NCBI GenBank assembly: GCA_017303475.1
Contig: JAFLBO010000014.1
Span: 76,782-140,781, forward strand
Length of the DNA stretch: 64,000 bases
Reading direction: 5' to 3'
Source: Chitinophagales bacterium
GTDB lineage: Bacteria > Bacteroidota > Bacteroidia > Chitinophagales > Saprospiraceae
Position numbers and translations under genes: made by a program. The notes under the pieces are model-generated. The model saw only the letters and a program-made list of their open reading frames with translations, had not been told where the DNA came from and did not search any database. Shown piece after piece: positions 1-64,000 of this stretch. Each line of letters begins with the position of its first letter. The first letter of the stretch is position 1.

Positions 1-1360
1 CGATAATAATAAGCGTCGCATTCAGGATAGAGGCACGAATTTCTTTGGAGGCTTCGTACACCACCACGAGTGAAGACCGCTTTTCGGCAGCAGGACGTAA
101 GGCGTTCTCTTTCAGGCGTTTCAGTACGTTGTCTACATCAATGATAGCATCGTCTACAAGTGCGCCGATGGCGATGGCCATACCGCCGAGGCTCATGGTA
201 TTGATGGTTAGACCGAGCCATTTTAGTGCCAAAATTGCTACTAAAAGCGACAGTGGTATTGCCAGCAACGAAATGATTGTAGTACGATAGTTCATCAAAA
301 ACAGGAACAGTACCGCCACTACGAAAAACGAACCTTCGAGCAGCGAGCGATTTACATTGTTGACAGATGCCTGTATAAAATCGCTTTGCCTGAAAATGTC
401 GGAGCGAACATGAATGTGTGCAGGTAGATTTTTCTGGATGTCAGTCAGCGCAGCATCCAAACGTTTTGTCAATTCGAGTGTGTTGGTGTTGGGTTGTTTC
501 GACACCGTAAGAATGACTGCCGGGTTGCCACTTAACGCCCCGTCACCGATTTTGGGCGAGGCAGCAATTTTCAGTTCAGCAACGTCGCTGATTTTAACAG
601 GAAATCCGCCGAGGGTTTTGACCACTACATTGCCCAATTCCTCTAAATTACCGGTGCGTACCATGCCACGCACAATGTATTCGTTGCCATGGTCATTGAT
701 AAAACCGCCCGACGCATTTTGATTGGACGATTCACAGGCATGAAGCAATTCATTGAGCGTCACGCCAAAATATTTCATCTTGATCGGATCGGCAAGTGCC
801 TGATACTGTTTGTATTCACCACCTATGACCACTACGTTTGCTACACCAGCCGTAGAAAGCAGGCGAGGACGGATATTCCAATCGGCCACAGTGCGCATTT
901 CCATGAAATCGTTGCTATCTGAAGTGACTGCGATGAGCATGATTTCACCCATAATAGATGCTTGCGGGGCGAGCGTTGGGTTACCGACCCCTGCTGGCAG
1001 ACCTGCCGAGATCGCAGATAGTTTTTCTGTCACGATTTGACGGGCCTGAAAAATATCCGTACCCCACTCGAATTCGATCCAGACGATGCTGATGCCTGCC
1101 GACGAGGAAGAGCGTACACGGCGCACGTTTGTTGCACCGTTGAGTGCCGATTCAATCGGGAATGAGACGAGTTTTTCCACTTCTTCCGGGGCCATGCCGT
1201 GCGATTCGGTCAACACTACCACGGTCGGAGCGGTGAGGTCGGGGAATACATCCACATCCATGCGGGAAGCGGTATAGCTTCCCCAAAAGAGAAGCAATAT
1301 GGCCGCTGCTACAATCATCAACCGATTGTGCAGGGCGTATTGAATTATGTTGTTCAACAT
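1..1360 (-). CDS. CusA/CzcA-family heavy-metal RND efflux pump, N-terminal ~453 codons (the rest lies beyond the left window edge)
   Basis: Not in the ORF track because there is no stop inside the window. My minus-strand translation from ATG 1360-1358 reads MLNNIIQYALHNRLMIVAAAILLLFWGSYTASRMDVDVFPDLTAPTVVVLTESHGMAPEEVEKLVSFPIESALNG... and stays open to position 1. This is a typical CusA/CzcA N-terminus. It starts 23 nt after the adaptor gene. Confidence 0.85.
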   Translation of the reverse strand, partial: MLNNIIQYALHNRLMIVAAAILLLFWGSYTASRMDVDVFPDLTAPTVVVLTESHGMAPEEVEKLVSFPIESALNGATNVRRVRSSSSAGISIVWIEFEWGTDIFQARQIVTEKLSAISAGLPAGVGNPTLAPQASIMGEIMLIAVTSDSNDFMEMRTVADWNIRPRLLSTAGVANVVVIGGEYKQYQALADPIKMKYFGVTLNELLHACESSNQNASGGFINDHGNEYIVRGMVRTGNLEELGNVVVKTLGGFPVKISDVAELKIAASPKIGDGALSGNPAVILTVSKQPNTNTLELTKRLDAALTDIQKNLPAHIHVRSDIFRQSDFIQASVNNVNRSLLEGSFFVVAVLFLFLMNYRTTIISLLAIPLSLLVAILALKWLGLTINTMSLGGMAIAIGALVDDAIIDVDNVLKRLKENALRPAAEKRSSLVVVYEASKEIRASILNATLIII

Positions 1361-1383
1361 TTTTCTGCTATTTAGTTGATGAT

Positions 1384-2907
1384 TTAGTGTTCGTGACCAT
1401 GCGCTGGAAGTGTACCTGCGGCTGTACTTAGTTTGATGTTGTAAGCACCTTTAGTCACTACACGCTCACCCTCAACTACACCGGAAAACACCTGCACGTT
1501 TTGACCGTCACTACCACCAATTTTCAGTTCGCGCTTTTGGAAAGATTCACCTTCTGTCTGGACATAACAGAAGTAACTGCCCTGCTCTTCCAGCACCGCT
1601 GAAGCCGGAATCACCAATGCCGCTGATTGTGCATTCGTTTTCAAAAACACTTCGATAAATGCCCCTGGAATAATGCCCTCCTTGTTGTCAACCTCGAAAA
1701 AAACAGGGATGAAAAGCGTGTTTTCCGCCGATTTTCCAATGGAAACCAAGCGGCCATTCAGTTGGGAGAGTGAATACACTTTGCCATTGCCCGTCCTAAA
1801 ATTCGCTGATGTGATGCCGTTGATTTTAGTAAAAGCCGTTTGAGATACTTCGGCTTTTACTACTAATTTTTTGCTTTTGGAAATTACTGCTAATGGTGCG
1901 CCCGTCTCAACAAACTGTCCGTCAGTAACTAACAGCGACTTGACAAAACCGGCCCGATTGGTGCGGATACTTTGGCCATCCTGTCCATAGTTGGTCGACA
2001 GGGAAGCGACCAGCGTTTGGGCATTTTCGTAGATATTTTTTGCTTGCAGAAAATCCTTTTCCACCAGAAGCCGGTCGTTGTAAAGTTTTTGACTGCGCTC
2101 GAAATCAGCTTTGGCTTTGGCCAGGTTGTTACGCGCTTCCTGGATTTGGAGGGGCGCGTTGCGGTCGGTCAATCCCTGGCTCGATACGGTGAACAGCACT
2201 GCGCCAGCCCCAACGGATGAACCCTCAAACAATCCTTGTTTGTTGATGCGAACAATACCTGCCGTTTTGGCCGAAACCGTTTCCTCATCGCCGGGTGCGG
2301 TAATAACCACGCCCGAAGTTTTCACCACATTGGCGAATGCAGCTCGTTGGACTGGTTGATTGGCAAAGTCAATTTTCCAGGCTTGCTCTTTCAGATAAGT
2401 TATATTGTTGCCGCTGCCGGATTCGGGTTCCTGTTGGGCGATAGCAGTTTTTTCATCCGGGAAAACCGTCACACTGTCCAGTACCACCTGGTCTGTATAA
2501 GCAGGTGTTTTGATGTCGAATGTGAGTTTGTAAAGCCCTGGCTTTTCAGGGGTCATACGCAGACGGAAAATGCCCGGTACCTGGGGTTCGTTCGCGGTGA
2601 TGCTTTGAGTGCCTGCCGCGCTACTCATAGTCAGCGAGACACTGCCCTCGCCAACGGCTTTGAACGACTCGTCGAGCATGGTAAAGTGCGCCGCAAAGCG
2701 GCTTTCCTGACCCACCACGAGCGGTTTGAATTCAACAAAAAGTTCGCTCTTGTCGGTATAAAGGGTGAAAGCGAGCGCTTCGAGCGCGGATTCAGATGAA
2801 TGGCTCCCGTTTGCGTTGTGAGCGTGCCCAGACTCGGAATCGTGGCTATGCGAATGGCAGGCGGCGACTAACAGCGTCGCCAACAAGCCAATGAATATAA
2901 TTTTCAT
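1384..2907 (-). CDS. RND efflux periplasmic adaptor (membrane fusion protein), CusB/CzcB-like, His-rich at both ends
   Basis: Track ORF 1384..2952; the probable start is ATG 2907 (MKIIFIGLLATLLVAACHS, a lipoprotein-type signal). HSHSHDSESGHAHNANGSH follows the signal and PAHGHEH ends the protein. The coiled-coil hairpin NLAKAKADFERSQKLYNDRLLVEKDFLQAKN is typical of HlyD/MFP adaptors. It lies directly upstream of the pump gene. Confidence 0.85.
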   Translation of the reverse strand: MKIIFIGLLATLLVAACHSHSHDSESGHAHNANGSHSSESALEALAFTLYTDKSELFVEFKPLVVGQESRFAAHFTMLDESFKAVGEGSVSLTMSSAAGTQSITANEPQVPGIFRLRMTPEKPGLYKLTFDIKTPAYTDQVVLDSVTVFPDEKTAIAQQEPESGSGNNITYLKEQAWKIDFANQPVQRAAFANVVKTSGVVITAPGDEETVSAKTAGIVRINKQGLFEGSSVGAGAVLFTVSSQGLTDRNAPLQIQEARNNLAKAKADFERSQKLYNDRLLVEKDFLQAKNIYENAQTLVASLSTNYGQDGQSIRTNRAGFVKSLLVTDGQFVETGAPLAVISKSKKLVVKAEVSQTAFTKINGITSANFRTGNGKVYSLSQLNGRLVSIGKSAENTLFIPVFFEVDNKEGIIPGAFIEVFLKTNAQSAALVIPASAVLEEQGSYFCYVQTEGESFQKRELKIGGSDGQNVQVFSGVVEGERVVTKGAYNIKLSTAAGTLPAHGHEH

Positions 2908-3025
2908 TGCTGATGCGTTGATAATGAAATGTATAGGAGAGAAACAAGGCATTGGAATAGGAGTTATACAATGGCACCGTCAAGGTCCATAATATAGAAA
3001 TCCAACTCCAAAAAGCTAAAACGGC

Positions 3026-3427
3026 TCAACCAAGCGGAGGCCGGAAGATGTCCTGTACAAACAGACGTGAACAGTAATCAATGCTTCCGAAAGCATCCTT
3101 TGACAGGAATTCCTGAGCATTATTCAGGTTAACTATCGGAACATCAGAAGGTGGCAATATGATTAGTGCAACAGATGAAGCATCGGCACATCGGAAAGGT
3201 AAATCTGAATGATCCTGACTTGCATCATCGTGATGCACGCGTCCGCCATAGTGCTGAGCAAGAAAATTGAAAAAAGTCAGATGTTCACCATGTTCGTTGT
3301 GCGCATGATCATGGTGAGCATAAAAATGAGAAAGCAGTGCTGGTAGCTTCGTCAATTGTTCCAACAAAGGTGACATCCCCTGGGCAAGCAGAACAAATGC
3401 AAAGAATATAGCAATATAGTTTCTCAT
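3026..3427 (-). CDS. Small secreted His-rich protein of unknown function
   Basis: Signal peptide MRNYIAIFFAFVLLAQG; His clusters HFYAHHDHAHNEHGEH and VHHDDASQDHSDLPF; C-terminus ...DIFRPPLG. It sits just upstream of the adaptor-pump pair. Confidence 0.6.
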   Translation of the reverse strand: MRNYIAIFFAFVLLAQGMSPLLEQLTKLPALLSHFYAHHDHAHNEHGEHLTFFNFLAQHYGGRVHHDDASQDHSDLPFRCADASSVALIILPPSDVPIVNLNNAQEFLSKDAFGSIDYCSRLFVQDIFRPPLG

Positions 3428-3452
3428 ACGGGCGTAAAAATAGTAAAAAACC

Positions 3453-6170
3453 TCAATAAATTAAGGTAATGCCCGCTCCCAGCCCCATATCACTGTCGTA
3501 ATGTGTGGACAAAGCAAAGTATCTGGTGAGGATGTATCGAAACCCGGCCATATACTCCTTGTCCGTATTTACCATAAAATTGAATCTGAGCCGCTTTCCA
3601 ACAGGAACATCCTCTCTTCCCAGCTGAAAACGGAACTTGCCCTCACTATCAACTCGCGCATCGGCGACCAGCAACATCGGCAATGTGTACGCGATGCCCA
3701 CAACGGCGGCACGGCGGTGATTCTTATTGCTTGTTTGCCCGAACATGGTCTTTGCTTCGTTGCCGAAAATGTTGCGCGGGCTGCCTTCCAAATCAAAAAA
3801 TCCGTCCTGCGATTTGCCTTCCTTTTTATAGTGGTAGTCAAAACCGGCATATGGATAAAGCCATTGCATTTTGCCCAAATACCGCCCGAACATCGTCTCG
3901 CTTTCGTAGCCATGGTAGCTGTGGTAGCCGAGATGCCATAACGTCCCCAATTTCCAGCGCGTGTTCATCAACCCAGCCTCGCCGTCCGAGCCGTTGCTTT
4001 CAAGACCGACCCGCGCCATCGAGTGAAACCGTCGGTCGTCGGCAAACAACTTGCGCTGAGCCAGTTTTGGGTTCGGGATTAAGGGGTTGGCCTCCTGGTT
4101 TTCGTAAGAGAAAACCCGCCCCATGCCGCTCATCATGTGATATAAAATATGGCAATGGAAAAACCAATCGCCCTCGACGTTGGCGTTGAATTCGAGCGTG
4201 TCAGTTTCCATCGGCATAATGTCCACGATATTTTTGAGCGGCGCGTAGTCGCCCTGCCCATTTAGCAAGCGGAAATCGTGGCCGTGCAGGTGCATCGGGT
4301 GGCGCATCATTGAACCATTATGTAGGACGATACGGACGTTCTGCCCCTTTTTTATCAAAATCTTGTCCGTCTCCGAAACCACACGGTTGTCCAAACTCCA
4401 AACGTAGCGGTTCATGTTGCCGGTCAGTTCAAAGTGCAGCTCTTTAACGGGAGCTTTTTTGGGCAGCGTGGTCGGGGTCGTCGATTTGAGCATCGCGTAG
4501 TTTAGCGTCACGATGTCCGAAAGGGCGTTTGCGTCGTACTGTTCCGCGCCCATGTTCATGTTATCCATGTTGTGTTGTCCGCCGTCGGCTGCACCCGTGA
4601 TTTCGGGGTACATCACCACGTTCATGTCCATTTGGTTGAGGCTCATGTTCATACCCATGTCGTCGAGGTCGCCGTTCATTTTCGTCATGCCGTTCATCAT
4701 CTTCATGCCCTCGAAATATTTCAATTTGGGCATCGGTATCGAGACCTGCTTCACACCCGCACCCAAAAACAATGAAGCCGACTTAGTGCGGTCTTCCGGT
4801 GTTGCCAAAAATTCGGCAGCCGTTCCGTCGGCGGGAATCGTCACGACGACATCGTAAGTTTCCGAAACGGCGATAATCAATCTGTCTACTTCAACCGGTT
4901 CGATATCATTGCCATCGTTCGCCACAACGGTCATTTTGCCGCCGCCATATTTCAGCCAAAAATAGGACGACGCGCCGCCATTCGACACCCGGAGCCGCAC
5001 CCTTTCTCCCGCGCGGAACTGAGGAAGTTGGCTTTCGTTCTTTCCATTAATTAAAAACTTATTGTAGTACACATCGCTCACATCCATCGCATTCATACGT
5101 TTCCATTCGTTGGAAACCTTTGTTTTGAAATAACCCTGCCGAATGGCCTCAGCGTAACTCTGAGTTGTACCTTTCTTGATGGCAAACCAATCGGTCGCGT
5201 TATGCAGCATACGGTGGACTTGCTTGGGGTTCATATCCGTCCATTCGCTCAAAACGAGTGGGATTTCGGGTAAATCATCAATGCCCGGCCTGAAACCCTC
5301 CCTTTTCTTCATAATAAACGAGCCGTACATCCCGATTTGCTCTTGTAAACCGGAATGGCTGTGATACCAATGTGTACCGTGCTGGATGATTGGAAATTTG
5401 TACAGATGGACCATGTGCGGCGGGATTGGCATTTGGGTCAAATTGGGCACACCATCCTCTTTGTTGGGCAAAAACAGACCGTGCCAGTGCAGCGATGTTC
5501 CTTCGTCTAATTCATTGTGTACGTAAATTTCGGCAGTGTCTCCTTCTGTAAAACTGAGCGTAGGCATTGGTATTTGCCCGTTCACGGCAATGGCGCGTCT
5601 GGCTTTGCCGGTAAAATTGACTGTTGTATCCCGGACATATAGGTCATATCGGACCGTTCGGGGCGGTGCTGCAACAATGGCTGGCGTTTTTTTTTCCTCG
5701 GTTGCCTTGGGCGTTTTGCCCATTTTCAAAGGGTCTTTGCCGCCGTCCAATTCAATAGGTTTTGTCGTGGAGGTATCCGTTTTCGGCGCAGGTTTGATCA
5801 GGTTTCCCATGTCCATGCCCGGCATTTTTGCCGTGTCCTTTTGTACCGGTATGTTTTCGTGGGCTTCATGTTCGGGCTTGGGTTTTGGTTTTACTTTTTT
5901 GCCCTTCACTTTGACCAAAGTCATGCCGCAGACTGGGCAGGTGCCGGGCTTATCGTTGTGGATCTTCGGGTCCATCGTGCAAGTGTAATACGAGCCGTCA
6001 GCTTGTGATTTGCCATTGTTTTGGGCAAAAACTGTGGAAGTAGCGAAGAAGGACAACACAAAAGCCAGTAAGATCAATTTCGCTTTTTTTAGTTGTAGGA
6101 AAGCACAAAACCCACCAAGATGCGACATCAATGGCAGCACTTTTTGATAAATATTTTTTTGAAAAGCCAT
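3453..6170 (-). CDS. Triple fusion: N-terminal heavy-metal-binding domain + CopA/PcoA-like multicopper oxidase + CopB/PcoB-like C-terminal barrel domain
   Basis: HMBD motif YTCTMDPKIHNDKPGTCPVCGMTLV. Cupredoxin copper-ligand motifs HWHGLF, HWYHSHSG, HPMHLHGH and HCHILYHMMSGM. Met-rich insert MKMMNGMTKMNGDLDDMGMNMSLNQMDMN. The last ~245 aa (ESETMFGRYLGKMQWLYPYAGFDYHY ... AAVVGIAYTLPMLLVADARVDSEGKFRFQLG ... GAGITLIY) follow the CopB pattern. An alternative start is ATG 6128 (MSHLGGF...). Confidence 0.8.
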   Translation of the reverse strand: MAFQKNIYQKVLPLMSHLGGFCAFLQLKKAKLILLAFVLSFFATSTVFAQNNGKSQADGSYYTCTMDPKIHNDKPGTCPVCGMTLVKVKGKKVKPKPKPEHEAHENIPVQKDTAKMPGMDMGNLIKPAPKTDTSTTKPIELDGGKDPLKMGKTPKATEEKKTPAIVAAPPRTVRYDLYVRDTTVNFTGKARRAIAVNGQIPMPTLSFTEGDTAEIYVHNELDEGTSLHWHGLFLPNKEDGVPNLTQMPIPPHMVHLYKFPIIQHGTHWYHSHSGLQEQIGMYGSFIMKKREGFRPGIDDLPEIPLVLSEWTDMNPKQVHRMLHNATDWFAIKKGTTQSYAEAIRQGYFKTKVSNEWKRMNAMDVSDVYYNKFLINGKNESQLPQFRAGERVRLRVSNGGASSYFWLKYGGGKMTVVANDGNDIEPVEVDRLIIAVSETYDVVVTIPADGTAAEFLATPEDRTKSASLFLGAGVKQVSIPMPKLKYFEGMKMMNGMTKMNGDLDDMGMNMSLNQMDMNVVMYPEITGAADGGQHNMDNMNMGAEQYDANALSDIVTLNYAMLKSTTPTTLPKKAPVKELHFELTGNMNRYVWSLDNRVVSETDKILIKKGQNVRIVLHNGSMMRHPMHLHGHDFRLLNGQGDYAPLKNIVDIMPMETDTLEFNANVEGDWFFHCHILYHMMSGMGRVFSYENQEANPLIPNPKLAQRKLFADDRRFHSMARVGLESNGSDGEAGLMNTRWKLGTLWHLGYHSYHGYESETMFGRYLGKMQWLYPYAGFDYHYKKEGKSQDGFFDLEGSPRNIFGNEAKTMFGQTSNKNHRRAAVVGIAYTLPMLLVADARVDSEGKFRFQLGREDVPVGKRLRFNFMVNTDKEYMAGFRYILTRYFALSTHYDSDMGLGAGITLIY

Positions 6171-6188
6171 TTTAGGAATTTCATTTTT

Positions 6189-6656
6189 TTAGTGATTAGT
6201 GGCGAGACTGTCCCTCGAATCGGTTGCCCAATTGATGAGCAACTCCTTTTCCGAAGGCGACAGCACCGCATTTCCGTGAAGCAAAAGATAGGACGGCAGA
6301 GGCATTGCACCGGTTTCAATCTGTTTGCCAATTGATTCCAGTTTGCTCCCTTGCCGCCGTTTAGAGTATGCGCCGAACTCGCTGAAATTCAATTTATCCT
6401 TTCCATTACGGACGTGGTAGGCCATGAACCAACCACTTGGCTGAATATAGGTGTACCATGGATAATGCGTGTTGTTGCTGTGGCAGTCGAAGCATGACCT
6501 TGCCAAAATACCCTGCACCCGCTCCGGCACATCTAATGCCTTGGAAATATCCGAGTCCAAAACCTGCCCGCTTTCGTTGCGGGCAGGCTGTATAAACTGG
6601 ATAAGCACGAAAACCGTGGCTGCGGCCAAAACAGTTTCTTTCATTCGTGCTTTCAT
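6189..6656 (-). CDS. Haem-binding-domain protein (Haem_bd/PF14376-like)
   Basis: CFDCHSNNTHYPWYTYIQPSGWFMAYHVRNGKDKLNFSEF and IETGAMPLPSYLLLH match my memory of this family. There is an N-terminal TM/signal segment. Confidence 0.7.
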   Translation of the reverse strand: MKARMKETVLAAATVFVLIQFIQPARNESGQVLDSDISKALDVPERVQGILARSCFDCHSNNTHYPWYTYIQPSGWFMAYHVRNGKDKLNFSEFGAYSKRRQGSKLESIGKQIETGAMPLPSYLLLHGNAVLSPSEKELLINWATDSRDSLATNH

Positions 6657-6659
6657 CTT

Positions 6660-7361
6660 TTATTTGATTTCCTCTTTTGCCTGGCCACAGGTAAGCATTT
6701 TTTTGCCGTAATAAGGGTTAGCAATTTCTTTGGTTTCGCTCAACCAAATAGCTCCCTTCCCTTTGTCGTACATGGGGCAGAAATCCTGATACAAGGTTTG
6801 ACCACCGCCAAAGTCCTTTACCAAATCGTATACGTCCTTACTAAGCATGGCAAAGTGCTCCCGCTGATGCTCGATTTTTCCAGCATTTGCTCCAATGTGT
6901 TCGGCATGCTCAATAGCTGCATCCACTATTTCATCAAACGACTTTTTTTGTTCACCTGTCAAAGTGCCCTTGTCAAAGTCCTGAAAAGTCTTTTCCAGCG
7001 CTTTTCCTGCCGCTGCCGCATCCTGGCTTTTGTCGGCAGTTAACGCATTTTTCAAGACCAGGTAGCTATCTACGATTGCTTTGATAGAAGTACTACCTGC
7101 TGCTTGATTGTTAGTCGTTGTGCTGCTTGTAGTGGACGAATGATTCATGGATTTAACTTCGGTCAATTCCATCCCACATTTTGAGCACTTGTCACCTTGC
7201 TTACCGGTTATCTCCGGGTGCATCGGGCAAGCGTACACAGTTTCCATTCCGGAAACAGGTTGCCCGGAATCTTGATCCTTATTCTCCTTTTGCGACGGAT
7301 TGTTTTTACAAGCTGCAAGCCCCAGAAACAATGCGCAAAGAATTATTATTGAATTTTTCAT
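6660..7361 (-). CDS. Lipoprotein: heavy-metal-binding domain + DUF3347
   Basis: Signal LGLAAC; HMBD motif YACPMHPEITGKQGDKCSKCGMELT. DUF3347-type C-terminus YQDFCPMYDKGKGAIWLSETKEIANPYYGKKMLTCG. Confidence 0.8.
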   Translation of the reverse strand: MKNSIIILCALFLGLAACKNNPSQKENKDQDSGQPVSGMETVYACPMHPEITGKQGDKCSKCGMELTEVKSMNHSSTTSSTTTNNQAAGSTSIKAIVDSYLVLKNALTADKSQDAAAAGKALEKTFQDFDKGTLTGEQKKSFDEIVDAAIEHAEHIGANAGKIEHQREHFAMLSKDVYDLVKDFGGGQTLYQDFCPMYDKGKGAIWLSETKEIANPYYGKKMLTCGQAKEEIK

Positions 7362-7398
7362 TGTTTGAAATTTGTAAGTGAAATAATAAAAGCAATAT

Positions 7399-8295
7399 TC
7401 AATTCAATGTCTCCGTCACGCTTCCACAGGTGAGCATTTGGTTTCCGTAATATGGGTTTTTGATCGCCTTTTCCGTGCTTAGCCAATTGCCACCTTTCCC
7501 ATCATTATACATGGGACAATGGTCGTAATAGACAGGCGTTTCGGGCTTGACGACCTTCATTACCTCGTACATATTTTTGGAAAGCGAAGCAAAATACTCG
7601 CGTTGCTGCTTGATCTTCTGCGTGTTTTTGATCTTCTCCGCGTCCGCGCTCAGTTTTTGCTCATACTTCATCCAAGCAGTATGCTGGGTGGCATTCATCA
7701 CTTCCATTTTTACGTTTGCAACCGCGTCGAATAAGATTTTAGCTTGCATTGCAGCAGTGGATACATCAGAAGCCACCAATGCATTTTTTAAAGCAAAATA
7801 GACTGAGTAAACTTCTGACAATGGGTTTCCATTAGATTGAGTAGAAGCATGTTTTTTGACCATCCCTTCATTCGACGAAATCGCTACGGCCGTAGCAGGG
7901 CCTGGTTTTTCAATTACTCCTGATTCAATTGTTCCAGCAGGCACCTCTATTTTTTTCGGGCGCTCATATTGGCAGCATCCATGAAGGTTCGCATAGACAT
8001 CATCAGGAGCTGTGAATTTTTCACTGTCGTAGCCAGCAGCGGCAATGCGTTGTAGCACTGCGTCAGCGTTGGTTTTGCTGGCATCAAAAGTGATTTGTGC
8101 CATCTTGGTGTCCTGGTCCCAGTCGACTTTGGCCTCACCTTTTTTGAAGGCAGCCTTTTCGATGGTCTTTTCGCACATGCCGCAATTCCCATAGACCATA
8201 ACAACCTCAGTCTTTGCGTTCGGAATTTGAGCAGTACAACTGGAAAAAATGAACAATGCCGTCAGGGACATTGTGATATTTTTGAGCAATTTCAT
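7399..8295 (-). CDS. Lipoprotein: HMA (heavy-metal-associated) domain + DUF3347
   Basis: HMA motif YGNCGMCEKTIEKAA, followed by HGCCQYERP. C-terminus YYDHCPMYNDGKGGNWLSTEKAIKNPYYGNQMLTCG is paralogous to 6660..7361. Confidence 0.8.
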   Translation of the reverse strand: MKLLKNITMSLTALFIFSSCTAQIPNAKTEVVMVYGNCGMCEKTIEKAAFKKGEAKVDWDQDTKMAQITFDASKTNADAVLQRIAAAGYDSEKFTAPDDVYANLHGCCQYERPKKIEVPAGTIESGVIEKPGPATAVAISSNEGMVKKHASTQSNGNPLSEVYSVYFALKNALVASDVSTAAMQAKILFDAVANVKMEVMNATQHTAWMKYEQKLSADAEKIKNTQKIKQQREYFASLSKNMYEVMKVVKPETPVYYDHCPMYNDGKGGNWLSTEKAIKNPYYGNQMLTCGSVTETLN

Positions 8296-8452
8296 TTTTT
8301 AAAATTTAAAGCAATTAATCATTGAAAACAATGCCAGGCATTGCGTTCTGCAATACCTGATTGGAACTTTCTCAAGTTTATTACTTGGGAAAGTTCGTTC
8401 TATTAGCCTTGAAATTAAGAGGAAAATAGGCACACGTCGGGCTGACGTGGCA

Positions 8453-8860
8453 TTATGCGCCAATCTTTGGAGGCTGCCAAATGGAGAGATAAACGCTTTC
8501 TGGCAGGTGTCCGGCAAAGTAGAAAGCCAGTTTTTGCGCAGAAGAGCTAAAGGAGGATATGATAAAGAACATCGGAGGCGTTTCCTCCGCAAATGAGCCA
8601 GAGCAACTTATCATGCCGCAACCGGAACAGTGACAACCATCATTTTTATGGTCGCAAGGACAGTCGTGGCCGGAATGTCGGTGTTCGGAATTGCTATTTT
8701 GGTGCGTTTGCACCACACCTTTAGAACAACATGCGTTCGAAGATTTTTGATCACATTTTTCCATGTGAACGGCATCACCATTCCCACATGCCGATAGTGC
8801 GCCTATGGGCAACACAAGGAGGCAAAAAAGCGGGAATAATATACCTGAGTAAAATCTCAT
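8453..8860 (-). CDS. Small secreted Cys/His-rich protein (unknown function)
   Basis: Signal/lipobox LPIGALSAC. Cys/His cluster CDQKSSNACCSKGVVQTHQNSNSEHRHSGHDCPCDHKNDGCHCSGCGMISCSG. C-terminus ...SIWQPPKIGA. Confidence 0.6.
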   Translation of the reverse strand: MRFYSGILFPLFCLLVLPIGALSACGNGDAVHMEKCDQKSSNACCSKGVVQTHQNSNSEHRHSGHDCPCDHKNDGCHCSGCGMISCSGSFAEETPPMFFIISSFSSSAQKLAFYFAGHLPESVYLSIWQPPKIGA

Positions 8861-8913
8861 AGTTCGCTGGCAAAAAGATAATTAAAACACTGATCAGAGA
8901 TAAAAGTTGTTTT

Positions 8914-11022
8914 TCAAGATTGCATTGAGTGGATTAATTTAGCAGTCAAATCTTTTCTCAACAATTGCGCATTTAGCGCTACCACGATGGTACTTAAACT
9001 CATCAATACTGCCCCCATAGCCGGGCTGAGTACAAATTGCGGATATAATACGCCTGCGGCCAGTGGAATAGCCACCACATTATATCCCGTTGCCCACCAA
9101 AGGTTTTGAAGCATTTTGCGATAGGTCGCTTTGCCGAAATTGACCAACCCAAGCACATCTGAAGGCTTGCTGTCTGTCAAAATAATATCTGCTGTTTCGG
9201 CAGCCACATCGGTGCCAGAGCCAACGGCAATGCCTACATCTGCTTGTGCAAGTGCTGGAGCGTCATTCACGCCATCACCAGTCATGGCTACATACTCCCC
9301 TTTGGCTTGCAGGTCTTTCACGATTTCAACTTTTTGGTGGGGCAACACCTCAGCAAAATAGCCATCGAGTCCCAACTGTTCAGCGACGGCTTTCCCGACA
9401 GTGGCATTGTCGCCTGTAGCCATAAAAACTTTGATCCCTTGACTTTTCAACTGCCGTACCGCTTCAGTGGCATCGGGTCGGATTTGGTCAGATAGCGCAA
9501 GGAATCCCACCAATTTATCATCCTCCAATACAAAAACCACTGTCTCGGCAGCTGAACCAGCATCATCGACGGGCAGTTCGATGTTCTTTTCCTTCAAATA
9601 TCCAGGACTGACAACGCTGATTTTTTTGCCTTTTACTTGACCAGTGACGCCTTTGCCAGTGATGGAAGTAAAATTGGATACCGCTGGCAGTGACAGCCCA
9701 GCGGTTTTGGCTGCTGCAACTATGCCCTGAGCAATCGGATGCTGGCTCTCCTGTTCGAGCGCGGCAATGGTAGCGAGCAGGGTGTTTTTATCAAAATCTT
9801 GGGAAAGCGTTTGAATACGCGATACACCAAACTTCCCTTCAGTGAGCGTTCCCGTTTTGTCAAATACCATCGCCGTGATGCGTCGTGCATTTTCAAAAGC
9901 AGTCCTATTTCGAATAAGCAACCCACGCCGAGCGGTTATAGCCGTAGAAATAGCGACCACAAGTGGTATTGCTACACCGAGCGCATGTGGACAAGAAGTA
10001 ACCATGACCGTAACCATACGTTCAAGCGCAAAGGCCAGCGTCTGCCCTTTGGCGAGCCAGATGGCCAGCGTCCCGAATCCTACACTCAACGCAATAAAAG
10101 TCAGCCATTTAGCAGCGCGATCTGCCAAGTGTTGAGTCTGCGATTTGGCAGCTTGGGCTTCTTGCACCAGGGTAATAACCTTGTTGAGGTAACTGTCCTT
10201 GCCCGATTTGTCCACCCGAATTTTCAGACTACCTTCGCCGTTGATGGCCCCGGCGATAACTTTTGCGCCTTCTGTTTTTTGAACCGGAACGCTTTCACCT
10301 GTTAGCATACTCTCGTTCACGGTACTGCTGCCCTCAGTTACAGTGCCATCCACCGGAATTTTTTCGCCAGGCTTCACCAGGACGAGGTCTCCTATTTTCA
10401 ATTCATCCACGCGCATATCGTGCAACATTTCGCCACCGTGATACATATGCGCCTCGGCGGGCATCATTTTGACAATCAATTCCAAGGCTTTCGAGGCACC
10501 GGCAACGGATTTCATTTCGAGCCAATGCCCCAATAGCATAATAACGATCAGCGTGGCGAGTTCCCAATAGAAATCCATGCCCTCTACCAACCTGAAAACC
10601 ACAGCCGTGCTGTACAAGAATGCTACTGTTACGGCTATCCCGATGAGGGTCATCATGCCGGGCTGACGACGTTTTAGTTCGTCCCAAAGCCCGGTCAAAA
10701 ATGGCCAACCCCCATAAAAATAAATGATGCTGCCAAGCACAACCGATACCCAATCACGACCAGTAAAGTCGAAATGGTATCCGACTGCCATTTGAAACAT
10801 AGGGGAAATAGCCACTACAGGTACAGTAAGCACCAGGCATATCCAGAACCGCCGCAGGAAATCTGCAATCATCGCTGAATGGTCATGACCGCCACCATGT
10901 CCCGAATGACCTTCATTGTGCATCTCGCCTTGCATAACCATTCCATTGGGCATAACGTGTGAACTATGCCCGGAGTGATCATTCTGTGCTGGTTTTGGGT
11001 GTTCAGAGTGATGATGTTTCAT
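8914..11022 (-). CDS. copB: Copper-translocating P1B-type ATPase, CPH (P1B-3/CopB-like) subgroup with His-rich N-terminus
   Basis: N-terminus MKHHHSEHPKPAQNDHSGHSSH...HNEGHSGHGGGHDHS. TM6 motif SCPHALGVAIP. Phosphorylation site DKTGTLT and hinge motif MTGDGVNDAPALAQADVGIA. Confidence 0.9.
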   Translation of the reverse strand: MKHHHSEHPKPAQNDHSGHSSHVMPNGMVMQGEMHNEGHSGHGGGHDHSAMIADFLRRFWICLVLTVPVVAISPMFQMAVGYHFDFTGRDWVSVVLGSIIYFYGGWPFLTGLWDELKRRQPGMMTLIGIAVTVAFLYSTAVVFRLVEGMDFYWELATLIVIMLLGHWLEMKSVAGASKALELIVKMMPAEAHMYHGGEMLHDMRVDELKIGDLVLVKPGEKIPVDGTVTEGSSTVNESMLTGESVPVQKTEGAKVIAGAINGEGSLKIRVDKSGKDSYLNKVITLVQEAQAAKSQTQHLADRAAKWLTFIALSVGFGTLAIWLAKGQTLAFALERMVTVMVTSCPHALGVAIPLVVAISTAITARRGLLIRNRTAFENARRITAMVFDKTGTLTEGKFGVSRIQTLSQDFDKNTLLATIAALEQESQHPIAQGIVAAAKTAGLSLPAVSNFTSITGKGVTGQVKGKKISVVSPGYLKEKNIELPVDDAGSAAETVVFVLEDDKLVGFLALSDQIRPDATEAVRQLKSQGIKVFMATGDNATVGKAVAEQLGLDGYFAEVLPHQKVEIVKDLQAKGEYVAMTGDGVNDAPALAQADVGIAVGSGTDVAAETADIILTDSKPSDVLGLVNFGKATYRKMLQNLWWATGYNVVAIPLAAGVLYPQFVLSPAMGAVLMSLSTIVVALNAQLLRKDLTAKLIHSMQS

Positions 11023-11029
11023 AGTGTTT

Positions 11030-13993
11030 TTATCTTAAAATCACTTTTTCAGTCCCCAAAATCACATCCTCCAAACGGGCCGTTAGTATGTAAACCCCTG
11101 CCTGAATCCCCGTTGTTTTGAGTGTAAAAATTTGCTTTTCATTCGTTTTATCAAATAAGGAATAGTTCCGAACTTGTTTGCCAGCCGCATCCGTCAATTC
11201 AAAACTCAGCTTACCTGTCTTTTTTAAACCTATCTCAACCGATAAGAAGCCACCCGAAGCCATTGGGTTTGGAAAGACCCGAAATGACTCTACCCGGCCT
11301 GGTTCAAAAATGTTAACCGTAATAATAGTAACCGCCTGGGTGAGGGATTCCGTGCCGCATGGTCCCGTGGATATGAGAGTAACAGTGTAAGTTCCGTCAT
11401 TGGCGTATGTGTGTGATGGATCGGTTTGCGTGCTTGTGTTACCATCGCCAAAATCCCAGAGATAGCTGTTGGCATCGGTTGAAGTATTGGTAAAAGTAGC
11501 TGTTGCACCGATTATGGAACTGGTGAAACCTGGAATTGGCGAAGGGTTTGCATTAATATAATTCAGCTGTGTTGCCGTACTGATGCCCGCACTGTTACTC
11601 GCAGTTAGGATCACGGTATAAGTGCCAGGGCTCGGATACAATACAGCCGGGTTCTCATCTGAAGAGGAACTGGGCACACCCCCAGGGAATTGCCAGTCAA
11701 AATTCGTTGCATTGGTCGAAGACGTGCTGCTGAACTGCACTGCCAGTGGCGCACAACCATTGCTCAGATTGGATGAGAATCCTGCGGTGGGGGGAGTCGT
11801 AACTGTCACGGTTTGGGTAGTCGTGTCCGCGTTGCAAAGTCCATTTGCGATGAGCGTCACGGTATAAGTCCCATCATTGGAAAAATCGTGTGAAGGATCA
11901 GTCTGTGTACTCATGCTGCCATCTCCAAAATCCCAGACATAGCTGGCGGCATTACTGGAAGTGTTTAAAAACGAAGCTGTGGTACCATTCAGCAAGCTAC
12001 TGAAACTGGCAGTAGTCAAGGGACTCACCGTAATATAGTTCGTCTGCGTTGCGGAATTGCTACCAGCACTGTTACTCACCGTAAGTGTGACAGAGTAGCT
12101 GCCAGAGTTCGAATACACCACAGTTGGATTTTGTGTAGTGGACGAATTGGGTGTTGCGCCAGAGAATTGCCAGTTGAAGCTTGTTGTATTAGAAGAAGAT
12201 GTGCTTGTAAATTGGATTGTCAGCGGAGCACAACCATTCGTCTGATTGACCGTAAAACCTGCCGTCGGCGGCGCAACAACCACCGGAGGTGGGCCTGGCA
12301 AAATTCGTATCATACGGGCAACCGAAGGAATATCGTCCACCATTGCCCATAGCATATACCAGCCCGGCATCGAGCGCAGCGAATCGTTTGGCACAATAGC
12401 TTCTATGGCCTGTCCCTGCTGCGAGAAGTTAAGATCGAGGAAGCGGTTTTCCCCACAGTTCATCATGTGTGTAATAGCAGTAATGCTTTGCAGCACCACA
12501 GCGGTGGGCTCATTGGTTCTCCCGACCTCAAAACGGATCGTATCACCACGGTGGTAGTCCGTTTTTTGAAGATTTAATATTTGTGGGCGCACTCCCCGGA
12601 ACAAGTAGGGTGGCTTATAAGCATCGATAATACTTTGTGGAGGTTCATTACCCGGAGCACCTTCGCCGCCCACCACGATTATACGACCGTCTGGAACGAG
12701 TGTTGCAAGCGCATGGTATTCTCTTTTACGGGGCATAGGCATGAGTCGCCTCCAGGTATCTGCGTAGGGGTCATAAAGGTCTGTCAAAGCCATGTGTCCC
12801 CATTGGTTAACAGGAGTCGGATCGGAAGGCTCTTCTTTGAAGCCTGCAAGGGTCAGTATATGGCGGTCAGGCAGCAACACAGTTTCCGGACGTGAGCGCA
12901 AGGGTGCAAAATTGGATCGCAGCGTCCAGGTATTGGTGATGGGATCGTAGCGTTCGACCAGGTTGCCACCGCTGCCAGCCGGAAAAGGTTTGAAACCGAT
13001 AGCAATAACGTCGCCTTCGGGTAAGTGTACGAGTTCATGGTCAACGTGATCTCCATTAGGCATCCGGTTGCCTTGGACAAAATCGGAGGCCAAACTCCAC
13101 TGTTTCGTTGTAGGATCAAAGAGTTGAGGTGGCCGAAAAGTCATCAATACTTTGCCACTGTAAAGCGTCAGGATGGGCGATTGTTCCATACGGATGGCAA
13201 CGGTATCAGCCCATTCGGTAATACCGGTGATCGGATTGTACAATTCGCTTGTATTCACACGAACCGGGTTGTTCAGTCCACCGCCGCCAACGATGAGCAG
13301 CCTTCCATCGGCCAGTTGCGTCATGGCAGGGTACCAGCGATAGTCTAACATGGAGGGCAGAGGCTCCCATGTTTTAGTGGAAGTATTGTACTGTTTAACT
13401 TTATTGGAACCAGGGCCATATATTTCCTGGTCAGTGCCACCAGCCATGATGACCTTGCCATTCCAAAGCAGTTTCGGGGCAACGCAACCCTGTACTTTAG
13501 TATCTCCTGGGACAGTAACCGTATCATTGGCCGCCGGATCGAATGCAAAGGGGTCTTTAGTACTGTGGCAGTAATAAATAGTACCATTGGGCAACAGCAC
13601 TCCCAAGTCTGTGCCCCCGAGCGGTTCAGGAGAAACCATGATTATGTTCCATTGGCCTTGCTCTGTCTCAAGAGCGAGTTGCGCATTCTGAGTGATTGTG
13701 CCGATAATATTGGGAATTGCGTTTTGAAAATAAGCAAAACCAGGTTTGGCAGCACCAAATGACAAGGGTATACCGCTGGGGAGATTTGCAATCAAATATT
13801 GTCCTGAAGCATTGGTTCGGGTTTCCCAAAATTGAGAAGTATCAGCGTTGAACAATGTGATTCGAACATTTCCGACAGGTGCCCCGAGTGGATCAGTGAC
13901 AGTCCCAATCAGTGTTTGAGCCGACAAGGCGAGGGGCAGAAAGCAAAAAGCAAGCACTATTAACCGCATCATTTGTTCTTGTCGTGTAAGCAT
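11030..13993 (-). CDS. T9SS cargo: carboxypeptidase-regulatory-like domain + Kelch/glyoxal- or galactose-oxidase-like (copper radical oxidase, DUF1929) + 4 PKD domains + T9SS sorting domain
   Basis: YRWYPAMTQLADGRLLIVGG, REYHALATLVPDGRIIVVGGEG, PPYLFRGVRPQI, ITHMMNCGENRFLDL and MPGWYMLWAMVDDIPSVARMIRI resemble glyoxal/galactose oxidase. PKD signatures are WDFGDGSMSTQTDPSHDF and WDFGDGNTSTQTDPSHTY. The C-terminus FRVFPNPMASGG...GVYILTARL is a T9SS sorting domain. Confidence 0.75.
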   Translation of the reverse strand: MLTRQEQMMRLIVLAFCFLPLALSAQTLIGTVTDPLGAPVGNVRITLFNADTSQFWETRTNASGQYLIANLPSGIPLSFGAAKPGFAYFQNAIPNIIGTITQNAQLALETEQGQWNIIMVSPEPLGGTDLGVLLPNGTIYYCHSTKDPFAFDPAANDTVTVPGDTKVQGCVAPKLLWNGKVIMAGGTDQEIYGPGSNKVKQYNTSTKTWEPLPSMLDYRWYPAMTQLADGRLLIVGGGGLNNPVRVNTSELYNPITGITEWADTVAIRMEQSPILTLYSGKVLMTFRPPQLFDPTTKQWSLASDFVQGNRMPNGDHVDHELVHLPEGDVIAIGFKPFPAGSGGNLVERYDPITNTWTLRSNFAPLRSRPETVLLPDRHILTLAGFKEEPSDPTPVNQWGHMALTDLYDPYADTWRRLMPMPRKREYHALATLVPDGRIIVVGGEGAPGNEPPQSIIDAYKPPYLFRGVRPQILNLQKTDYHRGDTIRFEVGRTNEPTAVVLQSITAITHMMNCGENRFLDLNFSQQGQAIEAIVPNDSLRSMPGWYMLWAMVDDIPSVARMIRILPGPPPVVVAPPTAGFTVNQTNGCAPLTIQFTSTSSSNTTSFNWQFSGATPNSSTTQNPTVVYSNSGSYSVTLTVSNSAGSNSATQTNYITVSPLTTASFSSLLNGTTASFLNTSSNAASYVWDFGDGSMSTQTDPSHDFSNDGTYTVTLIANGLCNADTTTQTVTVTTPPTAGFSSNLSNGCAPLAVQFSSTSSTNATNFDWQFPGGVPSSSSDENPAVLYPSPGTYTVILTASNSAGISTATQLNYINANPSPIPGFTSSIIGATATFTNTSTDANSYLWDFGDGNTSTQTDPSHTYANDGTYTVTLISTGPCGTESLTQAVTIITVNIFEPGRVESFRVFPNPMASGGFLSVEIGLKKTGKLSFELTDAAGKQVRNYSLFDKTNEKQIFTLKTTGIQAGVYILTARLEDVILGTEKVILR
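11320..12277 (-). repeat. Tandem duplication of a two-PKD-domain unit (about 2 x 480 nt) inside the oxidase-like gene
   Basis: Protein units PPTAGFTVNQTNGCAPLTIQF...TQTVTVTT and PPTAGFSSNLSNGCAPLAVQF...TQAVTIIT align end to end. Boundaries are approximate. Confidence 0.7.
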
Positions 13994-14020
13994 AAGATAT
14001 CTCTTGGAAATAAAAATTAC

Positions 14021-14458
14021 TCAGCAGCAGTTCGTTTTACCTGCCTGCATCGGTGGGCAAACTACTGTCCCGTAACTACAAAAGACGCAACAATCGCCCT
14101 TCTTCGGTTTCAACAACGCGTGGCAGTTTTCGCATTCATAAAAAAACTGGCAGGCATCGGTCGGCATGGTTTCCTCTTTGGAAAAACCACATGCAGGACA
14201 GGTGATAAGGGATTGCAAAACAACTGCCTCAGCTTTTTCTTTTCGTTTTCCTTTTTTCCAGGAAGAATACCCTGCATAGCCAACCAACCCCACGCTTAGG
14301 ACCATAAGTGGCCCGCTGAAGGCCTCCAGTTTTCCAGACACAGCCGAAGCGCTGAAGATGGAGCCACCGACCGCGACGGCCAGCCAGGGGAGCCAGCAGC
14401 AAGCGGTGGCGAGCAGAAATGCGAAGAGGCTGCCGAGCAGCGCAGTGATGGTTTTCAT
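14021..14458 (-). CDS. Membrane protein: MerT/MerC-like N-terminal TM pair with CC motif + C-terminal GDCCVxC zinc-ribbon-like domain
   Basis: LLATACCWLPWLAVAVGG lies in TM1, followed by a second TM segment and a KKGKRKEK linker. Then CPACG...CQFFYECENCHALLKPKKGDCCVFCSYGTVVCPP...NCC. Confidence 0.7.
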   Translation of the reverse strand: MKTITALLGSLFAFLLATACCWLPWLAVAVGGSIFSASAVSGKLEAFSGPLMVLSVGLVGYAGYSSWKKGKRKEKAEAVVLQSLITCPACGFSKEETMPTDACQFFYECENCHALLKPKKGDCCVFCSYGTVVCPPMQAGKTNCC

Positions 14459-14496
14459 GTATTATTAAACAAGGCCTTTTTTTAAAAGTTGAGCAT

Positions 14497-15954
14497 TCAA
14501 CGCCACTTCACAATCCTGCCCGTTTTCCAAATCCCTCCCACATTTATCTGAATAAAATAAACCCCGGCGGGGTAAAGCGACAAGTCTAAAACTATGTTGC
14601 CAGCAAACAGGCCGTTGTTGGTATGCCACAGTGTATTGCCATGAACATCCGTGAGACGTGCTGTTGTGACCTCGCCCTGGAGTATTTCGAGGATAACTTC
14701 TCCTTTGGTCGGGTTTGGGAATAGCAAAATGTCTGCTGTTTTATTGCTTTCAGGCGCATTTGTGGAGCTGTTTTTGCTGAGTATGCCACGTCTGTACAAG
14801 ACATGGCCAGCCGTAGCATCTACGTAAACCAAATGGAAAATCCCGTCTCGGAATGCAATTGAAGGCAATTGTAATGTATGGTCCGGCACGGCAAAACGTT
14901 CGCTCTGGTTGTTTAAGCCCGACGCACCTTTCGTAGAAAAATCGAACAAAATTTCATTTCCATTTTCCACAAAAACTACCCCAATTGTGTCGCCTAATGA
15001 TGTCACGTCTGCTTGGCTCTGACTGATTTGATCGCCTGAAGCTGTGGGAAAATCCAACTGTTGACCTTTTTTCATTGTGCCTGCGTGAAGCGTACTAAGA
15101 TAAACGCGCGGCGTACCACTCGCTCCGCTCATCCAGACTGTAATTAGGCTATCTCCTGAACGCGCCATGCGTGGTCCCGCGACCGGGCAAAAATTTAGTT
15201 GCCAATCTGTTGCGTCTACGTCCGTTGCGGCATCAAAGGTAGCGGCTAAATCGGTTGACCGACTTACCCAGATGTCGCGCAGGTCTTGGTTGTTGTTGCG
15301 GAAAAGTAGCCAAACAGAATCGCCCGAAGCCAGCAAGTCAGACGTGCAACATTCGCAGACGGCACCACCAGGTGCGGGTGCATTTGCTATAACCGGATCG
15401 TCGTTAAAGGAAAAACCGCCATCTGTTGATCGCCGAACCAAGTAATCGGTATCATTGTTTTTATGCAAAATATAGCTTACTACCGGATTGCCTGTTCCAT
15501 CTACTGTAACCGCTGCTAAAATAGCGTAGCCACCAGCAACACTTCCTTGTACCGATGTGGGCGATCCAAAAGTGAGGCCACCATCTTTAGAACCTGCCAA
15601 GAAGATGCCCTGTTGTTCAAACACGATGAAAACCTGGCTGTCCGACAACGCAACATCATATCCCCCAAAACCATACAAAAGCGGCTCATCAGGCTCCTGT
15701 ACCACGCCGATTGGAGTTGTGAATGCCCCATTCTCGAATCGGGAACACCAGATTTGAGAAGTGAAGTTGACAAAGTCGCCGTTAATGCCCCAGGTTACCA
15801 AAGGAGTGCCATCGGGAAGCAGCGCGATGCGTGGTGATGTGATTGGCCTCGTAGTAGAGTCCACTACGATTGAATCCGACCATTGAACGGTGGTCTGTGC
15901 TGCTACAGTGAAACCTAAGAAGAGGAGTACGAAATAAACCAGCGTAATTTTCAT
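14497..15954 (-). CDS. T9SS cargo with BNR/sialidase-like beta-propeller
   Basis: BNR-like repeats SKDGGLTF and STDGGFSF. T9SS C-terminus LLFPNPTKGEV...GVYFIQINV. Confidence 0.55.
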   Translation of the reverse strand: MKITLVYFVLLFLGFTVAAQTTVQWSDSIVVDSTTRPITSPRIALLPDGTPLVTWGINGDFVNFTSQIWCSRFENGAFTTPIGVVQEPDEPLLYGFGGYDVALSDSQVFIVFEQQGIFLAGSKDGGLTFGSPTSVQGSVAGGYAILAAVTVDGTGNPVVSYILHKNNDTDYLVRRSTDGGFSFNDDPVIANAPAPGGAVCECCTSDLLASGDSVWLLFRNNNQDLRDIWVSRSTDLAATFDAATDVDATDWQLNFCPVAGPRMARSGDSLITVWMSGASGTPRVYLSTLHAGTMKKGQQLDFPTASGDQISQSQADVTSLGDTIGVVFVENGNEILFDFSTKGASGLNNQSERFAVPDHTLQLPSIAFRDGIFHLVYVDATAGHVLYRRGILSKNSSTNAPESNKTADILLFPNPTKGEVILEILQGEVTTARLTDVHGNTLWHTNNGLFAGNIVLDLSLYPAGVYFIQINVGGIWKTGRIVKWR

Positions 15955-15993
15955 AGTGCTTTAATTGAAAAACATTGATGGAGTTGCACATTC

Positions 15994-16031
15994 TGATCCC
16001 GGCCTTGCCTGTTTAGGCAAAGCCGGGATCA
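15994..16031 (-). terminator. 17-bp stem-loop (one mismatch) between the PKD gene stop and the next gene start; a possible terminator or processing site without a clear U-tract
   Basis: tgatcccggccttgcct gttt aggcaaagccgggatca, read directly from the sequence. It lies 20 nt downstream of the stop at 16051. Confidence 0.4.
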
Positions 16032-16050
16032 TCAATAAATTTTTAGCCTT

Positions 16051-17259
16051 TTATCGTTGGACCACGATTTGTTTGATGTACGGCGCACCATCCACCGTCA
16101 TTTTCAGGATATAAACTCCTGACATAAGATTAGCTACTGAAAAGACTTGAGTGTAATCTCCTTCTGCCTGAACACTTTCTGGCAACGCTGCCACCTTAGC
16201 ACCAGTCAGACTATAAATCTCAAACTTAACTTTTGCAGAACCCCGAATTTGATAAACAATTTTGACAAAGTCCACCGCCGGATTGGGATGAATGGTCATT
16301 AATTCAGTTGTGGAAATGGTGTGTACTGTCGCCGATTCATCATTTAAAGCAGATACTGCTTTAACCTCTTGATGGTGTGGGTTATGGAAATGCTGATGAC
16401 CATTATGGTGGACATTGATGGCATGACAGATATGCGAAGCACATCCTATTGTCAAGTCCTCAATAAAAAGACAAACGGTATAATGGCCTGCATGCGCATA
16501 GGCATGATGGGGGTCTTCCTCCGTGGAAGTAGTTCCATCACCAAAATCCCAGAAGTAGGTGGTGTGGGCAGTCGTCCCAGTAGAAGTGTTGGTAAATTGA
16601 ACTCCAAAGCCGCTGGCATCAAGATTGAAAATGAAAGCAGCATGGCAATCACCCGCAGGTGGATGATTCACCTGAATATGGTGGCACACATGACTGGTGC
16701 AGCCTCCATCATCATCATAGATCGTCAGACAAACCAGGTACGTGCCCGGAGCTGCATAAGTATGCGTTGGGTTTTGCTCTGTTGAGGTGCTGCCATCGCC
16801 AAAATCCCATTCCCAAGACACAATAACCCCGTCAGCAGTGGATTGGTCGGTGAAATCAATAGCCGGTTGGTTCAGGTCAGGCTGGTTTGCAATAAAAGAG
16901 GCATGACACTCATGTGGAGGGTGTGTTACCACCACATGATGACAAAAAGTAGCTGAACAATTTGGATTGTGCGCAGTAATGGTCAGACAGACATTGTAAG
17001 TACCAGGAGATGCGTAAGTATGGGTGGGATTTTGTTCTGTGCTTGTATTACCATCTCCAAAATCCCAATGATAGGAAGTGATATTTCCATCAGCCGTAGA
17101 TACATCTTCAAAGACTACCGTGCTTCCATTCACGGTAAAATGAAAACCCGGATGGCAGTGTTGCGCATTTCCCTGTTGGAAAGAAAACAATATACCGAGC
17201 AAGAGAATCAAAAAACGAGGAATTTGGGAAGTGGCAAAACTTGTTAAGGTCTGATTCAT
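16051..17259 (-). CDS. T9SS cargo: three PKD domains, each framed by conserved Cys/His motifs
   Basis: WDFGDGNTSTEQNPTHTY occurs twice and WDFGDGTTSTEEDPHHAY once. Framing motifs are HCHPGF/HECHASF/GDCHAAF at the start and CSATFCHHVVVTHPP/CTSHVCHHIQVNHPP/CASHICHAINVHHNGHQHFHNPHH at the end. T9SS C-terminus IHPNPAVDF...GVYILKMTV. Confidence 0.8.
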   Translation of the reverse strand: MNQTLTSFATSQIPRFLILLLGILFSFQQGNAQHCHPGFHFTVNGSTVVFEDVSTADGNITSYHWDFGDGNTSTEQNPTHTYASPGTYNVCLTITAHNPNCSATFCHHVVVTHPPHECHASFIANQPDLNQPAIDFTDQSTADGVIVSWEWDFGDGSTSTEQNPTHTYAAPGTYLVCLTIYDDDGGCTSHVCHHIQVNHPPAGDCHAAFIFNLDASGFGVQFTNTSTGTTAHTTYFWDFGDGTTSTEEDPHHAYAHAGHYTVCLFIEDLTIGCASHICHAINVHHNGHQHFHNPHHQEVKAVSALNDESATVHTISTTELMTIHPNPAVDFVKIVYQIRGSAKVKFEIYSLTGAKVAALPESVQAEGDYTQVFSVANLMSGVYILKMTVDGAPYIKQIVVQR

Positions 17260-17350
17260 GCGAAAAAGTGGTGATTATGACGAAGTGAAAGTGGTGAAAT
17301 ATTTTTGTGCCTCGAAGAAGTTTTTCGGACATGTACATAATGCCACGCAC

Positions 17351-17746
17351 TTAGTGGTTATGATTGCCGTGGTTATCACTGCCCTGCGGGCTTTCAATAT
17401 AGTGCATTCGCTCATACTGGCAGCAGCCGGGAAGATTGTTGTATGGTTTAGCCTTTGCCTCTACGAAAGTAGTATCATGACCTGCTTTGGCAATACGTTT
17501 TTGTACCGCAAGCGCTGAAGTTTTAGCAGCGTCGTATTCCAGAGTCATTTTTTTGGTCGTCACATCCCAGTCAGCTTTGATAACCCCTTTGCCCAGAGCG
17601 GCTGTTTCGATGCGTTTTTCGCACATTCCGCAGTTGCCACCTACCTCGAAAATAGTGGTTAAGAGGGTAGGGGTATTTTGAGAAAAAGCACTTAGCATTA
17701 GGGAAAAATAAAAGCCAAGGGTTAAGAAAAAATGTTTGAACGGCAT
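17351..17746 (-). CDS. Secreted HMA-domain metallochaperone-like protein with CCQYER motif and His-rich tail
   Basis: GGNCGMCEKRIETAA, PGCCQYERMH and C-terminal DNHGNHNH. It is paralogous to the N-terminal half of 7399..8295. Confidence 0.8.
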   Translation of the reverse strand: MPFKHFFLTLGFYFSLMLSAFSQNTPTLLTTIFEVGGNCGMCEKRIETAALGKGVIKADWDVTTKKMTLEYDAAKTSALAVQKRIAKAGHDTTFVEAKAKPYNNLPGCCQYERMHYIESPQGSDNHGNHNH

Positions 17747-17749
17747 GGT

Positions 17750-18448
17750 TTAGTTATTTTGAATATTAAAGGGATGATTTTGATGGGTTAGACTCTTATC
17801 CCCATAAACAGAGTAAATACGCATCGTCCCGAAAACCGTGTCCACTTTGGCTGATTCCTTGACACTTAGGAATCCTGCTTCCTGAAAAATCTGTGGCAGC
17901 TGCCCCTGCACGTTTTCGGTGGTCGTTTTGAAGCCATCAAGCAGTTGCACCACATAGAAAGCTAAACGCATCCGCCAGTTGGAGGGTTTGCCCCAGTCGG
18001 CTACATGTAGGCTTCCATCAAGTTTCAATACCCTACGAATCTCGCGCAGACTTTGCCGTTTCTGTTCAGGGTCGAGATGATGAAGCACAAGGCAGGTGAC
18101 TACTCGGTCGAAGCTGTGGTCAGAAAAAGGCAGGACACTCCCATCGTATTGCTCGACCTCCATTAACACACCAGATTTCTCAATTTTCTGCCGCGCTATA
18201 CGCAACACTTCCGGGTCTACATCCACTCCGATGACTTCCGGTAAACGGTGGATTTGTTTTAATAAAATGGAAAGCGAGGCAGTGCCAACTCCAAATTCGA
18301 GGACACGATGGCCTTTTTGGATATTGGCACTATCTATGAGTGCACGACGCACCCTGACTTCCGGGAATACTTTTGCCATGACTAAGTCATACCAACGGGT
18401 CAACCATCGGTAACGCAGAGCCGGTATGTAATTTTGAGTTGCACTCAT
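17750..18448 (-). CDS. Class I SAM-dependent methyltransferase
   Basis: Motif I VLEFGVGTASLS, followed by DRVVTCLVLHHL and LKLDGSLHVADWG. It lies 3 nt upstream of the HMA gene. Confidence 0.8.
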   Translation of the reverse strand: MSATQNYIPALRYRWLTRWYDLVMAKVFPEVRVRRALIDSANIQKGHRVLEFGVGTASLSILLKQIHRLPEVIGVDVDPEVLRIARQKIEKSGVLMEVEQYDGSVLPFSDHSFDRVVTCLVLHHLDPEQKRQSLREIRRVLKLDGSLHVADWGKPSNWRMRLAFYVVQLLDGFKTTTENVQGQLPQIFQEAGFLSVKESAKVDTVFGTMRIYSVYGDKSLTHQNHPFNIQNN

Positions 18449-18502
18449 TTTTTAATAAAAAACATTAATTGAATTAACCTCTATCAGCAGGCAATTCAGG
18501 CT

Positions 18503-18865
18503 TTATTTAGCAAAATCAATTTGGAAGTAGTCGTTCCCTAAATTGTTGTCCAACCGCATCGTACCGGTTGCTATATGGTGAATACACCACTTTTTCTCTC
18601 CTAAATTTAGTTTTAATTTGGCTTCATCCACCGTCCATACCCCAACCAGAGGTTGGTTAAAGGGTATAATATTCGTAGTGATTTTGAAAGTCATATCACT
18701 TTTCAAAATCAGATTCATCGTTGCATTGGAAGGCGTTGCCCCATCAATTCTTACTTCAGTTGACTTCCATTCACCAATAAAGTTTTCTTCATATGGCATC
18801 TTTTCGCGAGTGCATGCATGGAGTCCGATTATGCCAGCCAATAGTATTAAGCAAAGTAATTTCAT
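18503..18865 (-). CDS. Small lipoprotein, lipocalin-like (hypothetical)
   Basis: Lipobox GLHAC. Pattern WKSTEVRIDG...VGVWTVDEAKLKLNLGEKKWCIHHIATGTMRL. It is a paralogue of 19021..19395. Confidence 0.5.
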   Translation of the reverse strand: MKLLCLILLAGIIGLHACTREKMPYEENFIGEWKSTEVRIDGATPSNATMNLILKSDMTFKITTNIIPFNQPLVGVWTVDEAKLKLNLGEKKWCIHHIATGTMRLDNNLGNDYFQIDFAK

Positions 18866-19020
18866 GGCATTTTTTTTGCAAATGAAAGGGTTGTTACACC
18901 AGATTTCAGGTTCTACTCATTGGCAGCATTTTTTGACAAAAAGGGGTTTGAATAGCCATTGAAATAAACGGAATGCCCTTTTTGGAATCGTGTCAATCGT
19001 CATTTTAAGCCCATTTTTTT

Positions 19021-19395
19021 CTATTTATTCAAGTCAATTTCCATCTCTTTGCCATCCACCGTATTGGCTATACGCAAAGTATTGCCTTCGAGGTGGTGTA
19101 TCGTCCAGACATTGCCGGACAAAGTGAGTTTGGAGTTGGCCTCATCAGCACTCCATTTCCCAGAAGTAGGATGGGTAAAGGGCGTGATATTGGTGGCGAT
19201 TTCAAAGTTGTCGCCAGTTTGCAGGTGTAGGAACATGGTTGTGGTAGAAGGTGCTGCTACACCGTCGATTTTCACAGCAGTGGAGTTCCACTCGGCGGTG
19301 AGTTGCTCGGTATAAGTTGCTTTGTCTTTTTTACAGGCAATGAATGCCACGGCGACGAAAGAAAGGGAGAATAGAATGCTATTGAAACGGTTCAT
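19021..19395 (-). CDS. Small lipoprotein, lipocalin-like (hypothetical), paralogue of 18503..18865
   Basis: Lipobox AFIAC; WNSTAVKIDG...SGKWSADEANSKLTLSGNVWTIHHLEGNTLRI. Confidence 0.5.
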   Translation of the reverse strand: MNRFNSILFSLSFVAVAFIACKKDKATYTEQLTAEWNSTAVKIDGVAAPSTTTMFLHLQTGDNFEIATNITPFTHPTSGKWSADEANSKLTLSGNVWTIHHLEGNTLRIANTVDGKEMEIDLNK

Positions 19396-19587
19396 TTTTG
19401 TAAGAAATTTAAGTTTGAGTGTTAAATTTTAGATTCATTTGAAAAAACAGCCTCGACCAGGCAAATGGCTGGTTACTGGATTTCGCAATTGAGTTTTTGT
19501 TGGTGGGAATGAGTATTGTGCTCAAATAGGGTGTTGTTAGTCTATTCAAGAAAAACAGACTGACGGTTGCTAACCCGGAGATATTTT

Positions 19588-20227
19588 TCACAAATACATC
19601 AACTGCATTGGCCCAGACATCGCTACCATCAACACATCTTCAAACAATGTCATTTTGCTCATAGGCAATTTGAATACTGCGCCGAGACAGGCGCATTGAA
19701 GCTTACGTTTTGTGAGCAGGCTTTGCACCACACCTATTTTACTCATACCCATAACGGCAAATGTCAAACAGTTCGTGACCGATGGGTTGTAATCCAGCAG
19801 GCACAAAACACCCAGAGCAAGCTCTACGAAAGGATAAGTATATCCCAGCCCAACCAACACCGTGCTACGACATCGAAACTTCTGTATGAAACAGTAAAAG
19901 CCGGAACATCAGGCATTTTGAAAGAGAGAACCCGAGAAAAAATCCAACCATAAAATGGCGCATCCTTCGCATCCAATCAAAGGCTCCGGCTGCTGCTTCA
20001 ACCAACAGCGTAGCTCCGAGGATGTAGCTGAACACCAACAGAATGGGCTTGTACGTCTCCAAAAATGTGCGCGAGGCCTCTACATCCGCCAAGTTCGCGG
20101 TGGGTGCTACCTGGGCGTCCAGCGTCTTCCTTCCATACCACCGATGTTCAGCTTTGAACTGTGTTAGGGTAATTCCAGTGACTTGCCGAAACTGTTTGCT
20201 CAAATGTTGTGTGCTGGTGTATACAGT
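19588..20227 (-). pseudogene. Decayed locus: 3' remnant of an AraC-type HTH fused in frame to a MauE/DoxX-like membrane protein gene that carries two apparent 1-nt deletions
   Basis: The track splits it into 19865..20203 (TTG start) and 19588..19860 (GTG start). Frame A reads ...AFDWMRRMRHFMVGFFLGFSLSK. Frame B, after the 4-nt homopolymer at 19916-19919, reads MPDVPAFTVSYRSFDVVAR. Frame C, from about 19860, reads VLVGLGYTYPFVELALGVLCLL...KLQCACLGAVFKLPMSKMTLFEDVLMV. The first ~35 codons (TVYTSTQHLSKQFRQVTGITLTQFKAEHR) look like the last HTH of an AraC regulator, cut off by the adaptor stop at 20233. Confidence 0.55.
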
Positions 20228-20232
20228 CTAAA

Positions 20233-21474
20233 TCACATTTTGTGCCCAGCCATTGGGTCTGACCCTTTTTTAAACACCAATTCGCTGTTCAGCAGGTAAG
20301 CTCCTGATACGACCACGATTTCCCCGGATTGCAACCCCTCAACGATTTCAGTATAATCTTCATTGGCAATGCCGATGCGCACCATACGGCCTTCGAAGCC
20401 TCCATTGGCATTTTTTATCCAAACAGTAGTGCCACGACTTTCCTGGATCAGTGCGTTGGTCGGCACTGCAAGCGTCCGACGGGTTTTGCCTTTCAAGGTA
20501 ATCCAGGCCTGCATACCCGGCTGATATTCACCGCTTGGGTTGGGTATTTCCACGCGGGTCAGAATGATTTTGGAAGCGGCTTCGAGGTTGGGGTTGACAA
20601 AACTGACCTTGCCGCTGAGAATGCGCCCTGGGTAATACGGCAAAGTAACCGAGGCTTCGCGGGTTTGGGCAAGAAAGGGCAAATCGCTGACGTAAAGTTG
20701 CGCTTCTGCCCAGAGGGTGCGCAAGTCGGCAAGTTTCAGCACGGTCGAGCCTTCTGTCACATAGCTGCCTTCGGCGGGCGGGGATTCCATGACATAACCA
20801 GAGTATCTGCTATAAAACGTGACCGTGTTTTTGGGTGCGCCGGACTGTTCGATTTCCTGCAACTGCGCTTCGGTCATACCCCAGAGTAGCAGTTTGTTAC
20901 GGGCTGCATCCGCAATGCGGGAAAAATCGAGATCGGTGCTGCCATAGCGATTTTTGCTTTTCAACGCCAGCAAATAATCCTGCTGTGCAGAGGCGAGTTC
21001 TTCGCTGTACAATTCAAAAACGGCTTGGCCTGCCCGCACGTATTCGCCTACATTGCGCACGAAAAGTCGGTCAATCCTACCGGTAAGCCTAGCGGTCACA
21101 GAGTTAATGCGATTTTGATTTTCGCGCAGCGTTGCAGCAAGGGAGATTTCTTCGCCCAACGCTTGCTGCCACACCGTGTCGGTCTGGATGTTGGCGAGCC
21201 GGATTTGTTCGGCACTGAGTTTTATCTCGTTCTCTTTTTTATCGGCGGCAATTTCTACCCGAACCAAAGGCATTTTGCAGATCGGGCAAGGTCCGGGCTT
21301 TTGTTCAACTACCTGCGGATCCATGGAGCAGGTGTAGTAAACGTTTTCCTCCACCGGGACGGGGGTGGGCTTGTTGCAGGCGACCAGTAAAAGTGTCACG
21401 ACGAACAGGCTACGTTTACGAAACTTAAAAAGTTTCGTAAACGTCACTTCTCCTTTTATTCTCAAAGTATTCAT
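20233..21474 (-). CDS. RND efflux periplasmic adaptor (CusB-like) with N-terminal heavy-metal-binding domain, copy 2
   Basis: HMBD motif YYTCSMDPQVVEQKPGPCPICKMPLV. MFP hairpin/barrel regions LASAQQDYLLALKSK and LLWGMTEAQLQEIEQSG. Confidence 0.85.
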   Translation of the reverse strand: MNTLRIKGEVTFTKLFKFRKRSLFVVTLLLVACNKPTPVPVEENVYYTCSMDPQVVEQKPGPCPICKMPLVRVEIAADKKENEIKLSAEQIRLANIQTDTVWQQALGEEISLAATLRENQNRINSVTARLTGRIDRLFVRNVGEYVRAGQAVFELYSEELASAQQDYLLALKSKNRYGSTDLDFSRIADAARNKLLLWGMTEAQLQEIEQSGAPKNTVTFYSRYSGYVMESPPAEGSYVTEGSTVLKLADLRTLWAEAQLYVSDLPFLAQTREASVTLPYYPGRILSGKVSFVNPNLEAASKIILTRVEIPNPSGEYQPGMQAWITLKGKTRRTLAVPTNALIQESRGTTVWIKNANGGFEGRMVRIGIANEDYTEIVEGLQSGEIVVVSGAYLLNSELVFKKGSDPMAGHKM

Positions 21475-21480
21475 TGTCAG

Positions 21481-22815
21481 TTAGTTTGCTTTGACAAAAC
21501 TCTCGCTGTCCATGAGCAGTTGCGCGTTTTGAGCGATTTCATTGTCAGTTGAAAGCCCTGTTGTCACTTCAAGCATTTGGCCGGAGCGGCGACCTGTACC
21601 GATTTTCCGCGACCGGAAGCCTTCCGATGTTTTTATAAAGACGATCTTGTTCCTACCCAAATCAATAGCCGCTGTTGCCGGAATCCAGAGAGCAGATCGG
21701 CTTTCCACATATACATTAGCGGTGAGTAAAGTACCGGGTTTGAACCTTTCGCCGGGATTTGACAAATATACCCGAACCCGAAGGTTTTTGCTCCCTGATC
21801 CATACCACGGTTCGATGTAGTTGATTTTCCCCTGGAACGGTTCTATAAATGTTTCTATGTGCAATTCTACTTTTTGGCCGACTTTCAACGACTGCACTGC
21901 GGAGGGGTAAAATTCGAGTATGGCCCACACAGTCGTCAGGTCTTGCAAACCGAACAGCCGCTGGCCAGGTTGGACGTACATGCCCTCTTTTAGTGAAAGT
22001 TCGGAGGAAGCAGCGGCTGAAGGCAAGGAAGGAGAGGGATTTTGCAGAGTTTTATCATCATTCATGTCACCGCCGGGCATAGTTCCAGGTAAGCCTGAAC
22101 CTGAGTTTTCAATAAGTAATCCGCTGAAGGGGCTAAATACCGGCAATGAAAGGAACGGTTTGCGACTGCCTTCCATGTCGCTGATTTGCCCGGAGGTCAT
22201 GCCAAGCAGGGAAAGGCGGCGACGGGCATTTTCGAGGAGTGTCGCATTGTCCGGGTCCTTTTCTTTCAAAAAAATCAGGTCCTGCTGCGCGGTGGCGAGG
22301 TCGGGGCTGTAAATATCGAGCAGACGTTGCCCTTTTTGCACGGGCTGAAAGGGGTAACGGACGTAGAGTCGCTCAATGCGTCCGCCGTAACGAGCCGATA
22401 CCGCTTTGATCTTTCGGGCATCGTAGCTCAGGTAGCCGGGTACTTTTAGCGTGTCAGAAATGGATTTGCGCTCCGGTCGGATCGTCGCCGTGGCGCTCAG
22501 CACATACTCATATGTTGGCTTTAATAGAATGCCGCTGCTGTCCGGTCCCGCAATGTGGTCGGCGTGGTCGCTTTCTTTTTTGACTAAGTCCATGCCGCAA
22601 ATCGGGCAGCTTCCAGGTGCATCGCGTAGGATTTCCGGATGCATCGGACAGATGTAAACGGATTTTTCTTCAACATTGTGGCTTTCGTGCCCGGTTTTTT
22701 CTTCCAGGGTGTGGCCTTCATGTCCGGCGTTTTTTTGCCGACAAGCCACAACCGTCAACGCAAGCACGAGCAGTCCAAGGGTTATCTGTTTAACGTTGTT
22801 CCAATTCTTTTTCAT
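21481..22815 (-). CDS. RND efflux periplasmic adaptor (CusB-like) with N-terminal heavy-metal-binding domain, copy 1
   Basis: Lipobox VVAC, a His-rich stretch [15 protein letters not shown], and HMBD motif [28 protein letters not shown] regions [14 protein letters not shown] and [17 protein letters not shown]. Confidence 0.85.
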
Positions 22816-24025
22816 ATTCGGTACGGGCTTGCAAGAGTTGTTGCAGGAGGTCGAGTTGGCTAAGGCGGCTCATTTTGAGTTCTAACCAGGCATCGATAGT
22901 CATAAAAAGTTCGTCGGTGTTTTGTTCCCAAGCCAGCAGGGTACTTTGAAAGCGTTTACGCTGGTTGGGGATGATGTCGCGCTCGTAGCGGTCTATTTGT
23001 TCCTGTAGCGTCTGCATCATCACAAGTCGGTCAGCGAGGTTGCCCCGGATTTGGTTGATGAAGTCGGCTTTTTGGTACTCGAAAGCGGTAAGTCGGTGGT
23101 CAATTCCCTCAATGCGGGCTTTGATATCTTTGTTTGCCCAAGGGGCTAACGGCACTGTCACCATACCCATAAGCGAAAACTGCCATGGTGTACCGCCAAA
23201 AGCAAACATATGATCGAAGCGCAACCCGTATTCAGGTTTCAATTTCGAGCGTTGCCATTCCTGTTCAAGGCGGGCGATTTGGAGATTGGTCTCGATTGCG
23301 CGAAAATCACTGCGGGCAGCAATCCGTGCAGAATCAGCTTGCACGGGAATTGGCGACAATCGCCATCGGGCGCTGTCAATCTCGAAAGCGGTTGCGGGAT
23401 CGCGTTGCATCAGAGCGTTGAGCATAATGCGTTGCTGGCGAATTTCGCCTGCGTACATGGCCTGCATCCGTTCGAGGTTGGCCAATTCGGTTTGGGCTTT
23501 ATAGACGCTGCCGAGTTTCTCACGGTTATACTGGAACCGCTGTTCGGCACTTTCGATGAGCAGGCGTAGGGCATTTTTACTCTCTTCAAGCACGGCAATT
23601 TTTTTTCCCAGAACCAGCCAACTATAATATGCGGTTTTTGCTTCGGCAAACAACATATTTTGCATCACCCCTCGTTCGGCGACTTCCATGCCAGACATAG
23701 CACCCATATATCGTTGCTCAGCTCGTTGCATGTTGCGATTGGGGAACATCTGCTCTCCCGTTATCATGAATGCGCCCATACCTTCGCTCCACCGGGCAGG
23801 GTTGTATGGGGTCATCCAAAAACCACCGCCGATCTGGGGTGAGGGCATGGTAATAGCGCCTTTAGCGTAAGTGTCAAGCTCGCGAATGCGCGCGTCGGTG
23901 GCTTGTAGACGCGGGTGCACGGTCTCGATGCGGGTCAGGATGCTGTCGAGGGAGAGCGTAGTTTGACCGCCTAAATCGAAGGCTGCAAGCAGCAGCAAGA
24001 TGATAAATTTTAATCTGTTCTTCAT
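22790..24025 (-). CDS. TolC-family outer membrane efflux protein (CusC-like)
   Basis: 411 aa with a signal peptide and two repeated coiled-coil/barrel halves (...[23 protein letters not shown]..., ...[18 protein letters not shown]). It starts 1 nt after the pump stop, and its own stop overlaps the adaptor start by 26 nt. Confidence 0.8.
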
Positions 24026-24026
24026 C

Positions 24027-25937
24027 TCAATCGTTGAATTGAACGAGTTTCAGTGTTCCGGTTTCCCTCAATTCGTATTCCCTTACGATGGCAAACAGCA
24101 CCGGCAGCACAATCAGCACAAAAAGCGTAGAGGTAATCAGACCGAACACAAAGGGTATAACAATGGGTTTCATCACATCGCTGCCCGTCCCGGTAGCCAG
24201 CAGCACGGGCAAGAGGCCAATAATATCTACCATGACTGTCATCAGTTTGGGGCGCAAACGAAGAACAGCGCCGTCGTAAATAGCGTCTTCGACATCCTGA
24301 TTGGTGAAAGATCTGCTTTCTGCTTTCAGTTTGGATGATTTATCGTACAGCGAATTGTTCATATAAACAAGCATCAGGATACCCGTTTCCACGGCCACAC
24401 CAAACAGTGCAATGAACCCGACAGCCACAGCGACCGAAAAATTGACATCAAAAAAATGAAGGGAATACGCGCCGCCAACGAGCGCGACGGGTATGCCAGT
24501 GAGGACAATCAGTGTTTCGCGAAAAGATTTAAAAGTGAAATACAGGATCATCATAATGATGACAAGCACAATCGGCATGATAATCGTCAGACGCTCGTTC
24601 GCACGCACCTGGTTTTCGTATTGGCCGCTCCATTCTAAGAAATACCCCTTCGGTAGTTTCTGTACGGCGGTTTCCAACTTCTTTTTTGCATCAGCCACGG
24701 TGCTTCCCAAATCGCGGTCGCGTACATTGAACAAAAGCGTTCCGCGCAGCAATGCATTTTCGGAATTGATCATTGGGGGGCCGTCTGAAACACTTACATC
24801 GGCTACTGCTGAAAGCGGAATAGGCCCATATTCCATCGTTTGCATTTGCAACCGTTTCAATTTTTCAATTTTATCCCTGAAATCCTGCGCGAAGCGGACG
24901 TTCACTGAAAAACGTTGCCGCCCTTCAATCGTTGTAGTGACGTTCATGCCACCCAACGCCGTCTCGATAAACATATTCACATCGTCTATAGTCAGCCCGT
25001 AGCGCCCAATTTCATCTTTTCGAATTTTTATGTCAACATACATTCCTCCGGTAATCGGCTCGGCATACAAATCCTTCACACCATCAACGCCCTGCAACTC
25101 TAGCCTGAACTGTTGCGCCAATTTGTTGATGGTATCAAGGTTCTGACCATATATTTTTACCCCTACATCCGTCCGGATCCCGGTGGAAAGCATATTGATC
25201 CGGTTGATGATGGGCTGCGTCCAGCCATTCACTACGCCGGGAATTTGAAGTTTGGCGTTGAGTTGGTCAATGATGTCGTTTTTTGTCATCCCGTCTCGCC
25301 ACTGCGATTGTGGTTTGAGCAGAATGATCGTTTCAATCATGCTCACGGGTGCGTTGTCGGTGGCGGAGTTCGCTCTGCCCGCTTTACCCAGCACATTTTC
25401 CACTTCGGGAAAATCTTTGATGATTTTGTCCTGCACCTGCATGATGCGTTTGATTTCGGAGTTGGAAACGCTGGGCAAGGTGACCGGCATAAACAAAAGC
25501 GAACCTTCGTCCAACGGGGGCATAAACTCCGTACCGAGATTCAGTACCAGGGGAATACTGCCCAGCACAAGTGCAACGCTCAACACAACGGTTGTTTTTT
25601 TCCACCGCATACACAAAAGGATGATGGGCGAATAAATCCACTTGAAAAAACGAGAAACGGGGTGCTTGCTTTCCGGGCGAATTTTTCCTTTCAAAAGCAT
25701 GACCATCAAAACCGGGACGAGGAACACTACGACAAAGGCAGAGCCTATCATGGCAAAAGTCTTTGTCCATACGAGCGGAGAAAACAGTTTGTGCTCCTGC
25801 CCGGTGAGGAACAAAATCGGACTGAATGACACCAACGTGATGAGGATGGAGCTCACGATGGCACCTCCAATCAGTTTGGATGATTTTTCAATCCGGGATT
25901 CTCTTTCTTCGTTGCTGAGCATATTATTCTGTTTCAT
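24027..25937 (-). CDS. CusA/CzcA-family RND pump, C-terminal fragment (TM5 to TM12) of a frameshift-split gene
   Basis: LIGGAIVSSILITLVSFSPILFLTGQEHKLFSPLVWTKTFAMIGSAFVVVFLVPVLM..., through the second large periplasmic loop and the TM8-12 region. It overlaps the N-terminal fragment by 14 nt in another frame. Confidence 0.85.
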   Translation of the reverse strand: MKQNNMLSNEERESRIEKSSKLIGGAIVSSILITLVSFSPILFLTGQEHKLFSPLVWTKTFAMIGSAFVVVFLVPVLMVMLLKGKIRPESKHPVSRFFKWIYSPIILLCMRWKKTTVVLSVALVLGSIPLVLNLGTEFMPPLDEGSLLFMPVTLPSVSNSEIKRIMQVQDKIIKDFPEVENVLGKAGRANSATDNAPVSMIETIILLKPQSQWRDGMTKNDIIDQLNAKLQIPGVVNGWTQPIINRINMLSTGIRTDVGVKIYGQNLDTINKLAQQFRLELQGVDGVKDLYAEPITGGMYVDIKIRKDEIGRYGLTIDDVNMFIETALGGMNVTTTIEGRQRFSVNVRFAQDFRDKIEKLKRLQMQTMEYGPIPLSAVADVSVSDGPPMINSENALLRGTLLFNVRDRDLGSTVADAKKKLETAVQKLPKGYFLEWSGQYENQVRANERLTIIMPIVLVIIMMILYFTFKSFRETLIVLTGIPVALVGGAYSLHFFDVNFSVAVAVGFIALFGVAVETGILMLVYMNNSLYDKSSKLKAESRSFTNQDVEDAIYDGAVLRLRPKLMTVMVDIIGLLPVLLATGTGSDVMKPIVIPFVFGLITSTLFVLIVLPVLFAIVREYELRETGTLKLVQFND

Positions 25938-27186
25938 TTACAAGAGATTTCATTGCGTTTTCAACCATAACAATACCGGCATCTACCAAATCGCCCACGG
26001 CCAGGGCGATGCCTGCCAGCGACATGATGTTGGAGGTAATCCCAAACCAACTCATCAGGATGAATGAAATAAGCACCGAAATCGGGATAGTAATGACCAC
26101 AATCAGGGTGCTCCTAACGTGTAGCAGGAAAATAAAAAGCACGATGCACACCACGATGATTTCTTCGATGACAGCTTCTTTCAACGTGGCGATGGTGGCT
26201 TCTATCAGATCGGAGCGGTCGTAAGCCATTTTGAATTTAACGCCAGGCGGCAGGCCTTTTTCTACGTCTTTTAGTTTTTCTTTCAAGCGGTCAATCACAT
26301 CCTTTGCGTTTTCTCCGTACCGCATCACGACGATGCCGCCTACTTTTTCGCCTTCGCCGTTTTCTTCGACAATGCCTAAACGGAGTTCGCCGCCCATTTG
26401 CACTGCTGCCACATCGCGTACTTTTATCGGGATGCTATTCAGGGTTTTGAGTGTGATGTTTTCAATTTCACGCATGTCTTTGATATAGCCCAATCCCCGG
26501 ATGATGTAGCCAATGTCAGATTGCTCGAACTTCCTGCCGCCCACGTCGTTGTTGTTCGCCTTTATTTTTTCGGCGACCTCCATAATGCTGATGCCGTAAT
26601 AATTGAGTTTCAAGGGATCCACCACCACCTGGTATTGTTTCTGGAAACCGCCATACGAGGCAACCTCGCTCACCCCTTTCACGGTTTGCAGCGCGAATCG
26701 GATGTACCAATCCTGCAATGCCCGCAACTCCCCCAGATCATAGCCGGGCGCATCAAGCGTGTACCAATAAATATGTCCCAACCCTGTTCCGTCTGGTCCG
26801 AGTGTCGGGACAACCCCTTCAGGAAGAAGGCGTTGCGCATAATTCAAACGTTCCAGTACACGGGTGCGAGCCCAATAAATATCCACGTCGTCTTCAAAAA
26901 CCACGAATACAAAACTCATCCCGAACATACTGTTCGCGCGGATATTTTTCACCTTTGGGATACCCTGCAAATTACTTACAAGTGGATACGTGACCTGGTC
27001 TTCCATGATTTGGGGGCTTCGCCCCATCCACTCGGTGAAAATGATGACCTGATTTTCCGACAAATCGGGAATGGCATCAACAGGCGTATTCTTCACTGCG
27101 AAAATCCCATACGCGGCAACAGCCGCAGACATCAACAAAACGACGATGCGGTTTTTAAGCGACCAAGTGATTAGAGCATCAATCAT
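25924..27186 (-). CDS. CusA/CzcA-family RND pump, N-terminal fragment (TM1 to TM4) of a frameshift-split gene
   Basis: Real start is ATG 27186 (MIDALITWSLKNRIVVLLMSAAVAAYGIFAVKNTPVDAIPDLSENQVIIFTEWMGRSPQIMEDQVTYPL...). It ends ...GDLVDAGIVMVENAMKSLVNETE*. The start overlaps the upstream ATPase stop in ATGA. Confidence 0.85.
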   Translation of the reverse strand: MIDALITWSLKNRIVVLLMSAAVAAYGIFAVKNTPVDAIPDLSENQVIIFTEWMGRSPQIMEDQVTYPLVSNLQGIPKVKNIRANSMFGMSFVFVVFEDDVDIYWARTRVLERLNYAQRLLPEGVVPTLGPDGTGLGHIYWYTLDAPGYDLGELRALQDWYIRFALQTVKGVSEVASYGGFQKQYQVVVDPLKLNYYGISIMEVAEKIKANNNDVGGRKFEQSDIGYIIRGLGYIKDMREIENITLKTLNSIPIKVRDVAAVQMGGELRLGIVEENGEGEKVGGIVVMRYGENAKDVIDRLKEKLKDVEKGLPPGVKFKMAYDRSDLIEATIATLKEAVIEEIIVVCIVLFIFLLHVRSTLIVVITIPISVLISFILMSWFGITSNIMSLAGIALAVGDLVDAGIVMVENAMKSLVNETE

Positions 27187-29891
27187 AGTTTTCCATTTTG
27201 AAAAAATGCTAAATGTTTGCCCAGCCGGATGATAATCATCGTCAGCAGACCTGCTCCTATGCACACTACCCAATCGGCTGGCGACATAGGCGCGACGGAA
27301 AGCGCCGTCCGTACTGGTCCAATTTGATACAACCCTATGATAATGCATATACAAGCAGCAATGGCATACCAAACGTATTGATTGCGGACAACCTCGGTGC
27401 GCCAAAACGGAACGGCAATCGAACCCATATTGAAAACATGGAACAACTGACTGAAAATCAGTGTAAAAAACAGAATGTTGTTACAGCGTTGCACCAACCA
27501 ATCATCACTATTATGGATAAAAAAGTGACTGAAATATACGGCTCCGATAGTGCCTGCTGACAAAACAATCGAATAAAAAACAATCCTTCGCCAACGCGCC
27601 CGATCTATGATCGGCTCGTCCGGGTTTCGGGGCCGATGTGCCATAACACCTGGACTGCCAGCAGTAACACCCAATGCCAGCGCGGGCAGTACGTCCGTGA
27701 TAAGATTAATGAATAGAATTTGAAGAGGTTTCAATTGGAAATGCAAAAAGAGCAGCGAAACGGAAGATATTACAAGCAATTCGCTCAAATTACAGGACAA
27801 CAGAAAGACCACAAATTTTCGTATATTGTCGAAAATGACCCGTCCCTGCCGAATGGCAGTAATGATGCTGGCAAAGCTATCGTCACGCAGTACCATGTCG
27901 GCAACTTCTTGCGCCACCTGGGTACCACGTTGCCCCATGGCAATACCAATATCTGCTTTTTTGAGTGCGGGCGCATCGTTTACACCATCACCAGTCATAC
28001 CTACTATGGCTTTTCGTTCCTGGAAAACGCGTACCAAATCGAGTTTTTGTTTAGGACTGACACGTGCGAAGATTTTGGTTGTCGCCCAACGCGATTTATC
28101 CTCGGCGCTGAGGTTTTCAAAGTCTGGCATCTCTTTTCCCAACACCACCTCGGTGTTATCGGAGTCAATGATGCCCAACTGCCTGCCGATGGCTTTTGCG
28201 GTGGCTGGATGGTCTCCAGTAACCATCACCACTTCAATGCCTGCTTTTCGGCATTCGCTTATGGCGGCTGGAATTTCCTTTCTCGGCGGATCAATCAATC
28301 CGAAAAGCCCGGCAAAAACTAATTTTTCAGTCAAGTTCTCCGAATCGTAAGTATCGAGTTTAAATGCGCCCGCAATTACTTTTAACCCCGAAGAAGCCAT
28401 TTTTTCCGCTTCGACGAGCCATGCTTTGTGGTGCAATGGAGACATCGGGATGTATTTACCGGCATCGATTAGAAAGGAGCAACATTCCAATAAATCTTCG
28501 GCAGCACCTTTAGCAAAAACCATATTGCCTTCCGGTGTCTGATGCTGAGTCGCCATGATTTTAGTTTCGGAAGAAAAGGGTATTTCCGACAGCTTTGGGC
28601 ATTGAAGGCGAATGCGATTAATATCCTCACCCTGACGAAGTGCAAATTTGAGGAGTCCGGTTTCGAGTGGGTCGCCGATTTCGAGAAAATCTCCTTTTTG
28701 GGCAGAAATGTCAGCGTTGTTGCACAAGATGCCGATTTGCAGGAGGCGGCCATACTCCGCTTTTGGCAAGCTGTCTGCTGGAAGAGATTTTTCATCATCA
28801 CGCTTTTTCCATGCGCCACCAGGGGAAACCAGCGCTTCGACCTCCATTTTGTTTTGCGTGAGCGTTCCGGTTTTGTCTGTACAAATAACCGTGGTTCCTC
28901 CCAGGGTCTCCACCGCCGAAAGTTTGCGCACAATCACATTGTGGTGAGCCAGTCTGAGCATCCCTTGGGCCAGGGCAAGAGTAGCGACAATTGGCAATCC
29001 TTCAGGGACTGCGGCTACGCCAAGCGCAATCGCGGTTTCGAGCATTTCTACAATGGGTTTTCCGCCAATGACTCCTATACCGAAAATAACGACCACTAAG
29101 CCTACCGTAATTTTAATAAGCCGACCACTGAATGCTTCCAATTTACGCTCTAAAGGCGTGACGGCTTGATCAGATGTGCCCACAAGATGTGCGATTTTTC
29201 CTAATTCGGTATTCATGCCAGTCCCTGTGACCACGGCCCATCCGTTTCCTTTGGTGATGAAAGTCCCTTTGAAAAGCAGGTTCGACTGTTCTGCCAATGG
29301 CGTGTCGGTAGGTAATATGGCTGGCGCTTTTTCGACCGGTACACTCTCACCCGTAAGAGAGGCTTCGTCTACCTGCATTTGGGCACTGTTGAAGAGTCGG
29401 GCATCGGCAGGTGTCATATCTCCCGCTTCGAGGTAAATCACATCGCCAGGTACGAGTATTTCGCTGTTGATTTCCGACAGACTTCCATCGCGTAGCACTT
29501 TGACAGAGATGGAAACCATTTTTTTTAAAGCCTCCATGCTGCGCCCGGCCTGAAATTCCATGTAGAATCCTATAATGGCGTTGATGAAAATCACTACCAA
29601 TATGGCTATCCCGTCCAGCCATTCCTGGAAAGCGAAGGACAATCCCGCTGCAACGAACAACAGCAATACGATTGGGCTTTTAAATTGCCTTAAAAAAATG
29701 ACCCAGGCAGGTGTTTGCTCCCCTTGGGAAATGGCGTTGGGACCAACCAATTCCAAACGTGCAGCTGCTTCTGTTGCTGTAAGGCCATGCACAGTATCTG
29801 TGCTTATGCGGGAAATCAACTCATCCTCCCCTAAAGACCAGATAGGGATGTCTGATTTGCTCAGTATGTTGTTTTTATTACTTTTTACCAT
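27183..29891 (-). CDS. P2-type (Ca2+/Mg2+/Na+-K+-like) cation-transporting P-type ATPase; not a P1B heavy-metal pump
   Basis: Cation_ATPase_N-like GLTATEAAARLELVGPNAI. Motifs TGESVPVEK, ICTDKTGTLTQNKM, VMVTGDHPATA and MTGDGVNDAPALKKADIGIAMG. 902 aa, with no CPx motif and no HMA domain. Confidence 0.9.
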   Translation of the reverse strand: MVKSNKNNILSKSDIPIWSLGEDELISRISTDTVHGLTATEAAARLELVGPNAISQGEQTPAWVIFLRQFKSPIVLLLFVAAGLSFAFQEWLDGIAILVVIFINAIIGFYMEFQAGRSMEALKKMVSISVKVLRDGSLSEINSEILVPGDVIYLEAGDMTPADARLFNSAQMQVDEASLTGESVPVEKAPAILPTDTPLAEQSNLLFKGTFITKGNGWAVVTGTGMNTELGKIAHLVGTSDQAVTPLERKLEAFSGRLIKITVGLVVVIFGIGVIGGKPIVEMLETAIALGVAAVPEGLPIVATLALAQGMLRLAHHNVIVRKLSAVETLGGTTVICTDKTGTLTQNKMEVEALVSPGGAWKKRDDEKSLPADSLPKAEYGRLLQIGILCNNADISAQKGDFLEIGDPLETGLLKFALRQGEDINRIRLQCPKLSEIPFSSETKIMATQHQTPEGNMVFAKGAAEDLLECCSFLIDAGKYIPMSPLHHKAWLVEAEKMASSGLKVIAGAFKLDTYDSENLTEKLVFAGLFGLIDPPRKEIPAAISECRKAGIEVVMVTGDHPATAKAIGRQLGIIDSDNTEVVLGKEMPDFENLSAEDKSRWATTKIFARVSPKQKLDLVRVFQERKAIVGMTGDGVNDAPALKKADIGIAMGQRGTQVAQEVADMVLRDDSFASIITAIRQGRVIFDNIRKFVVFLLSCNLSELLVISSVSLLFLHFQLKPLQILFINLITDVLPALALGVTAGSPGVMAHRPRNPDEPIIDRARWRRIVFYSIVLSAGTIGAVYFSHFFIHNSDDWLVQRCNNILFFTLIFSQLFHVFNMGSIAVPFWRTEVVRNQYVWYAIAACICIIIGLYQIGPVRTALSVAPMSPADWVVCIGAGLLTMIIIRLGKHLAFFQNGKL

Positions 29892-29910
29892 TGTAAATTA
29901 TGGTTGGGCA

Positions 29911-30783
29911 CTATTCTGATATGGCCGTCGCCAGCAGACCCGCGACGTCAATGCGATTAGATGGGTGTTGAATTGTATTGCAACTAATAACCTGGGCAGC
30001 CCCCGCGACAACTAAGTCGTCGTAAGCATTGCCTGCGAAAACCGGGTGTACACCGATACAGACCGGCGCAACCATACCCGATACATGGAGATGCCCTACC
30101 GTTTCTATCATGGTATGGGCGGTCGAAATGATGTCGTCCACCAAAACCGGGGTGCGTCCATGGTATGCCGCCACAGCAGGTTTTGAGACTTCCACCTCGT
30201 GGTCGCTATGACGAACTTTTTCAAGTACAAGAAAAGGCGATTCCGCTGCTGCTGCTACTTTCGATACCCATTGCTCACTTTCACTATCAGGCCCTATGAT
30301 AATGGGGTTGACCACATTTTGCCGAATCCAGTCAGACACTAACGGCGCGGCGTGGATGGCTTTGCAAGGGATGGCATAGAGTTCCGACATAGAACCATGC
30401 CGGTGTAAGTGGGGGTCAATGGTGATAAGCCGGTCCACAAAAGAGGAAAGCAGTGCGGCAAAATAATTGCTTGTAACCGCTTCGCCCGGATTGAACACCT
30501 TGTCCTGTCGCATATAAGCTAAGTAAGGTGCTATTAGTGTGACAGATTTTGCACCACTGTCTTTGAGTAATTTCGTTAAGTAATATAGGGGTAAAATCTT
30601 ATCGTCAGGTTGAAACAAGGTGCAGACGATGACCGTTTGCTGCTCCTTAACTTCGCAAAGCAGCCTGACATAGCTTTCCCCGTCCGGGAAACGGTGAACC
30701 GTAAAAATGCCCAATTCGGCATCCAAATGGCGCGATATGCCGCGTGCCAGAACCGTATTTCCGGGCAATGCAAATATCTTCAT
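29911..30783 (-). CDS. Ribose-phosphate pyrophosphokinase (PRPP synthetase) family protein
   Basis: MKIFALPGNTVLARGISRHLDAELGIFTVHRFPDGESYVRL and PRPP-binding loop PVLVDDIISTAHTM. ATGA overlap with the upstream gene. Confidence 0.8.
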   Translation of the reverse strand: MKIFALPGNTVLARGISRHLDAELGIFTVHRFPDGESYVRLLCEVKEQQTVIVCTLFQPDDKILPLYYLTKLLKDSGAKSVTLIAPYLAYMRQDKVFNPGEAVTSNYFAALLSSFVDRLITIDPHLHRHGSMSELYAIPCKAIHAAPLVSDWIRQNVVNPIIIGPDSESEQWVSKVAAAAESPFLVLEKVRHSDHEVEVSKPAVAAYHGRTPVLVDDIISTAHTMIETVGHLHVSGMVAPVCIGVHPVFAGNAYDDLVVAGAAQVISCNTIQHPSNRIDVAGLLATAISE

Positions 30784-32360
30784 GATGAAAGTATTAAAAG
30801 TTCAGGTGCAATCGAGCGGAGGAATTCTTTGGCGTAGTCCAGCTCACCGGCGGATTCAGCAAAAACTGAAAGTAACAGATCGCGTCGGGCAATGGACGTG
30901 CCTAATGGTGCATAAAATCGCAAACCTGCTCCCGGCGACTTGGGAGCACCAGCAAGTTTGGCAAGACGAGCCAGTTGACGATTGTCAATTTTCTCGACCC
31001 GACCAGCTCTATCACTAAACCAATCGTAACGAAATTGGGCGCGCATTGGCTCTTTTATTGAACCCTGTGCGTGGCAAATCGCCACGAACTTTTCAAATGC
31101 TTTCCCACTTTCCAGCAGCTTCGTGGCTTGCTTTAATGATTCATTTTCTGTGAAATGCCCGGATATTTCCAACAGATTTGCAGCCAGGCTCATTGCACGT
31201 TGTTTTAGATCCTCAGGAGCATATTGGTCATTTCGTAACACCGCCAGTACGTCCAAGGCTTCCAGTGCCGGGCCAATGCCCACCCCAACTGGCTGTGTAC
31301 CATCGGTAATGACCGTTTTCACCTGCAAACCAATGGCCTGACCAACGGTATTAAAGCGAATCGCAAGGTTTTTAGCCTCTTCTGCTGTGCGAACCTTGGC
31401 CGTTTCACCAACCGGAATGTCAATGATCACATGAGTGGAACCAGCGGCGGCTTTTTTGGAAAGCACTGAAGCAATCATTTGACCTTCGCTGTCGATATCG
31501 AGTGCTTTTTCCACTGAAATGATGACATCGTCCGCCGGGCTTAACTGCATGGCACCGCCCCAGGCGAAGCACCCGCCTTCTTTTTCCACTACTTTGCGCA
31601 TTTCACTTAGTGTCAAATCTACCCGTGTAAGTGTTTCCATCGTGTCTGCGGTGCCTGCGGGGGAGGTGATGGCACGGGAAGAAGTCTTGGGGATGGTCAG
31701 CCCGGCGGCAGCTACGATGCTGACCACAATGGGCGTGGTGCGGTTGCCTGGCAAACCACCGATACAGTGTTTGTCCAGAATGATGGCTTTATTCCAATAC
31801 AGTTTTTCGCCTTTTTTAATCATCGCTCGGGTGAGGCTGATAATTTCCGGATCGGACAGGTTTTTACCGGAACAAGCTGTGATAAAGGCGGCGAGTTCGA
31901 CGTTGGAATAGCGTCCATCTGCTATGTCGTTTATGATGGCCTCAAATGCCGCACTTTCAAGTACATGACCATACATTTTTGAGCGAACCAACTTGAATGA
32001 TTCCATGGGTTTCAAATGCCCGACTTGAATCAGGTAGCCTTCCTGCACCTGCAAACGCTTCAGTGCCTCGTTGGAAAGCCCTGCTTCACCGTGGCCGACC
32101 AAATCGGACACCACATTCAGGGTTGCGATGATGCTTCGCTCGCCATAATACACCACAATTCTGGTAAGCGCAGAAAAACCCTCTGACTTACAGATAGGAC
32201 AGTCCCCTCGCATATAAATGATGTTCTCGCGGTAAGTGTCAATGTTTACAGACCGTACTTTAAGCGAATTGGAGGGTACATGCTCTCTGTCCATCTTAGC
32301 ATTGTCAGTGTCATGGTCAGCTGACTCATGTTTAAATGTAGTGGTTAACGCGTCTTCCAT
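30780..32360 (-). CDS. Thymidine phosphorylase / AMP phosphorylase family protein (long ~500-aa type)
   Basis: DKHCIGGLPGNRTTPIVVSIVAAAGLTIPKTSSRAITSPAGTADTME plus a glycosyl-transferase family 3 core. 526 aa. Confidence 0.8.
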   Translation of the reverse strand: MEDALTTTFKHESADHDTDNAKMDREHVPSNSLKVRSVNIDTYRENIIYMRGDCPICKSEGFSALTRIVVYYGERSIIATLNVVSDLVGHGEAGLSNEALKRLQVQEGYLIQVGHLKPMESFKLVRSKMYGHVLESAAFEAIINDIADGRYSNVELAAFITACSGKNLSDPEIISLTRAMIKKGEKLYWNKAIILDKHCIGGLPGNRTTPIVVSIVAAAGLTIPKTSSRAITSPAGTADTMETLTRVDLTLSEMRKVVEKEGGCFAWGGAMQLSPADDVIISVEKALDIDSEGQMIASVLSKKAAAGSTHVIIDIPVGETAKVRTAEEAKNLAIRFNTVGQAIGLQVKTVITDGTQPVGVGIGPALEALDVLAVLRNDQYAPEDLKQRAMSLAANLLEISGHFTENESLKQATKLLESGKAFEKFVAICHAQGSIKEPMRAQFRYDWFSDRAGRVEKIDNRQLARLAKLAGAPKSPGAGLRFYAPLGTSIARRDLLLSVFAESAGELDYAKEFLRSIAPELLILSS

Positions 32361-32389
32361 ATGGATACAATTTTTACGACATCTTTATT

Positions 32390-33775
32390 TTACAAATTGA
32401 ACAGCGTAATTTCTTCATCCTCTTTTGCTATTTGAGCAGGGATATGTAAGTCCTGTTCGATTTTGGCGCGGAAAATTTCTTGAGCAGGACTTTCCCCGTG
32501 TACGAGTATCACTTTCTGAACGGACTGACCCATCTGGCCGAGCCATTGCAGAAGTTCGGACTGGTCAGCATGACCCGACAAACCGGAAATTTCTTCAACA
32601 CTGGCTTTCACCGGCACGAATTGACCATGGATTTTTAATTCTGGTTCGCCGTTTTTCAAGCGTCGGCCACGTGTGCCCTCAGCTTGATACCCGATAAGCA
32701 GGATAGCATTTTTCGGGTCGGGGGCTAGGTATTTGAGATATTCGAGAACACGCCCCCCAGTGAGCATCCCGCTGGCAGAAATGACAATTTTTGACCCTGG
32801 CGTGGCGATGATTTTTTTGGTCTCGCGAAATTCGCGATTGATGACCACATCGTTACATACACTCATGCATTCATCATGTTTGAGTTTGTGCCACTGAGTG
32901 TGTCGGCACAAAATCTGGGTTGCATTGGCAGCCATAGGACTGTCGAGAAAAACGGGGAGACTGGCAGGAATACGCTCTTCGTGCTTGAGGGTATTCACGA
33001 GGTGCATGATTTCCTGGGCGCGCCCCACAGCGAAACTTGGAATGACAAGGCTTCCATGCCGCTTTATCACCCGATTGATGACCTCGGCCAATTCGTCCAA
33101 GGGATCATTGTCACCATGCAGTCGGTCGCCGTATGTGGACTCCATTACAACCAAATCGGCTTCGGGGATGGAGGAGGGTGGGAGCAGAAAACGCGATTCA
33201 TAACGTCCGATATCGCCGGAGAAAACAATTTTCTTGCCATAGCAACTTATCACAGCGGAGGCCGCGCCGAGTATATGTCCGTTTTTTCGGAAATGAAAAC
33301 TGAGATTGGGCGAAAGATGATACTCGATGCTGTGTTCGACAGTTTGAAACAGTGGAATTGCTTCGTCCACGTCCTTCTCATCGTACAGCGGTAGAGCGGG
33401 ATGGTGTTTGGAAAAGCCCATTCGGTTGGCTCTTTCGGCATCTTCTACCTGTATTTTGGCGCTGTCGTAAAGGATAAGTTCGGCCAGATCTGACGTCGGC
33501 GGGGTCATATAAATTTTTCCTCGGAACCCCCTTTTTACAAACAAAGGAATGTAGCCGCAGTGGTCGAGGTGGGCGTGGGTCAGTATCAGAGCATCCACCT
33601 CGGCTGGGTTGACGGGAATATCTTCCCAGTTCTTTTCGCGCAGGGTTTTTATGCCTTGGAACAGTCCGCAGTCCACTAGCAGAGTTAGTTCCGGGGTGCG
33701 GAGCAGGTGCTTGGAGCCGGTTACGGTTTGTGCCGCGCCCAATGATTGCATTGTGATTTTATGTGCGTCGTTCAT
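32390..33775 (-). CDS. MBL-fold metallo-hydrolase of the beta-CASP (RNA-metabolising) type
   Basis: LLVDCGLFQG and DALILTHAHLDHCGYIPLF (HxHxDH), followed by beta-CASP and C-terminal RNA-specificity-like regions (GLSGHADQSELLQW). Confidence 0.8.
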   Translation of the reverse strand: MNDAHKITMQSLGAAQTVTGSKHLLRTPELTLLVDCGLFQGIKTLREKNWEDIPVNPAEVDALILTHAHLDHCGYIPLFVKRGFRGKIYMTPPTSDLAELILYDSAKIQVEDAERANRMGFSKHHPALPLYDEKDVDEAIPLFQTVEHSIEYHLSPNLSFHFRKNGHILGAASAVISCYGKKIVFSGDIGRYESRFLLPPSSIPEADLVVMESTYGDRLHGDNDPLDELAEVINRVIKRHGSLVIPSFAVGRAQEIMHLVNTLKHEERIPASLPVFLDSPMAANATQILCRHTQWHKLKHDECMSVCNDVVINREFRETKKIIATPGSKIVISASGMLTGGRVLEYLKYLAPDPKNAILLIGYQAEGTRGRRLKNGEPELKIHGQFVPVKASVEEISGLSGHADQSELLQWLGQMGQSVQKVILVHGESPAQEIFRAKIEQDLHIPAQIAKEDEEITLFNL

Positions 33776-33851
33776 GTCATTTTACAAATAAATTGGCATA
33801 ATGCAGTAGTTGTAGCAAGCTTGCATTCAACTTTTGTTTGCCGAGTGGTGA

Positions 33852-34493
33852 TCAATGTTGTTTTTCTACTGTGGCAGTGTGATTTCTGCGCCTTTCTCTT
33901 AACTGCGTCTTAATTGGAAATTTTTTCAAAATACGATACACTGCCGGGTGCAAATTATCGGCCATAAAGGCAGGGTCGTACAGGTCGCCCTTGGCAGTTC
34001 CTGTCCACACAAGCCGTTTTAGGTGGCAATCATAAACATTCAGAGTGATCGTACTTTCGGCATAATCGTATCGCTCCGTGACATGGGTAGTGCGACCGTT
34101 TAGAAAGGGTGAGGGATAAAAATAATTATTCGGGTTTGGGTAGTAGTACGGATTACCCCTGACGCCAGAAACCGAGCCCTGATGTACAGTAGAGGTAATG
34201 GTCATTTGTTTAGGCATACTGCGGACTACTAATTGGAGTAGTATGTCCGGGGAATCTGGCTCTGCCTGTAACCCACGCTCGCCCATGCAGTGGGTGAAAT
34301 AATTGAGCGTGTTATTGCGGATGATTTGATTGTTGAATGTTGTGTTGGCGGTGTCGCGGTCGGGCAGCCAGGCAAATGTTTTGTATCGGGTGAAATTGGC
34401 CGTACGGTCGTAGTCGCTGTACACCTTGTTATAGGCAGTACAGTTGCTTAAAATTATCATCAGCGGGATGCACCAAAAAATGGTCCGATTCAT
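33852..34493 (-). CDS. DUF4136-like lipoprotein
   Basis: Lipobox ILSNC; YSDYDRTANFTRYKTFAWL matches my memory of the DUF4136 start. Confidence 0.55.
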   Translation of the reverse strand: MNRTIFWCIPLMIILSNCTAYNKVYSDYDRTANFTRYKTFAWLPDRDTANTTFNNQIIRNNTLNYFTHCMGERGLQAEPDSPDILLQLVVRSMPKQMTITSTVHQGSVSGVRGNPYYYPNPNNYFYPSPFLNGRTTHVTERYDYAESTITLNVYDCHLKRLVWTGTAKGDLYDPAFMADNLHPAVYRILKKFPIKTQLRERRRNHTATVEKQH

Positions 34494-34663
34494 GATTTTT
34501 TAATTTTTAGTGAATTGTCAAATTGATTTACACCAATTCAAAAAGGGCAGCCCCCCATTGGGAGAATGACGAAGAAGAATTATAACCTTTGGGAAGGCTG
34601 CCCAACCCCGAATCCTGCTTAAAATCCAGGGTGTTTTTTGATTGTTTTTTTGTATTTTGAACA

Positions 34664-36112
34664 TCACTGAATTTCAAAGTTGAGCATCATCCCACCGTCC
34701 TCGTGTTCGAGGTTATGACAGTGGAACACGAACTTGCCTTTGTTGCCGGGGAATCGAATAATGATGCTGACCTTTTCGCCTGGGAAAGCAAGCACAGTGT
34801 CTTTCCAACCTTTTTCCCAGACTTGCACAGCACTGCGTCCGCCGCTCCGATTGAGAACTTGAAATTGTACTCCGTGGATGTGCATCGGGTGCGTTTCTGT
34901 GCCTGTGGTATTATCGAACTCCCATATTTCGGTTGTACCGGCGTTCACCACCTCGTCGCGGCGATTCGCATCAAATAATTTTCCGTCGAGCGGATGCATA
35001 ACCATGGCGCTCATGCCGCCATGACTCATCATGTGCCCAATGTTAAAGGAGCGCGTTGCTACTGCCACTGAGGCAGAGATGACTTCGACCGGCATGAGTG
35101 CATTGGGCAAGATGGAATTGTCCGTTTCCTGTCTGGCGACTTTGAATTTAAGAATTTTAAAAGTTTGTTTCCCTTGTGATTCCGTTCCGCTGAATGTGTT
35201 GCTCTGTAAATACAGCTCCGAGCCGACGGCTTGGCCACCAAAATTGACCAGTACATCGGCACGTTCACCGGGGGAAAGAAGGATATTCGAAACTTCCACC
35301 GGCGCATCAAGCAACCCCCCGTCCGTGCCGATGAGATGGAATTTAGCTCCAGATGACAAAGCAAAATTGTAAATCCGGGCATTTGAGCCGTTGAGCAGTC
35401 TAAAACGGTATGTCCTGGTAGCTACTTCTAGCATGGCTCCCTGTGTACCATTGACCAGCACTGACTCGCCAAACATTCCAATAGTACGGTCATCAGTATT
35501 GGGGTTGTAGATCAACCCGGCATCGAGTCGCTTGTCCTGGACCACAAGGGGAACATCATAATCACCACCCGGTAAGCCCAGGGCTTCTTCATCAGGTGAA
35601 GAAATGATGAAAAAGCCAGCCAGTCCGCGATATGCCTGACTAGCCGTTGCAAGGTCGGGGTGTGGGTGATACCAATAAGTGCCAGGCCGGTTATTAACCG
35701 GAAAATTGTACTGAAAAGAACCGCCAGGCATTGTCACATCCGTTGGGTAACCATCTTGCGCAGCGGGCACCTCTAACCCATGCCAGTGAATATTGGTTGC
35801 TTCACTTAGGTTATTGCTGAATGCAAGATTCAAGGTCGAACCTTGCTGAATACGAAGCGTTGGCCCCAGAATTGCTGCCCCTCCATAGCCAAGGGTATTT
35901 ACCGTGGTTCCGCTACCGAGAGATGCAGTGTTTGACTTAGCATCAAGTGTAGCGTTCGCGGCATCCAGAATGGAAGGTATTGGAATCGGGTTGACAAAAG
36001 GGTTTTCCACGACATCGCGGGCGATGGCGTTTGTGCCCATGTCCATTTTGTGGCACATTGTACCGACAAGAGCAGCAAGCGTGCAAAAACTTATAATCTT
36101 TAGTGCGTTCAT
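34664..36112 (-). CDS. Three-domain multicopper oxidase (CueO/CotA-like) with a Met-rich loop
   Basis: HWHGLEVP, WYHPHP, HPMHIHGVQF and HCHNLEHEDGGMM. Met-rich loop GHMMSHGGMSAMVMHP. Confidence 0.9.
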   Translation of the reverse strand: MNALKIISFCTLAALVGTMCHKMDMGTNAIARDVVENPFVNPIPIPSILDAANATLDAKSNTASLGSGTTVNTLGYGGAAILGPTLRIQQGSTLNLAFSNNLSEATNIHWHGLEVPAAQDGYPTDVTMPGGSFQYNFPVNNRPGTYWYHPHPDLATASQAYRGLAGFFIISSPDEEALGLPGGDYDVPLVVQDKRLDAGLIYNPNTDDRTIGMFGESVLVNGTQGAMLEVATRTYRFRLLNGSNARIYNFALSSGAKFHLIGTDGGLLDAPVEVSNILLSPGERADVLVNFGGQAVGSELYLQSNTFSGTESQGKQTFKILKFKVARQETDNSILPNALMPVEVISASVAVATRSFNIGHMMSHGGMSAMVMHPLDGKLFDANRRDEVVNAGTTEIWEFDNTTGTETHPMHIHGVQFQVLNRSGGRSAVQVWEKGWKDTVLAFPGEKVSIIIRFPGNKGKFVFHCHNLEHEDGGMMLNFEIQ

Positions 36113-36116
36113 GATT

Positions 36117-36662
36117 TTAATTTTTTTCGTTAACTCGTTTCATCAATGTTTCATAAAGCTTCACTTCGACGCGGTCGTCGAATCCTTGTTGGAGCAGGGC
36201 AGGGTTGAAATCACTGAGCAAAAAGGAAAGGTTAGCCGACAACCTGCAAGCAACGGTGCTGGAAAAAAGATGCCGGATCGTAGCGGTGAGTGCGACGGGG
36301 CGTTCCTTGCCGTTCAGGTTGAGCATCCCTTCGATCTTGAAGTTTTGCACCGGATGGTCTTGGGTACTCACAAACGGTACATCCATTTTTCCTTTGAATA
36401 CAAGTTCCAGTTCCGGGTGGGCGCGGGCTAACAAGTTGAACGAGTCGCAGTTGCTTGTGAAGGTTTTCAATGGGGCCCGGAACTCGACTTCCGCAGTCTC
36501 GTAATTGAGTTTCATTTTTAACTCGTGGCTTTCAGCAACCAGCGCACTGTCCATGTGTTTGCCCCAGACTTGGATGTGTCCATCGCGAGCGCTCAAAAAT
36601 TGTTGGGACAAAGCTGCATGGCTCGCGAAAAGTAGGCTCATTATTATCCAGAAATTTTTCAT
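36117..36662 (-). CDS. Secreted protein, possibly YceI-like
   Basis: Signal peptide. KIEGMLNLNGKERPVALTATI resembles the YceI motif gxLtlhGvtkpV. This is a weak call. Confidence 0.35.
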   Translation of the reverse strand: MKNFWIIMSLLFASHAALSQQFLSARDGHIQVWGKHMDSALVAESHELKMKLNYETAEVEFRAPLKTFTSNCDSFNLLARAHPELELVFKGKMDVPFVSTQDHPVQNFKIEGMLNLNGKERPVALTATIRHLFSSTVACRLSANLSFLLSDFNPALLQQGFDDRVEVKLYETLMKRVNEKN

Positions 36663-38353
36663 GATGCGGTTTTTAAAATGACGAATTGCATAGGGTTCAG
36701 CGTCAGTTTCACATACCGGATATTACGTTCCGGTTCATCGTGACCTAGAATCGGCACGGTTTCCAACCCGCCGCCGTACAGGCATTCCATAGCCGTTTTC
36801 TTTTCATTCAATTCGAAGTCAATCAGGACGCATTCTTCTTTCGTCCTGGTCATGGACGAATTGAAAACCACCAAAATCTCATCCTTGAAAAGTATCCGGG
36901 AAAAAGCCAGGGTACATTCGTTGCATTCCGGCAGGTGGAAATGCTGCCCGCCGCCCGAGATCTCGCGGATGAACATCCGTCCGAATTTCAGCACCGGGTT
37001 TGATTTCCTGATTTGGGCGATAGCGGCGATGGATTGATAAATCTGGGAGTTCGGATTAAGCAGGTTGGTCTTTTTGTCTCGCGGGTCGAACAGACATTCC
37101 CGTACCGCCCAGTCGCCGTTCCCGCTGCCGTTCAATCCTTGCTCGGTGCCGTAGTATATGCACGGTGTGCCGATGGCACAAAGCAGGAAGCCCATGGCGG
37201 CCACGATTTGCTCCGGTGCCGCATCGCTGCCAAAACGGTGCTTGGGATCTTGGCCAACCTGGTCGTGGTTGTCCACAAAAGTTACGAGAAACTCGCCGTA
37301 TTCACCCCTATCCAAGGCATTGCGTTGCAGGGCGGTATAGCGCTCGATGAGCCTTTCCGGCGAAGCCGTGCCTTTTATCACGTCAGGGAGCGCACCGTGT
37401 AGCGGGAAATCCAGCACGGAGTTCAGCCCATAATACACGTTCTTGTCATTGACCGATATCGAAGTTTTCGGGCCGATGTAGTTGGTGCTGACTTCATCCG
37501 GGCCAATCAATTCACCGAACAGGAAGAAGTTTCTCTTACCCAATGTATAAGCGTATTCCCGCACGGCAGAACAAAAACGACTTATGTCAATTTCGCTCAT
37601 GTGCTTCGCGGCGTCCAAACGAAACCCGTCCACATCCGCTTCCCGAATCCAGTAGCAATGCAAATCAACCAGCAATTTGTGTACATATTCCGCTTCCGGC
37701 GAACCGTCGCTTCGATATGCTTTCAGGTTATTGAAATCGCCGTCCCGCGTTTCAGGGTAGGCGTCGTAATCGCGGATTTGCCCCTGACGATTGTATAGTT
37801 CCGGATCGCGCAACTCGACCGGTAAGGGACGGTTTTTGGACCTCCAACCGCCAAATGGGAACCGCTCGCCCTGAAAGTAAAAATAGTCGTGCCCATCAGC
37901 ATAAAACCAGTTGTCGCCCGAATGATCCAGTACAATGTCGAGGAAAACCCGCATATCGCGTTCATGCGCTGCTTCCACCAAGGTCTCAAGATCTTTTTTT
38001 GTACCCCAACGTTTGTCCACTTCTAAATAATTCTGGATAGCGTAGCCATGGTAAGCATCAGGGTTATTCTCAAAAACCGGGCTTAACCAAAGCGCCGTAC
38101 AACCCAGGTTTTGGATGTAATCAAGGTGCTGCGTAATGCCTCTCAGCGTACCGCCGCAACTTTTGACCAATTGTTCCTTGGTCCCGAACCCCGAATGTCG
38201 GTCGGTATATGCCGAAGGGTTTCGTTGGGCGTTGTCGTGAAACCGGTCCACCAGTAGGAAATAGATAAACTCCTCGCGCCATTCGCGATGGCAGTTTTTC
38301 CAATATTGTTTGCCAGGTTTGGGCGACAGGTTGATGTCTTGTATGGATTTCAT
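36659..38353 (-). CDS. Alpha-amylase family glycoside hydrolase (GH13)
   Basis: FLLVDRFHD, LWLSPVFEN, FLDIVLDHSG, DGFRLDAAKHM, FGELIG and FVDNHDQ. Confidence 0.85.
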   Translation of the reverse strand: MKSIQDINLSPKPGKQYWKNCHREWREEFIYFLLVDRFHDNAQRNPSAYTDRHSGFGTKEQLVKSCGGTLRGITQHLDYIQNLGCTALWLSPVFENNPDAYHGYAIQNYLEVDKRWGTKKDLETLVEAAHERDMRVFLDIVLDHSGDNWFYADGHDYFYFQGERFPFGGWRSKNRPLPVELRDPELYNRQGQIRDYDAYPETRDGDFNNLKAYRSDGSPEAEYVHKLLVDLHCYWIREADVDGFRLDAAKHMSEIDISRFCSAVREYAYTLGKRNFFLFGELIGPDEVSTNYIGPKTSISVNDKNVYYGLNSVLDFPLHGALPDVIKGTASPERLIERYTALQRNALDRGEYGEFLVTFVDNHDQVGQDPKHRFGSDAAPEQIVAAMGFLLCAIGTPCIYYGTEQGLNGSGNGDWAVRECLFDPRDKKTNLLNPNSQIYQSIAAIAQIRKSNPVLKFGRMFIREISGGGQHFHLPECNECTLAFSRILFKDEILVVFNSSMTRTKEECVLIDFELNEKKTAMECLYGGGLETVPILGHDEPERNIRYVKLTLNPMQFVILKTAS

Positions 38354-38360
38354 AGCTCCA

Positions 38361-38933
38361 TTACATTTTAGTGTTCAAGTATAACCTGTTGATGCGCATC
38401 ATTTTATGCACCATATCATATTTATTCAATTCGCTGTCGGCTTTGAATTCAGCTATGATGGCATCATGAAAGGCGTGATTGTCCGGAAAAGCGCCTGTCA
38501 AATTTGAAATGGTAAGGGACTGGATTGGGCTATTCGCATCTCTACTGAAATACCATCTTGTTTGAGCAGGCTGGTTTTTACCCATTGAAGGGATATAGAC
38601 TTTGTAAATCAATATGGATTCTTCCGGATTAACCATCAGGTACACCTTTCGCTGATAAAGCCGTTCAACGACCCCAGAGCAATATCGAACGGCGTACACG
38701 CTGTCTTTGTCAAGTTTATAAGTTTTTCCTTCGTGTTTGACCATCACCAGTTTTCGCTTGAATAGAGGGTCCGTGTTGATTTTTTGCGATTGGGAGTCGC
38801 ACTGGATGCCATATTCCAATTTGTTGTTTAAGAAATCTTTTGCGGTCCGAAAAATGCCACTGCTATTGGTTTGGGCGCAGACGGTTGCTGTAAAAAAAAC
38901 AGCAGTGAACGATACCAGAATTATATGTTTCAT
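38361..38933 (-). CDS. Secreted hypothetical protein
   Basis: 190-aa ORF with a signal peptide (FFTATVCAQ). No family recognised. Confidence 0.5.
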   Translation of the reverse strand: MKHIILVSFTAVFFTATVCAQTNSSGIFRTAKDFLNNKLEYGIQCDSQSQKINTDPLFKRKLVMVKHEGKTYKLDKDSVYAVRYCSGVVERLYQRKVYLMVNPEESILIYKVYIPSMGKNQPAQTRWYFSRDANSPIQSLTISNLTGAFPDNHAFHDAIIAEFKADSELNKYDMVHKMMRINRLYLNTKM

Positions 38934-38989
38934 AACATGCCAGTTTTGAAGATGGATTTAATACCAGAATTTACTGGATCATTGGAGGC

Positions 38990-39487
38990 TTAACCTGACT
39001 GCTCATTTTGCGGTTCCATGGCTTTTTTTGTGTCATTCAACATATTATTCAGACACCAATTACAGTACAACGGTCCAAAAAGGAAGGAAAGCAATCTAAA
39101 AAACCAAGCCTTCGGTGGTTCATAGGTGATAGACATCGAAACTATGGTTCCGTTTTCAGCAGGAGTAATTTTAAACCCCATACGGTACCAGCGCATGATG
39201 ATGATTTGAGCCTCTCCAATTGTCACCCATTCTTTCAGTTTGGGGGGCTCCCACTTGGTCACCTTCTCCTCAAAATCAATGGTCATGCCCATCATCTTTC
39301 CATACCACCGATACTTTGCACCAAGGCCGGATGAATTGGGGGATAGTTGTTCCAGCTTCAATTTGCTTCCCATCATCATCATGGAACTTTCACTCATGTG
39401 CATTCCCGTTTTTGAAAAGTCGTCCATCTGGGCAAAGACTATTTCAGGCGCGGCCTGAATAATTGCGGTTTTATGCCTGGATTTCAT
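38990..39487 (-). CDS. SRPBCC (START/polyketide-cyclase-like) family protein
   Basis: The ~160-aa length and pattern (IIQAAPEIVFAQMDDFSKTG...KWEPPKLKEWVTIG...) fit SRPBCC. Confidence 0.6.
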   Translation of the reverse strand: MKSRHKTAIIQAAPEIVFAQMDDFSKTGMHMSESSMMMMGSKLKLEQLSPNSSGLGAKYRWYGKMMGMTIDFEEKVTKWEPPKLKEWVTIGEAQIIIMRWYRMGFKITPAENGTIVSMSITYEPPKAWFFRLLSFLFGPLYCNWCLNNMLNDTKKAMEPQNEQSG

Positions 39488-39752
39488 AAAAAAAATATTT
39501 CAGTTGAAAATATGTAACCTCCAATATCGGCAGATACCCGTCCGATAGTTGCGATTAGACCCATAGCACATTTTAGGCTAGGAGCATGGCTACACGAGTA
39601 TCCCTATGACTGTACTACCAGGTCATAAATGCATCTCAGCAAGGTTGGAAACAATACCAACTGTTACCAAAAGCAGATGTATTGACTTAACCTGATTCAA
39701 AAAAGGGAAATTGCCGAGGCCAGTTCGCTCATGGCAATAGGAGAGAAATTAT

Positions 39753-40145
39753 CTAATTCCGTAGAACGAGATAGAGGAGAAAAAGGGGCACTTTTGTGCA
39801 ACTTCGCCAATAAGGAAGGTATGGTTTGGGCGAAGATTCAGCATTTAAAGGAGTAAATATGTAAAAGCCAGTTGGTGGCAAAACTGCTGCCACAAACTGC
39901 GAAAAAATGGGTTGTGCCAGTGTAGCAAGTGACGGCTTGTAGCCATCATCCGTTTTTGAGACAAGCACCTTATGCGTACAGCACCCGGATTTTTCCGACT
40001 TTTCTCCACATGGACAAGGGTTTTTTCGGGGACTATACAAATCCACCGAAGTCAGTTTTCCGCAACAGTAATGGTAGTGAACAGTCACTCCCGACACTGC
40101 TAACAAATAATAAGCAGAAAACAATATGATGGATATGCGTTTCAT
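39753..40145 (-). CDS. Small Cys-rich membrane/secreted protein, HYC_CC_PP-like
   Basis: VHYHYCCGKL, PCPCGEKSEKSGCCTH and AAVLPPTGF. N-terminal hydrophobic segment. Confidence 0.6.
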   Translation of the reverse strand: MKRISIILFSAYYLLAVSGVTVHYHYCCGKLTSVDLYSPRKNPCPCGEKSEKSGCCTHKVLVSKTDDGYKPSLATLAQPIFSQFVAAVLPPTGFYIFTPLNAESSPKPYLPYWRSCTKVPLFLLYLVLRN

Positions 40146-40351
40146 TATTAGTACAAAAGTAATCCGGCTCTTTTAACCGAAGATTGATTGAAGTCAGCTT
40201 ATGAGATGAGATTTGTCAACCTTTGAGCTTAAGTTGGAGCCAGTCTTTAACTGCTTTTACCTTCAATACATTTTACAGGAAATGAAGGCTGCAAATAGGT
40301 CAAGTCAATTGATTTACTGGCAAATTTCTCAAACTCACTTCTGCAAATAGT

Positions 40352-40381
40352 CGGCTCACAATTAAGGTAAATTGTGAGCCG
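40352..40381 (-). terminator. Perfect 12-bp stem / 6-nt loop hairpin, 21 nt downstream of the multicopper oxidase stop
   Basis: cggctcacaatt aaggta aattgtgagccg. The sequence following on the minus strand is ACTATTTGCAG, a weak U-tract. Confidence 0.5.
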
Positions 40382-40402
40382 GTCTTAATTTTGGAATAAG
40401 GA

Positions 40403-42094
40403 TCAGTTTTTTACAAAAATACCGCTGTAGGTTTTACTCCTTGACAAAACTCGAACAGCGTATGATCCAATAGACATAAATCCCGTTTCTATACTGCCCT
40501 TCCCATTTAAAACTTCTATTGATTGCTCCAAAACTACCTGCCCCAACGCGTCTATAACTTGGCAAATAACACCTTCAGAGGTGGAATTGTCCATCTCAAA
40601 AAATAATGTTTTACTCGAAGGGTTCGGATAAAACACCAACTTGTTGTTGACCAAATCTTCAGTATTACTCGAAGGTGCTGTAACGAGAAATTGCCCCATC
40701 ATTCCGTTGTCTTCATGGCTTAATATGTGACAGTGATACATGTATGGCATATCTGGATCACTGAAATCATCGTACTGTACCACAATTTTGATGTTGCCAT
40801 TCATGGGCGGCACCGTTATCACATCTTTTCGCCCCTTCATATTGGCTGAGGGGGCGCTCCCATTGACAGAAACTACCCAAAATGAATTGCCATGCAGGTG
40901 AAACGGGTGCGCCATCATGGTCTGGTTGGTTAAAGTCCAGACTTCTGTTTTTCCTTGTTCGACCGTGAAATTGATGTTTCCCATGTCGAATTTCAAGCCG
41001 TTTAGGAAAAAATTGGTCATGCTCATCATCGGCTGGGCAGTCATCGTGAGGCTCCGGGGTGTTGCTCCGGTTTGTGAAAGCGGAGCGTTTGAAACAAGGG
41101 TTGCCGGAATGTTTGTCACAGGATTGGAAGTTGGGGCCGTCACCGAAATGGTCATCAGATCAAAATCGGTATCGTCCAACGGACCCATCATATTGTTCCC
41201 ACCACCCATATTCATCATCATGCCGCCAGGGTAACCTTGTGGCAGTAGGCTTCCAAATTGCCGAAGGGTGAGTGTTTGTCCTTCTTTTCCAGTCAAATCC
41301 ACCAAAATTTCAGCGCGTTCACCGGGAGAGAGGATAAGTTTCGACATGGAGACAGGTACATCCAGAAGCCCCCCGTCACCGCCAATTTGGTTGAATATCA
41401 GGTTGTTGGCAAACCCAAAGTCAAAATACCGGTGGCTCGAACCATTCAACAACCGCAATCGCACCACTTGGGCGGGCAAGTTTAGCGTTGCTCCCCTAAG
41501 CACGCCATTTACTAACACCTCGTTGTCTAATTCATCCATTTCCACGATTTGCTTATCTGTGCCAAAGGTTTTCCATTGAAAAACGAGCGGCACATCATCT
41601 ACTCCATACGTTCGGGGCAAGTTGATGGCTGCTTCCTCCTCATCGCGGACGATGATAAAACCGGCTGCGCCTTTTACGACTTGGTTTAGTGTTTTGCCAT
41701 GAGGGTGCGGGTGATACCAGTATGTGGAGGCATGGTCAAGCACTTTAAAGGAAGGAGACCAATTTTCACCCGCCAAAATGGGATTGTGGGGGCTGCCATC
41801 ATTTGATGGAGCGATATGAAGTCCATGCCAATGTACAGTGGTGGTATCGCCCAATTGGTTGTGTACATTAAGCGTTACGGTTTCCCCTTTTTTCAAAATC
41901 AGCGTCGGGCCCAACTGTGTGCCATTATAGCCAATGGTGTTGGTTTGGATGCCGGGGAAAATCTCGCTCGTACCGTGTTGCACCATCAAATCAAAAGTGG
42001 TTCCTTCGAGTGAGAGCGGAATTGGAACGGTAGTTTGGCTCTGGGTGTTTCCCGCTGCTAAGAGTATGACAACGAGGGCTATGTTGAATTTCAT
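40403..42094 (-). CDS. Multicopper oxidase with T9SS C-terminal sorting domain
   Basis: HWHGLHIAP, WYHPHPHG, HPFHLHGNSF and HCHILSHEDNGMM. C-terminus LVFYPNPSSKTLFFEM...GSYAVRVLS. Confidence 0.9.
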   Translation of the reverse strand: MKFNIALVVILLAAGNTQSQTTVPIPLSLEGTTFDLMVQHGTSEIFPGIQTNTIGYNGTQLGPTLILKKGETVTLNVHNQLGDTTTVHWHGLHIAPSNDGSPHNPILAGENWSPSFKVLDHASTYWYHPHPHGKTLNQVVKGAAGFIIVRDEEEAAINLPRTYGVDDVPLVFQWKTFGTDKQIVEMDELDNEVLVNGVLRGATLNLPAQVVRLRLLNGSSHRYFDFGFANNLIFNQIGGDGGLLDVPVSMSKLILSPGERAEILVDLTGKEGQTLTLRQFGSLLPQGYPGGMMMNMGGGNNMMGPLDDTDFDLMTISVTAPTSNPVTNIPATLVSNAPLSQTGATPRSLTMTAQPMMSMTNFFLNGLKFDMGNINFTVEQGKTEVWTLTNQTMMAHPFHLHGNSFWVVSVNGSAPSANMKGRKDVITVPPMNGNIKIVVQYDDFSDPDMPYMYHCHILSHEDNGMMGQFLVTAPSSNTEDLVNNKLVFYPNPSSKTLFFEMDNSTSEGVICQVIDALGQVVLEQSIEVLNGKGSIETGFMSIGSYAVRVLSRSKTYSGIFVKN

Positions 42095-42215
42095 GGTGTT
42101 GAAAATTGAATTGGGAGCCTTGCGACTATGGATTCAATGCTTCGAATCGTCTTAAATCAGCAAGAGCACTATTTGTATATTCAGGAAAAACGCGCTGAAG
42201 GTTGCCTGTACAGGT

Positions 42216-43064
42216 TTATAGTTTCACAAAAGAGGCTTGGCCAAGCACCATACCCTCCTCGTCGGTTATGTTCAATCGATAAATACCTGCTTTCAAATCT
42301 GCTACCGGAACCTGATTTTGAGTCAATGCAGTACAGGACAGTAAGCGACCATCCGCTGCCCAGATTACCGCCTGACTAGCTAAACCAATGCCATCCACCG
42401 CATCAACTGAAATGTGTAGTAGATCGGAAACGGGATTCGGCCACACCCGCAGCCGATTCGCCGAAGCAGGGTCTTCTACGCCCAAGCCGATGGAGTCCGG
42501 CAAAAGATGCACCATCAAAGTGTATGTATCGTCGCCGCTCAGCGCATGGTTATGGTTGGAGGCAAGTCCAGCGAGGTACAGTGTGATGTTGCCCACATTG
42601 GTCGCTGGTGCTTTCCAATGGAAGGTCCAGGAAAGGCTGTCCGGCGGTGTAGCGTCTGCACCGCAAGGCGTGTGCGACACATATTTGCGCGGACCGTCAT
42701 TGTACGTGCGGGTGCGAACCGCGTCGTCAATCGTAAAGGTGCCGATGGTCGTATTGCCCGCGTCTTTCAATGCCAGCCCCACGAATCCGAATTTGTCAAG
42801 GCCCAGTTGTTTCATCGTAACTGTGGCATCGAACACTTCGCCAGGTGAATATAGCAACGTGGTGTCGCTGAGCGTCAGCACTAAGCTGCCAGGTCCGGTG
42901 TTAGCTGTGCCACCGTGACAGCCGGTGCAACTGGATTCGCCCGGCGCTCCGGTGTGCCCACCCACTACGGGCGAGTCGCAAGGACCATTCGGTGGGGGGG
43001 AGAAGTTCGCCAGCGCGAGCAGGGCGGCGGCGAGGATTGGAATGAGTAATAGTTTGATTGTCAT
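42216..43064 (-). CDS. T9SS cargo with [17 protein letters not shown] motif (Reeler/DOMON-like; possibly the NCBI choice-of-anchor V family)
   Basis: Signal peptide, a CTGCH (CxxCH) motif and T9SS C-terminus [16 protein letters not shown]...GIYRLNITD. The family name is from memory and uncertain. Confidence 0.55.
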
Positions 43065-44305
43065 GGCTTTTTTGCTATTTTATGCATGATATGGTGGCTG
43101 TCGCCGAACTTGCACAGCGCATCACAATGGGTGCGCAGGTCGGAGAACAGGATGTAGCGGATTTCCACGTTGTTGTTTTTGACTGCTGGCCGCAACAGTT
43201 GCAGCATCACGTCCTTTTCCCGTTTGTCGGGTATGACGATATAAAACACCTCGTCGCCATCGGCGATAGAGTAGGAGAGGTCGGTCAGCCGTAGGATACC
43301 GGAGTAAATGGAAGTGCTTTTTTCCACTTCAAAGGCCGCCACGACATTATTAGTGTTCTTCTGAAACCACAGTAAATCAATCAATTTTACCGTGTTCAGC
43401 GTGTCACGCTCAATAGGCACCGCCGGAAAGGGTTTGGGACAAAGAAAAGAAAAACTTTGCCCCGCGAAAGTGCGCGAACGGTCGTTGCTGGCTGGGAACA
43501 CATCGTAGCCAAGGGCGGTGCCAATCTTGATGAGGTGGTACTGCATTTCGGTGTGCAGGTTGTCCTCCACATGATCGGTGAGCACTTCGCGGCGGCGTTT
43601 TTCGATGGCTTTGGCAAATTTTTCCCGGTCCACATCGCTCAGGTATTCATCCGCGCCGGTCACCATTTTTTGTGCGCCGATCTCGAACAACAACCCAGCC
43701 AGGCAGCCGAGGTCGTTGGAGAGTTCGGCGCAGTGCTTCCGGTTGGTTTCTAACATTACCTCCCGCATGCTCAGGTACTCCGACCACGAGCCGAGTTTGC
43801 GTTTTTCGTGAAAAAGTGTGTTGAACCCATTTAGGATGGCCGTGTTGAAGGGCGGTATTAAGGTGGGATGCAGGAAGTATAAAATAGAGGCAACCGACGG
43901 CCCCAGCCCTTTGATTTTTCGGGCATCGAGCCGGATAATTTCGTCGAGAAGCGCCTTCTCCGACTTGGCGTGGAGGCAATTTTCCAAAAATTGACCGAAC
44001 GCCCGCTTGTTCTCTGCATTTTCATAAATGTCCGGAATGCGCAATTTGGGTTTCCAGTAAAATGGATGCGATGCGCCCTCGAAGACCTGCTTTTGCTCAG
44101 TAATGCAGGTCAATACAAACTCCAGTGAAGAGCCTTTGAAGTCGTTGGGAAACCGGCCTTCCCGAATATCAGCCACCACCTGCAATACGCCCCGACGGAT
44201 GCTGCGAAAGGCTTTCAGCCGCTCGTCGTTGTTAACGAACCAGGTGTTAAATACCGATACCGGGTCGGCCTTGTATTGCTGGATGAGGGTTTGGAGATGG
44301 TGCAT
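43061..44305 (-). CDS. Hypothetical: N-terminal HhH-like domain + C-terminal PD-(D/E)xK-like nuclease core
   Basis: [23 protein letters not shown] is HhH-like. [25 protein letters not shown] ... [37 protein letters not shown] has a restriction-endonuclease-like D...EVEK pattern. Confidence 0.4.
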
Positions 44306-44316
44306 GATTCAAAAAT

Positions 44317-44589
44317 TTAAACTAAGTACGCCGACCATCGGGCATACCACTGGTGCTCGTCATAAATCAATTGGGCCGCCGCGCTCACCATTTCCCTTTC
44401 GATTTGCGGATGTCGCCAAGCCGCAGCGAAATAAGCAGACGCATAGCCCAATACTGCAAAAATCAATATCGTATAGTGAAACCCTTTGTTTTTTACCCCA
44501 AACCCGATCAATTGCTGCACGGCGGCAAGCACCAACAGCACAATCGGAAAGTGAACAATCATGGGGTGATAGTTTGGAAAATCTTCCAT
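44317..44589 (-). CDS. Small membrane protein, DUF2231-like (short)
   Basis: YHPMIVHFPIVLLVLAAV plus a second TM segment. 90 aa. Confidence 0.45.
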   Translation of the reverse strand: MEDFPNYHPMIVHFPIVLLVLAAVQQLIGFGVKNKGFHYTILIFAVLGYASAYFAAAWRHPQIEREMVSAAAQLIYDEHQWYARWSAYLV

Positions 44590-44594
44590 ATCCG

Positions 44595-46655
44595 TTATTT
44601 TTCTTTCATCAACCGAAAGGACGCTATGCGACCTGCGGATTCTATTTTTACGAAAAGCAAGCCATTGGGCAGCCCTGCCAAGTCGAGCGTACTAGCAGCG
44701 TCAGCGCCGTAGTCGCGCAACAGTCGGCCCAAGTTGTCAAAAACGCGAATGTGCATCGGCACGTCCCAGACTCCGTCTGCCAGCACCAGTACGCGGTCAA
44801 AGGCCGGATTCGGAAACAACCGCAGCGGCAATCTGTATTGACCCGGTTCATCGGTAGCCGTCACCAAGCCGCCGTTGATTTGAATATCGTCGAGATACAG
44901 CCGGTTGCCGCCGTCCGTCACGTTCACGAAACGGATTTTTACATACTGCTCGGTTTTGTACTGGAAAAGGTTGACCGTCGCTTTTTTCCATTGCGCGGCG
45001 GTAGGTATAAACGGTGTGGTCTGGGTTGGGCCGGTCACGAGCGAGGAACCCGATCTGGTCATGATATTGGTGTAGTTTACCCCGCAGTCTTTGGATATCT
45101 GCACAATAAGTTCGTCCGAATAATTCGGGTCGGAGCGCGCGTAAGCCCACCAAAAAGTCAGCAACAGCGAAGAATCTGGGTTGGATGTGCTCAGATCGAG
45201 AAAAGGCAGCACGATTTCGTCGCGGGTGCCGTAGTTGATGTTCACTAAATTGTCAATGCGGGCAGAGTAGGGAGCCGAATGGGCTGCCGCAGAGTCCAAC
45301 TCCCAGGTGATGCCGAGGTCTGGGTTGTGTATTTCTACACCGGTCGGCGGGAAAATCCCATCGTCAAAGTTGGCTGAAAAAGGCAACGACTGGCCGATTC
45401 CAGGCTCTGTGACGCTGATGTAATTTTCTAAAAACAGTGTATCGCTGCCGTTGGCATTGGCGGCAACGAGCGTGACTGAAAATGTGCCCAGGCTGTCGTA
45501 AGTCACGGTCGGGTTTTGCAAAACGGAGGTTGCGGGCGTACCGCCGGGGAAAAACCACTGCCATGAAGTCGCCGAGTTCAGCGAGCGGTCAATAAAATAA
45601 ACCTTTCCACCGAGGCAAACCTGTGGCGTGAGTGTGACAAATTCTGCCGCAATCGGGCATACCGACGGCGTCACGTAGGCACTGTCGCAGCCGGTAGCTA
45701 CCAGATTGCCGGGCGACCAAATGAGCGTCCGAACCGTGTCGAGCGTGGCCGTGATGCGGTCTTTTTGCCCTTGGGTGAATATGTTTTTGCATCCGTCGGG
45801 CGTGTAGTCCATGTAGTTGCGCACCTGGTCGGGCAGGTTTGGACTGTCGTTGCCGCAGGAATTGGCGTTCAGGCTACAGGAGTAGTTGGGGTTGGATACC
45901 GGAGGCGTATCGCACACATAGTCGCCGTCAGCGCAGGTATCCTGACCGCAGCCGCCGTTGAACGTGTGGTATAACCCGAACCAGTGCCCTACCTCGTGCG
46001 TCGTCGTCCGTCCGCCGGATGCCGCAGCCGTTCCGTTATCTCCAAACAGGTCGTGCCGCACCACAAGGCCATCTTCATCAGGTGGGGAATACGGAAAAGA
46101 AGAATAACCGCCCACGTTGCCGCTGATGCTTTTTACCACGTACATATTCAGGTAGCGGGTGTTGTCCCAAAACGACAGATTCTTCAGCGTCGCCCTGTCC
46201 ACCGGCTGGTGCATCGTCAACGTCGTTTGAAGCCGCACGATGCCGTCCGTACAGCGCCCTTGCGGGTCGGTTTTCGCTAAGCAAAACCGCACCTGCGTGT
46301 CCACGCCCGCGCCGTCGCCTGGGGAGCCGGGCAGTTTACCGTAGTCCTCATTGAGAATTTCGATTTGTCGCTCGATCTGCGCCTTGCTGATGTTTTCGGA
46401 GCCGCTGTTGTGGATGACGTGTACCACCACAGGGATAATCCTGATGTCGTTGCTGTTTTCGGGCGCCTCGGCAACCTTCATTTGGCTGAGTGCCGCGCCG
46501 ATCCGCGCCTCGGCTGCCTGCAATCTGCCCGGCGGATACAAGGCATCGAAAAGGCAAGGCAGCTCGTCGGTCGGTGTTTGAGCTGGCAAACCGCCTCGCA
46601 CGAACACCAAGATTGCCAACAAGCAGTATTTCTTGAAAAAAGAGGTATGTAACAT
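44595..46655 (-). CDS. M43 (pappalysin/cytophagalysin-like) zinc metalloprotease + PKD + T9SS sorting domain
   Basis: The track ORF starts at TTG 46700; the probable start is ATG 46655 (MLHTSFFKKYCLLAILVF). Zinc-binding HEVGHWFGLYHTF; Cys-rich GCGQDTCADGDYVCDTPP. C-terminus LRLFPNPAFDRV...GLLFVKIES. Confidence 0.85.
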   Translation of the reverse strand: MLHTSFFKKYCLLAILVFVRGGLPAQTPTDELPCLFDALYPPGRLQAAEARIGAALSQMKVAEAPENSNDIRIIPVVVHVIHNSGSENISKAQIERQIEILNEDYGKLPGSPGDGAGVDTQVRFCLAKTDPQGRCTDGIVRLQTTLTMHQPVDRATLKNLSFWDNTRYLNMYVVKSISGNVGGYSSFPYSPPDEDGLVVRHDLFGDNGTAAASGGRTTTHEVGHWFGLYHTFNGGCGQDTCADGDYVCDTPPVSNPNYSCSLNANSCGNDSPNLPDQVRNYMDYTPDGCKNIFTQGQKDRITATLDTVRTLIWSPGNLVATGCDSAYVTPSVCPIAAEFVTLTPQVCLGGKVYFIDRSLNSATSWQWFFPGGTPATSVLQNPTVTYDSLGTFSVTLVAANANGSDTLFLENYISVTEPGIGQSLPFSANFDDGIFPPTGVEIHNPDLGITWELDSAAAHSAPYSARIDNLVNINYGTRDEIVLPFLDLSTSNPDSSLLLTFWWAYARSDPNYSDELIVQISKDCGVNYTNIMTRSGSSLVTGPTQTTPFIPTAAQWKKATVNLFQYKTEQYVKIRFVNVTDGGNRLYLDDIQINGGLVTATDEPGQYRLPLRLFPNPAFDRVLVLADGVWDVPMHIRVFDNLGRLLRDYGADAASTLDLAGLPNGLLFVKIESAGRIASFRLMKEK

Positions 46656-46696
46656 GGATTGTTCAGTATCGAATTTTAAAGAATATCTGGTGGCTG

Positions 46697-47383
46697 TCAA
46701 AGCAAATCCACTCGATAAATCACCAACCTCCGCCGCTGGTACCGGAGCAATCCTCGTTTTTCCAATTTTTGCAGCAGAATGGTAACCTGTTGCCTTGAAG
46801 TAGCGGTCATATCGCCGATTAAAGCCTGCGACAATGGAATTTTTATCTCAATATCACCTGTGGCAAGCTTCCGCGAATCGTACTGTGCCATTTCTTTCAA
46901 AAAAGTCCGAAGCCGTTGCTCAGTCCGATTGAATCGGTAATTGAGCATCCTTTCCTCTGCTCTTCGCAATCGGGCCAGCACCAATCGACTGAACTCCCAA
47001 CAAAATGCTGCATTCTCGCAGACAATCGAACGGATCACATATAGCCGTAGCGAAAGCACGAGGCTGTCATCAATAGTTGTAGCACAGTATCCATAGCGAC
47101 CTGGGTTATCCAATAAGTGTTCGCCTATGATTTCCCCATCGCGCATTAGGCACACGGCTACTTGCTTGTCATCATCTTCCGTTTTGGTTATTTTTAACCT
47201 GCCCGAAATTAGAATATGAAGAAAAACGCTTTCCTCGTGTTCGTCAAATAAAACGTGAAACTTGGGCAATGACTGCACCTTCGCAGATTGGAGAAGGGTG
47301 CTTTGCTCCAGTGGAGTAAGGTAATGCCACAAGCCCCACAATTGGGCAATTTCAGACGATGAGCGCTCTATCATATACTCCAA
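46697..47383 (-). CDS. Crp/Fnr-family transcriptional regulator
   Basis: cNMP-binding-like N-terminal barrel (FLHILISGRLKITK...GEIIGE) and C-terminal HTH SQALIGDMTATSRQQVTILLQKLEKRGLL. Confidence 0.8.
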   Translation of the reverse strand: MEYMIERSSSEIAQLWGLWHYLTPLEQSTLLQSAKVQSLPKFHVLFDEHEESVFLHILISGRLKITKTEDDDKQVAVCLMRDGEIIGEHLLDNPGRYGYCATTIDDSLVLSLRLYVIRSIVCENAAFCWEFSRLVLARLRRAEERMLNYRFNRTEQRLRTFLKEMAQYDSRKLATGDIEIKIPLSQALIGDMTATSRQQVTILLQKLEKRGLLRYQRRRLVIYRVDLL

Positions 47384-47471
47384 AACTTACAACAGCGATG
47401 GCCCCCTCCTTTTCCATTAGGGAACAGCCGTTTTAGACCATGTAAAACCTGTTTTTGGAATTCAGTCTGTA

Positions 47472-48554
47472 CTATTCAGGTTTAGTATAAGCCTGATTCG
47501 TCAAAAAATCGGTGTCCGTCAATGTTTTCAAAAACGCAATCAAATCTGCTTTGTCTTGTGCGGTTTTTTGAAGCCCTCCTGGCTGTAGATTGTATTGAAG
47601 GATAAACTCAACAGTTGCGGAGTTCTTTACACCATGATCGTAATGGTCAATCACTTCCTCCAAGGTGGCAAAACGCCCGTCGTGCATATAGGGTGGGGTC
47701 AGGGCGATGTTGCGCAGGCTCGGGACTTTGAACCTGCCCCGGTCAGCCGGGTCATTGGTCACTTTTTTGCGGCCTTCATCGGTCATGCTCGCGTCTGTAT
47801 CAAGGCCATTGTTCATAAATTCGTCATTCGTAAAGTTGTGCCCAGCATGGCAGTGGAAGCATTCTGCACCTTTTGTACTGCCAAATGGATCATATTCAGT
47901 GAAAAACAACACTCGACCACGTTCCTCTTCTGCTGTCAGTGTTGCTGTACCTCTCAAATACTGGTCATACTTCGAATTATAGGAAACCACGGAGAACATG
48001 AACTGCTCCAAGGCCAGGCTCACCCGTTCTGATGTTACGTTTATATCGCCAAAAGCACGGATGAACTGGTCCGTATATTTTTTATCTGCTGATAGTTTCG
48101 CCACCACATTCGGCAGCGTCTCATTCATTTCGAGCGGATTCTGAATAGGCCCAAGCGCTTGATCTCGCACATGAGGGGCTCGGCCATCCCAGAACAAGCC
48201 ATTTTGGTGCCAGGCCAAATTCATAACTGCCATTGCCTGGCGGTCGCCGGGCAGTTTTTCCACCCCAATGCTGAATTGCCTGATATCGGAAAAAGCGTCC
48301 GCTTGTTTGTGGCAATCAGCACAGGCTTGGGAACCGTCTTTCGAGAGCCTTTTTTCATAAAAAAGCATACGGCCTAATTGCACACCTGCTATCGTGAGTT
48401 TGTTGTCAGCTGGCAGGTCTGGCGTAGGGAAGTCGCCAATTTTTAGGTCGTATGGCGTGGGATCATAAGTAGCGGGTGGTTCGATAGGCTCTTTCGGGTC
48501 GCAAGCGGCAAAGAGGCAGGAAATTGCAAAAAAGACGAATAATATTTTTTTCAT
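47472..48554 (-). CDS. Di-haem cytochrome c peroxidase (CCP/MauG/MbnH family) lipoprotein
   Basis: Lipobox LFAAC. Two haem c motifs, CADCH and CFHCH. FKVPSLRNIALTPPYMHDGRFATLEEVIDHY. Confidence 0.85.
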   Translation of the reverse strand: MKKILFVFFAISCLFAACDPKEPIEPPATYDPTPYDLKIGDFPTPDLPADNKLTIAGVQLGRMLFYEKRLSKDGSQACADCHKQADAFSDIRQFSIGVEKLPGDRQAMAVMNLAWHQNGLFWDGRAPHVRDQALGPIQNPLEMNETLPNVVAKLSADKKYTDQFIRAFGDINVTSERVSLALEQFMFSVVSYNSKYDQYLRGTATLTAEEERGRVLFFTEYDPFGSTKGAECFHCHAGHNFTNDEFMNNGLDTDASMTDEGRKKVTNDPADRGRFKVPSLRNIALTPPYMHDGRFATLEEVIDHYDHGVKNSATVEFILQYNLQPGGLQKTAQDKADLIAFLKTLTDTDFLTNQAYTKPE

Positions 48555-48599
48555 AATCGAGTGATTATCATGTCAAAAATTGAAAAAAGGTAGGACAGT

Positions 48600-49673
48600 T
48601 CAGTTTCTGAATTCAGGGTTGGTAATAAATTTTTGGTCGGTCAGGCTATGCAAAAAGGCAAGCAAATCTGCCCGTTCCTGCGCAGTCAAACTGAACGGTT
48701 TGAGCAAGGGGCTTTTGTTCGGGTGCGACTTTCCCCCCGTTTGGTAATGTTCAATCACCGTCTCCAAAGTCGGCAAACTGCCATCGTGCATATAGGGTGC
48801 GGTTATAGCAACGTTGCGCAGGCTTGGCACTTTGAATACACCACGATCACTTTCCAATCCAGTCAACCGGATACGACCTGAATCGGGATAAACCTCATAA
48901 AGGCCGTTGTTTGTAAAGTCTTGATTGGTAAAAAGGAAACCGCCGTGACATTTCGAGCAGTTCAATCTTTCGCTTTGGAACAATTCAAGGCCGCGTTTTT
49001 CTGCGGCTGACAAAGCACTGTTTTTTGCTTGAAATGCGTATTGGTCATATGGAGAATCTCCGCTCAACAACGTCCGTTCAAAAGCTGCAATGGAACGCGT
49101 GATGACAAAGGCATCCAGCTCTCGTTCGTAGGCTTTTTTTGCCATTAGGACATATTCCGGCATTTTTTGTAAACGTTCGGCTACAAGCAAAATGTTGAAA
49201 TCAAATTCATTATGCTCTTGAATGGGCACAAGGATTTGCATTTCTAAAGTAGGTACGCCGCCCTCGCGCAGGAGTTTCTTTTGATAAGCTACATTGGCTA
49301 AGGTCGGTGCATTACGTGTGCCTGCCCGGTTATCAATCCCCAAACTCACTGCCGTACTGTCTGAAAAAGCAAGGTGTGGAGCATGACAAGAACCGCAGGA
49401 ACGGGTACTATCTGCCGAGAGCGCCGGATCGTAAAACAGCCGTTTTCCTAAGGCTATCCGGCTCTTGGTCAAAACGTTGTCTGCGGGAATATCCGGCGAA
49501 TAAAAACCCGCCGGAACGTGCAACACATACTCATCTGTCTCCAGCGGTATGACGGCTGGTTGATCTTCCTTTTGGCAGCGAGCCAAGAATAAGATCAGTA
49601 ACGAGCAAAAGGAGATAAAACGGCGCATTGCTGGTAGTGCAAGTGGTGCCACAACGTTAATTCGTGGCACCAC
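48600..49673 (-). CDS. Di-haem cytochrome c peroxidase (CCP/MauG/MbnH family) lipoprotein, paralogue
   Basis: Haem c motifs CGSCH and CSKCH. FKVPSLRNVAITAPYMHDGSLPTLETVIEHY. The track start at 49673 is GTG; an ATG at 49628 (MRRFISFCSLLILFLARC) is more likely. Confidence 0.85.
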   Translation of the reverse strand: MVPRINVVAPLALPAMRRFISFCSLLILFLARCQKEDQPAVIPLETDEYVLHVPAGFYSPDIPADNVLTKSRIALGKRLFYDPALSADSTRSCGSCHAPHLAFSDSTAVSLGIDNRAGTRNAPTLANVAYQKKLLREGGVPTLEMQILVPIQEHNEFDFNILLVAERLQKMPEYVLMAKKAYERELDAFVITRSIAAFERTLLSGDSPYDQYAFQAKNSALSAAEKRGLELFQSERLNCSKCHGGFLFTNQDFTNNGLYEVYPDSGRIRLTGLESDRGVFKVPSLRNVAITAPYMHDGSLPTLETVIEHYQTGGKSHPNKSPLLKPFSLTAQERADLLAFLHSLTDQKFITNPEFRN

Positions 49674-49685
49674 TATGAGAGCATA

Positions 49686-50684
49686 TTAATGTTTGACTAC
49701 CAACTGTTTACGCGCCAACAAATTACCATTTTCATAAAAAGCGTACTGATAGATGCCTTCTGGAAGTGTGGCGGTTTCTAAGCGTACTGAACCGTTAGCC
49801 GTCAGCCCAGTCAGGCTACGAACTGTTTGACCAAGTGTGTTAGTTAGTATCAGTGCGAGTCCGCTTGAAGCCGGAAGGGTGTATTCAATCATTGTCTCTA
49901 CATTGGCAGGGTTAGGGGATGCCTTAATATTGAGAGAGTTGGCTTCAACCTCATGCGTGGCAGATACCATAGGCAATACGACAAAATTCTGCGTGGCGGC
50001 ATTGTTCATCATATTGACGTTAGGTGCTGCGCTTCCGTGTTGGATAAGGTTGCCGGTCATTGCCATATTTTTGAACAGTTGAGCATAGTCTAATACAAAA
50101 TGAAGGTGTAACACCCCATTGGAGGCCTCTTCCATACCTGTCAGGTCTAAAGTCTTATAGAGTGCATCGCCGAGATTGTGAAACTCGAACGAGGTTTCAG
50201 GTATTCCGTCGCCGTTGTTGTCTACCTTACCCTCAATCGCCATGAATCGATAGCCTGCCGTCCAACCCCATTGCATTGAAGGGTTTTGCGGAGCAAGCGG
50301 ATGGTTGGCTGGATAGGAGGCTGGGTCGAGGTGGTTGACAGCCTGCGGAACACCAAGGTGCAGGGTCACGCCATGTGCTGCTTCGACTGGCCAGGCACCG
50401 AGATCAAATTCTGCCGTTGGATTTTTCGCATTCACCAACAGATACTGGTCAGTGAGTGGCATGACCATGCTATCTGGGTGGTGGATTTCCACTTCTGAGA
50501 TATAAAATTCAGCACGGGTTAGTTTTATTTTTTTGTTGTTCCAAATGCTGAAAACAGTCTCGTTAAGCACCAGAGGGTCGGACCCGACTTTGTGGTCAAA
50601 GGAGAACACGACTTGGTTGTTTTGTGAGAAGGCCGTCGCAGCAAAGGCGACAAAAAGCAGGAGTAGTGCGGATAAACGCTTCAT
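49686..50684 (-). CDS. MbnP-like protein fused to a T9SS sorting domain
   Basis: VVFSFDHKVGSDPLVLNETVFSIWNNKKIKLTRAEFYISEVEI and MQWGWTAGYRFMAIEGKVD fit my memory of MbnP-family motifs. C-terminus IKASPNPANVETMIEY...GIYQYAFYE. It lies directly upstream of the two MbnH-type peroxidases. Confidence 0.6.
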   Translation of the reverse strand: MKRLSALLLLFVAFAATAFSQNNQVVFSFDHKVGSDPLVLNETVFSIWNNKKIKLTRAEFYISEVEIHHPDSMVMPLTDQYLLVNAKNPTAEFDLGAWPVEAAHGVTLHLGVPQAVNHLDPASYPANHPLAPQNPSMQWGWTAGYRFMAIEGKVDNNGDGIPETSFEFHNLGDALYKTLDLTGMEEASNGVLHLHFVLDYAQLFKNMAMTGNLIQHGSAAPNVNMMNNAATQNFVVLPMVSATHEVEANSLNIKASPNPANVETMIEYTLPASSGLALILTNTLGQTVRSLTGLTANGSVRLETATLPEGIYQYAFYENGNLLARKQLVVKH

Positions 50685-50743
50685 GATGAAAAAATTAATT
50701 GATGAAAATTGTGTATTTTAACGGCTAAATGAATTTTGGCATA

Positions 50744-52924
50744 TTATTTTTCCAAAACAATCTTGCGGGTAGTCGAGAATGCTTTGCTGGAAATAGACAG
50801 CAGGTAAATACCATTGGGCAAGTCTCTCAGACTGAGTGATTGTGAATTGGAATTACCTTGGAAGTTGGCTAACTTTTCACCCAAAAGGTTTGTTAATTCA
50901 AGCGAAACTTCAGTGGAGGATTCAGGCAGTCGAACGAGCAAATTGCCTGAAGTTGGATTGGGCGATACTTGTACCTGAGCAGCCCAAGCCAATTCTTCCG
51001 TGTTAGACACTTCTCCAGGAACGATTTTTTTTAGCGTGTTTTGAGTACGGTTGGTGTACCAGATTTCTCCTTCAGGGCCTATTTTTATTCCAGTGATGCC
51101 TGCTTGACCGGTTGCAATGCGTCCCAATTCTGCAAAGCCATTTTCGATATCATAAACAATAATATCGCCATTAGCAAAGTCGCTCACCAATAGGCGGTTT
51201 CCGATGATTTCAATACCTGAAGGGCGACTGAGTCCTTGATTGATGATGACCTCCCAGGTGACATTGCCCATTTCTGAGTGCTCGGCAAGCGGCTCATTGA
51301 TCAGTGGCAAGGCATTCGCAACTGAGCCAGAATTGATGTTAAGGCGTAGTACACGGTCATTTCCATTGTCTACTACATAAAGCCAGCCACTGGTTTTATC
51401 CAATACCAAGTGGCTAGGCACAAATCCGTCTTTTTTCACAGGTATTTCCAAATAACGGCGCACAATGCCGTCAGCATGGTCATCATTTCCTGGGCCATGA
51501 TCCTTCCCGAAGTCATAGCGTACGATGGTTTCATTCCAGCCGTCGAATACCCAGAAAATATTGTCCGCCTCATGTGCAATACCCATGCTATATGGACTGC
51601 CGTGCAGCATATCAAGGTGGCTACCGTTGCCACCGGAGGGTTGGGCATATATGTTAGGGTCGCTTGACCATAACGCTGGACCTGTGAATGAGCCACCATT
51701 ATGATTGGCATCTTTGACACCTGGAGAGGTGGAAAAATTAAAATTGTCTTCGCTAAATGCAATCCCGGTAGGAAGCGACATGAAGTGCCAGGCATTTCCG
51801 TCCACCCGGTTCAGGAAAGTTTGACTGGGCTTACCAGCATCATAAATAGTGAGTGTACTGCCTCCCAAAGCTTCCGTGCGCTCATTGACGACCCAGAGTT
51901 CGTTCTTTGCCAGAATCGGGAAAAAATCCACATCGTTTGGCTTGCTAAGTTGATTGGCCGCAGTAGCTACCGTTGTGTAAATCGGAGCAGCTTGCAGAAA
52001 CTGGTCCACGATATTTGGCGGCACGATATCTGGGAAGATTTCAGTCTCGAACGATAGCACGTTGTTGCCAACATTTTCGTCGGCGATACCGTTAACTGAC
52101 ACAATGGAGACTTGAATATTGTGAATGCCTGCATCGATGGATGTCCAAGGAGTTGGGTGGTGGAACTCGTAATACGCGAAAGGTGCAATGCTCAAGCTGC
52201 TGACCACAGTGGCAACAGGAATGCCGCCGTCAACCATATAGGCAATCTCCAAGGATGTAATGGGAGTCACGCCATTGTTGAAAACCACACCGCTGACATG
52301 ATTTTCTACAATTTCTAATCCGTAAGGTTTAGCATGAAGATCTGTGAGTGCGGCATCAAGCGTAAAAGGAACTTCTATACTCACATTGTCAATGGCCATG
52401 CCGTATAGAAACCCTCCGTTATCATCATAATGGAATGCAACATAAACACTGTCTTTTCCGGCATAAGCGCTTAGGTCAACGAGATGTTGGTCCCAACCGC
52501 CGTGTCCGTGAAGCGTTGCCAATTCGGTCCAGTTCACTTTGTCGAGCGACACCTCAATAGTGCCACGCTCGGTGATGCCCTGATAATTACCCGCTCCAAA
52601 AAAGATATCTGCTTTCAGCACAGTCGATGTTACAGACGAAAGGTTGAGAGGAGGAGTGATGAGATAGTCCTTGCTCTTGTCGCAATTACATGCATCGTCA
52701 TTAGTGGCCACAGCACGCAGCGAACCATTGCTTGAAATGGTGAAATATTGACTGGAAAGGCCAGCAGGGGTGCCGATTTTCCAACCCCCATCGGTAGCCA
52801 AAGTACTGACCGACCAACCAGCCGGAAGACCGTTGGCTTCAAAATTCTCCTGATAAAGAACTTGCGCTGTCAACATACAGGCCCCACTAATTGTACAGAA
52901 AAAAGAAAGTAGAAAATACCTCAT
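50744..52924 (-). CDS. T9SS cargo: MAM/choice-of-anchor-J-like N-terminal domain + NHL-type beta-propeller
   Basis: YQENFEANGLPAGWSV...DGGWKIG. NHL-like repeats (WLYVVDNGNDRVLRL, RLLVSDFANGDIIVYD, EIWYTNRTQNTLKKI). C-terminus VQVSPNPTSGNLLVRL...GIYLLSISS. Confidence 0.6.
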   Translation of the reverse strand: MRYFLLSFFCTISGACMLTAQVLYQENFEANGLPAGWSVSTLATDGGWKIGTPAGLSSQYFTISSNGSLRAVATNDDACNCDKSKDYLITPPLNLSSVTSTVLKADIFFGAGNYQGITERGTIEVSLDKVNWTELATLHGHGGWDQHLVDLSAYAGKDSVYVAFHYDDNGGFLYGMAIDNVSIEVPFTLDAALTDLHAKPYGLEIVENHVSGVVFNNGVTPITSLEIAYMVDGGIPVATVVSSLSIAPFAYYEFHHPTPWTSIDAGIHNIQVSIVSVNGIADENVGNNVLSFETEIFPDIVPPNIVDQFLQAAPIYTTVATAANQLSKPNDVDFFPILAKNELWVVNERTEALGGSTLTIYDAGKPSQTFLNRVDGNAWHFMSLPTGIAFSEDNFNFSTSPGVKDANHNGGSFTGPALWSSDPNIYAQPSGGNGSHLDMLHGSPYSMGIAHEADNIFWVFDGWNETIVRYDFGKDHGPGNDDHADGIVRRYLEIPVKKDGFVPSHLVLDKTSGWLYVVDNGNDRVLRLNINSGSVANALPLINEPLAEHSEMGNVTWEVIINQGLSRPSGIEIIGNRLLVSDFANGDIIVYDIENGFAELGRIATGQAGITGIKIGPEGEIWYTNRTQNTLKKIVPGEVSNTEELAWAAQVQVSPNPTSGNLLVRLPESSTEVSLELTNLLGEKLANFQGNSNSQSLSLRDLPNGIYLLSISSKAFSTTRKIVLEK

Positions 52925-52956
52925 TGTAATATTGTTAAGTGACGAAAATTGATTTC

Positions 52957-52992
52957 AAAAAGGGGACGGCCCGCGTGCGGTGAGCCGCCCCC
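52957..52992 (-). terminator. Rho-independent terminator after the anti-sigma-like gene
   Basis: Minus strand reads GGGGGCGGC TCACCGCACGCGG GCCGTCCCC TTTTT. This is a 9-bp GC-rich stem (one G-U pair) followed by a T-tract, 38 nt downstream of the stop at 53030. Confidence 0.7.
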
Positions 52993-53029
52993 AGCCTATG
53001 AAAAAACTACCTTTGGGTAGTGAATTCCG

Positions 53030-54352
53030 TTAAAAAAGCAAGTTCATACCTGCCTGGATTCCTAAAAGGTCAGGTGTGATGCCACTCGGTTTTTTCCACG
53101 ACCGCTGATAAAAACCTTCCAAAGACAAGTCGAAGCGTGGGGAAAGCGGTATTACGACCCCTGCACTCAGGCCAAGGATATTCTTCATCCGCGTCCGGGT
53201 TGTGACCTCAAGAGTTTCTTTCTGAACGGTTCCGGTCGGTTCGTGCTGGATTTCGTATTCGATGGTGAATGGCAGAAGCGTTTGACCACCCCAGCCTAAA
53301 CCAAGGAAAGGGCGGGGCTTGCCTGGCTGAGCAAAAGTGTAGCGTAAACCGAGACTGAATTCATGGATTTTTTGCCCAGTCACGTCCATTTCCGTGAGGT
53401 GATGCTCCATGGATGGGAGCATGGGAAAATCCGGCGATCCCAAAATAGCTTCGGGCGTGTGAGCTTTGTAGTGCAACTGCCCCTTTCCAACGTTCGCCAT
53501 CACGCTCCAATGCCGCGAGAGCCCTATTTCGCCGTGTAAGTTGTACAAAAAACCACCTTCATGCATCAATCCCGTACTGTTGGCATACAACCAGCCGAGG
53601 TTCAATCCGACTTTGAAAAACTTAGGGCGAAGTGCATCCGTAAGCTTTTTGGAAAATGGTTTAGTTGGTATCTTTTCTTTTATGGGGAGTGCAAGGCTTT
53701 CTGGAGAGTGAAGTGCCGATTTTGAAGTATCTGGCAAGGTTAAGGCAGAGTGCTCCGCCAGAGCCAAATCAGCACCCTCCAAGATTGAATCTGACTCCGC
53801 CTGGGATTGCTTATCCAAGGAAATTATGTTGGAAGTCTTTTCTGAATATGAATGGGTTTTATCAGCAGATTCGTTGTCTAGCATGGGGAGGAAAGTCGTT
53901 ATGTACGATACTTGAAAGCTATCTTCTTGACTTGTCTTTGATACGGCTAACCTACTTTTTTCATTGCGAGCAGATTGCGCATACCCTACTTCATTTGGAC
54001 GAACGTAAACTGTCTGCCAAAGTGTATCATGTACCACTTTATATTGTAGCGCACCCGATCCCCCTCCTAACGCCGTAATGGATGCTTTCAAATCTAACAT
54101 CTGTACCTCCAGCCGAGTTAACGAAGCCTGATCGGTGCGGCTTGACTGCCACCACATTGCATTGCTTGATAGCAAAGCCGTTATAAGCAGCAGGGGTATT
54201 ACAATTGACCGCCTTTTTCCTTGCGGCTGTTGTGGCAGCGCAGCATTCAGACGCTCACCGAGAGAAGCCCAGTCGTCATCACGATGTTTTTCGGAAGGCC
54301 GCAATGCGGCCATTTTGTCCTTTAATAGGTCAAAAAAATTCTTGTCTGCCAT
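53030..54352 (-). CDS. Anti-sigma-like membrane protein with a C-terminal beta-barrel-like domain
   Basis: It starts 5 nt after the ECF sigma gene. Single TM segment SIVIPLLLITALLSS. C-terminal alternating beta pattern ending ...GIQAGMNLLF. Confidence 0.5.
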   Translation of the reverse strand: MADKNFFDLLKDKMAALRPSEKHRDDDWASLGERLNAALPQQPQGKRRSIVIPLLLITALLSSNAMWWQSSRTDQASLTRLEVQMLDLKASITALGGGSGALQYKVVHDTLWQTVYVRPNEVGYAQSARNEKSRLAVSKTSQEDSFQVSYITTFLPMLDNESADKTHSYSEKTSNIISLDKQSQAESDSILEGADLALAEHSALTLPDTSKSALHSPESLALPIKEKIPTKPFSKKLTDALRPKFFKVGLNLGWLYANSTGLMHEGGFLYNLHGEIGLSRHWSVMANVGKGQLHYKAHTPEAILGSPDFPMLPSMEHHLTEMDVTGQKIHEFSLGLRYTFAQPGKPRPFLGLGWGGQTLLPFTIEYEIQHEPTGTVQKETLEVTTRTRMKNILGLSAGVVIPLSPRFDLSLEGFYQRSWKKPSGITPDLLGIQAGMNLLF

Positions 54353-54357
54353 CTTTT

Positions 54358-54903
54358 TCAGTTGCCGTGTATTAATTCTATGGTCATCATTTGTTTAAGC
54401 TTAGCACGTGCTTTCGAGAGGTTCGACTTGGATGCACCGACCGAAATGCGGAGCATTTCTGCAATTTCGGAGTGTGTATGGCCTTCAAGTGCAAAAAGAC
54501 TTAGAGTCATTCTATAGGCTGGAGGAAGCTTTTGGATCAGGATTATCATATCTTCCGCAGCCATTTTGGACAGATAGTCATCTTCCACACTTAGATTCAA
54601 CTCTTCGGTCATGTCATGTATCACTATGTCCTTCAGGTGCTTATGATAATGGTTGATGGCTGTTCGAACTACGATAATGCGCAACCATGTCGTGAATGAG
54701 AGGTTCTCATTGTAGTTACCGATGCTGGTAAAAACTTTGAGGAAAGCATCATTCAAGACTTCGCGGGCTTCCGTTTCGAGGCTACAATAAGTTAACGCCA
54801 CGGACAGGGCATAACCGTAATAGCGGTCATACAGTGCTTTTTGACTTAGCCGGTCATTGTTCCGGCAGCCAGCCACGATATGCTTTAACCCTTCGTCTTT
54901 CAC
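54358..54903 (-). CDS. ECF-type RNA polymerase sigma-70 family factor
   Basis: Region 2 LYDRYYGYALSVALTYC...FLKVF. Region 4 EGHTHSEIAEMLRISVGASKSNLSKARAKLKQ. GTG start at 54903. Confidence 0.85.
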   Translation of the reverse strand: MKDEGLKHIVAGCRNNDRLSQKALYDRYYGYALSVALTYCSLETEAREVLNDAFLKVFTSIGNYNENLSFTTWLRIIVVRTAINHYHKHLKDIVIHDMTEELNLSVEDDYLSKMAAEDMIILIQKLPPAYRMTLSLFALEGHTHSEIAEMLRISVGASKSNLSKARAKLKQMMTIELIHGN

Positions 54904-55768
54904 CTTTGATTATCAATTCAGGAAAATTGACTTAGAGGTTGCCTGGCAGGGTGATTTTTTTTGAGGCTTCATATTTTCTTTTTGACCCATTGGGCTTCTA
55001 TGCTTGAGGCAGACAGGTGAAGCGTCTTTTGAAATTTTTTGAGTATAATGCAGAATGCAAAACCGCCACCTGGGTAGCAGAGGAACTCAGAGCAAGCTGT
55101 CAGGTTAGAGTTCGTGTACAGTTTTAAACTGGCACGGGATCGAATCGAGGTTGACCAGTTCGGCTCGTACAATGATTACTTCTGAGTAGTAAGCCATACT
55201 GTTCAAACTTGGCTTTTCAAAAATTCTTTAGCGCTTCAAGTAGATTTGGAGTTATTAACAGACTTCTTTGGATGAAAAAAAGTGTTCGCGAGTTGTGAAC
55301 AGGCTAAGGCATGATCTCATAATGCCGCCGCCTCCCCCTCCGAGTTATTTCTCCCCCTTCTTCTGTCATTTTGAATGCATTCCCCCTACAGGCTTAATAT
55401 GCATGGTATAGGAGCTAACTGTTCATGTTTTTAAGTGGGACCGATATGCATTAGCAATAAGGTATGCCACTCTTATAGCAATGATATCTCATTAAGTATG
55501 CGCTCTTCACTTCATTTCGTGCCGGATAACAAATGCTTCCAGGAATCATGGACGCAGGTCTGAAAGTAATGTGCGGAGCCTTCAGCACAGATGCTATGTT
55601 GTTAAATCCGTATGACCTGCGAAATTTTGCGGTGAAAGTTGGTAAGCAATAATGAACCTTGGATTCCCACAAATCAAGGCTGTATGAATTGAAAACCACC
55701 CAGTTGTACTTGAGACATAAACAACTGGATGGTTTTTGTATTGTAATTATTTTGATGTGTATAAGTGA

Positions 55769-56107
55769 TCAAACAAAGGTTCGAGACGAAACGCGATTGC
55801 CTTCGGATTCTTCCAACATACCTATAGTGGATAAGTCTGTCAGTACGATGTGTACGCTTAACATATGGTCTGTTATGACCAATTGGAACACCCAGACATT
55901 GGTAACCTCATCTATACCAACTGGCGGCAACTCATTGATGTCAGCGTCAAACGCTTCGGCAAATTGATGCACATCCAAGTCTTGAATGTAACGACCTGAC
56001 ACGATGTGATCTCTCCAATGGTGGCAAGCATCAAGTAGGCTATTTGCGGTTTGCTGGCTGATATAAGTGCCACCTTGATAGTCTGTGATAAAAGTGAAGG
56101 TTTTCAT
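55769..56107 (-). CDS. Hypothetical 112-aa acidic protein
   Basis: Probable start ATG 56107 (MKTFTFITDYQGGTYISQQTANSLLDACHHW...), 1 nt after the stop of the upstream ORF. The track ORF extends to 56257 in overlap. Confidence 0.45.
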   Translation of the reverse strand: MKTFTFITDYQGGTYISQQTANSLLDACHHWRDHIVSGRYIQDLDVHQFAEAFDADINELPPVGIDEVTNVWVFQLVITDHMLSVHIVLTDLSTIGMLEESEGNRVSSRTFV

Positions 56108-56108
56108 A

Positions 56109-56534
56109 TCAATTCCCTTTGTGTTTTTGAGAGTGATTCTCGCCGGTAAAATCTTTCTTCTTTCGTAAACGCTCCAGTTGCTTCCGGAGTTTCTCGATGA
56201 ATTTCTTGTCGTCTGGTGTTTTGTTCGGTTTCCGGTTCCAGTTTTGAAATTCTTCACGGATCTTTTCGTACTCCTGATTGGCTTTATCTCTGGCCTTCTG
56301 GTTTACATGCGGTTCATTGCGACCGCTACTCTTATCCATTCTTATGCGACCGGTCTCGGCATCGTTTGGTCGAGTTGTGTAATAATAGGAAGCCGTGAAT
56401 GTCGATCCAATGACTAAGGAAAACAGTAGGAGCAACCGACCGATAGGGAACTGTTTTGCAGAAGCGTTCGGATGTGGTGTCGTGAAGGTACTCATAAGTA
56501 AAGGTATTTTCAAGTAGCAAATATAGGGTCTCAT
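56109..56534 (-). CDS. Hypothetical protein with one TM segment and a Lys/Arg/Glu-rich tail
   Basis: TM segment FPIGRLLLLFSLVIGSTFTASYYY, then KARDKANQEYEKIREEFQNWNRKPNKTPDDKKFIEKLRKQLERLRKKKDFTGENHSQKHKGN. Confidence 0.45.
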   Translation of the reverse strand: MRPYICYLKIPLLMSTFTTPHPNASAKQFPIGRLLLLFSLVIGSTFTASYYYTTRPNDAETGRIRMDKSSGRNEPHVNQKARDKANQEYEKIREEFQNWNRKPNKTPDDKKFIEKLRKQLERLRKKKDFTGENHSQKHKGN

Positions 56535-56551
56535 ACCGAAAAATGAGAAGC

Positions 56552-58342
56552 TTACGGGATACCGTTAAATCTTCCGCCTTGAAGCCCTTCTACCCAAAGG
56601 TTCAATTGTTGATAGAACAACTGACAGCTATCATTGGGAGGCATGCTGATATAAAAGGTAGCCTCTTTCCCGACCGGTAGGATCTCCGGTACGATTTCAT
56701 CCGTTCGCATTACAGCTTCACCACTTGCATCTGTGATTTTCAGCCGGTAGTTGCCAAGTTCTTCGGTGAGTATTGACCTCACTTCCATCACTACATCCTC
56801 CAATTCAGACGCGATGCAAAGAATACTGTCATGCTTTGAAAATACCTTGTACCCTTTGTTCACAAGGCGGAGCAAAATCCGATCTATAAATATATGGCTC
56901 TCGCGTTGCTGAAGCAAAATGGCGAATTGCTCGTTTCCGTTGTTCTTTTTGTAAGCGTCGATGAGTCTTATCAAAGTAGGGAAAATTTTCTTCAATTGCC
57001 TTTTCCCTTCCCCTTGAGATTTATACTTGGCGAAGAAGATCTCAAATGCAAATAGCTTTGCATCTCTGACGTTTTGCAGGTTTAGTTTGTCCTTTATATA
57101 TTCATAGATTTTTCCGCTTTTTGCAAGTTGTATAAAGTGAAGTAAATCGCTGGGCAAACTATGCAAACTTCCAGAGAAAACGCCATAGTCACTTCTTTTT
57201 CGATTAATATCCACATCAGAATTGGCGGACATAAGTGCGGCGACTGGATGATGTTGGGTGGAGCCGTTTATGTATTGGATGACATACCTGGTAAATGTAT
57301 AGGATGAGTCTGAATTGGTTGAGAACATTAACTTTTGAGTTGTAGGTGTTTCCAATTTGAGAATTTGGTTTAGCTCATTTCGAAAGTGATCTTTTTCTAT
57401 AAGGTCAGCCAATATCGTAAACTGTGAATTGGCTAAGTCAATCGAATATAACGATTCATCATTAAGCCTTAGGTGTGGTAAGAGAAGTGAAGGAAATGAA
57501 GTAAGATTTGAATCCAGCCGATTATTAGTCTTATTCCTCTTAGCGTAAAATGACCTGTACTGAAACTGGGCTATACTATAACCGTAGCTTTGTCTTAGGT
57601 GGTATTTCTTCAGATCGTAATAAAGTTCTGGCTTTTCAATAACAAATTTGTTTTTGTCCTTGATCAGTGAATAACCTCTTTCGTTTGCTATTTGTCTTAC
57701 AAGCCAAGCCACGTGTTCAATCTTATCATCAAGAAAGTATGGCAACTCAGTGGAATCTGCTTTTACAAACCGGTCGTCCTGGATTTCGTAATCAATCTGA
57801 ATCTTCTCTTTGAACCCGCCTTCCTGGATATACGTATTCAGCTCAGTCTTTGCAGCCCGGACATTCAGTTTTAGTAATCTCATCATGCGCCTGGTATGCT
57901 TGGCAACTATGGAATTGTCCTTCCGTTTGTAGTTGACCTCGCTTATAATAGTCTCGTATTCTACGGTAGTTACATCTTCGCTCAAATGTTTTGGATTAAT
58001 ACGATAGGACTTACAAAACTTGTTGCCTTCAAAATTTGAGTAGCTTCTTGTGGATTGTATGATGCCGTGTTTTTTCATCAGGTTCAACGTGCGCTCGTAG
58101 TGCTCATCTATGGCTTTCTGCCAGTAAGTTGAAGGAATTTCGACATATTTTCCAGCAACCTGAGATGCCTTGTAGAGGATGTGAAGTGCATGGAGCATTT
58201 TGTCTCTTTGAACTTCTGATTTTACCGGAATTGTGTTGACAGCTTCGAGTACGCGTGTGTGTATCACGGTCAGTCTTTTTTTCTTCTTACTTTTCATGTT
58301 TGTTTTCTTAATAATCGTAGTGCCATCGAACCTTCCGGCCAC
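56552..58342 (-). CDS. Hypothetical protein with a divergent family-A (Pol I/T7-like) polymerase palm-fingers core in aa ~270-510
   Basis: Motif look-alikes in canonical order: TNNRLDSNLTSFP; LYSIDLANSQFTILADL; VRDAKLFAFEIFFAKY; LQQRESHIFIDRIL; KVFSKHDSILC. The track start at 58342 is GTG; the probable start is ATG 58297 (MKSKKKKRL). The CDS itself is solid; the functional call is tentative. Confidence 0.5.
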   Translation of the reverse strand: MAGRFDGTTIIKKTNMKSKKKKRLTVIHTRVLEAVNTIPVKSEVQRDKMLHALHILYKASQVAGKYVEIPSTYWQKAIDEHYERTLNLMKKHGIIQSTRSYSNFEGNKFCKSYRINPKHLSEDVTTVEYETIISEVNYKRKDNSIVAKHTRRMMRLLKLNVRAAKTELNTYIQEGGFKEKIQIDYEIQDDRFVKADSTELPYFLDDKIEHVAWLVRQIANERGYSLIKDKNKFVIEKPELYYDLKKYHLRQSYGYSIAQFQYRSFYAKRNKTNNRLDSNLTSFPSLLLPHLRLNDESLYSIDLANSQFTILADLIEKDHFRNELNQILKLETPTTQKLMFSTNSDSSYTFTRYVIQYINGSTQHHPVAALMSANSDVDINRKRSDYGVFSGSLHSLPSDLLHFIQLAKSGKIYEYIKDKLNLQNVRDAKLFAFEIFFAKYKSQGEGKRQLKKIFPTLIRLIDAYKKNNGNEQFAILLQQRESHIFIDRILLRLVNKGYKVFSKHDSILCIASELEDVVMEVRSILTEELGNYRLKITDASGEAVMRTDEIVPEILPVGKEATFYISMPPNDSCQLFYQQLNLWVEGLQGGRFNGIP

Positions 58343-58571
58343 GGCAATTACAATTGTTGAATGTGATAGAAATTATGGCAAAGCATGTCTGAACTCTTGT
58401 GAAGGGCACACTTATTTGCCCTTACAAAAGCCTACGCTTATTAAAGTTATGGGGAGTGAATTTACCGAGGCGTATCTCCATTGGTTATTCCGGAATGCTT
58501 ACCTGTTAGAGATTTTCCAGTGCCGCAAAACCTTCGACACTTTTGAATCGCATTCGTCGGGTGCGGGAGCC

Positions 58572-58826
58572 TTAGACTTTTATCTCGCCTTCACGGTACA
58601 TTCTCCTTAATGGCGACTCCGACACCTGGAGTACTTTAGCAGCCTCGGTGCAAGTAAGGATTTTATCAGGTAATGGCTTTGAGGTAAGTGTACTATTCTG
58701 CGATAGTAACGGCTTGATCTTATCAACAACGTGTTCGGCAATTTTTCCTGCGCCACGTTCAATAACTTTGTCTCCAACCTTGTTGGTAAACTCCTCGATG
58801 CCCATCTTGGTGAAATAATCTGTCAT
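58572..58826 (-). CDS. Excisionase/MerR-type helix-turn-helix protein
   Basis: C-terminal LTCTEAAKVLQVSESPLRRMYREGEIKV. Confidence 0.6.
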   Translation of the reverse strand: MTDYFTKMGIEEFTNKVGDKVIERGAGKIAEHVVDKIKPLLSQNSTLTSKPLPDKILTCTEAAKVLQVSESPLRRMYREGEIKV

Positions 58827-59461
58827 GCGTCTGCGACCGTGAAAGAATGGTATGTTTAGATTGTTCCAGCATTGAACACACTAAGGGCGTTTGAACCTGT
58901 ACACCGCGTCCAGCCGGATATTGCAGCAAAGTTATTGGTGACAACTTCGAAAAACCAAAAGGATTTTAAAGAAAATTCCGCAAAGGTGGATTTTTGTGTA
59001 AAAAAAATTTTAATAGAGCAAGATAATCAAAATATAATATCAAACAATCTTAGTTTTGACGTCAATCAGTCCTGGATGATTAACCTGGGATCGACTATTC
59101 TGCGACCGAATTAATTGTGCATTTTCCTCTCCTTCAACACACACATACTTTAGGAATTCTTTATGTGTGCGGTGTCCTGCGTCGCTTCAAATACCAACGT
59201 TTGATAAGCTACCTCGATGACCGTTTTGGTTTGAAGGTACTCCATATAGATGTCAAGATCGTTGAGCATATCGCAGAATTGGTTAAATCAAACACGCCCG
59301 TTCAGGTGTCATTTTTATAACAGGGTAGGTATAATTTCATTGGTGAGACTATCAGGGTAAGGGTTTCAAGGCAAAATTACTATGCATCAAGAATTAAACC
59401 GGTTATGCAAAGACAGGAAGATGTTTGCCCAATTGTGCGGCTTATCATTTTGTTGTTATTG

Positions 59462-59494
59462 TTGATGTTTTGCTATGATTTTATGCTACCTTTG
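59462..59494 (+). promoter_or_regulatory. Bacteroidota-type sigma-A promoter candidate for 59523..60224
   Basis: TACCTTTG at 59487-59494 matches the -7 consensus TAnnTTTG. A TTG at 59462-59464 lies 22 nt upstream. The element ends 28 nt before the ATG. Confidence 0.4.
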
Positions 59495-59522
59495 TTTTAT
59501 AAATAAAAGGGAGTAGAGAGAG

Positions 59523-60224
59523 ATGATGAATACCACAGAAGGTTTTGTTAGGAACCTTTTTCGCAGTGAAAAGCCTTCGGTCAGCACGGTAAACTTTGAT
59601 GATCCTGATGTTTGGGTATGTGACTTGCTCAACGAAAGTGCTGAACTCGCGAATGAATATATCAGATACCGGTTGGACAACGCTCATTCCAATGATAACA
59701 GGCTTTCCTTCCTCTATGATTGTCGGCATTGTTTTAAATGCGCCTTGGATGAACTGAGGTTTTATAAAGAAAACCCGGATTTTGTGATTGCCCCAACTTG
59801 CTGCGGTAACCCATACTATCATTCACCTGATGAGGGGATTTTGATTTATGAGCATGCTCTGAATAAAGTTGAACATGCCATTTGCCATTATCAGGACTGC
59901 GAAAAATTGGCATGTAGTGAAAGCCCCTCTGATGAGAAGCCGGTGAAGAATCCTGGGAATACAACAACCCGGCAGGTTTTGGCTATGTACTATCTTGCTG
60001 AACATCTTGGAATCTGGGGTAGGATTGACAAATCAGGATTGGAATCCTTTACCGAATTTTTCACCGGAAAAAGCTCGTCTGAAATCCATAAGAAGTTCAT
60101 AAGACCTTTGGACAATAAACAAGACGTTAAAGAAAGGAAGAAGGATTTCATGTTTGTCAAGGGGCATTTCGAAAGGTTGGGGCTCCGTGATGTAGTCGAA
60201 CAAATAAAAAGGGATATGGGGTGA
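59523..60224 (+). CDS. Hypothetical Cys-rich protein
   Basis: 233 aa with CRHCFKC, PTCCGNPYYH and ICHYQDCEKLAC. No family recognised. Confidence 0.5.
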   Translation: MMNTTEGFVRNLFRSEKPSVSTVNFDDPDVWVCDLLNESAELANEYIRYRLDNAHSNDNRLSFLYDCRHCFKCALDELRFYKENPDFVIAPTCCGNPYYHSPDEGILIYEHALNKVEHAICHYQDCEKLACSESPSDEKPVKNPGNTTTRQVLAMYYLAEHLGIWGRIDKSGLESFTEFFTGKSSSEIHKKFIRPLDNKQDVKERKKDFMFVKGHFERLGLRDVVEQIKRDMG

Positions 60225-60306
60225 TATTTGGGTGCACTCAAGGGTGCACCCATGCCTCTTTTTCATTAAAACCTTTGTGCCAACGATTATAAAAAAGAGT
60301 TGGCGT

Positions 60307-60639
60307 ATGCAAAACCCATTTTCAGAGCTTGACCAAAGGCTCACTTCGATAGAAAGCATTTTGCTTCAACTCCAAGCCAGTCTTTCCCAGCCCAAAGTCG
60401 ACGCCAGTCGGCTTCCGATAAATATTGACCGCGTGAGCGAGATGTCCAACCTTGCCAAACCCACCATCTACAGTCTGGTTGGAGCCAAAAAAATCCCGCA
60501 TGCCAAGCAGGGCAAAAAACTGTATTTTTTCGAGGATGAAATCATAGATTGGATTCGTCAAGGGAAGCGAAAGACACTGAGTGAAATCGAAGCGGAAGCG
60601 GCTACGCACCTCGAAAACCGCCGCCAAAAGAAAACCTGA
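60307..60639 (+). CDS. Excisionase-type helix-turn-helix DNA-binding protein
   Basis: Probable start ATG 60307 (MQNPFSELDQRL...). MSNLAKPTIYSLVGAKKIPHAKQGKKLYFFEDEIIDWIRQGK is typical of Bacteroidota mobile-element excisionase-like HTH proteins. Confidence 0.65.
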   Translation: MQNPFSELDQRLTSIESILLQLQASLSQPKVDASRLPINIDRVSEMSNLAKPTIYSLVGAKKIPHAKQGKKLYFFEDEIIDWIRQGKRKTLSEIEAEAATHLENRRQKKT

Positions 60640-60908
60640 TTCTTTCATATATCCTGGAGCATTGGAATCATGATTGACGGAATCACAGGCAAAATCACAG
60701 GTATATCAAATGAAGCATTCAGTCGGCGCTTGGATATCAATACAGCTGTCAATGACAACGCGTTGCCTGTCGTCATCGCTGAATGCCTGAAAGTATGCGG
60801 CCTGGCATTCAGAACCAACTCAGGGAATTGTTTGAAGGGCCCGCCAGTCCTTAAGCATTTCGGTTATTGTCAGGGAAAAACGACAGCAATGTAAACCATG
60901 CTGTAAAC

Positions 60909-60945
60909 CAAAAAAATAAGGGGTCACGTTTCTCAACGTAACCCC
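60909..60945 (-). terminator. Rho-independent terminator downstream of tRNA-Pro
   Basis: Minus strand reads GGGGTTACGTT GAGA AACGTGACCCC TTATTTTTTT. The stem is 11 positions with one mismatch, followed by a T-run. Confidence 0.6.
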
Positions 60946-60958
60946 TTGATAATGAATG

Positions 60959-61032
60959 TCGGGATACCAGGATTCGAACCTGGGACCCCCTGCTCCCAAA
61001 GCAGGTGCGCTACCGGACTGCGCTACATCCCG
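60959..61032 (-). tRNA. tRNA-Pro (anticodon TGG)
   Basis: Minus strand reads CGGGATGTAGCGCAGTCCGGTAGCGCACCTGCTTTGGGAGCAGGGGGTCCCAGGTTCGAATCCTGGTATCCCGA. It folds as a cloverleaf with anticodon loop TTTGGGA and T-loop GGTTCGAATCC. No encoded CCA. Confidence 0.95.
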
Positions 61033-61052
61033 AAATATTTCTTTCAATCCAG

Positions 61053-61141
61053 CGGATAGGCCGGGATTCGAACCCGGGGTACGGGGTTACCCGTACGTCG
61101 GTTTAGCAAACCGGTGGTTTCAGCCACTCACCCACCTATCC
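61053..61141 (-). tRNA. tRNA-Ser (anticodon GCT), class II with a long variable arm
   Basis: Minus strand reads GGATAGGTGGGTGAGTGGCTGAAACCACCGGTTTGCTAAACCGACGTACGGGTAACCCGTACCCCGGGTTCGAATCCCGGCCTATCCG. Anticodon loop TTGCTAA; variable stem-loop GTACGGGTAACCCGTAC. Confidence 0.95.
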
Positions 61142-61312
61142 AAATCGGGCCGCAAATATATGATGGGCCTTTTTAAATCTCAAAATCATTTTGAAACATT
61201 TTTTTAATTTCTTTAAAAAGAACCCAAAACAGGTGTTTTTGCCGCTTCTTTGAACCGTTTTCAACTTTTTGTCGGGGCAACACTACCTGTGTCACCCCGA
61301 CAAAAAGCTGCA

Positions 61313-64000
61313 CTATCTCTCTACAACAAACCTGCTCGTATATCGCTCGCCAGCTTCCGTACGCATCTCCAGGATGTACAAGCCGCTCACCATGCGTTCC
61401 GGCAAGTCAAACAACTGAATCTCCTCCGTTGCTGGTATCCCACGTTGCAATATTTGCCGGCCCTGGGCATCCAATACCCGTACCTGCAATACCTGCCCCG
61501 CCCAGGCAGAAAAATCAACGTACAACTCCCCGCCGGTCGGATTGGGGAACAACATCAATTCCGGTGTCTCCCGCACGATATCCCCCAATACCTGATCCCG
61601 CTCCTCGCCCGGCTGCTGACTGTTACCCGTAGGCGTTACACCAATCGGACAATAGAATGTGTTGAGGTGCGCCGCCAGGAAAATGTTGGGCGACAACTTG
61701 GAAATCACATGAATGTAGGTCACATTCGCTTGCGCCGGCAAGGTGTATTTGAATATGTCCGACTCCCCGTTGTGGATACCATCTGATACCGAAGAATACC
61801 GGATGGAGTACTGTGGTGAGAAGTTCGGGCTGCGCACCTTATACGCATTGCCCGAGGGTGCTGTGTAAATGGCGTCGTTGGCTGGTTCCATGGCCACAAG
61901 GCCGCTCGGAATTTGTATGGCTGTGTAAATGAGCCTGTTGTCGCAATTGTTTGTTACCCGTATCCGGTACGTGCGGTTTTTGCCGGCATCTTCCGTAATG
62001 GTCAGCAGCTCATACTTAACGCATCCCGCCACCTTGGTGTCGCATGGTTCATCCTCACCCACCGTTATGGTGAAACAACAGGACGCAGATTGGCCGCAGG
62101 CATCCTTAGCCTCAAAACAAACGCTGGTGGCTCCTTCCGGGAACAAAGCGCCTGAAACCGGGCCACTGGTGCGCACCACATCAAGCCCCGGACAAACACA
62201 GTTTGTGCCCGCCACCGGATCCTGATAGTTGACAACCACGCCGTTGACGCCGTTGGGCAATGCCACTACCTGCGGACTCGGACACAAAATGGTCACCTGA
62301 GATGGCGCCGGTGTGCTGAATACCAGCGTAAAAGTTGCCATGGTGTCGCATCCGCCGTTGGCTGCCGGAAATACAAGCTGTACAACCCCTGGCTGGGTGT
62401 ACACATTTCCGCCCAATACAATGCTCTCGCCCGGACAAAACTCAATGGTTTCATTGCGCACCGGCTGAGGCAGCTGAGTCAGTGTATAGGTTACAATTGT
62501 ATCGCAGGCCGTTGCAGAGCTCAGGGTGTCTATCACCACCGCCGACTGCGTATATACCTGTCCGCCAATGGTCACGGAACTTCCCGCGCAGAAGCTAATG
62601 GATTCTGTGCGTATCTGAAATGGCTGTTTAACCAGGGTAAAAGTGGCAATCGTATCGCAGCCAATGCTGGCCGGCAAGGTGTCAACCACTACGCCGGGCT
62701 GCGTATACACTTGTCCGTTTATGGTTACAGATCCACCTTCACAAAATACGATGGTCGCATTTTTGGTAGGGTAGGGATGCGCTGCAATGGTATAACTGCG
62801 CAGGGTATCGCAACCGCCAATCCCTTCAATAAACACAGTAAAGGTGGTGTCCTGCGTGTATTCCACGCCTTCAATGGTTAGGCTTTCTCCTGGACAAAGC
62901 TCCACGGCCAATTGTTCCTCCACCAATACCTCGCATTGGTTCTCCAGCGCCAAAGGCGCGGTCGGATGAAAGTCCTCAATTTTCAAGCTGAATTCTTCTG
63001 TGAATGCCAACTGCTGCATGGCTACCAGCAGGTTCACCGGATTTGAAATAATACTGGTTCCGGAAACAGCCGGTTGAATCAGGTCGCAATTGCCATCTAC
63101 AGTGGCAAACAGGGAGGTTTTGGCAATCAGCATCTGGCTGGGGCCGGTTTGCTGGCGGGTGGAAGCCACCAAAAACAGGTGATTGCCCTGTACAAGGATT
63201 TGCGACTGCACATTGGACAGGTTCGCCAAAAAGTCGTCAAAACCTAAATCTACTTTACGGGTCCAGGCCAGAGAACCGTTTTTATCGGTTTTGATCAGGT
63301 ATATATTGCCTGGTCCCACCAAATCGTGCGCTAAAATCAAAAAGCCGTCTGGCAAACTGATTAATTCGTCTGCTGCGATGCTGAGGGCTTCCGGAAAGTT
63401 GAAACGTTTGGCCCATTGCAGGTTGCCGCCCAGCCCGTGTTTGTACAGGAAAATAAGGCTGTTGGACAGGTTGTCGTCTTGTTCGCTGCCGTAACCTACC
63501 GAGTAAATGCTGTTGTCTTCAATCAGCAGGTCCATGCCATACAGTCGGGCTGGTTCGCCGGGCGCCACATGCCCCAGCCTTGCCCAGTCTACGTTTCCGG
63601 TTGCCAGGTCTATGCGCGACAGGGCGTGTCGCATGTCGGTAAAATCAACGCCGTTGGTATACCGGCCCACGCCAAACAGTTTGCCGTTATGGATCACTGC
63701 TGCGTTGAAATTATCTGCGCTGCCCAGATGAAGTTTCTGGTTCATTGCGCCAGCTACATCCACAGTGCCGTCAGAACGGGTAATCTCCATCAGCCGGTTG
63801 TCGTTGGTAGGACTGTGTGGATTGTCGTACACCAAATAGTTGCCATTGGGTAGTTCCAGCAATCCCATCGTATAGGCCGATTCGAAGCCGTACTCGCTCA
63901 GCCACAGGATATTGCCTGTATTGGGGTTGTACCGCAGGATGAAGCCTTTGGCGCCGGGCTGGAAGGGACCGCTTTGGCCAAGGCCGGCAATCATACCCTC
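61313..64000 (-). CDS. Large T9SS cargo protein (N-terminus probably beyond the right window edge): propeller-like region, 4-5 tandem Cys-framed ~46-aa repeats, HYR-like domain, T9SS sorting domain
   Basis: Repeats CDT(L/I/M)..(Y/F)T(I/L)......(N/T)(A/E)(T/S)I.FC.G.S(V/I).(I/L).G(Q/N)VYTQ... The HYR-like domain is CPSPQVVALPNG...SVCFEAKDACGQSASCCFTITV. C-terminus LMLFPNPTGGELYVDF...GLYILEMRT. Confidence 0.8.
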   Translation of the reverse strand, partial: EGMIAGLGQSGPFQPGAKGFILRYNPNTGNILWLSEYGFESAYTMGLLELPNGNYLVYDNPHSPTNDNRLMEITRSDGTVDVAGAMNQKLHLGSADNFNAAVIHNGKLFGVGRYTNGVDFTDMRHALSRIDLATGNVDWARLGHVAPGEPARLYGMDLLIEDNSIYSVGYGSEQDDNLSNSLIFLYKHGLGGNLQWAKRFNFPEALSIAADELISLPDGFLILAHDLVGPGNIYLIKTDKNGSLAWTRKVDLGFDDFLANLSNVQSQILVQGNHLFLVASTRQQTGPSQMLIAKTSLFATVDGNCDLIQPAVSGTSIISNPVNLLVAMQQLAFTEEFSLKIEDFHPTAPLALENQCEVLVEEQLAVELCPGESLTIEGVEYTQDTTFTVFIEGIGGCDTLRSYTIAAHPYPTKNATIVFCEGGSVTINGQVYTQPGVVVDTLPASIGCDTIATFTLVKQPFQIRTESISFCAGSSVTIGGQVYTQSAVVIDTLSSATACDTIVTYTLTQLPQPVRNETIEFCPGESIVLGGNVYTQPGVVQLVFPAANGGCDTMATFTLVFSTPAPSQVTILCPSPQVVALPNGVNGVVVNYQDPVAGTNCVCPGLDVVRTSGPVSGALFPEGATSVCFEAKDACGQSASCCFTITVGEDEPCDTKVAGCVKYELLTITEDAGKNRTYRIRVTNNCDNRLIYTAIQIPSGLVAMEPANDAIYTAPSGNAYKVRSPNFSPQYSIRYSSVSDGIHNGESDIFKYTLPAQANVTYIHVISKLSPNIFLAAHLNTFYCPIGVTPTGNSQQPGEERDQVLGDIVRETPELMLFPNPTGGELYVDFSAWAGQVLQVRVLDAQGRQILQRGIPATEEIQLFDLPERMVSGLYILEMRTEAGERYTSRFVVER

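Follow-up and report, generated by a model that had tools for sequence, protein, structure and literature searches.

A TV-Pol-like family-A polymerase of mobile elements, probably an initiator/primase-polymerase, maintained inside a decayed element at tRNA-Pro

The hypothetical gene at 56552..58342 on the minus strand of the window (the whole 64,000-nucleotide stretch of DNA analysed here) encodes a member of a family that we read, with a probability of about 0.6, as exonuclease-less family-A polymerases of mobile elements that carry winged-helix-like and thumb-replacing domains and serve as initiators or primase-polymerases. The best placement for the family is within the TV-Pol group of minimal PolA-like enzymes or beside it, and the family's most likely task is to start the element's own DNA replication. 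In the window, the element is degraded, yet the polymerase is still maintained in it, together with two small clade-specific genes.

The reading frame is real and comprises 596 aa when counted from GTG. Because homologues begin at the equivalent of M16, the true start is likely to be the ATG at 58297, with a predicted product of 581 aa. The gene heads a minus-strand triplet, as the preliminary description had stated, with gaps of 17 nt before the second gene and 1 nt before the third:

56552..58342, minus strand: PolA-like (TV-Pol-like) polymerase gene (ORF, homologues, AlphaFold model, fold search, dN/dS)
56109..56534, minus strand: p141, 141-aa basic protein, operon gene 2 (ORF; clade-restricted)
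55769..56107, minus strand: p112, 112-aa acidic protein, operon gene 3 (ORF; clade-restricted)
55692..55736, no strand: hairpin with 16-nt arms directly past the last gene of the operon (inverted repeat, 94% complementary)

The hairpin is a possible terminator of the polymerase operon. The N-terminal region of the polymerase (16-262) has a pI of 9.5, p141 has a pI of 10.0, a single hydrophobic segment and a Lys/Glu-rich tail, and p112 has a pI of 4.5, all in agreement with the properties first described for these proteins (a basic N-terminus, a transmembrane and Lys/Glu-rich protein, an acidic protein). Neither small protein matched a family: searches of Pfam, PHROGs, NCBIfam and PADLOC returned nothing above threshold for p141, and p112 had no family match, no PDB sequence relative and no plasmid relative of note. 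A similarity of p141 to KdpC (E=4.5e-4, under the cutoff) was rejected as spurious, since it was based on the transmembrane/low-complexity region.

Conservation was assessed in an alignment of 87 diverse homologues with 20% mean column identity. R275, D302, Y413, K429, Q478, E481, H504 and D505 were invariant, and no other columns were. Conservation of at least 90% was seen at R269, N273, D277, N279, T281, N305, S306, Q307, F437, L477, D487 and S506, and D399 was conserved in the family together with D487. The motifs are far from chance look-alikes, because the invariant columns are the motif residues despite the low mean identity. Every family-A motif that had been listed by eye was present and in the order given:

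57494..57550, minus strand: beta-hairpin RNKTNNRLDSNLT (aa 265-283), which contains R269 and the invariant R275 (invariance, model, alignment)
57395..57457, minus strand: motif A SIDLANSQFTILADL (aa 296-316) with predicted catalytic D302, and Q307 (conservation and alignment)
57164..57349, minus strand: fingers insertion of 62 aa (aa 332-393) (pLDDT <50; alignment gap)
57029..57115, minus strand: fingers O-helix/motif B (aa 410-438), GKIYEYI...VRDAKLFAFEIFFA (conservation and alignment)
56882..56914, minus strand: LQQRESHIFID helix (aa 477-487) (Q478 and E481 invariant; alignment)
56813..56842, minus strand: motif C VFSKHDSILC (aa 501-510) (H504 and D505 invariant)

The hairpin, whose strands are formed by residues 267-269 and 276-278 in the AlphaFold model, aligned to Pol I 660-680 and corresponds to Pol I TGRLSS..PNLQNIP (R668). 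In motif A, the alignments paired D302 (87/87 homologues) with Pol I D705 and T7 DNAP D475, and Q307 (86/87) occupies the steric-gate position, equivalent to E710 in Pol I. The fingers insertion is missing from short members of about 440 aa and is a gap in most sequences. The motif B residues are G410, Y413, K429, F433 and F437; K429, paired with Pol I K758 and T7 DNAP K522, was found in all 87 sequences, as was Y413, with F433 in 72 and F437 in 83. An Arg at K-4 (RxxxK) was present in 77 of the 87 homologues. The window protein has V425 in that column and R426 adjacent to it, and thus, of the two motif B residues originally singled out, K429 proved invariant and R426 lies one position off the family Arg. 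Q478 is the equivalent of Pol I Q849, its helix lining up with Pol I MQGTAAD and T7 DNAP LLQSAGA. Motif C aligned to H881-D882 of Pol I and to VHDE of T7 DNAP (D654), and the following S506 was shared by 83/87 homologues (95%). D302, K429 and D505, which had been proposed as the positions to check, were therefore conserved throughout.

The predicted structure led to the same group of enzymes. An AlphaFold model built template-free (pLDDT 77) was compared with the PDB by Foldseek, and ranks 1-50 were all family-A DNA polymerases, in line with the right-hand family-A palm proposed earlier. The best match was T7 DNAP (E=1.7e-4, prob 1.0), and apicoplast Pol, Taq and Klenow were also matched. TM-scores against the PDB were just 0.25-0.34 because the N-terminal half differs. 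In a viral structure library, phage proteins of 403-450 aa were matched with E down to 1e-21, some of them named DNA polymerase. Alignment by hhalign was co-linear through R668, D705, K758, Q849, H881 and D882 of Pol I and through D475, K522, Q615 and D654 of T7 DNAP. The scores for Pol I, T7 DNAP and a TV-Pol representative were 22-37, with shuffled controls reaching 26; those for Pol I and T7 DNAP are close to the shuffles and are not independent statistical proof. Pfam DNA_pol_A/RNA_pol gave no match even at E<=10 with 16 members or with the 87-sequence profile, and profile searches of PDB sequences with the protein, the 16 members and the profile gave none. Homology to family A thus rests mainly on the predicted fold and on motif co-linearity, since the sequence-profile links barely exceed noise. 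Together, sequence and model support a family-A palm-fingers core with D302, K429 and D505 as putative catalytic residues. As first described, the protein has no 3'-5' or 5'-3' exonuclease domain by Pfam or fold search.

Ahead of this core the model places two subdomains:

57938..58294, minus strand: N-terminal subdomain 1 (aa 17-135), winged-helix-like (domain model pLDDT 92; weak fold matches)
57557..57910, minus strand: N-terminal subdomain 2 (aa 145-262), alpha/beta with long helix 238-261 (model secondary structure)

Subdomain 1 contains a conserved Y82 and a CKxYRINP motif (Y113, N116). Its fold matches were weak (E 0.05-0.3 over about 90-95 columns), and nearly all were wHTH DNA-binding domains, among them those of CodY, Fur, ArsR/SmtB and MarR. 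At E=5.9e-4, hhalign matched it to the N-terminal part of the Ma-LMM01 ORF family. The polymerase N-terminus thus resembles a DNA-binding winged helix, although the evidence from the model is weak, and the earlier suggestion of a DNA-binding or initiator-type region held to the extent of a winged-helix-like fold at weak significance. A plasmid Rep/RepA-type double winged helix was considered for this region and rejected, as only generic wHTH matches at E>0.05 were obtained. Subdomain 2 had no match in the fold search and a weak IF3-N-like sequence similarity (E=0.15). Its long helix runs into the palm in the models, and the subdomain may stand in place of the usual thumb.

Minimal PolA-like enzymes of mobile elements have been described before. 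TV-Pols form one such group, and the authors who described them predicted a prim-pol function (Iyer, Abhiman & Aravind 2008, PMC2579912). Like TV-Pols with a TV-PolN domain, the present family joins an additional globular domain at the N-terminus to a minimal PolA-like core of 400-600 aa that bears a hairpin Arg, two Asp and a fingers K (as RxxxK in most members), and it has no nuclease domain. TV-Pols are encoded in phages and in Bacteroidetes, and in integration hot spots next to genes for lambda-type integrases or resolvases, and relatives of the window protein likewise have integrase, resolvase, ParA and phage neighbours. The core features of that group were found here as invariant R275 in the predicted hairpin, invariant D302 and D505, RxxxK in most sequences, and conserved D399/D487. 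Unlike classical TV-Pol, the family showed no fused or adjacent D5 helicase in its contexts. The TV-Pol thumb consists of two antiparallel coiled-coil helices, whereas the model here has a single long helix (238-261) after a small alpha/beta subdomain; similarly, the TV-Pol N-domain is all-helical and the one predicted here is an alpha+beta winged helix. The ORF of Ma-LMM01, which adjoins IS605-like transposases, is presumably the published TV-Pol. The link of our family to the Ma-LMM01 ORF family is weak (hhalign E=5.9e-4, probability 29%, score 37 vs <=26 for shuffles), and the HMM score was 4.8 bits only. At relaxed settings the full-length alignment was co-linear through C..YRI, the R-hairpin, D..KCH, K, LQxxE and HDG.

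CcPol-MP/PolA-SSB primases are found in SCCmec and other Bacillota elements (PMC7581432, PMC10061031), and CcPol-MP was shown by experiment to prime DNA synthesis de novo with dNTPs (PMC7581432). The two systems share a family-A domain without working proofreading, an integrative element, and small genes that follow in the operon. CcPol is recognisable from sequence as Pol I-derived and keeps E710 and F762, whereas the family here is Q-gated and invisible to PolA HMMs. CcPol is partnered by an OB-fold SSB and then a helicase, with a serine recombinase also belonging to that setting, as opposed to the clade-only basic (TM/coiled-coil-like) and acidic proteins seen here with no helicase, and its hosts belong to a different phylum.

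The divPolA2 proteins of barbaviruses and other phages were described in 2024 (PMC11348598). They resemble the family in their length (~430 aa), PolA palm and fingers, lack of an exonuclease and of a canonical thumb, and N-terminal globular domain, and the fold search linked the two (Barba31A, E=7.5e-6; Aeromonas phage proteins, E about 1e-7). Membership in divPolA2 was rejected: hhalign gave E=0.2, and AUR84708 falls in phrog_4756, with the window protein and five other members in no PHROG. The divPolA2 motifs are YDF... and FDE as against HDS here, and divPolA2 occurs alongside a regular PolB in variable contexts. With Pol I and T7 gp5 the family shares palm and fingers, and the key residues of the pre-A hairpin, motifs A-C and the Q849 helix are the same and come in the same order. 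It differs from them in having neither exonuclease, a reduced or replaced thumb, its own putative N-terminal DNA-binding module, a Q gate and F at the Y766 position, and in staying under the Pfam DNA_pol_A/RNA_pol models. Modules of this kind are therefore known, and the view that this was not a described module is largely wrong, although the family itself is absent from Pfam, PHROGs, NCBIfam and PADLOC.

The polymerase is not the orphan it was first taken for. The window protein has 19 close homologues, and an exhaustive HMM search gave 7,878 cluster representatives (50%-identity clusters, E<=1e-3). A word-indexed homologue search with the profile added nothing, and a narrower-alignment scan of a genome collection recovered Saprospiraceae/Lewinellaceae relatives only. 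The family is very large and uncurated; its carriers are plasmids, phages and small integrative elements, for the most part from Bacteroidota where the records bear a taxon label. Its members are annotated as hypothetical everywhere because the curated libraries miss them; a complete-looking family-A active site thus recurs in thousands of clusters and was missed by all curated libraries tried.

Genomic contexts of relatives pointed to replication of mobile elements. One relative lies in a ~5-kb element with the order integrase, 281-aa gene, HTH_17, polymerase; another has an integrase, a 236-aa gene, HTH_17 and further genes before the polymerase. In other relatives the polymerase adjoins a serine resolvase or is found with ParA, an integrase and a NikA-like gene, and a Hymenobacter plasmid member (148 bits) adjoins a ParA-like gene. 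In phage/viral loci (9/9), the polymerase came first or second in its operon, the early one, which lies at a strand switch. In the three Pfam-labelled phage/viral loci (15-19 kb), no other primase, helicase or polymerase was recognised, the exceptions being a DnaA_C-domain protein and a weak Rad52 match. As the sole recognised replication-enzyme candidate in the examined parts of ~30-kb phages and in 4-gene Bacteroidota elements, it is the best candidate for the replication start of those elements. Of the roles first proposed, replicase of a tiny integrated element is the one best supported by the contexts of relatives.

The proposed mechanism begins with binding of the element origin by the N-terminal domain, which would then hand single-stranded template to the polymerase active site. 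There D302 and D505 would act with metal ions, K429 and Y413 would hold the nucleotide, and R275 and Q478 would be in contact with the primer-template. The enzyme would start a strand de novo and extend it a short way, after which the host replisome would take over. By analogy with the TV-Pol prediction and the demonstrated activity of CcPol-MP, one protein might thus combine initiator and primase-polymerase. If so, CcPol-MP, the single biochemical precedent, would be joined by an enzyme from a second phylum and of another architecture, the TV-Pol prediction of 2008 could be put to the test, and a compact, proofreading-free PolA scaffold would be available for enzyme engineering.

The islet around the window polymerase is AT-rich, as had been noted (GC 41.7% vs 48.3% in the rest of the window), and holds the remains of such an element:

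58506..58826, minus strand: excisionase-type HTH_17 pseudogene (partial HTH_17/excisionase matches; sequence reading)
59067..59225, minus strand: tyrosine integrase C-terminal remnant (tblastn)
59523..60224, plus strand: p233, 233-aa protein (ORF; accompanies integrase and HTH_17 in relatives)
60232..60639, plus strand: HTH_17 (excisionase/AlpA-type) DNA-binding protein (Pfam E=1e-9; phrog_25262 E=1e-13)
60958..61032, minus strand: tRNA-Pro(TGG), one edge of the islet (ARAGORN)

The excisionase-type HTH gene previously placed upstream of the polymerase retains partial HTH_17/excisionase likeness but is interrupted: the upstream ORF (58572-58826) covers the first half of HTH_17 only, under threshold, and an in-frame TAA at 58572-58574 splits the gene, with the remaining domain continuing in frame. 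The 97% relative L030 has Tyr where the window gene has the stop, and the homologous gene is broken by different lesions in L030, L003, L004 and L001. A search for a full integrase in the window returned only the C-terminal remnant (~50 codons), which matched residues 360-402 of the L018 integrase (E=4e-4) and a 154-aa fragment in L001 (E=2e-13). p233 is 24% identical to the post-integrase gene of L001 and 93-96% to its L003 and L004 counterparts, and had no PDB sequence relative. The islet contained no serine recombinase, no helicase or SSB partner was present near the polymerase gene, nothing convincing was found there in the way of origin-like iterons, and no duplicated tRNA-Pro 3' end (att) occurred elsewhere in the window. 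With only a stub left of its integrase and a stop codon in the excisionase-type HTH gene, the element is unable to integrate or excise on its own.

The polymerase gene, on the other hand, is intact and under purifying selection. Compared with the 97% relative, its dN/dS was 0.35, which departs from neutrality at a binomial P=0.006; compared with L003 it was 0.18. Taken by half, dN/dS was 0.30 (aa 1-262) and 0.38 (aa 263-596). A role purely as element replicase fails to explain this selection, because the surrounding element is immobile; with its mobility genes decayed and its polymerase maintained, the locus offers a small testable case of possible domestication.

We considered whether the polymerase, p141 and p112 had been domesticated, the host having kept them after loss of the integrase and excisionase as a nucleic-acid-synthesising module for conflict or defence, directed at phages or other elements. 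Consistent with this are the reduction of the integrase, the independent disruption of the HTH gene in five relatives with the polymerase intact in all, the selection on the polymerase, and the tight polymerase-p141-p112 operon conserved in L003 and L004. Some relatives also lie in islands with RM, HEPN, GmrSD, Abi_2 and SocA genes, and synonymous divergence in the polymerase arm is about ten times that of the arm beside it, a pattern that swapped or fast-turning modules would show. However, mobile elements too usually land in defence islands, and in most contexts the family plainly occupies the replication slot of a phage, plasmid or integrative element. Homologues of p141 and p112 were confined to L003 and L004 and absent from the rest of the family, so that the downstream genes are not conserved partners but accompany the polymerase in its closest relatives only. 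The conflict system raised in the preliminary description is without direct support, the six genes having no PADLOC match bar a weak mad1-like match of the HTH. We regard domestication as improbable, and slightly less probable still its stronger form, a host-captured operon constituting a new nucleic-acid-synthesising immunity or conflict system in a Lewinellaceae-like lineage, in which the polymerase might, for example, make DNA or RNA on invading nucleic acid that a membrane-anchored partner would sense.

About as improbable is that the enzyme is a single-subunit DNA-dependent RNA polymerase that would transcribe genes of the element, or a primase making RNA primers only, comparable to T7-like and N4 RNAPs. 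Motif C reads H-D-S as in T7-like RNAPs and not H-D-E as in DNA polymerases, the steric-gate Glu of DNA polymerases is replaced by Gln, T7 RNAP initiates de novo via an N-terminal DNA-recognition domain (PMC10061031), and the structurally similar phage divPolA2 has also been suggested as a possible RNAP (PMC11348598). Besides the palm-fingers fold, HDS is the only feature shared with T7-like RNAPs, and membership in that group was rejected: these enzymes ranked low in the fold lists, at E 0.03-0.7 and prob 0.06-0.38, and hhalign to T7 RNAP was at noise level. The bulk of Gln equals that of the Glu gate, motif B has Phe at K+4 as does Pol I (F762), dNTPs are what CcPol uses, the one TV-Pol-like enzyme that has been assayed (PMC7581432), and the phage gene sits in a replication slot, unlike a transcription switch.

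We consider it quite unlikely that the window clade carries a catalytically weakened or dead copy, in which the core would be a relic and the protein a DNA-binding regulator or structural partner. The motif B Arg is replaced by V425 in the window protein and missing altogether in relatives P0002 and P0007, and the surrounding element is decaying; nevertheless, D302, D505, K429, Y413, Q478 and H504 are all intact, purifying selection is the same in both halves, and the neighbouring R426 may replace the missing Arg.

An accessory repair or translesion DNA polymerase of host or phage would agree with the lack of a proofreading domain and with the repair role suggested for divPolA2 where a regular PolB co-occurs (PMC11348598), but is very unlikely, as no repair-gene linkage was seen, no other replication enzyme was detected by Pfam in 15-19 kb of the ~30-kb phages or in the 4-gene integrative element, and the sequence-specific-looking N-terminal domain better suits initiation.

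The polymerase ORF and its motif-B stretch lie in the window as follows:

56552-58342 (-), polymerase ORF, 596 aa counted from GTG
57029-57115, motif-B stretch with aa 425-429

Homologues start at the equivalent of Met16, and the ATG at 58297 is therefore the likely start. Scans of the protein against Pfam, PHROGs, NCBIfam, PADLOC and PDB sequences recognised nothing, nor did scans of 16 family members one by one against curated libraries or of family profiles against the PDB. A template-free AlphaFold2 model (pLDDT 77, more than half of the residues above 90) was compared with the PDB using Foldseek, and the top 50 matches were all family-A DNA polymerases. The best was T7 DNAP (E=1.7e-4, probability 1.0); others included apicoplast polymerase, Taq, Klenow, mycobacterial Pol1 and Pol theta. 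TM-scores stayed low (0.25-0.34), since the N-terminal 260 residues find no equivalent in these structures.

Invariant columns in a 16-sequence alignment included R269, R275, N279, T281, D302, N305, S306, K429, F433, Q478, E481, D487, H504, D505 and S506. When 87 sequences were aligned (20% mean column identity), the sole invariant columns were R275, D302, Y413, K429, Q478, E481, H504 and D505. Profile-to-sequence alignment with hhalign showed the motifs to be co-linear with E. coli Pol I: the R275 region fell on the TGRLSS..PNLQNIP hairpin, D302 on D705, K429 on K758, Q478 on Q849 and H504-D505 on H881-D882. The alignment to T7 DNAP was likewise co-linear (D475, K522, Q615, D654). Scores for Pol I and T7 DNAP were 22.6 and 29.1, whereas reversed or shuffled target controls reached 26; hhalign thus supports the register, not the statistics. 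Given the predicted fold, the motif order and the fact that it is precisely the catalytic and substrate-contacting residues that are invariant, we regard a PolA-type core as established, as far as in silico work allows. The preliminary description, which had called a family-A core, was right and unusually precise. The residues it had picked by eye are those conserved in the 87-sequence alignment. Its statement that the protein has no exonuclease domain was borne out, none being found.

The active site showed several peculiarities. The steric-gate position is Gln in 86 of the 87 sequences, compared with Glu in DNAPs and Gly in T7 RNAP. The K+4 position is Phe, like Pol I, K+8 is Phe and not Tyr, and motif C reads HDS, which is RNAP-like. 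A 62-residue fingers insertion of low confidence (aa 332-393) is present in the window protein and missing from the short members of ~440 aa. A separate model of aa 17-262 reached a pLDDT of 92. All of its fold matches were weak (E 0.05-0.3), and nearly all were winged-helix DNA-binding domains (CodY, Fur, ArsR/SmtB, MarR and TFIIE) over ~90-95 columns. The fold search gave no match for the second N-terminal subdomain. At aa ~181-230 (window ~57650-57800) this subdomain bears a weak sequence resemblance to the IF3 N-terminal domain (PDB 1tif, E=0.15; Pfam IF3_N, E=0.13 in one member).

The protein had been described as an orphan, which proved wrong. A word-indexed search found 19 homologues, mostly in Saprospiraceae MAGs, and an HMM run exhaustively against 1.84 billion cluster representatives found 7,878 proteins at E<=1e-3, with 5,911 at E<=1e-10 and 1,752 at E<=1e-30. 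Most matches were 430-600 aa long and covered the full profile, N-terminal part included, and the D..NSQ, LQ..E and HDS motifs recurred across the top 150. Genomic contexts were sampled in about 20 loci, among them the following:

L018: tyrosine integrase, 281-aa gene, HTH_17 and polymerase, a four-gene element of ~5 kb within a 1.3-Mb contig
L001: integrase, 236-aa gene, HTH_17, integrase fragment, broken HTH, 215-aa gene and polymerase, then host sigma-70
L019 and L026/L027: serine resolvase adjoining the polymerase
L026: resolvase and polymerase within an island carrying RM, HEPN and GmrSD genes
L028/L029: polymerase with ParA, a toxin-antitoxin pair, an integrase and a NikA-like gene
L017, the 35-kb Hymenobacter qilianensis plasmid NZ_CP060788.1: clear member (148 bits) near a ParA-like gene

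The Hymenobacter plasmid has an annotated ParA/replication-initiator module in addition to the ParA-like gene next to the polymerase (the two regions are 407-4398 and 27817-30450), and may be a two-replicon cointegrate.

In phage contigs that encode portal, terminase and holin proteins, the polymerase gene came first in a rightward operon, behind an intergenic region of 100-680 bp. Pfam recognised no primase, helicase or other polymerase over 15-19 kb around it; the replication or recombination labels it gave were limited to one protein with a DnaA_C domain and a weak Rad52 match. A pattern scan of IMG/VR contributed a further 13 viral contigs (10-99 kb). Six of these and the three phage contigs were mapped with a crude ORF map, and in 9/9 loci the polymerase was the first or second gene past a strand switch. 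Its position in relatives is the slot that an initiator or primase usually fills. Uncultured huge phages of 595-735 kb (LR756511, LR745206, LR756501-4) gave weak tblastn matches to the C-terminal half (E 2e-7 to 1), so that the family seems to extend to megaphages. In one phage (L024), the operon that the polymerase heads includes genes for a DnaA C-terminal-domain protein and for a Rad52-like annealing protein (9738-10274, 11511-12074), a hint at what else this phage uses to replicate and recombine.

Enzymes of this kind have been described, contrary to the preliminary description. TV-Pols are minimal PolA-like proteins of 400-600 aa with a thumb, a beta-hairpin arginine, two palm aspartates and a fingers RxxxK; they are not linked to nucleases and occur in phages and bacterial mobile elements, including those of Bacteroidetes (Iyer, Abhiman and Aravind 2008, PMC2579912). 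A subset has an extra N-terminal domain and genes beside lambda-type integrases, resolvases or transposases, and a prim-pol function was predicted (PMC2579912). One TV-Pol, CcPol of SCCmec, primes DNA synthesis de novo from dNTPs with its partner MP (PMC7581432), and PolA-SSB pairs related to CcPol-MP are widespread in Bacillota (PMC10061031). The analogy with CcPol, together with the bulky gate residue, leads us to lean towards dNTPs as the substrate of the window protein.

As a TV-Pol query we used a Microcystis phage Ma-LMM01 ORF beside IS605-type transposases, inferred to be the phage's published TV-Pol, with a profile built from its five homologues. This family keeps the R-hairpin (GLRxYE), N.D..KCHATIA, K..A.LA..NGA, LQ..E and QHDGA in the same order as the window protein, and its N-terminal 'C.RYRI' resembles 'CK.YRINP' of the window family. 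The hhalign comparison gave E=5.9e-4 (score 37, probability 29%) with the match core in the N-terminal domain, and at relaxed settings was co-linear across all motifs; the plain HMM score was only 4.8 bits. On motif order and this weak profile match, the family would fall within TV-Pol or beside it.

The divPolA2 proteins of phages, reported in a 2024 survey (PMC11348598), are ~430 aa long, with a PolA palm and an unknown N-terminal domain; they lack thumb and exonuclease, and a role as repair DNAP or RNAP was suggested. A viral fold search matched this group in Rheinheimera phage Barba31A and several Aeromonas phages (E 1e-5 to 1e-7). Much better matches were two viral proteins, unnamed or labelled 'putative DNA polymerase I' (E=1e-21 and 7e-16; TM on target 0.74 and 0.65). 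Membership in divPolA2 by sequence was rejected (hhalign E=0.2; divPolA2 has motifs YDF and FDE and falls in phrog_4756). We found no description of the window family in the parts examined of two recent family-A polymerase surveys (PMC10201439, PMC12926913). The family is new, very large and uncurated, and its kind is known: TV-Pol-like, minimal family-A-type polymerases of mobile elements.

The window gene has survived within an integrative element that is itself degraded. The islet (~55.6-60.95 kb) has 41.7% GC, compared with 48.3% in the remaining window, and tRNA-Pro and tRNA-Ser adjoin it. A search for an att duplication of the tRNA end found none. The window lacks an intact integrase; tblastn with relatives' integrases located a C-terminal tyrosine integrase remnant of only ~50 codons (59067-59225(-)), matching the L018 integrase (E=4e-4) and the 154-aa fragment gene of L001 (E=2e-13). 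Upstream of the polymerase, the excisionase-type HTH gene (58506-58826(-)) is cut to an 84-aa ORF by an in-frame TAA (58572-58574), beyond which the HTH_17 remainder continues in frame; in L030, a 97%-identical relative, this codon encodes Tyr. Differing frameshifts or stops break the HTH homologue in L030, L003, L004 and L001, while the polymerase ORF is intact in all four and in the window. Polymerase dN/dS was 0.35 against L030 (~16 non-synonymous to 13 synonymous changes; binomial test of neutrality, P=0.006) and 0.18 against L003.

The islet is mosaic. Its tRNA-proximal arm (59300-61014, with a 233-aa gene and HTH_17) shares 93-94% DNA identity with L003/L004, compared with ~73% for the polymerase arm (55580-59271), and the break at ~59.27-59.30 kb coincides with the integrase stub. 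Synonymous divergence was ~10x higher in the polymerase arm (1.22 vs 0.13-0.18), indicating a separate history of that arm. Seventeen nt downstream of the polymerase is a 141-aa ORF (pI 10.0, one hydrophobic segment, Lys/Glu-rich tail), and 1 nt beyond it a 112-aa acidic ORF (pI 4.5). Both were found only in L003 and L004, and in part in L030, and are not family-wide partners.

Decayed mobility genes beside a maintained polymerase, the mosaicism, the clade-restricted small genes and a motif-B substitution leave room for two minority readings of the window clade. The first is a weakened enzyme: the motif-B Arg, four residues ahead of K429 and present in 77 of 87 sequences, is replaced by V425 with R426 adjacent, and is missing altogether from the site in two relatives (P0002 and P0007); direct support is lacking. 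The second, a domesticated or defence role, likewise has no direct support, and PADLOC was negative.

What the analysis demonstrates is the fold, active-site residue conservation, gene contexts and purifying selection; an initiator/primase-polymerase is the role we consider most likely. The winged-helix-like N-terminus would recognise a site on the element and hand the template to the thumb-poor PolA active site, which would initiate synthesis de novo and add a short stretch before host enzymes took over. Precedents are CcPol-MP, where ssDNA binding comes from the partner protein, and T7 RNAP, where promoter binding comes from an N-terminal domain (PMC10061031).

Further features were observed in and around the islet. 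The 233-aa gene and HTH_17 pair (59523-60639(+)) comes after an intact integrase in L001 and is under strong purifying selection (dN/dS ~0.1); its HTH_17 protein has a sub-threshold match to the MADS defence protein MAD1 (NCBIfam E=2e-7, 31 bits vs cutoff 80). A hairpin at 55692-55736 (16-nt arms, 94% complementary, 13-nt loop), 33 nt beyond the stop codon of the operon's final gene and without a T-run, may be a terminator. An ECF-type sigma-70 gene, followed by a ~440-aa gene, adjoins the polymerase module both in the window (54358-54903(-)) and in L001 (10266-10838), a 43%-identical relative. The two sigma proteins are 34% identical, which suggests a chromosomal neighbourhood shared between distant Saprospirales genomes.
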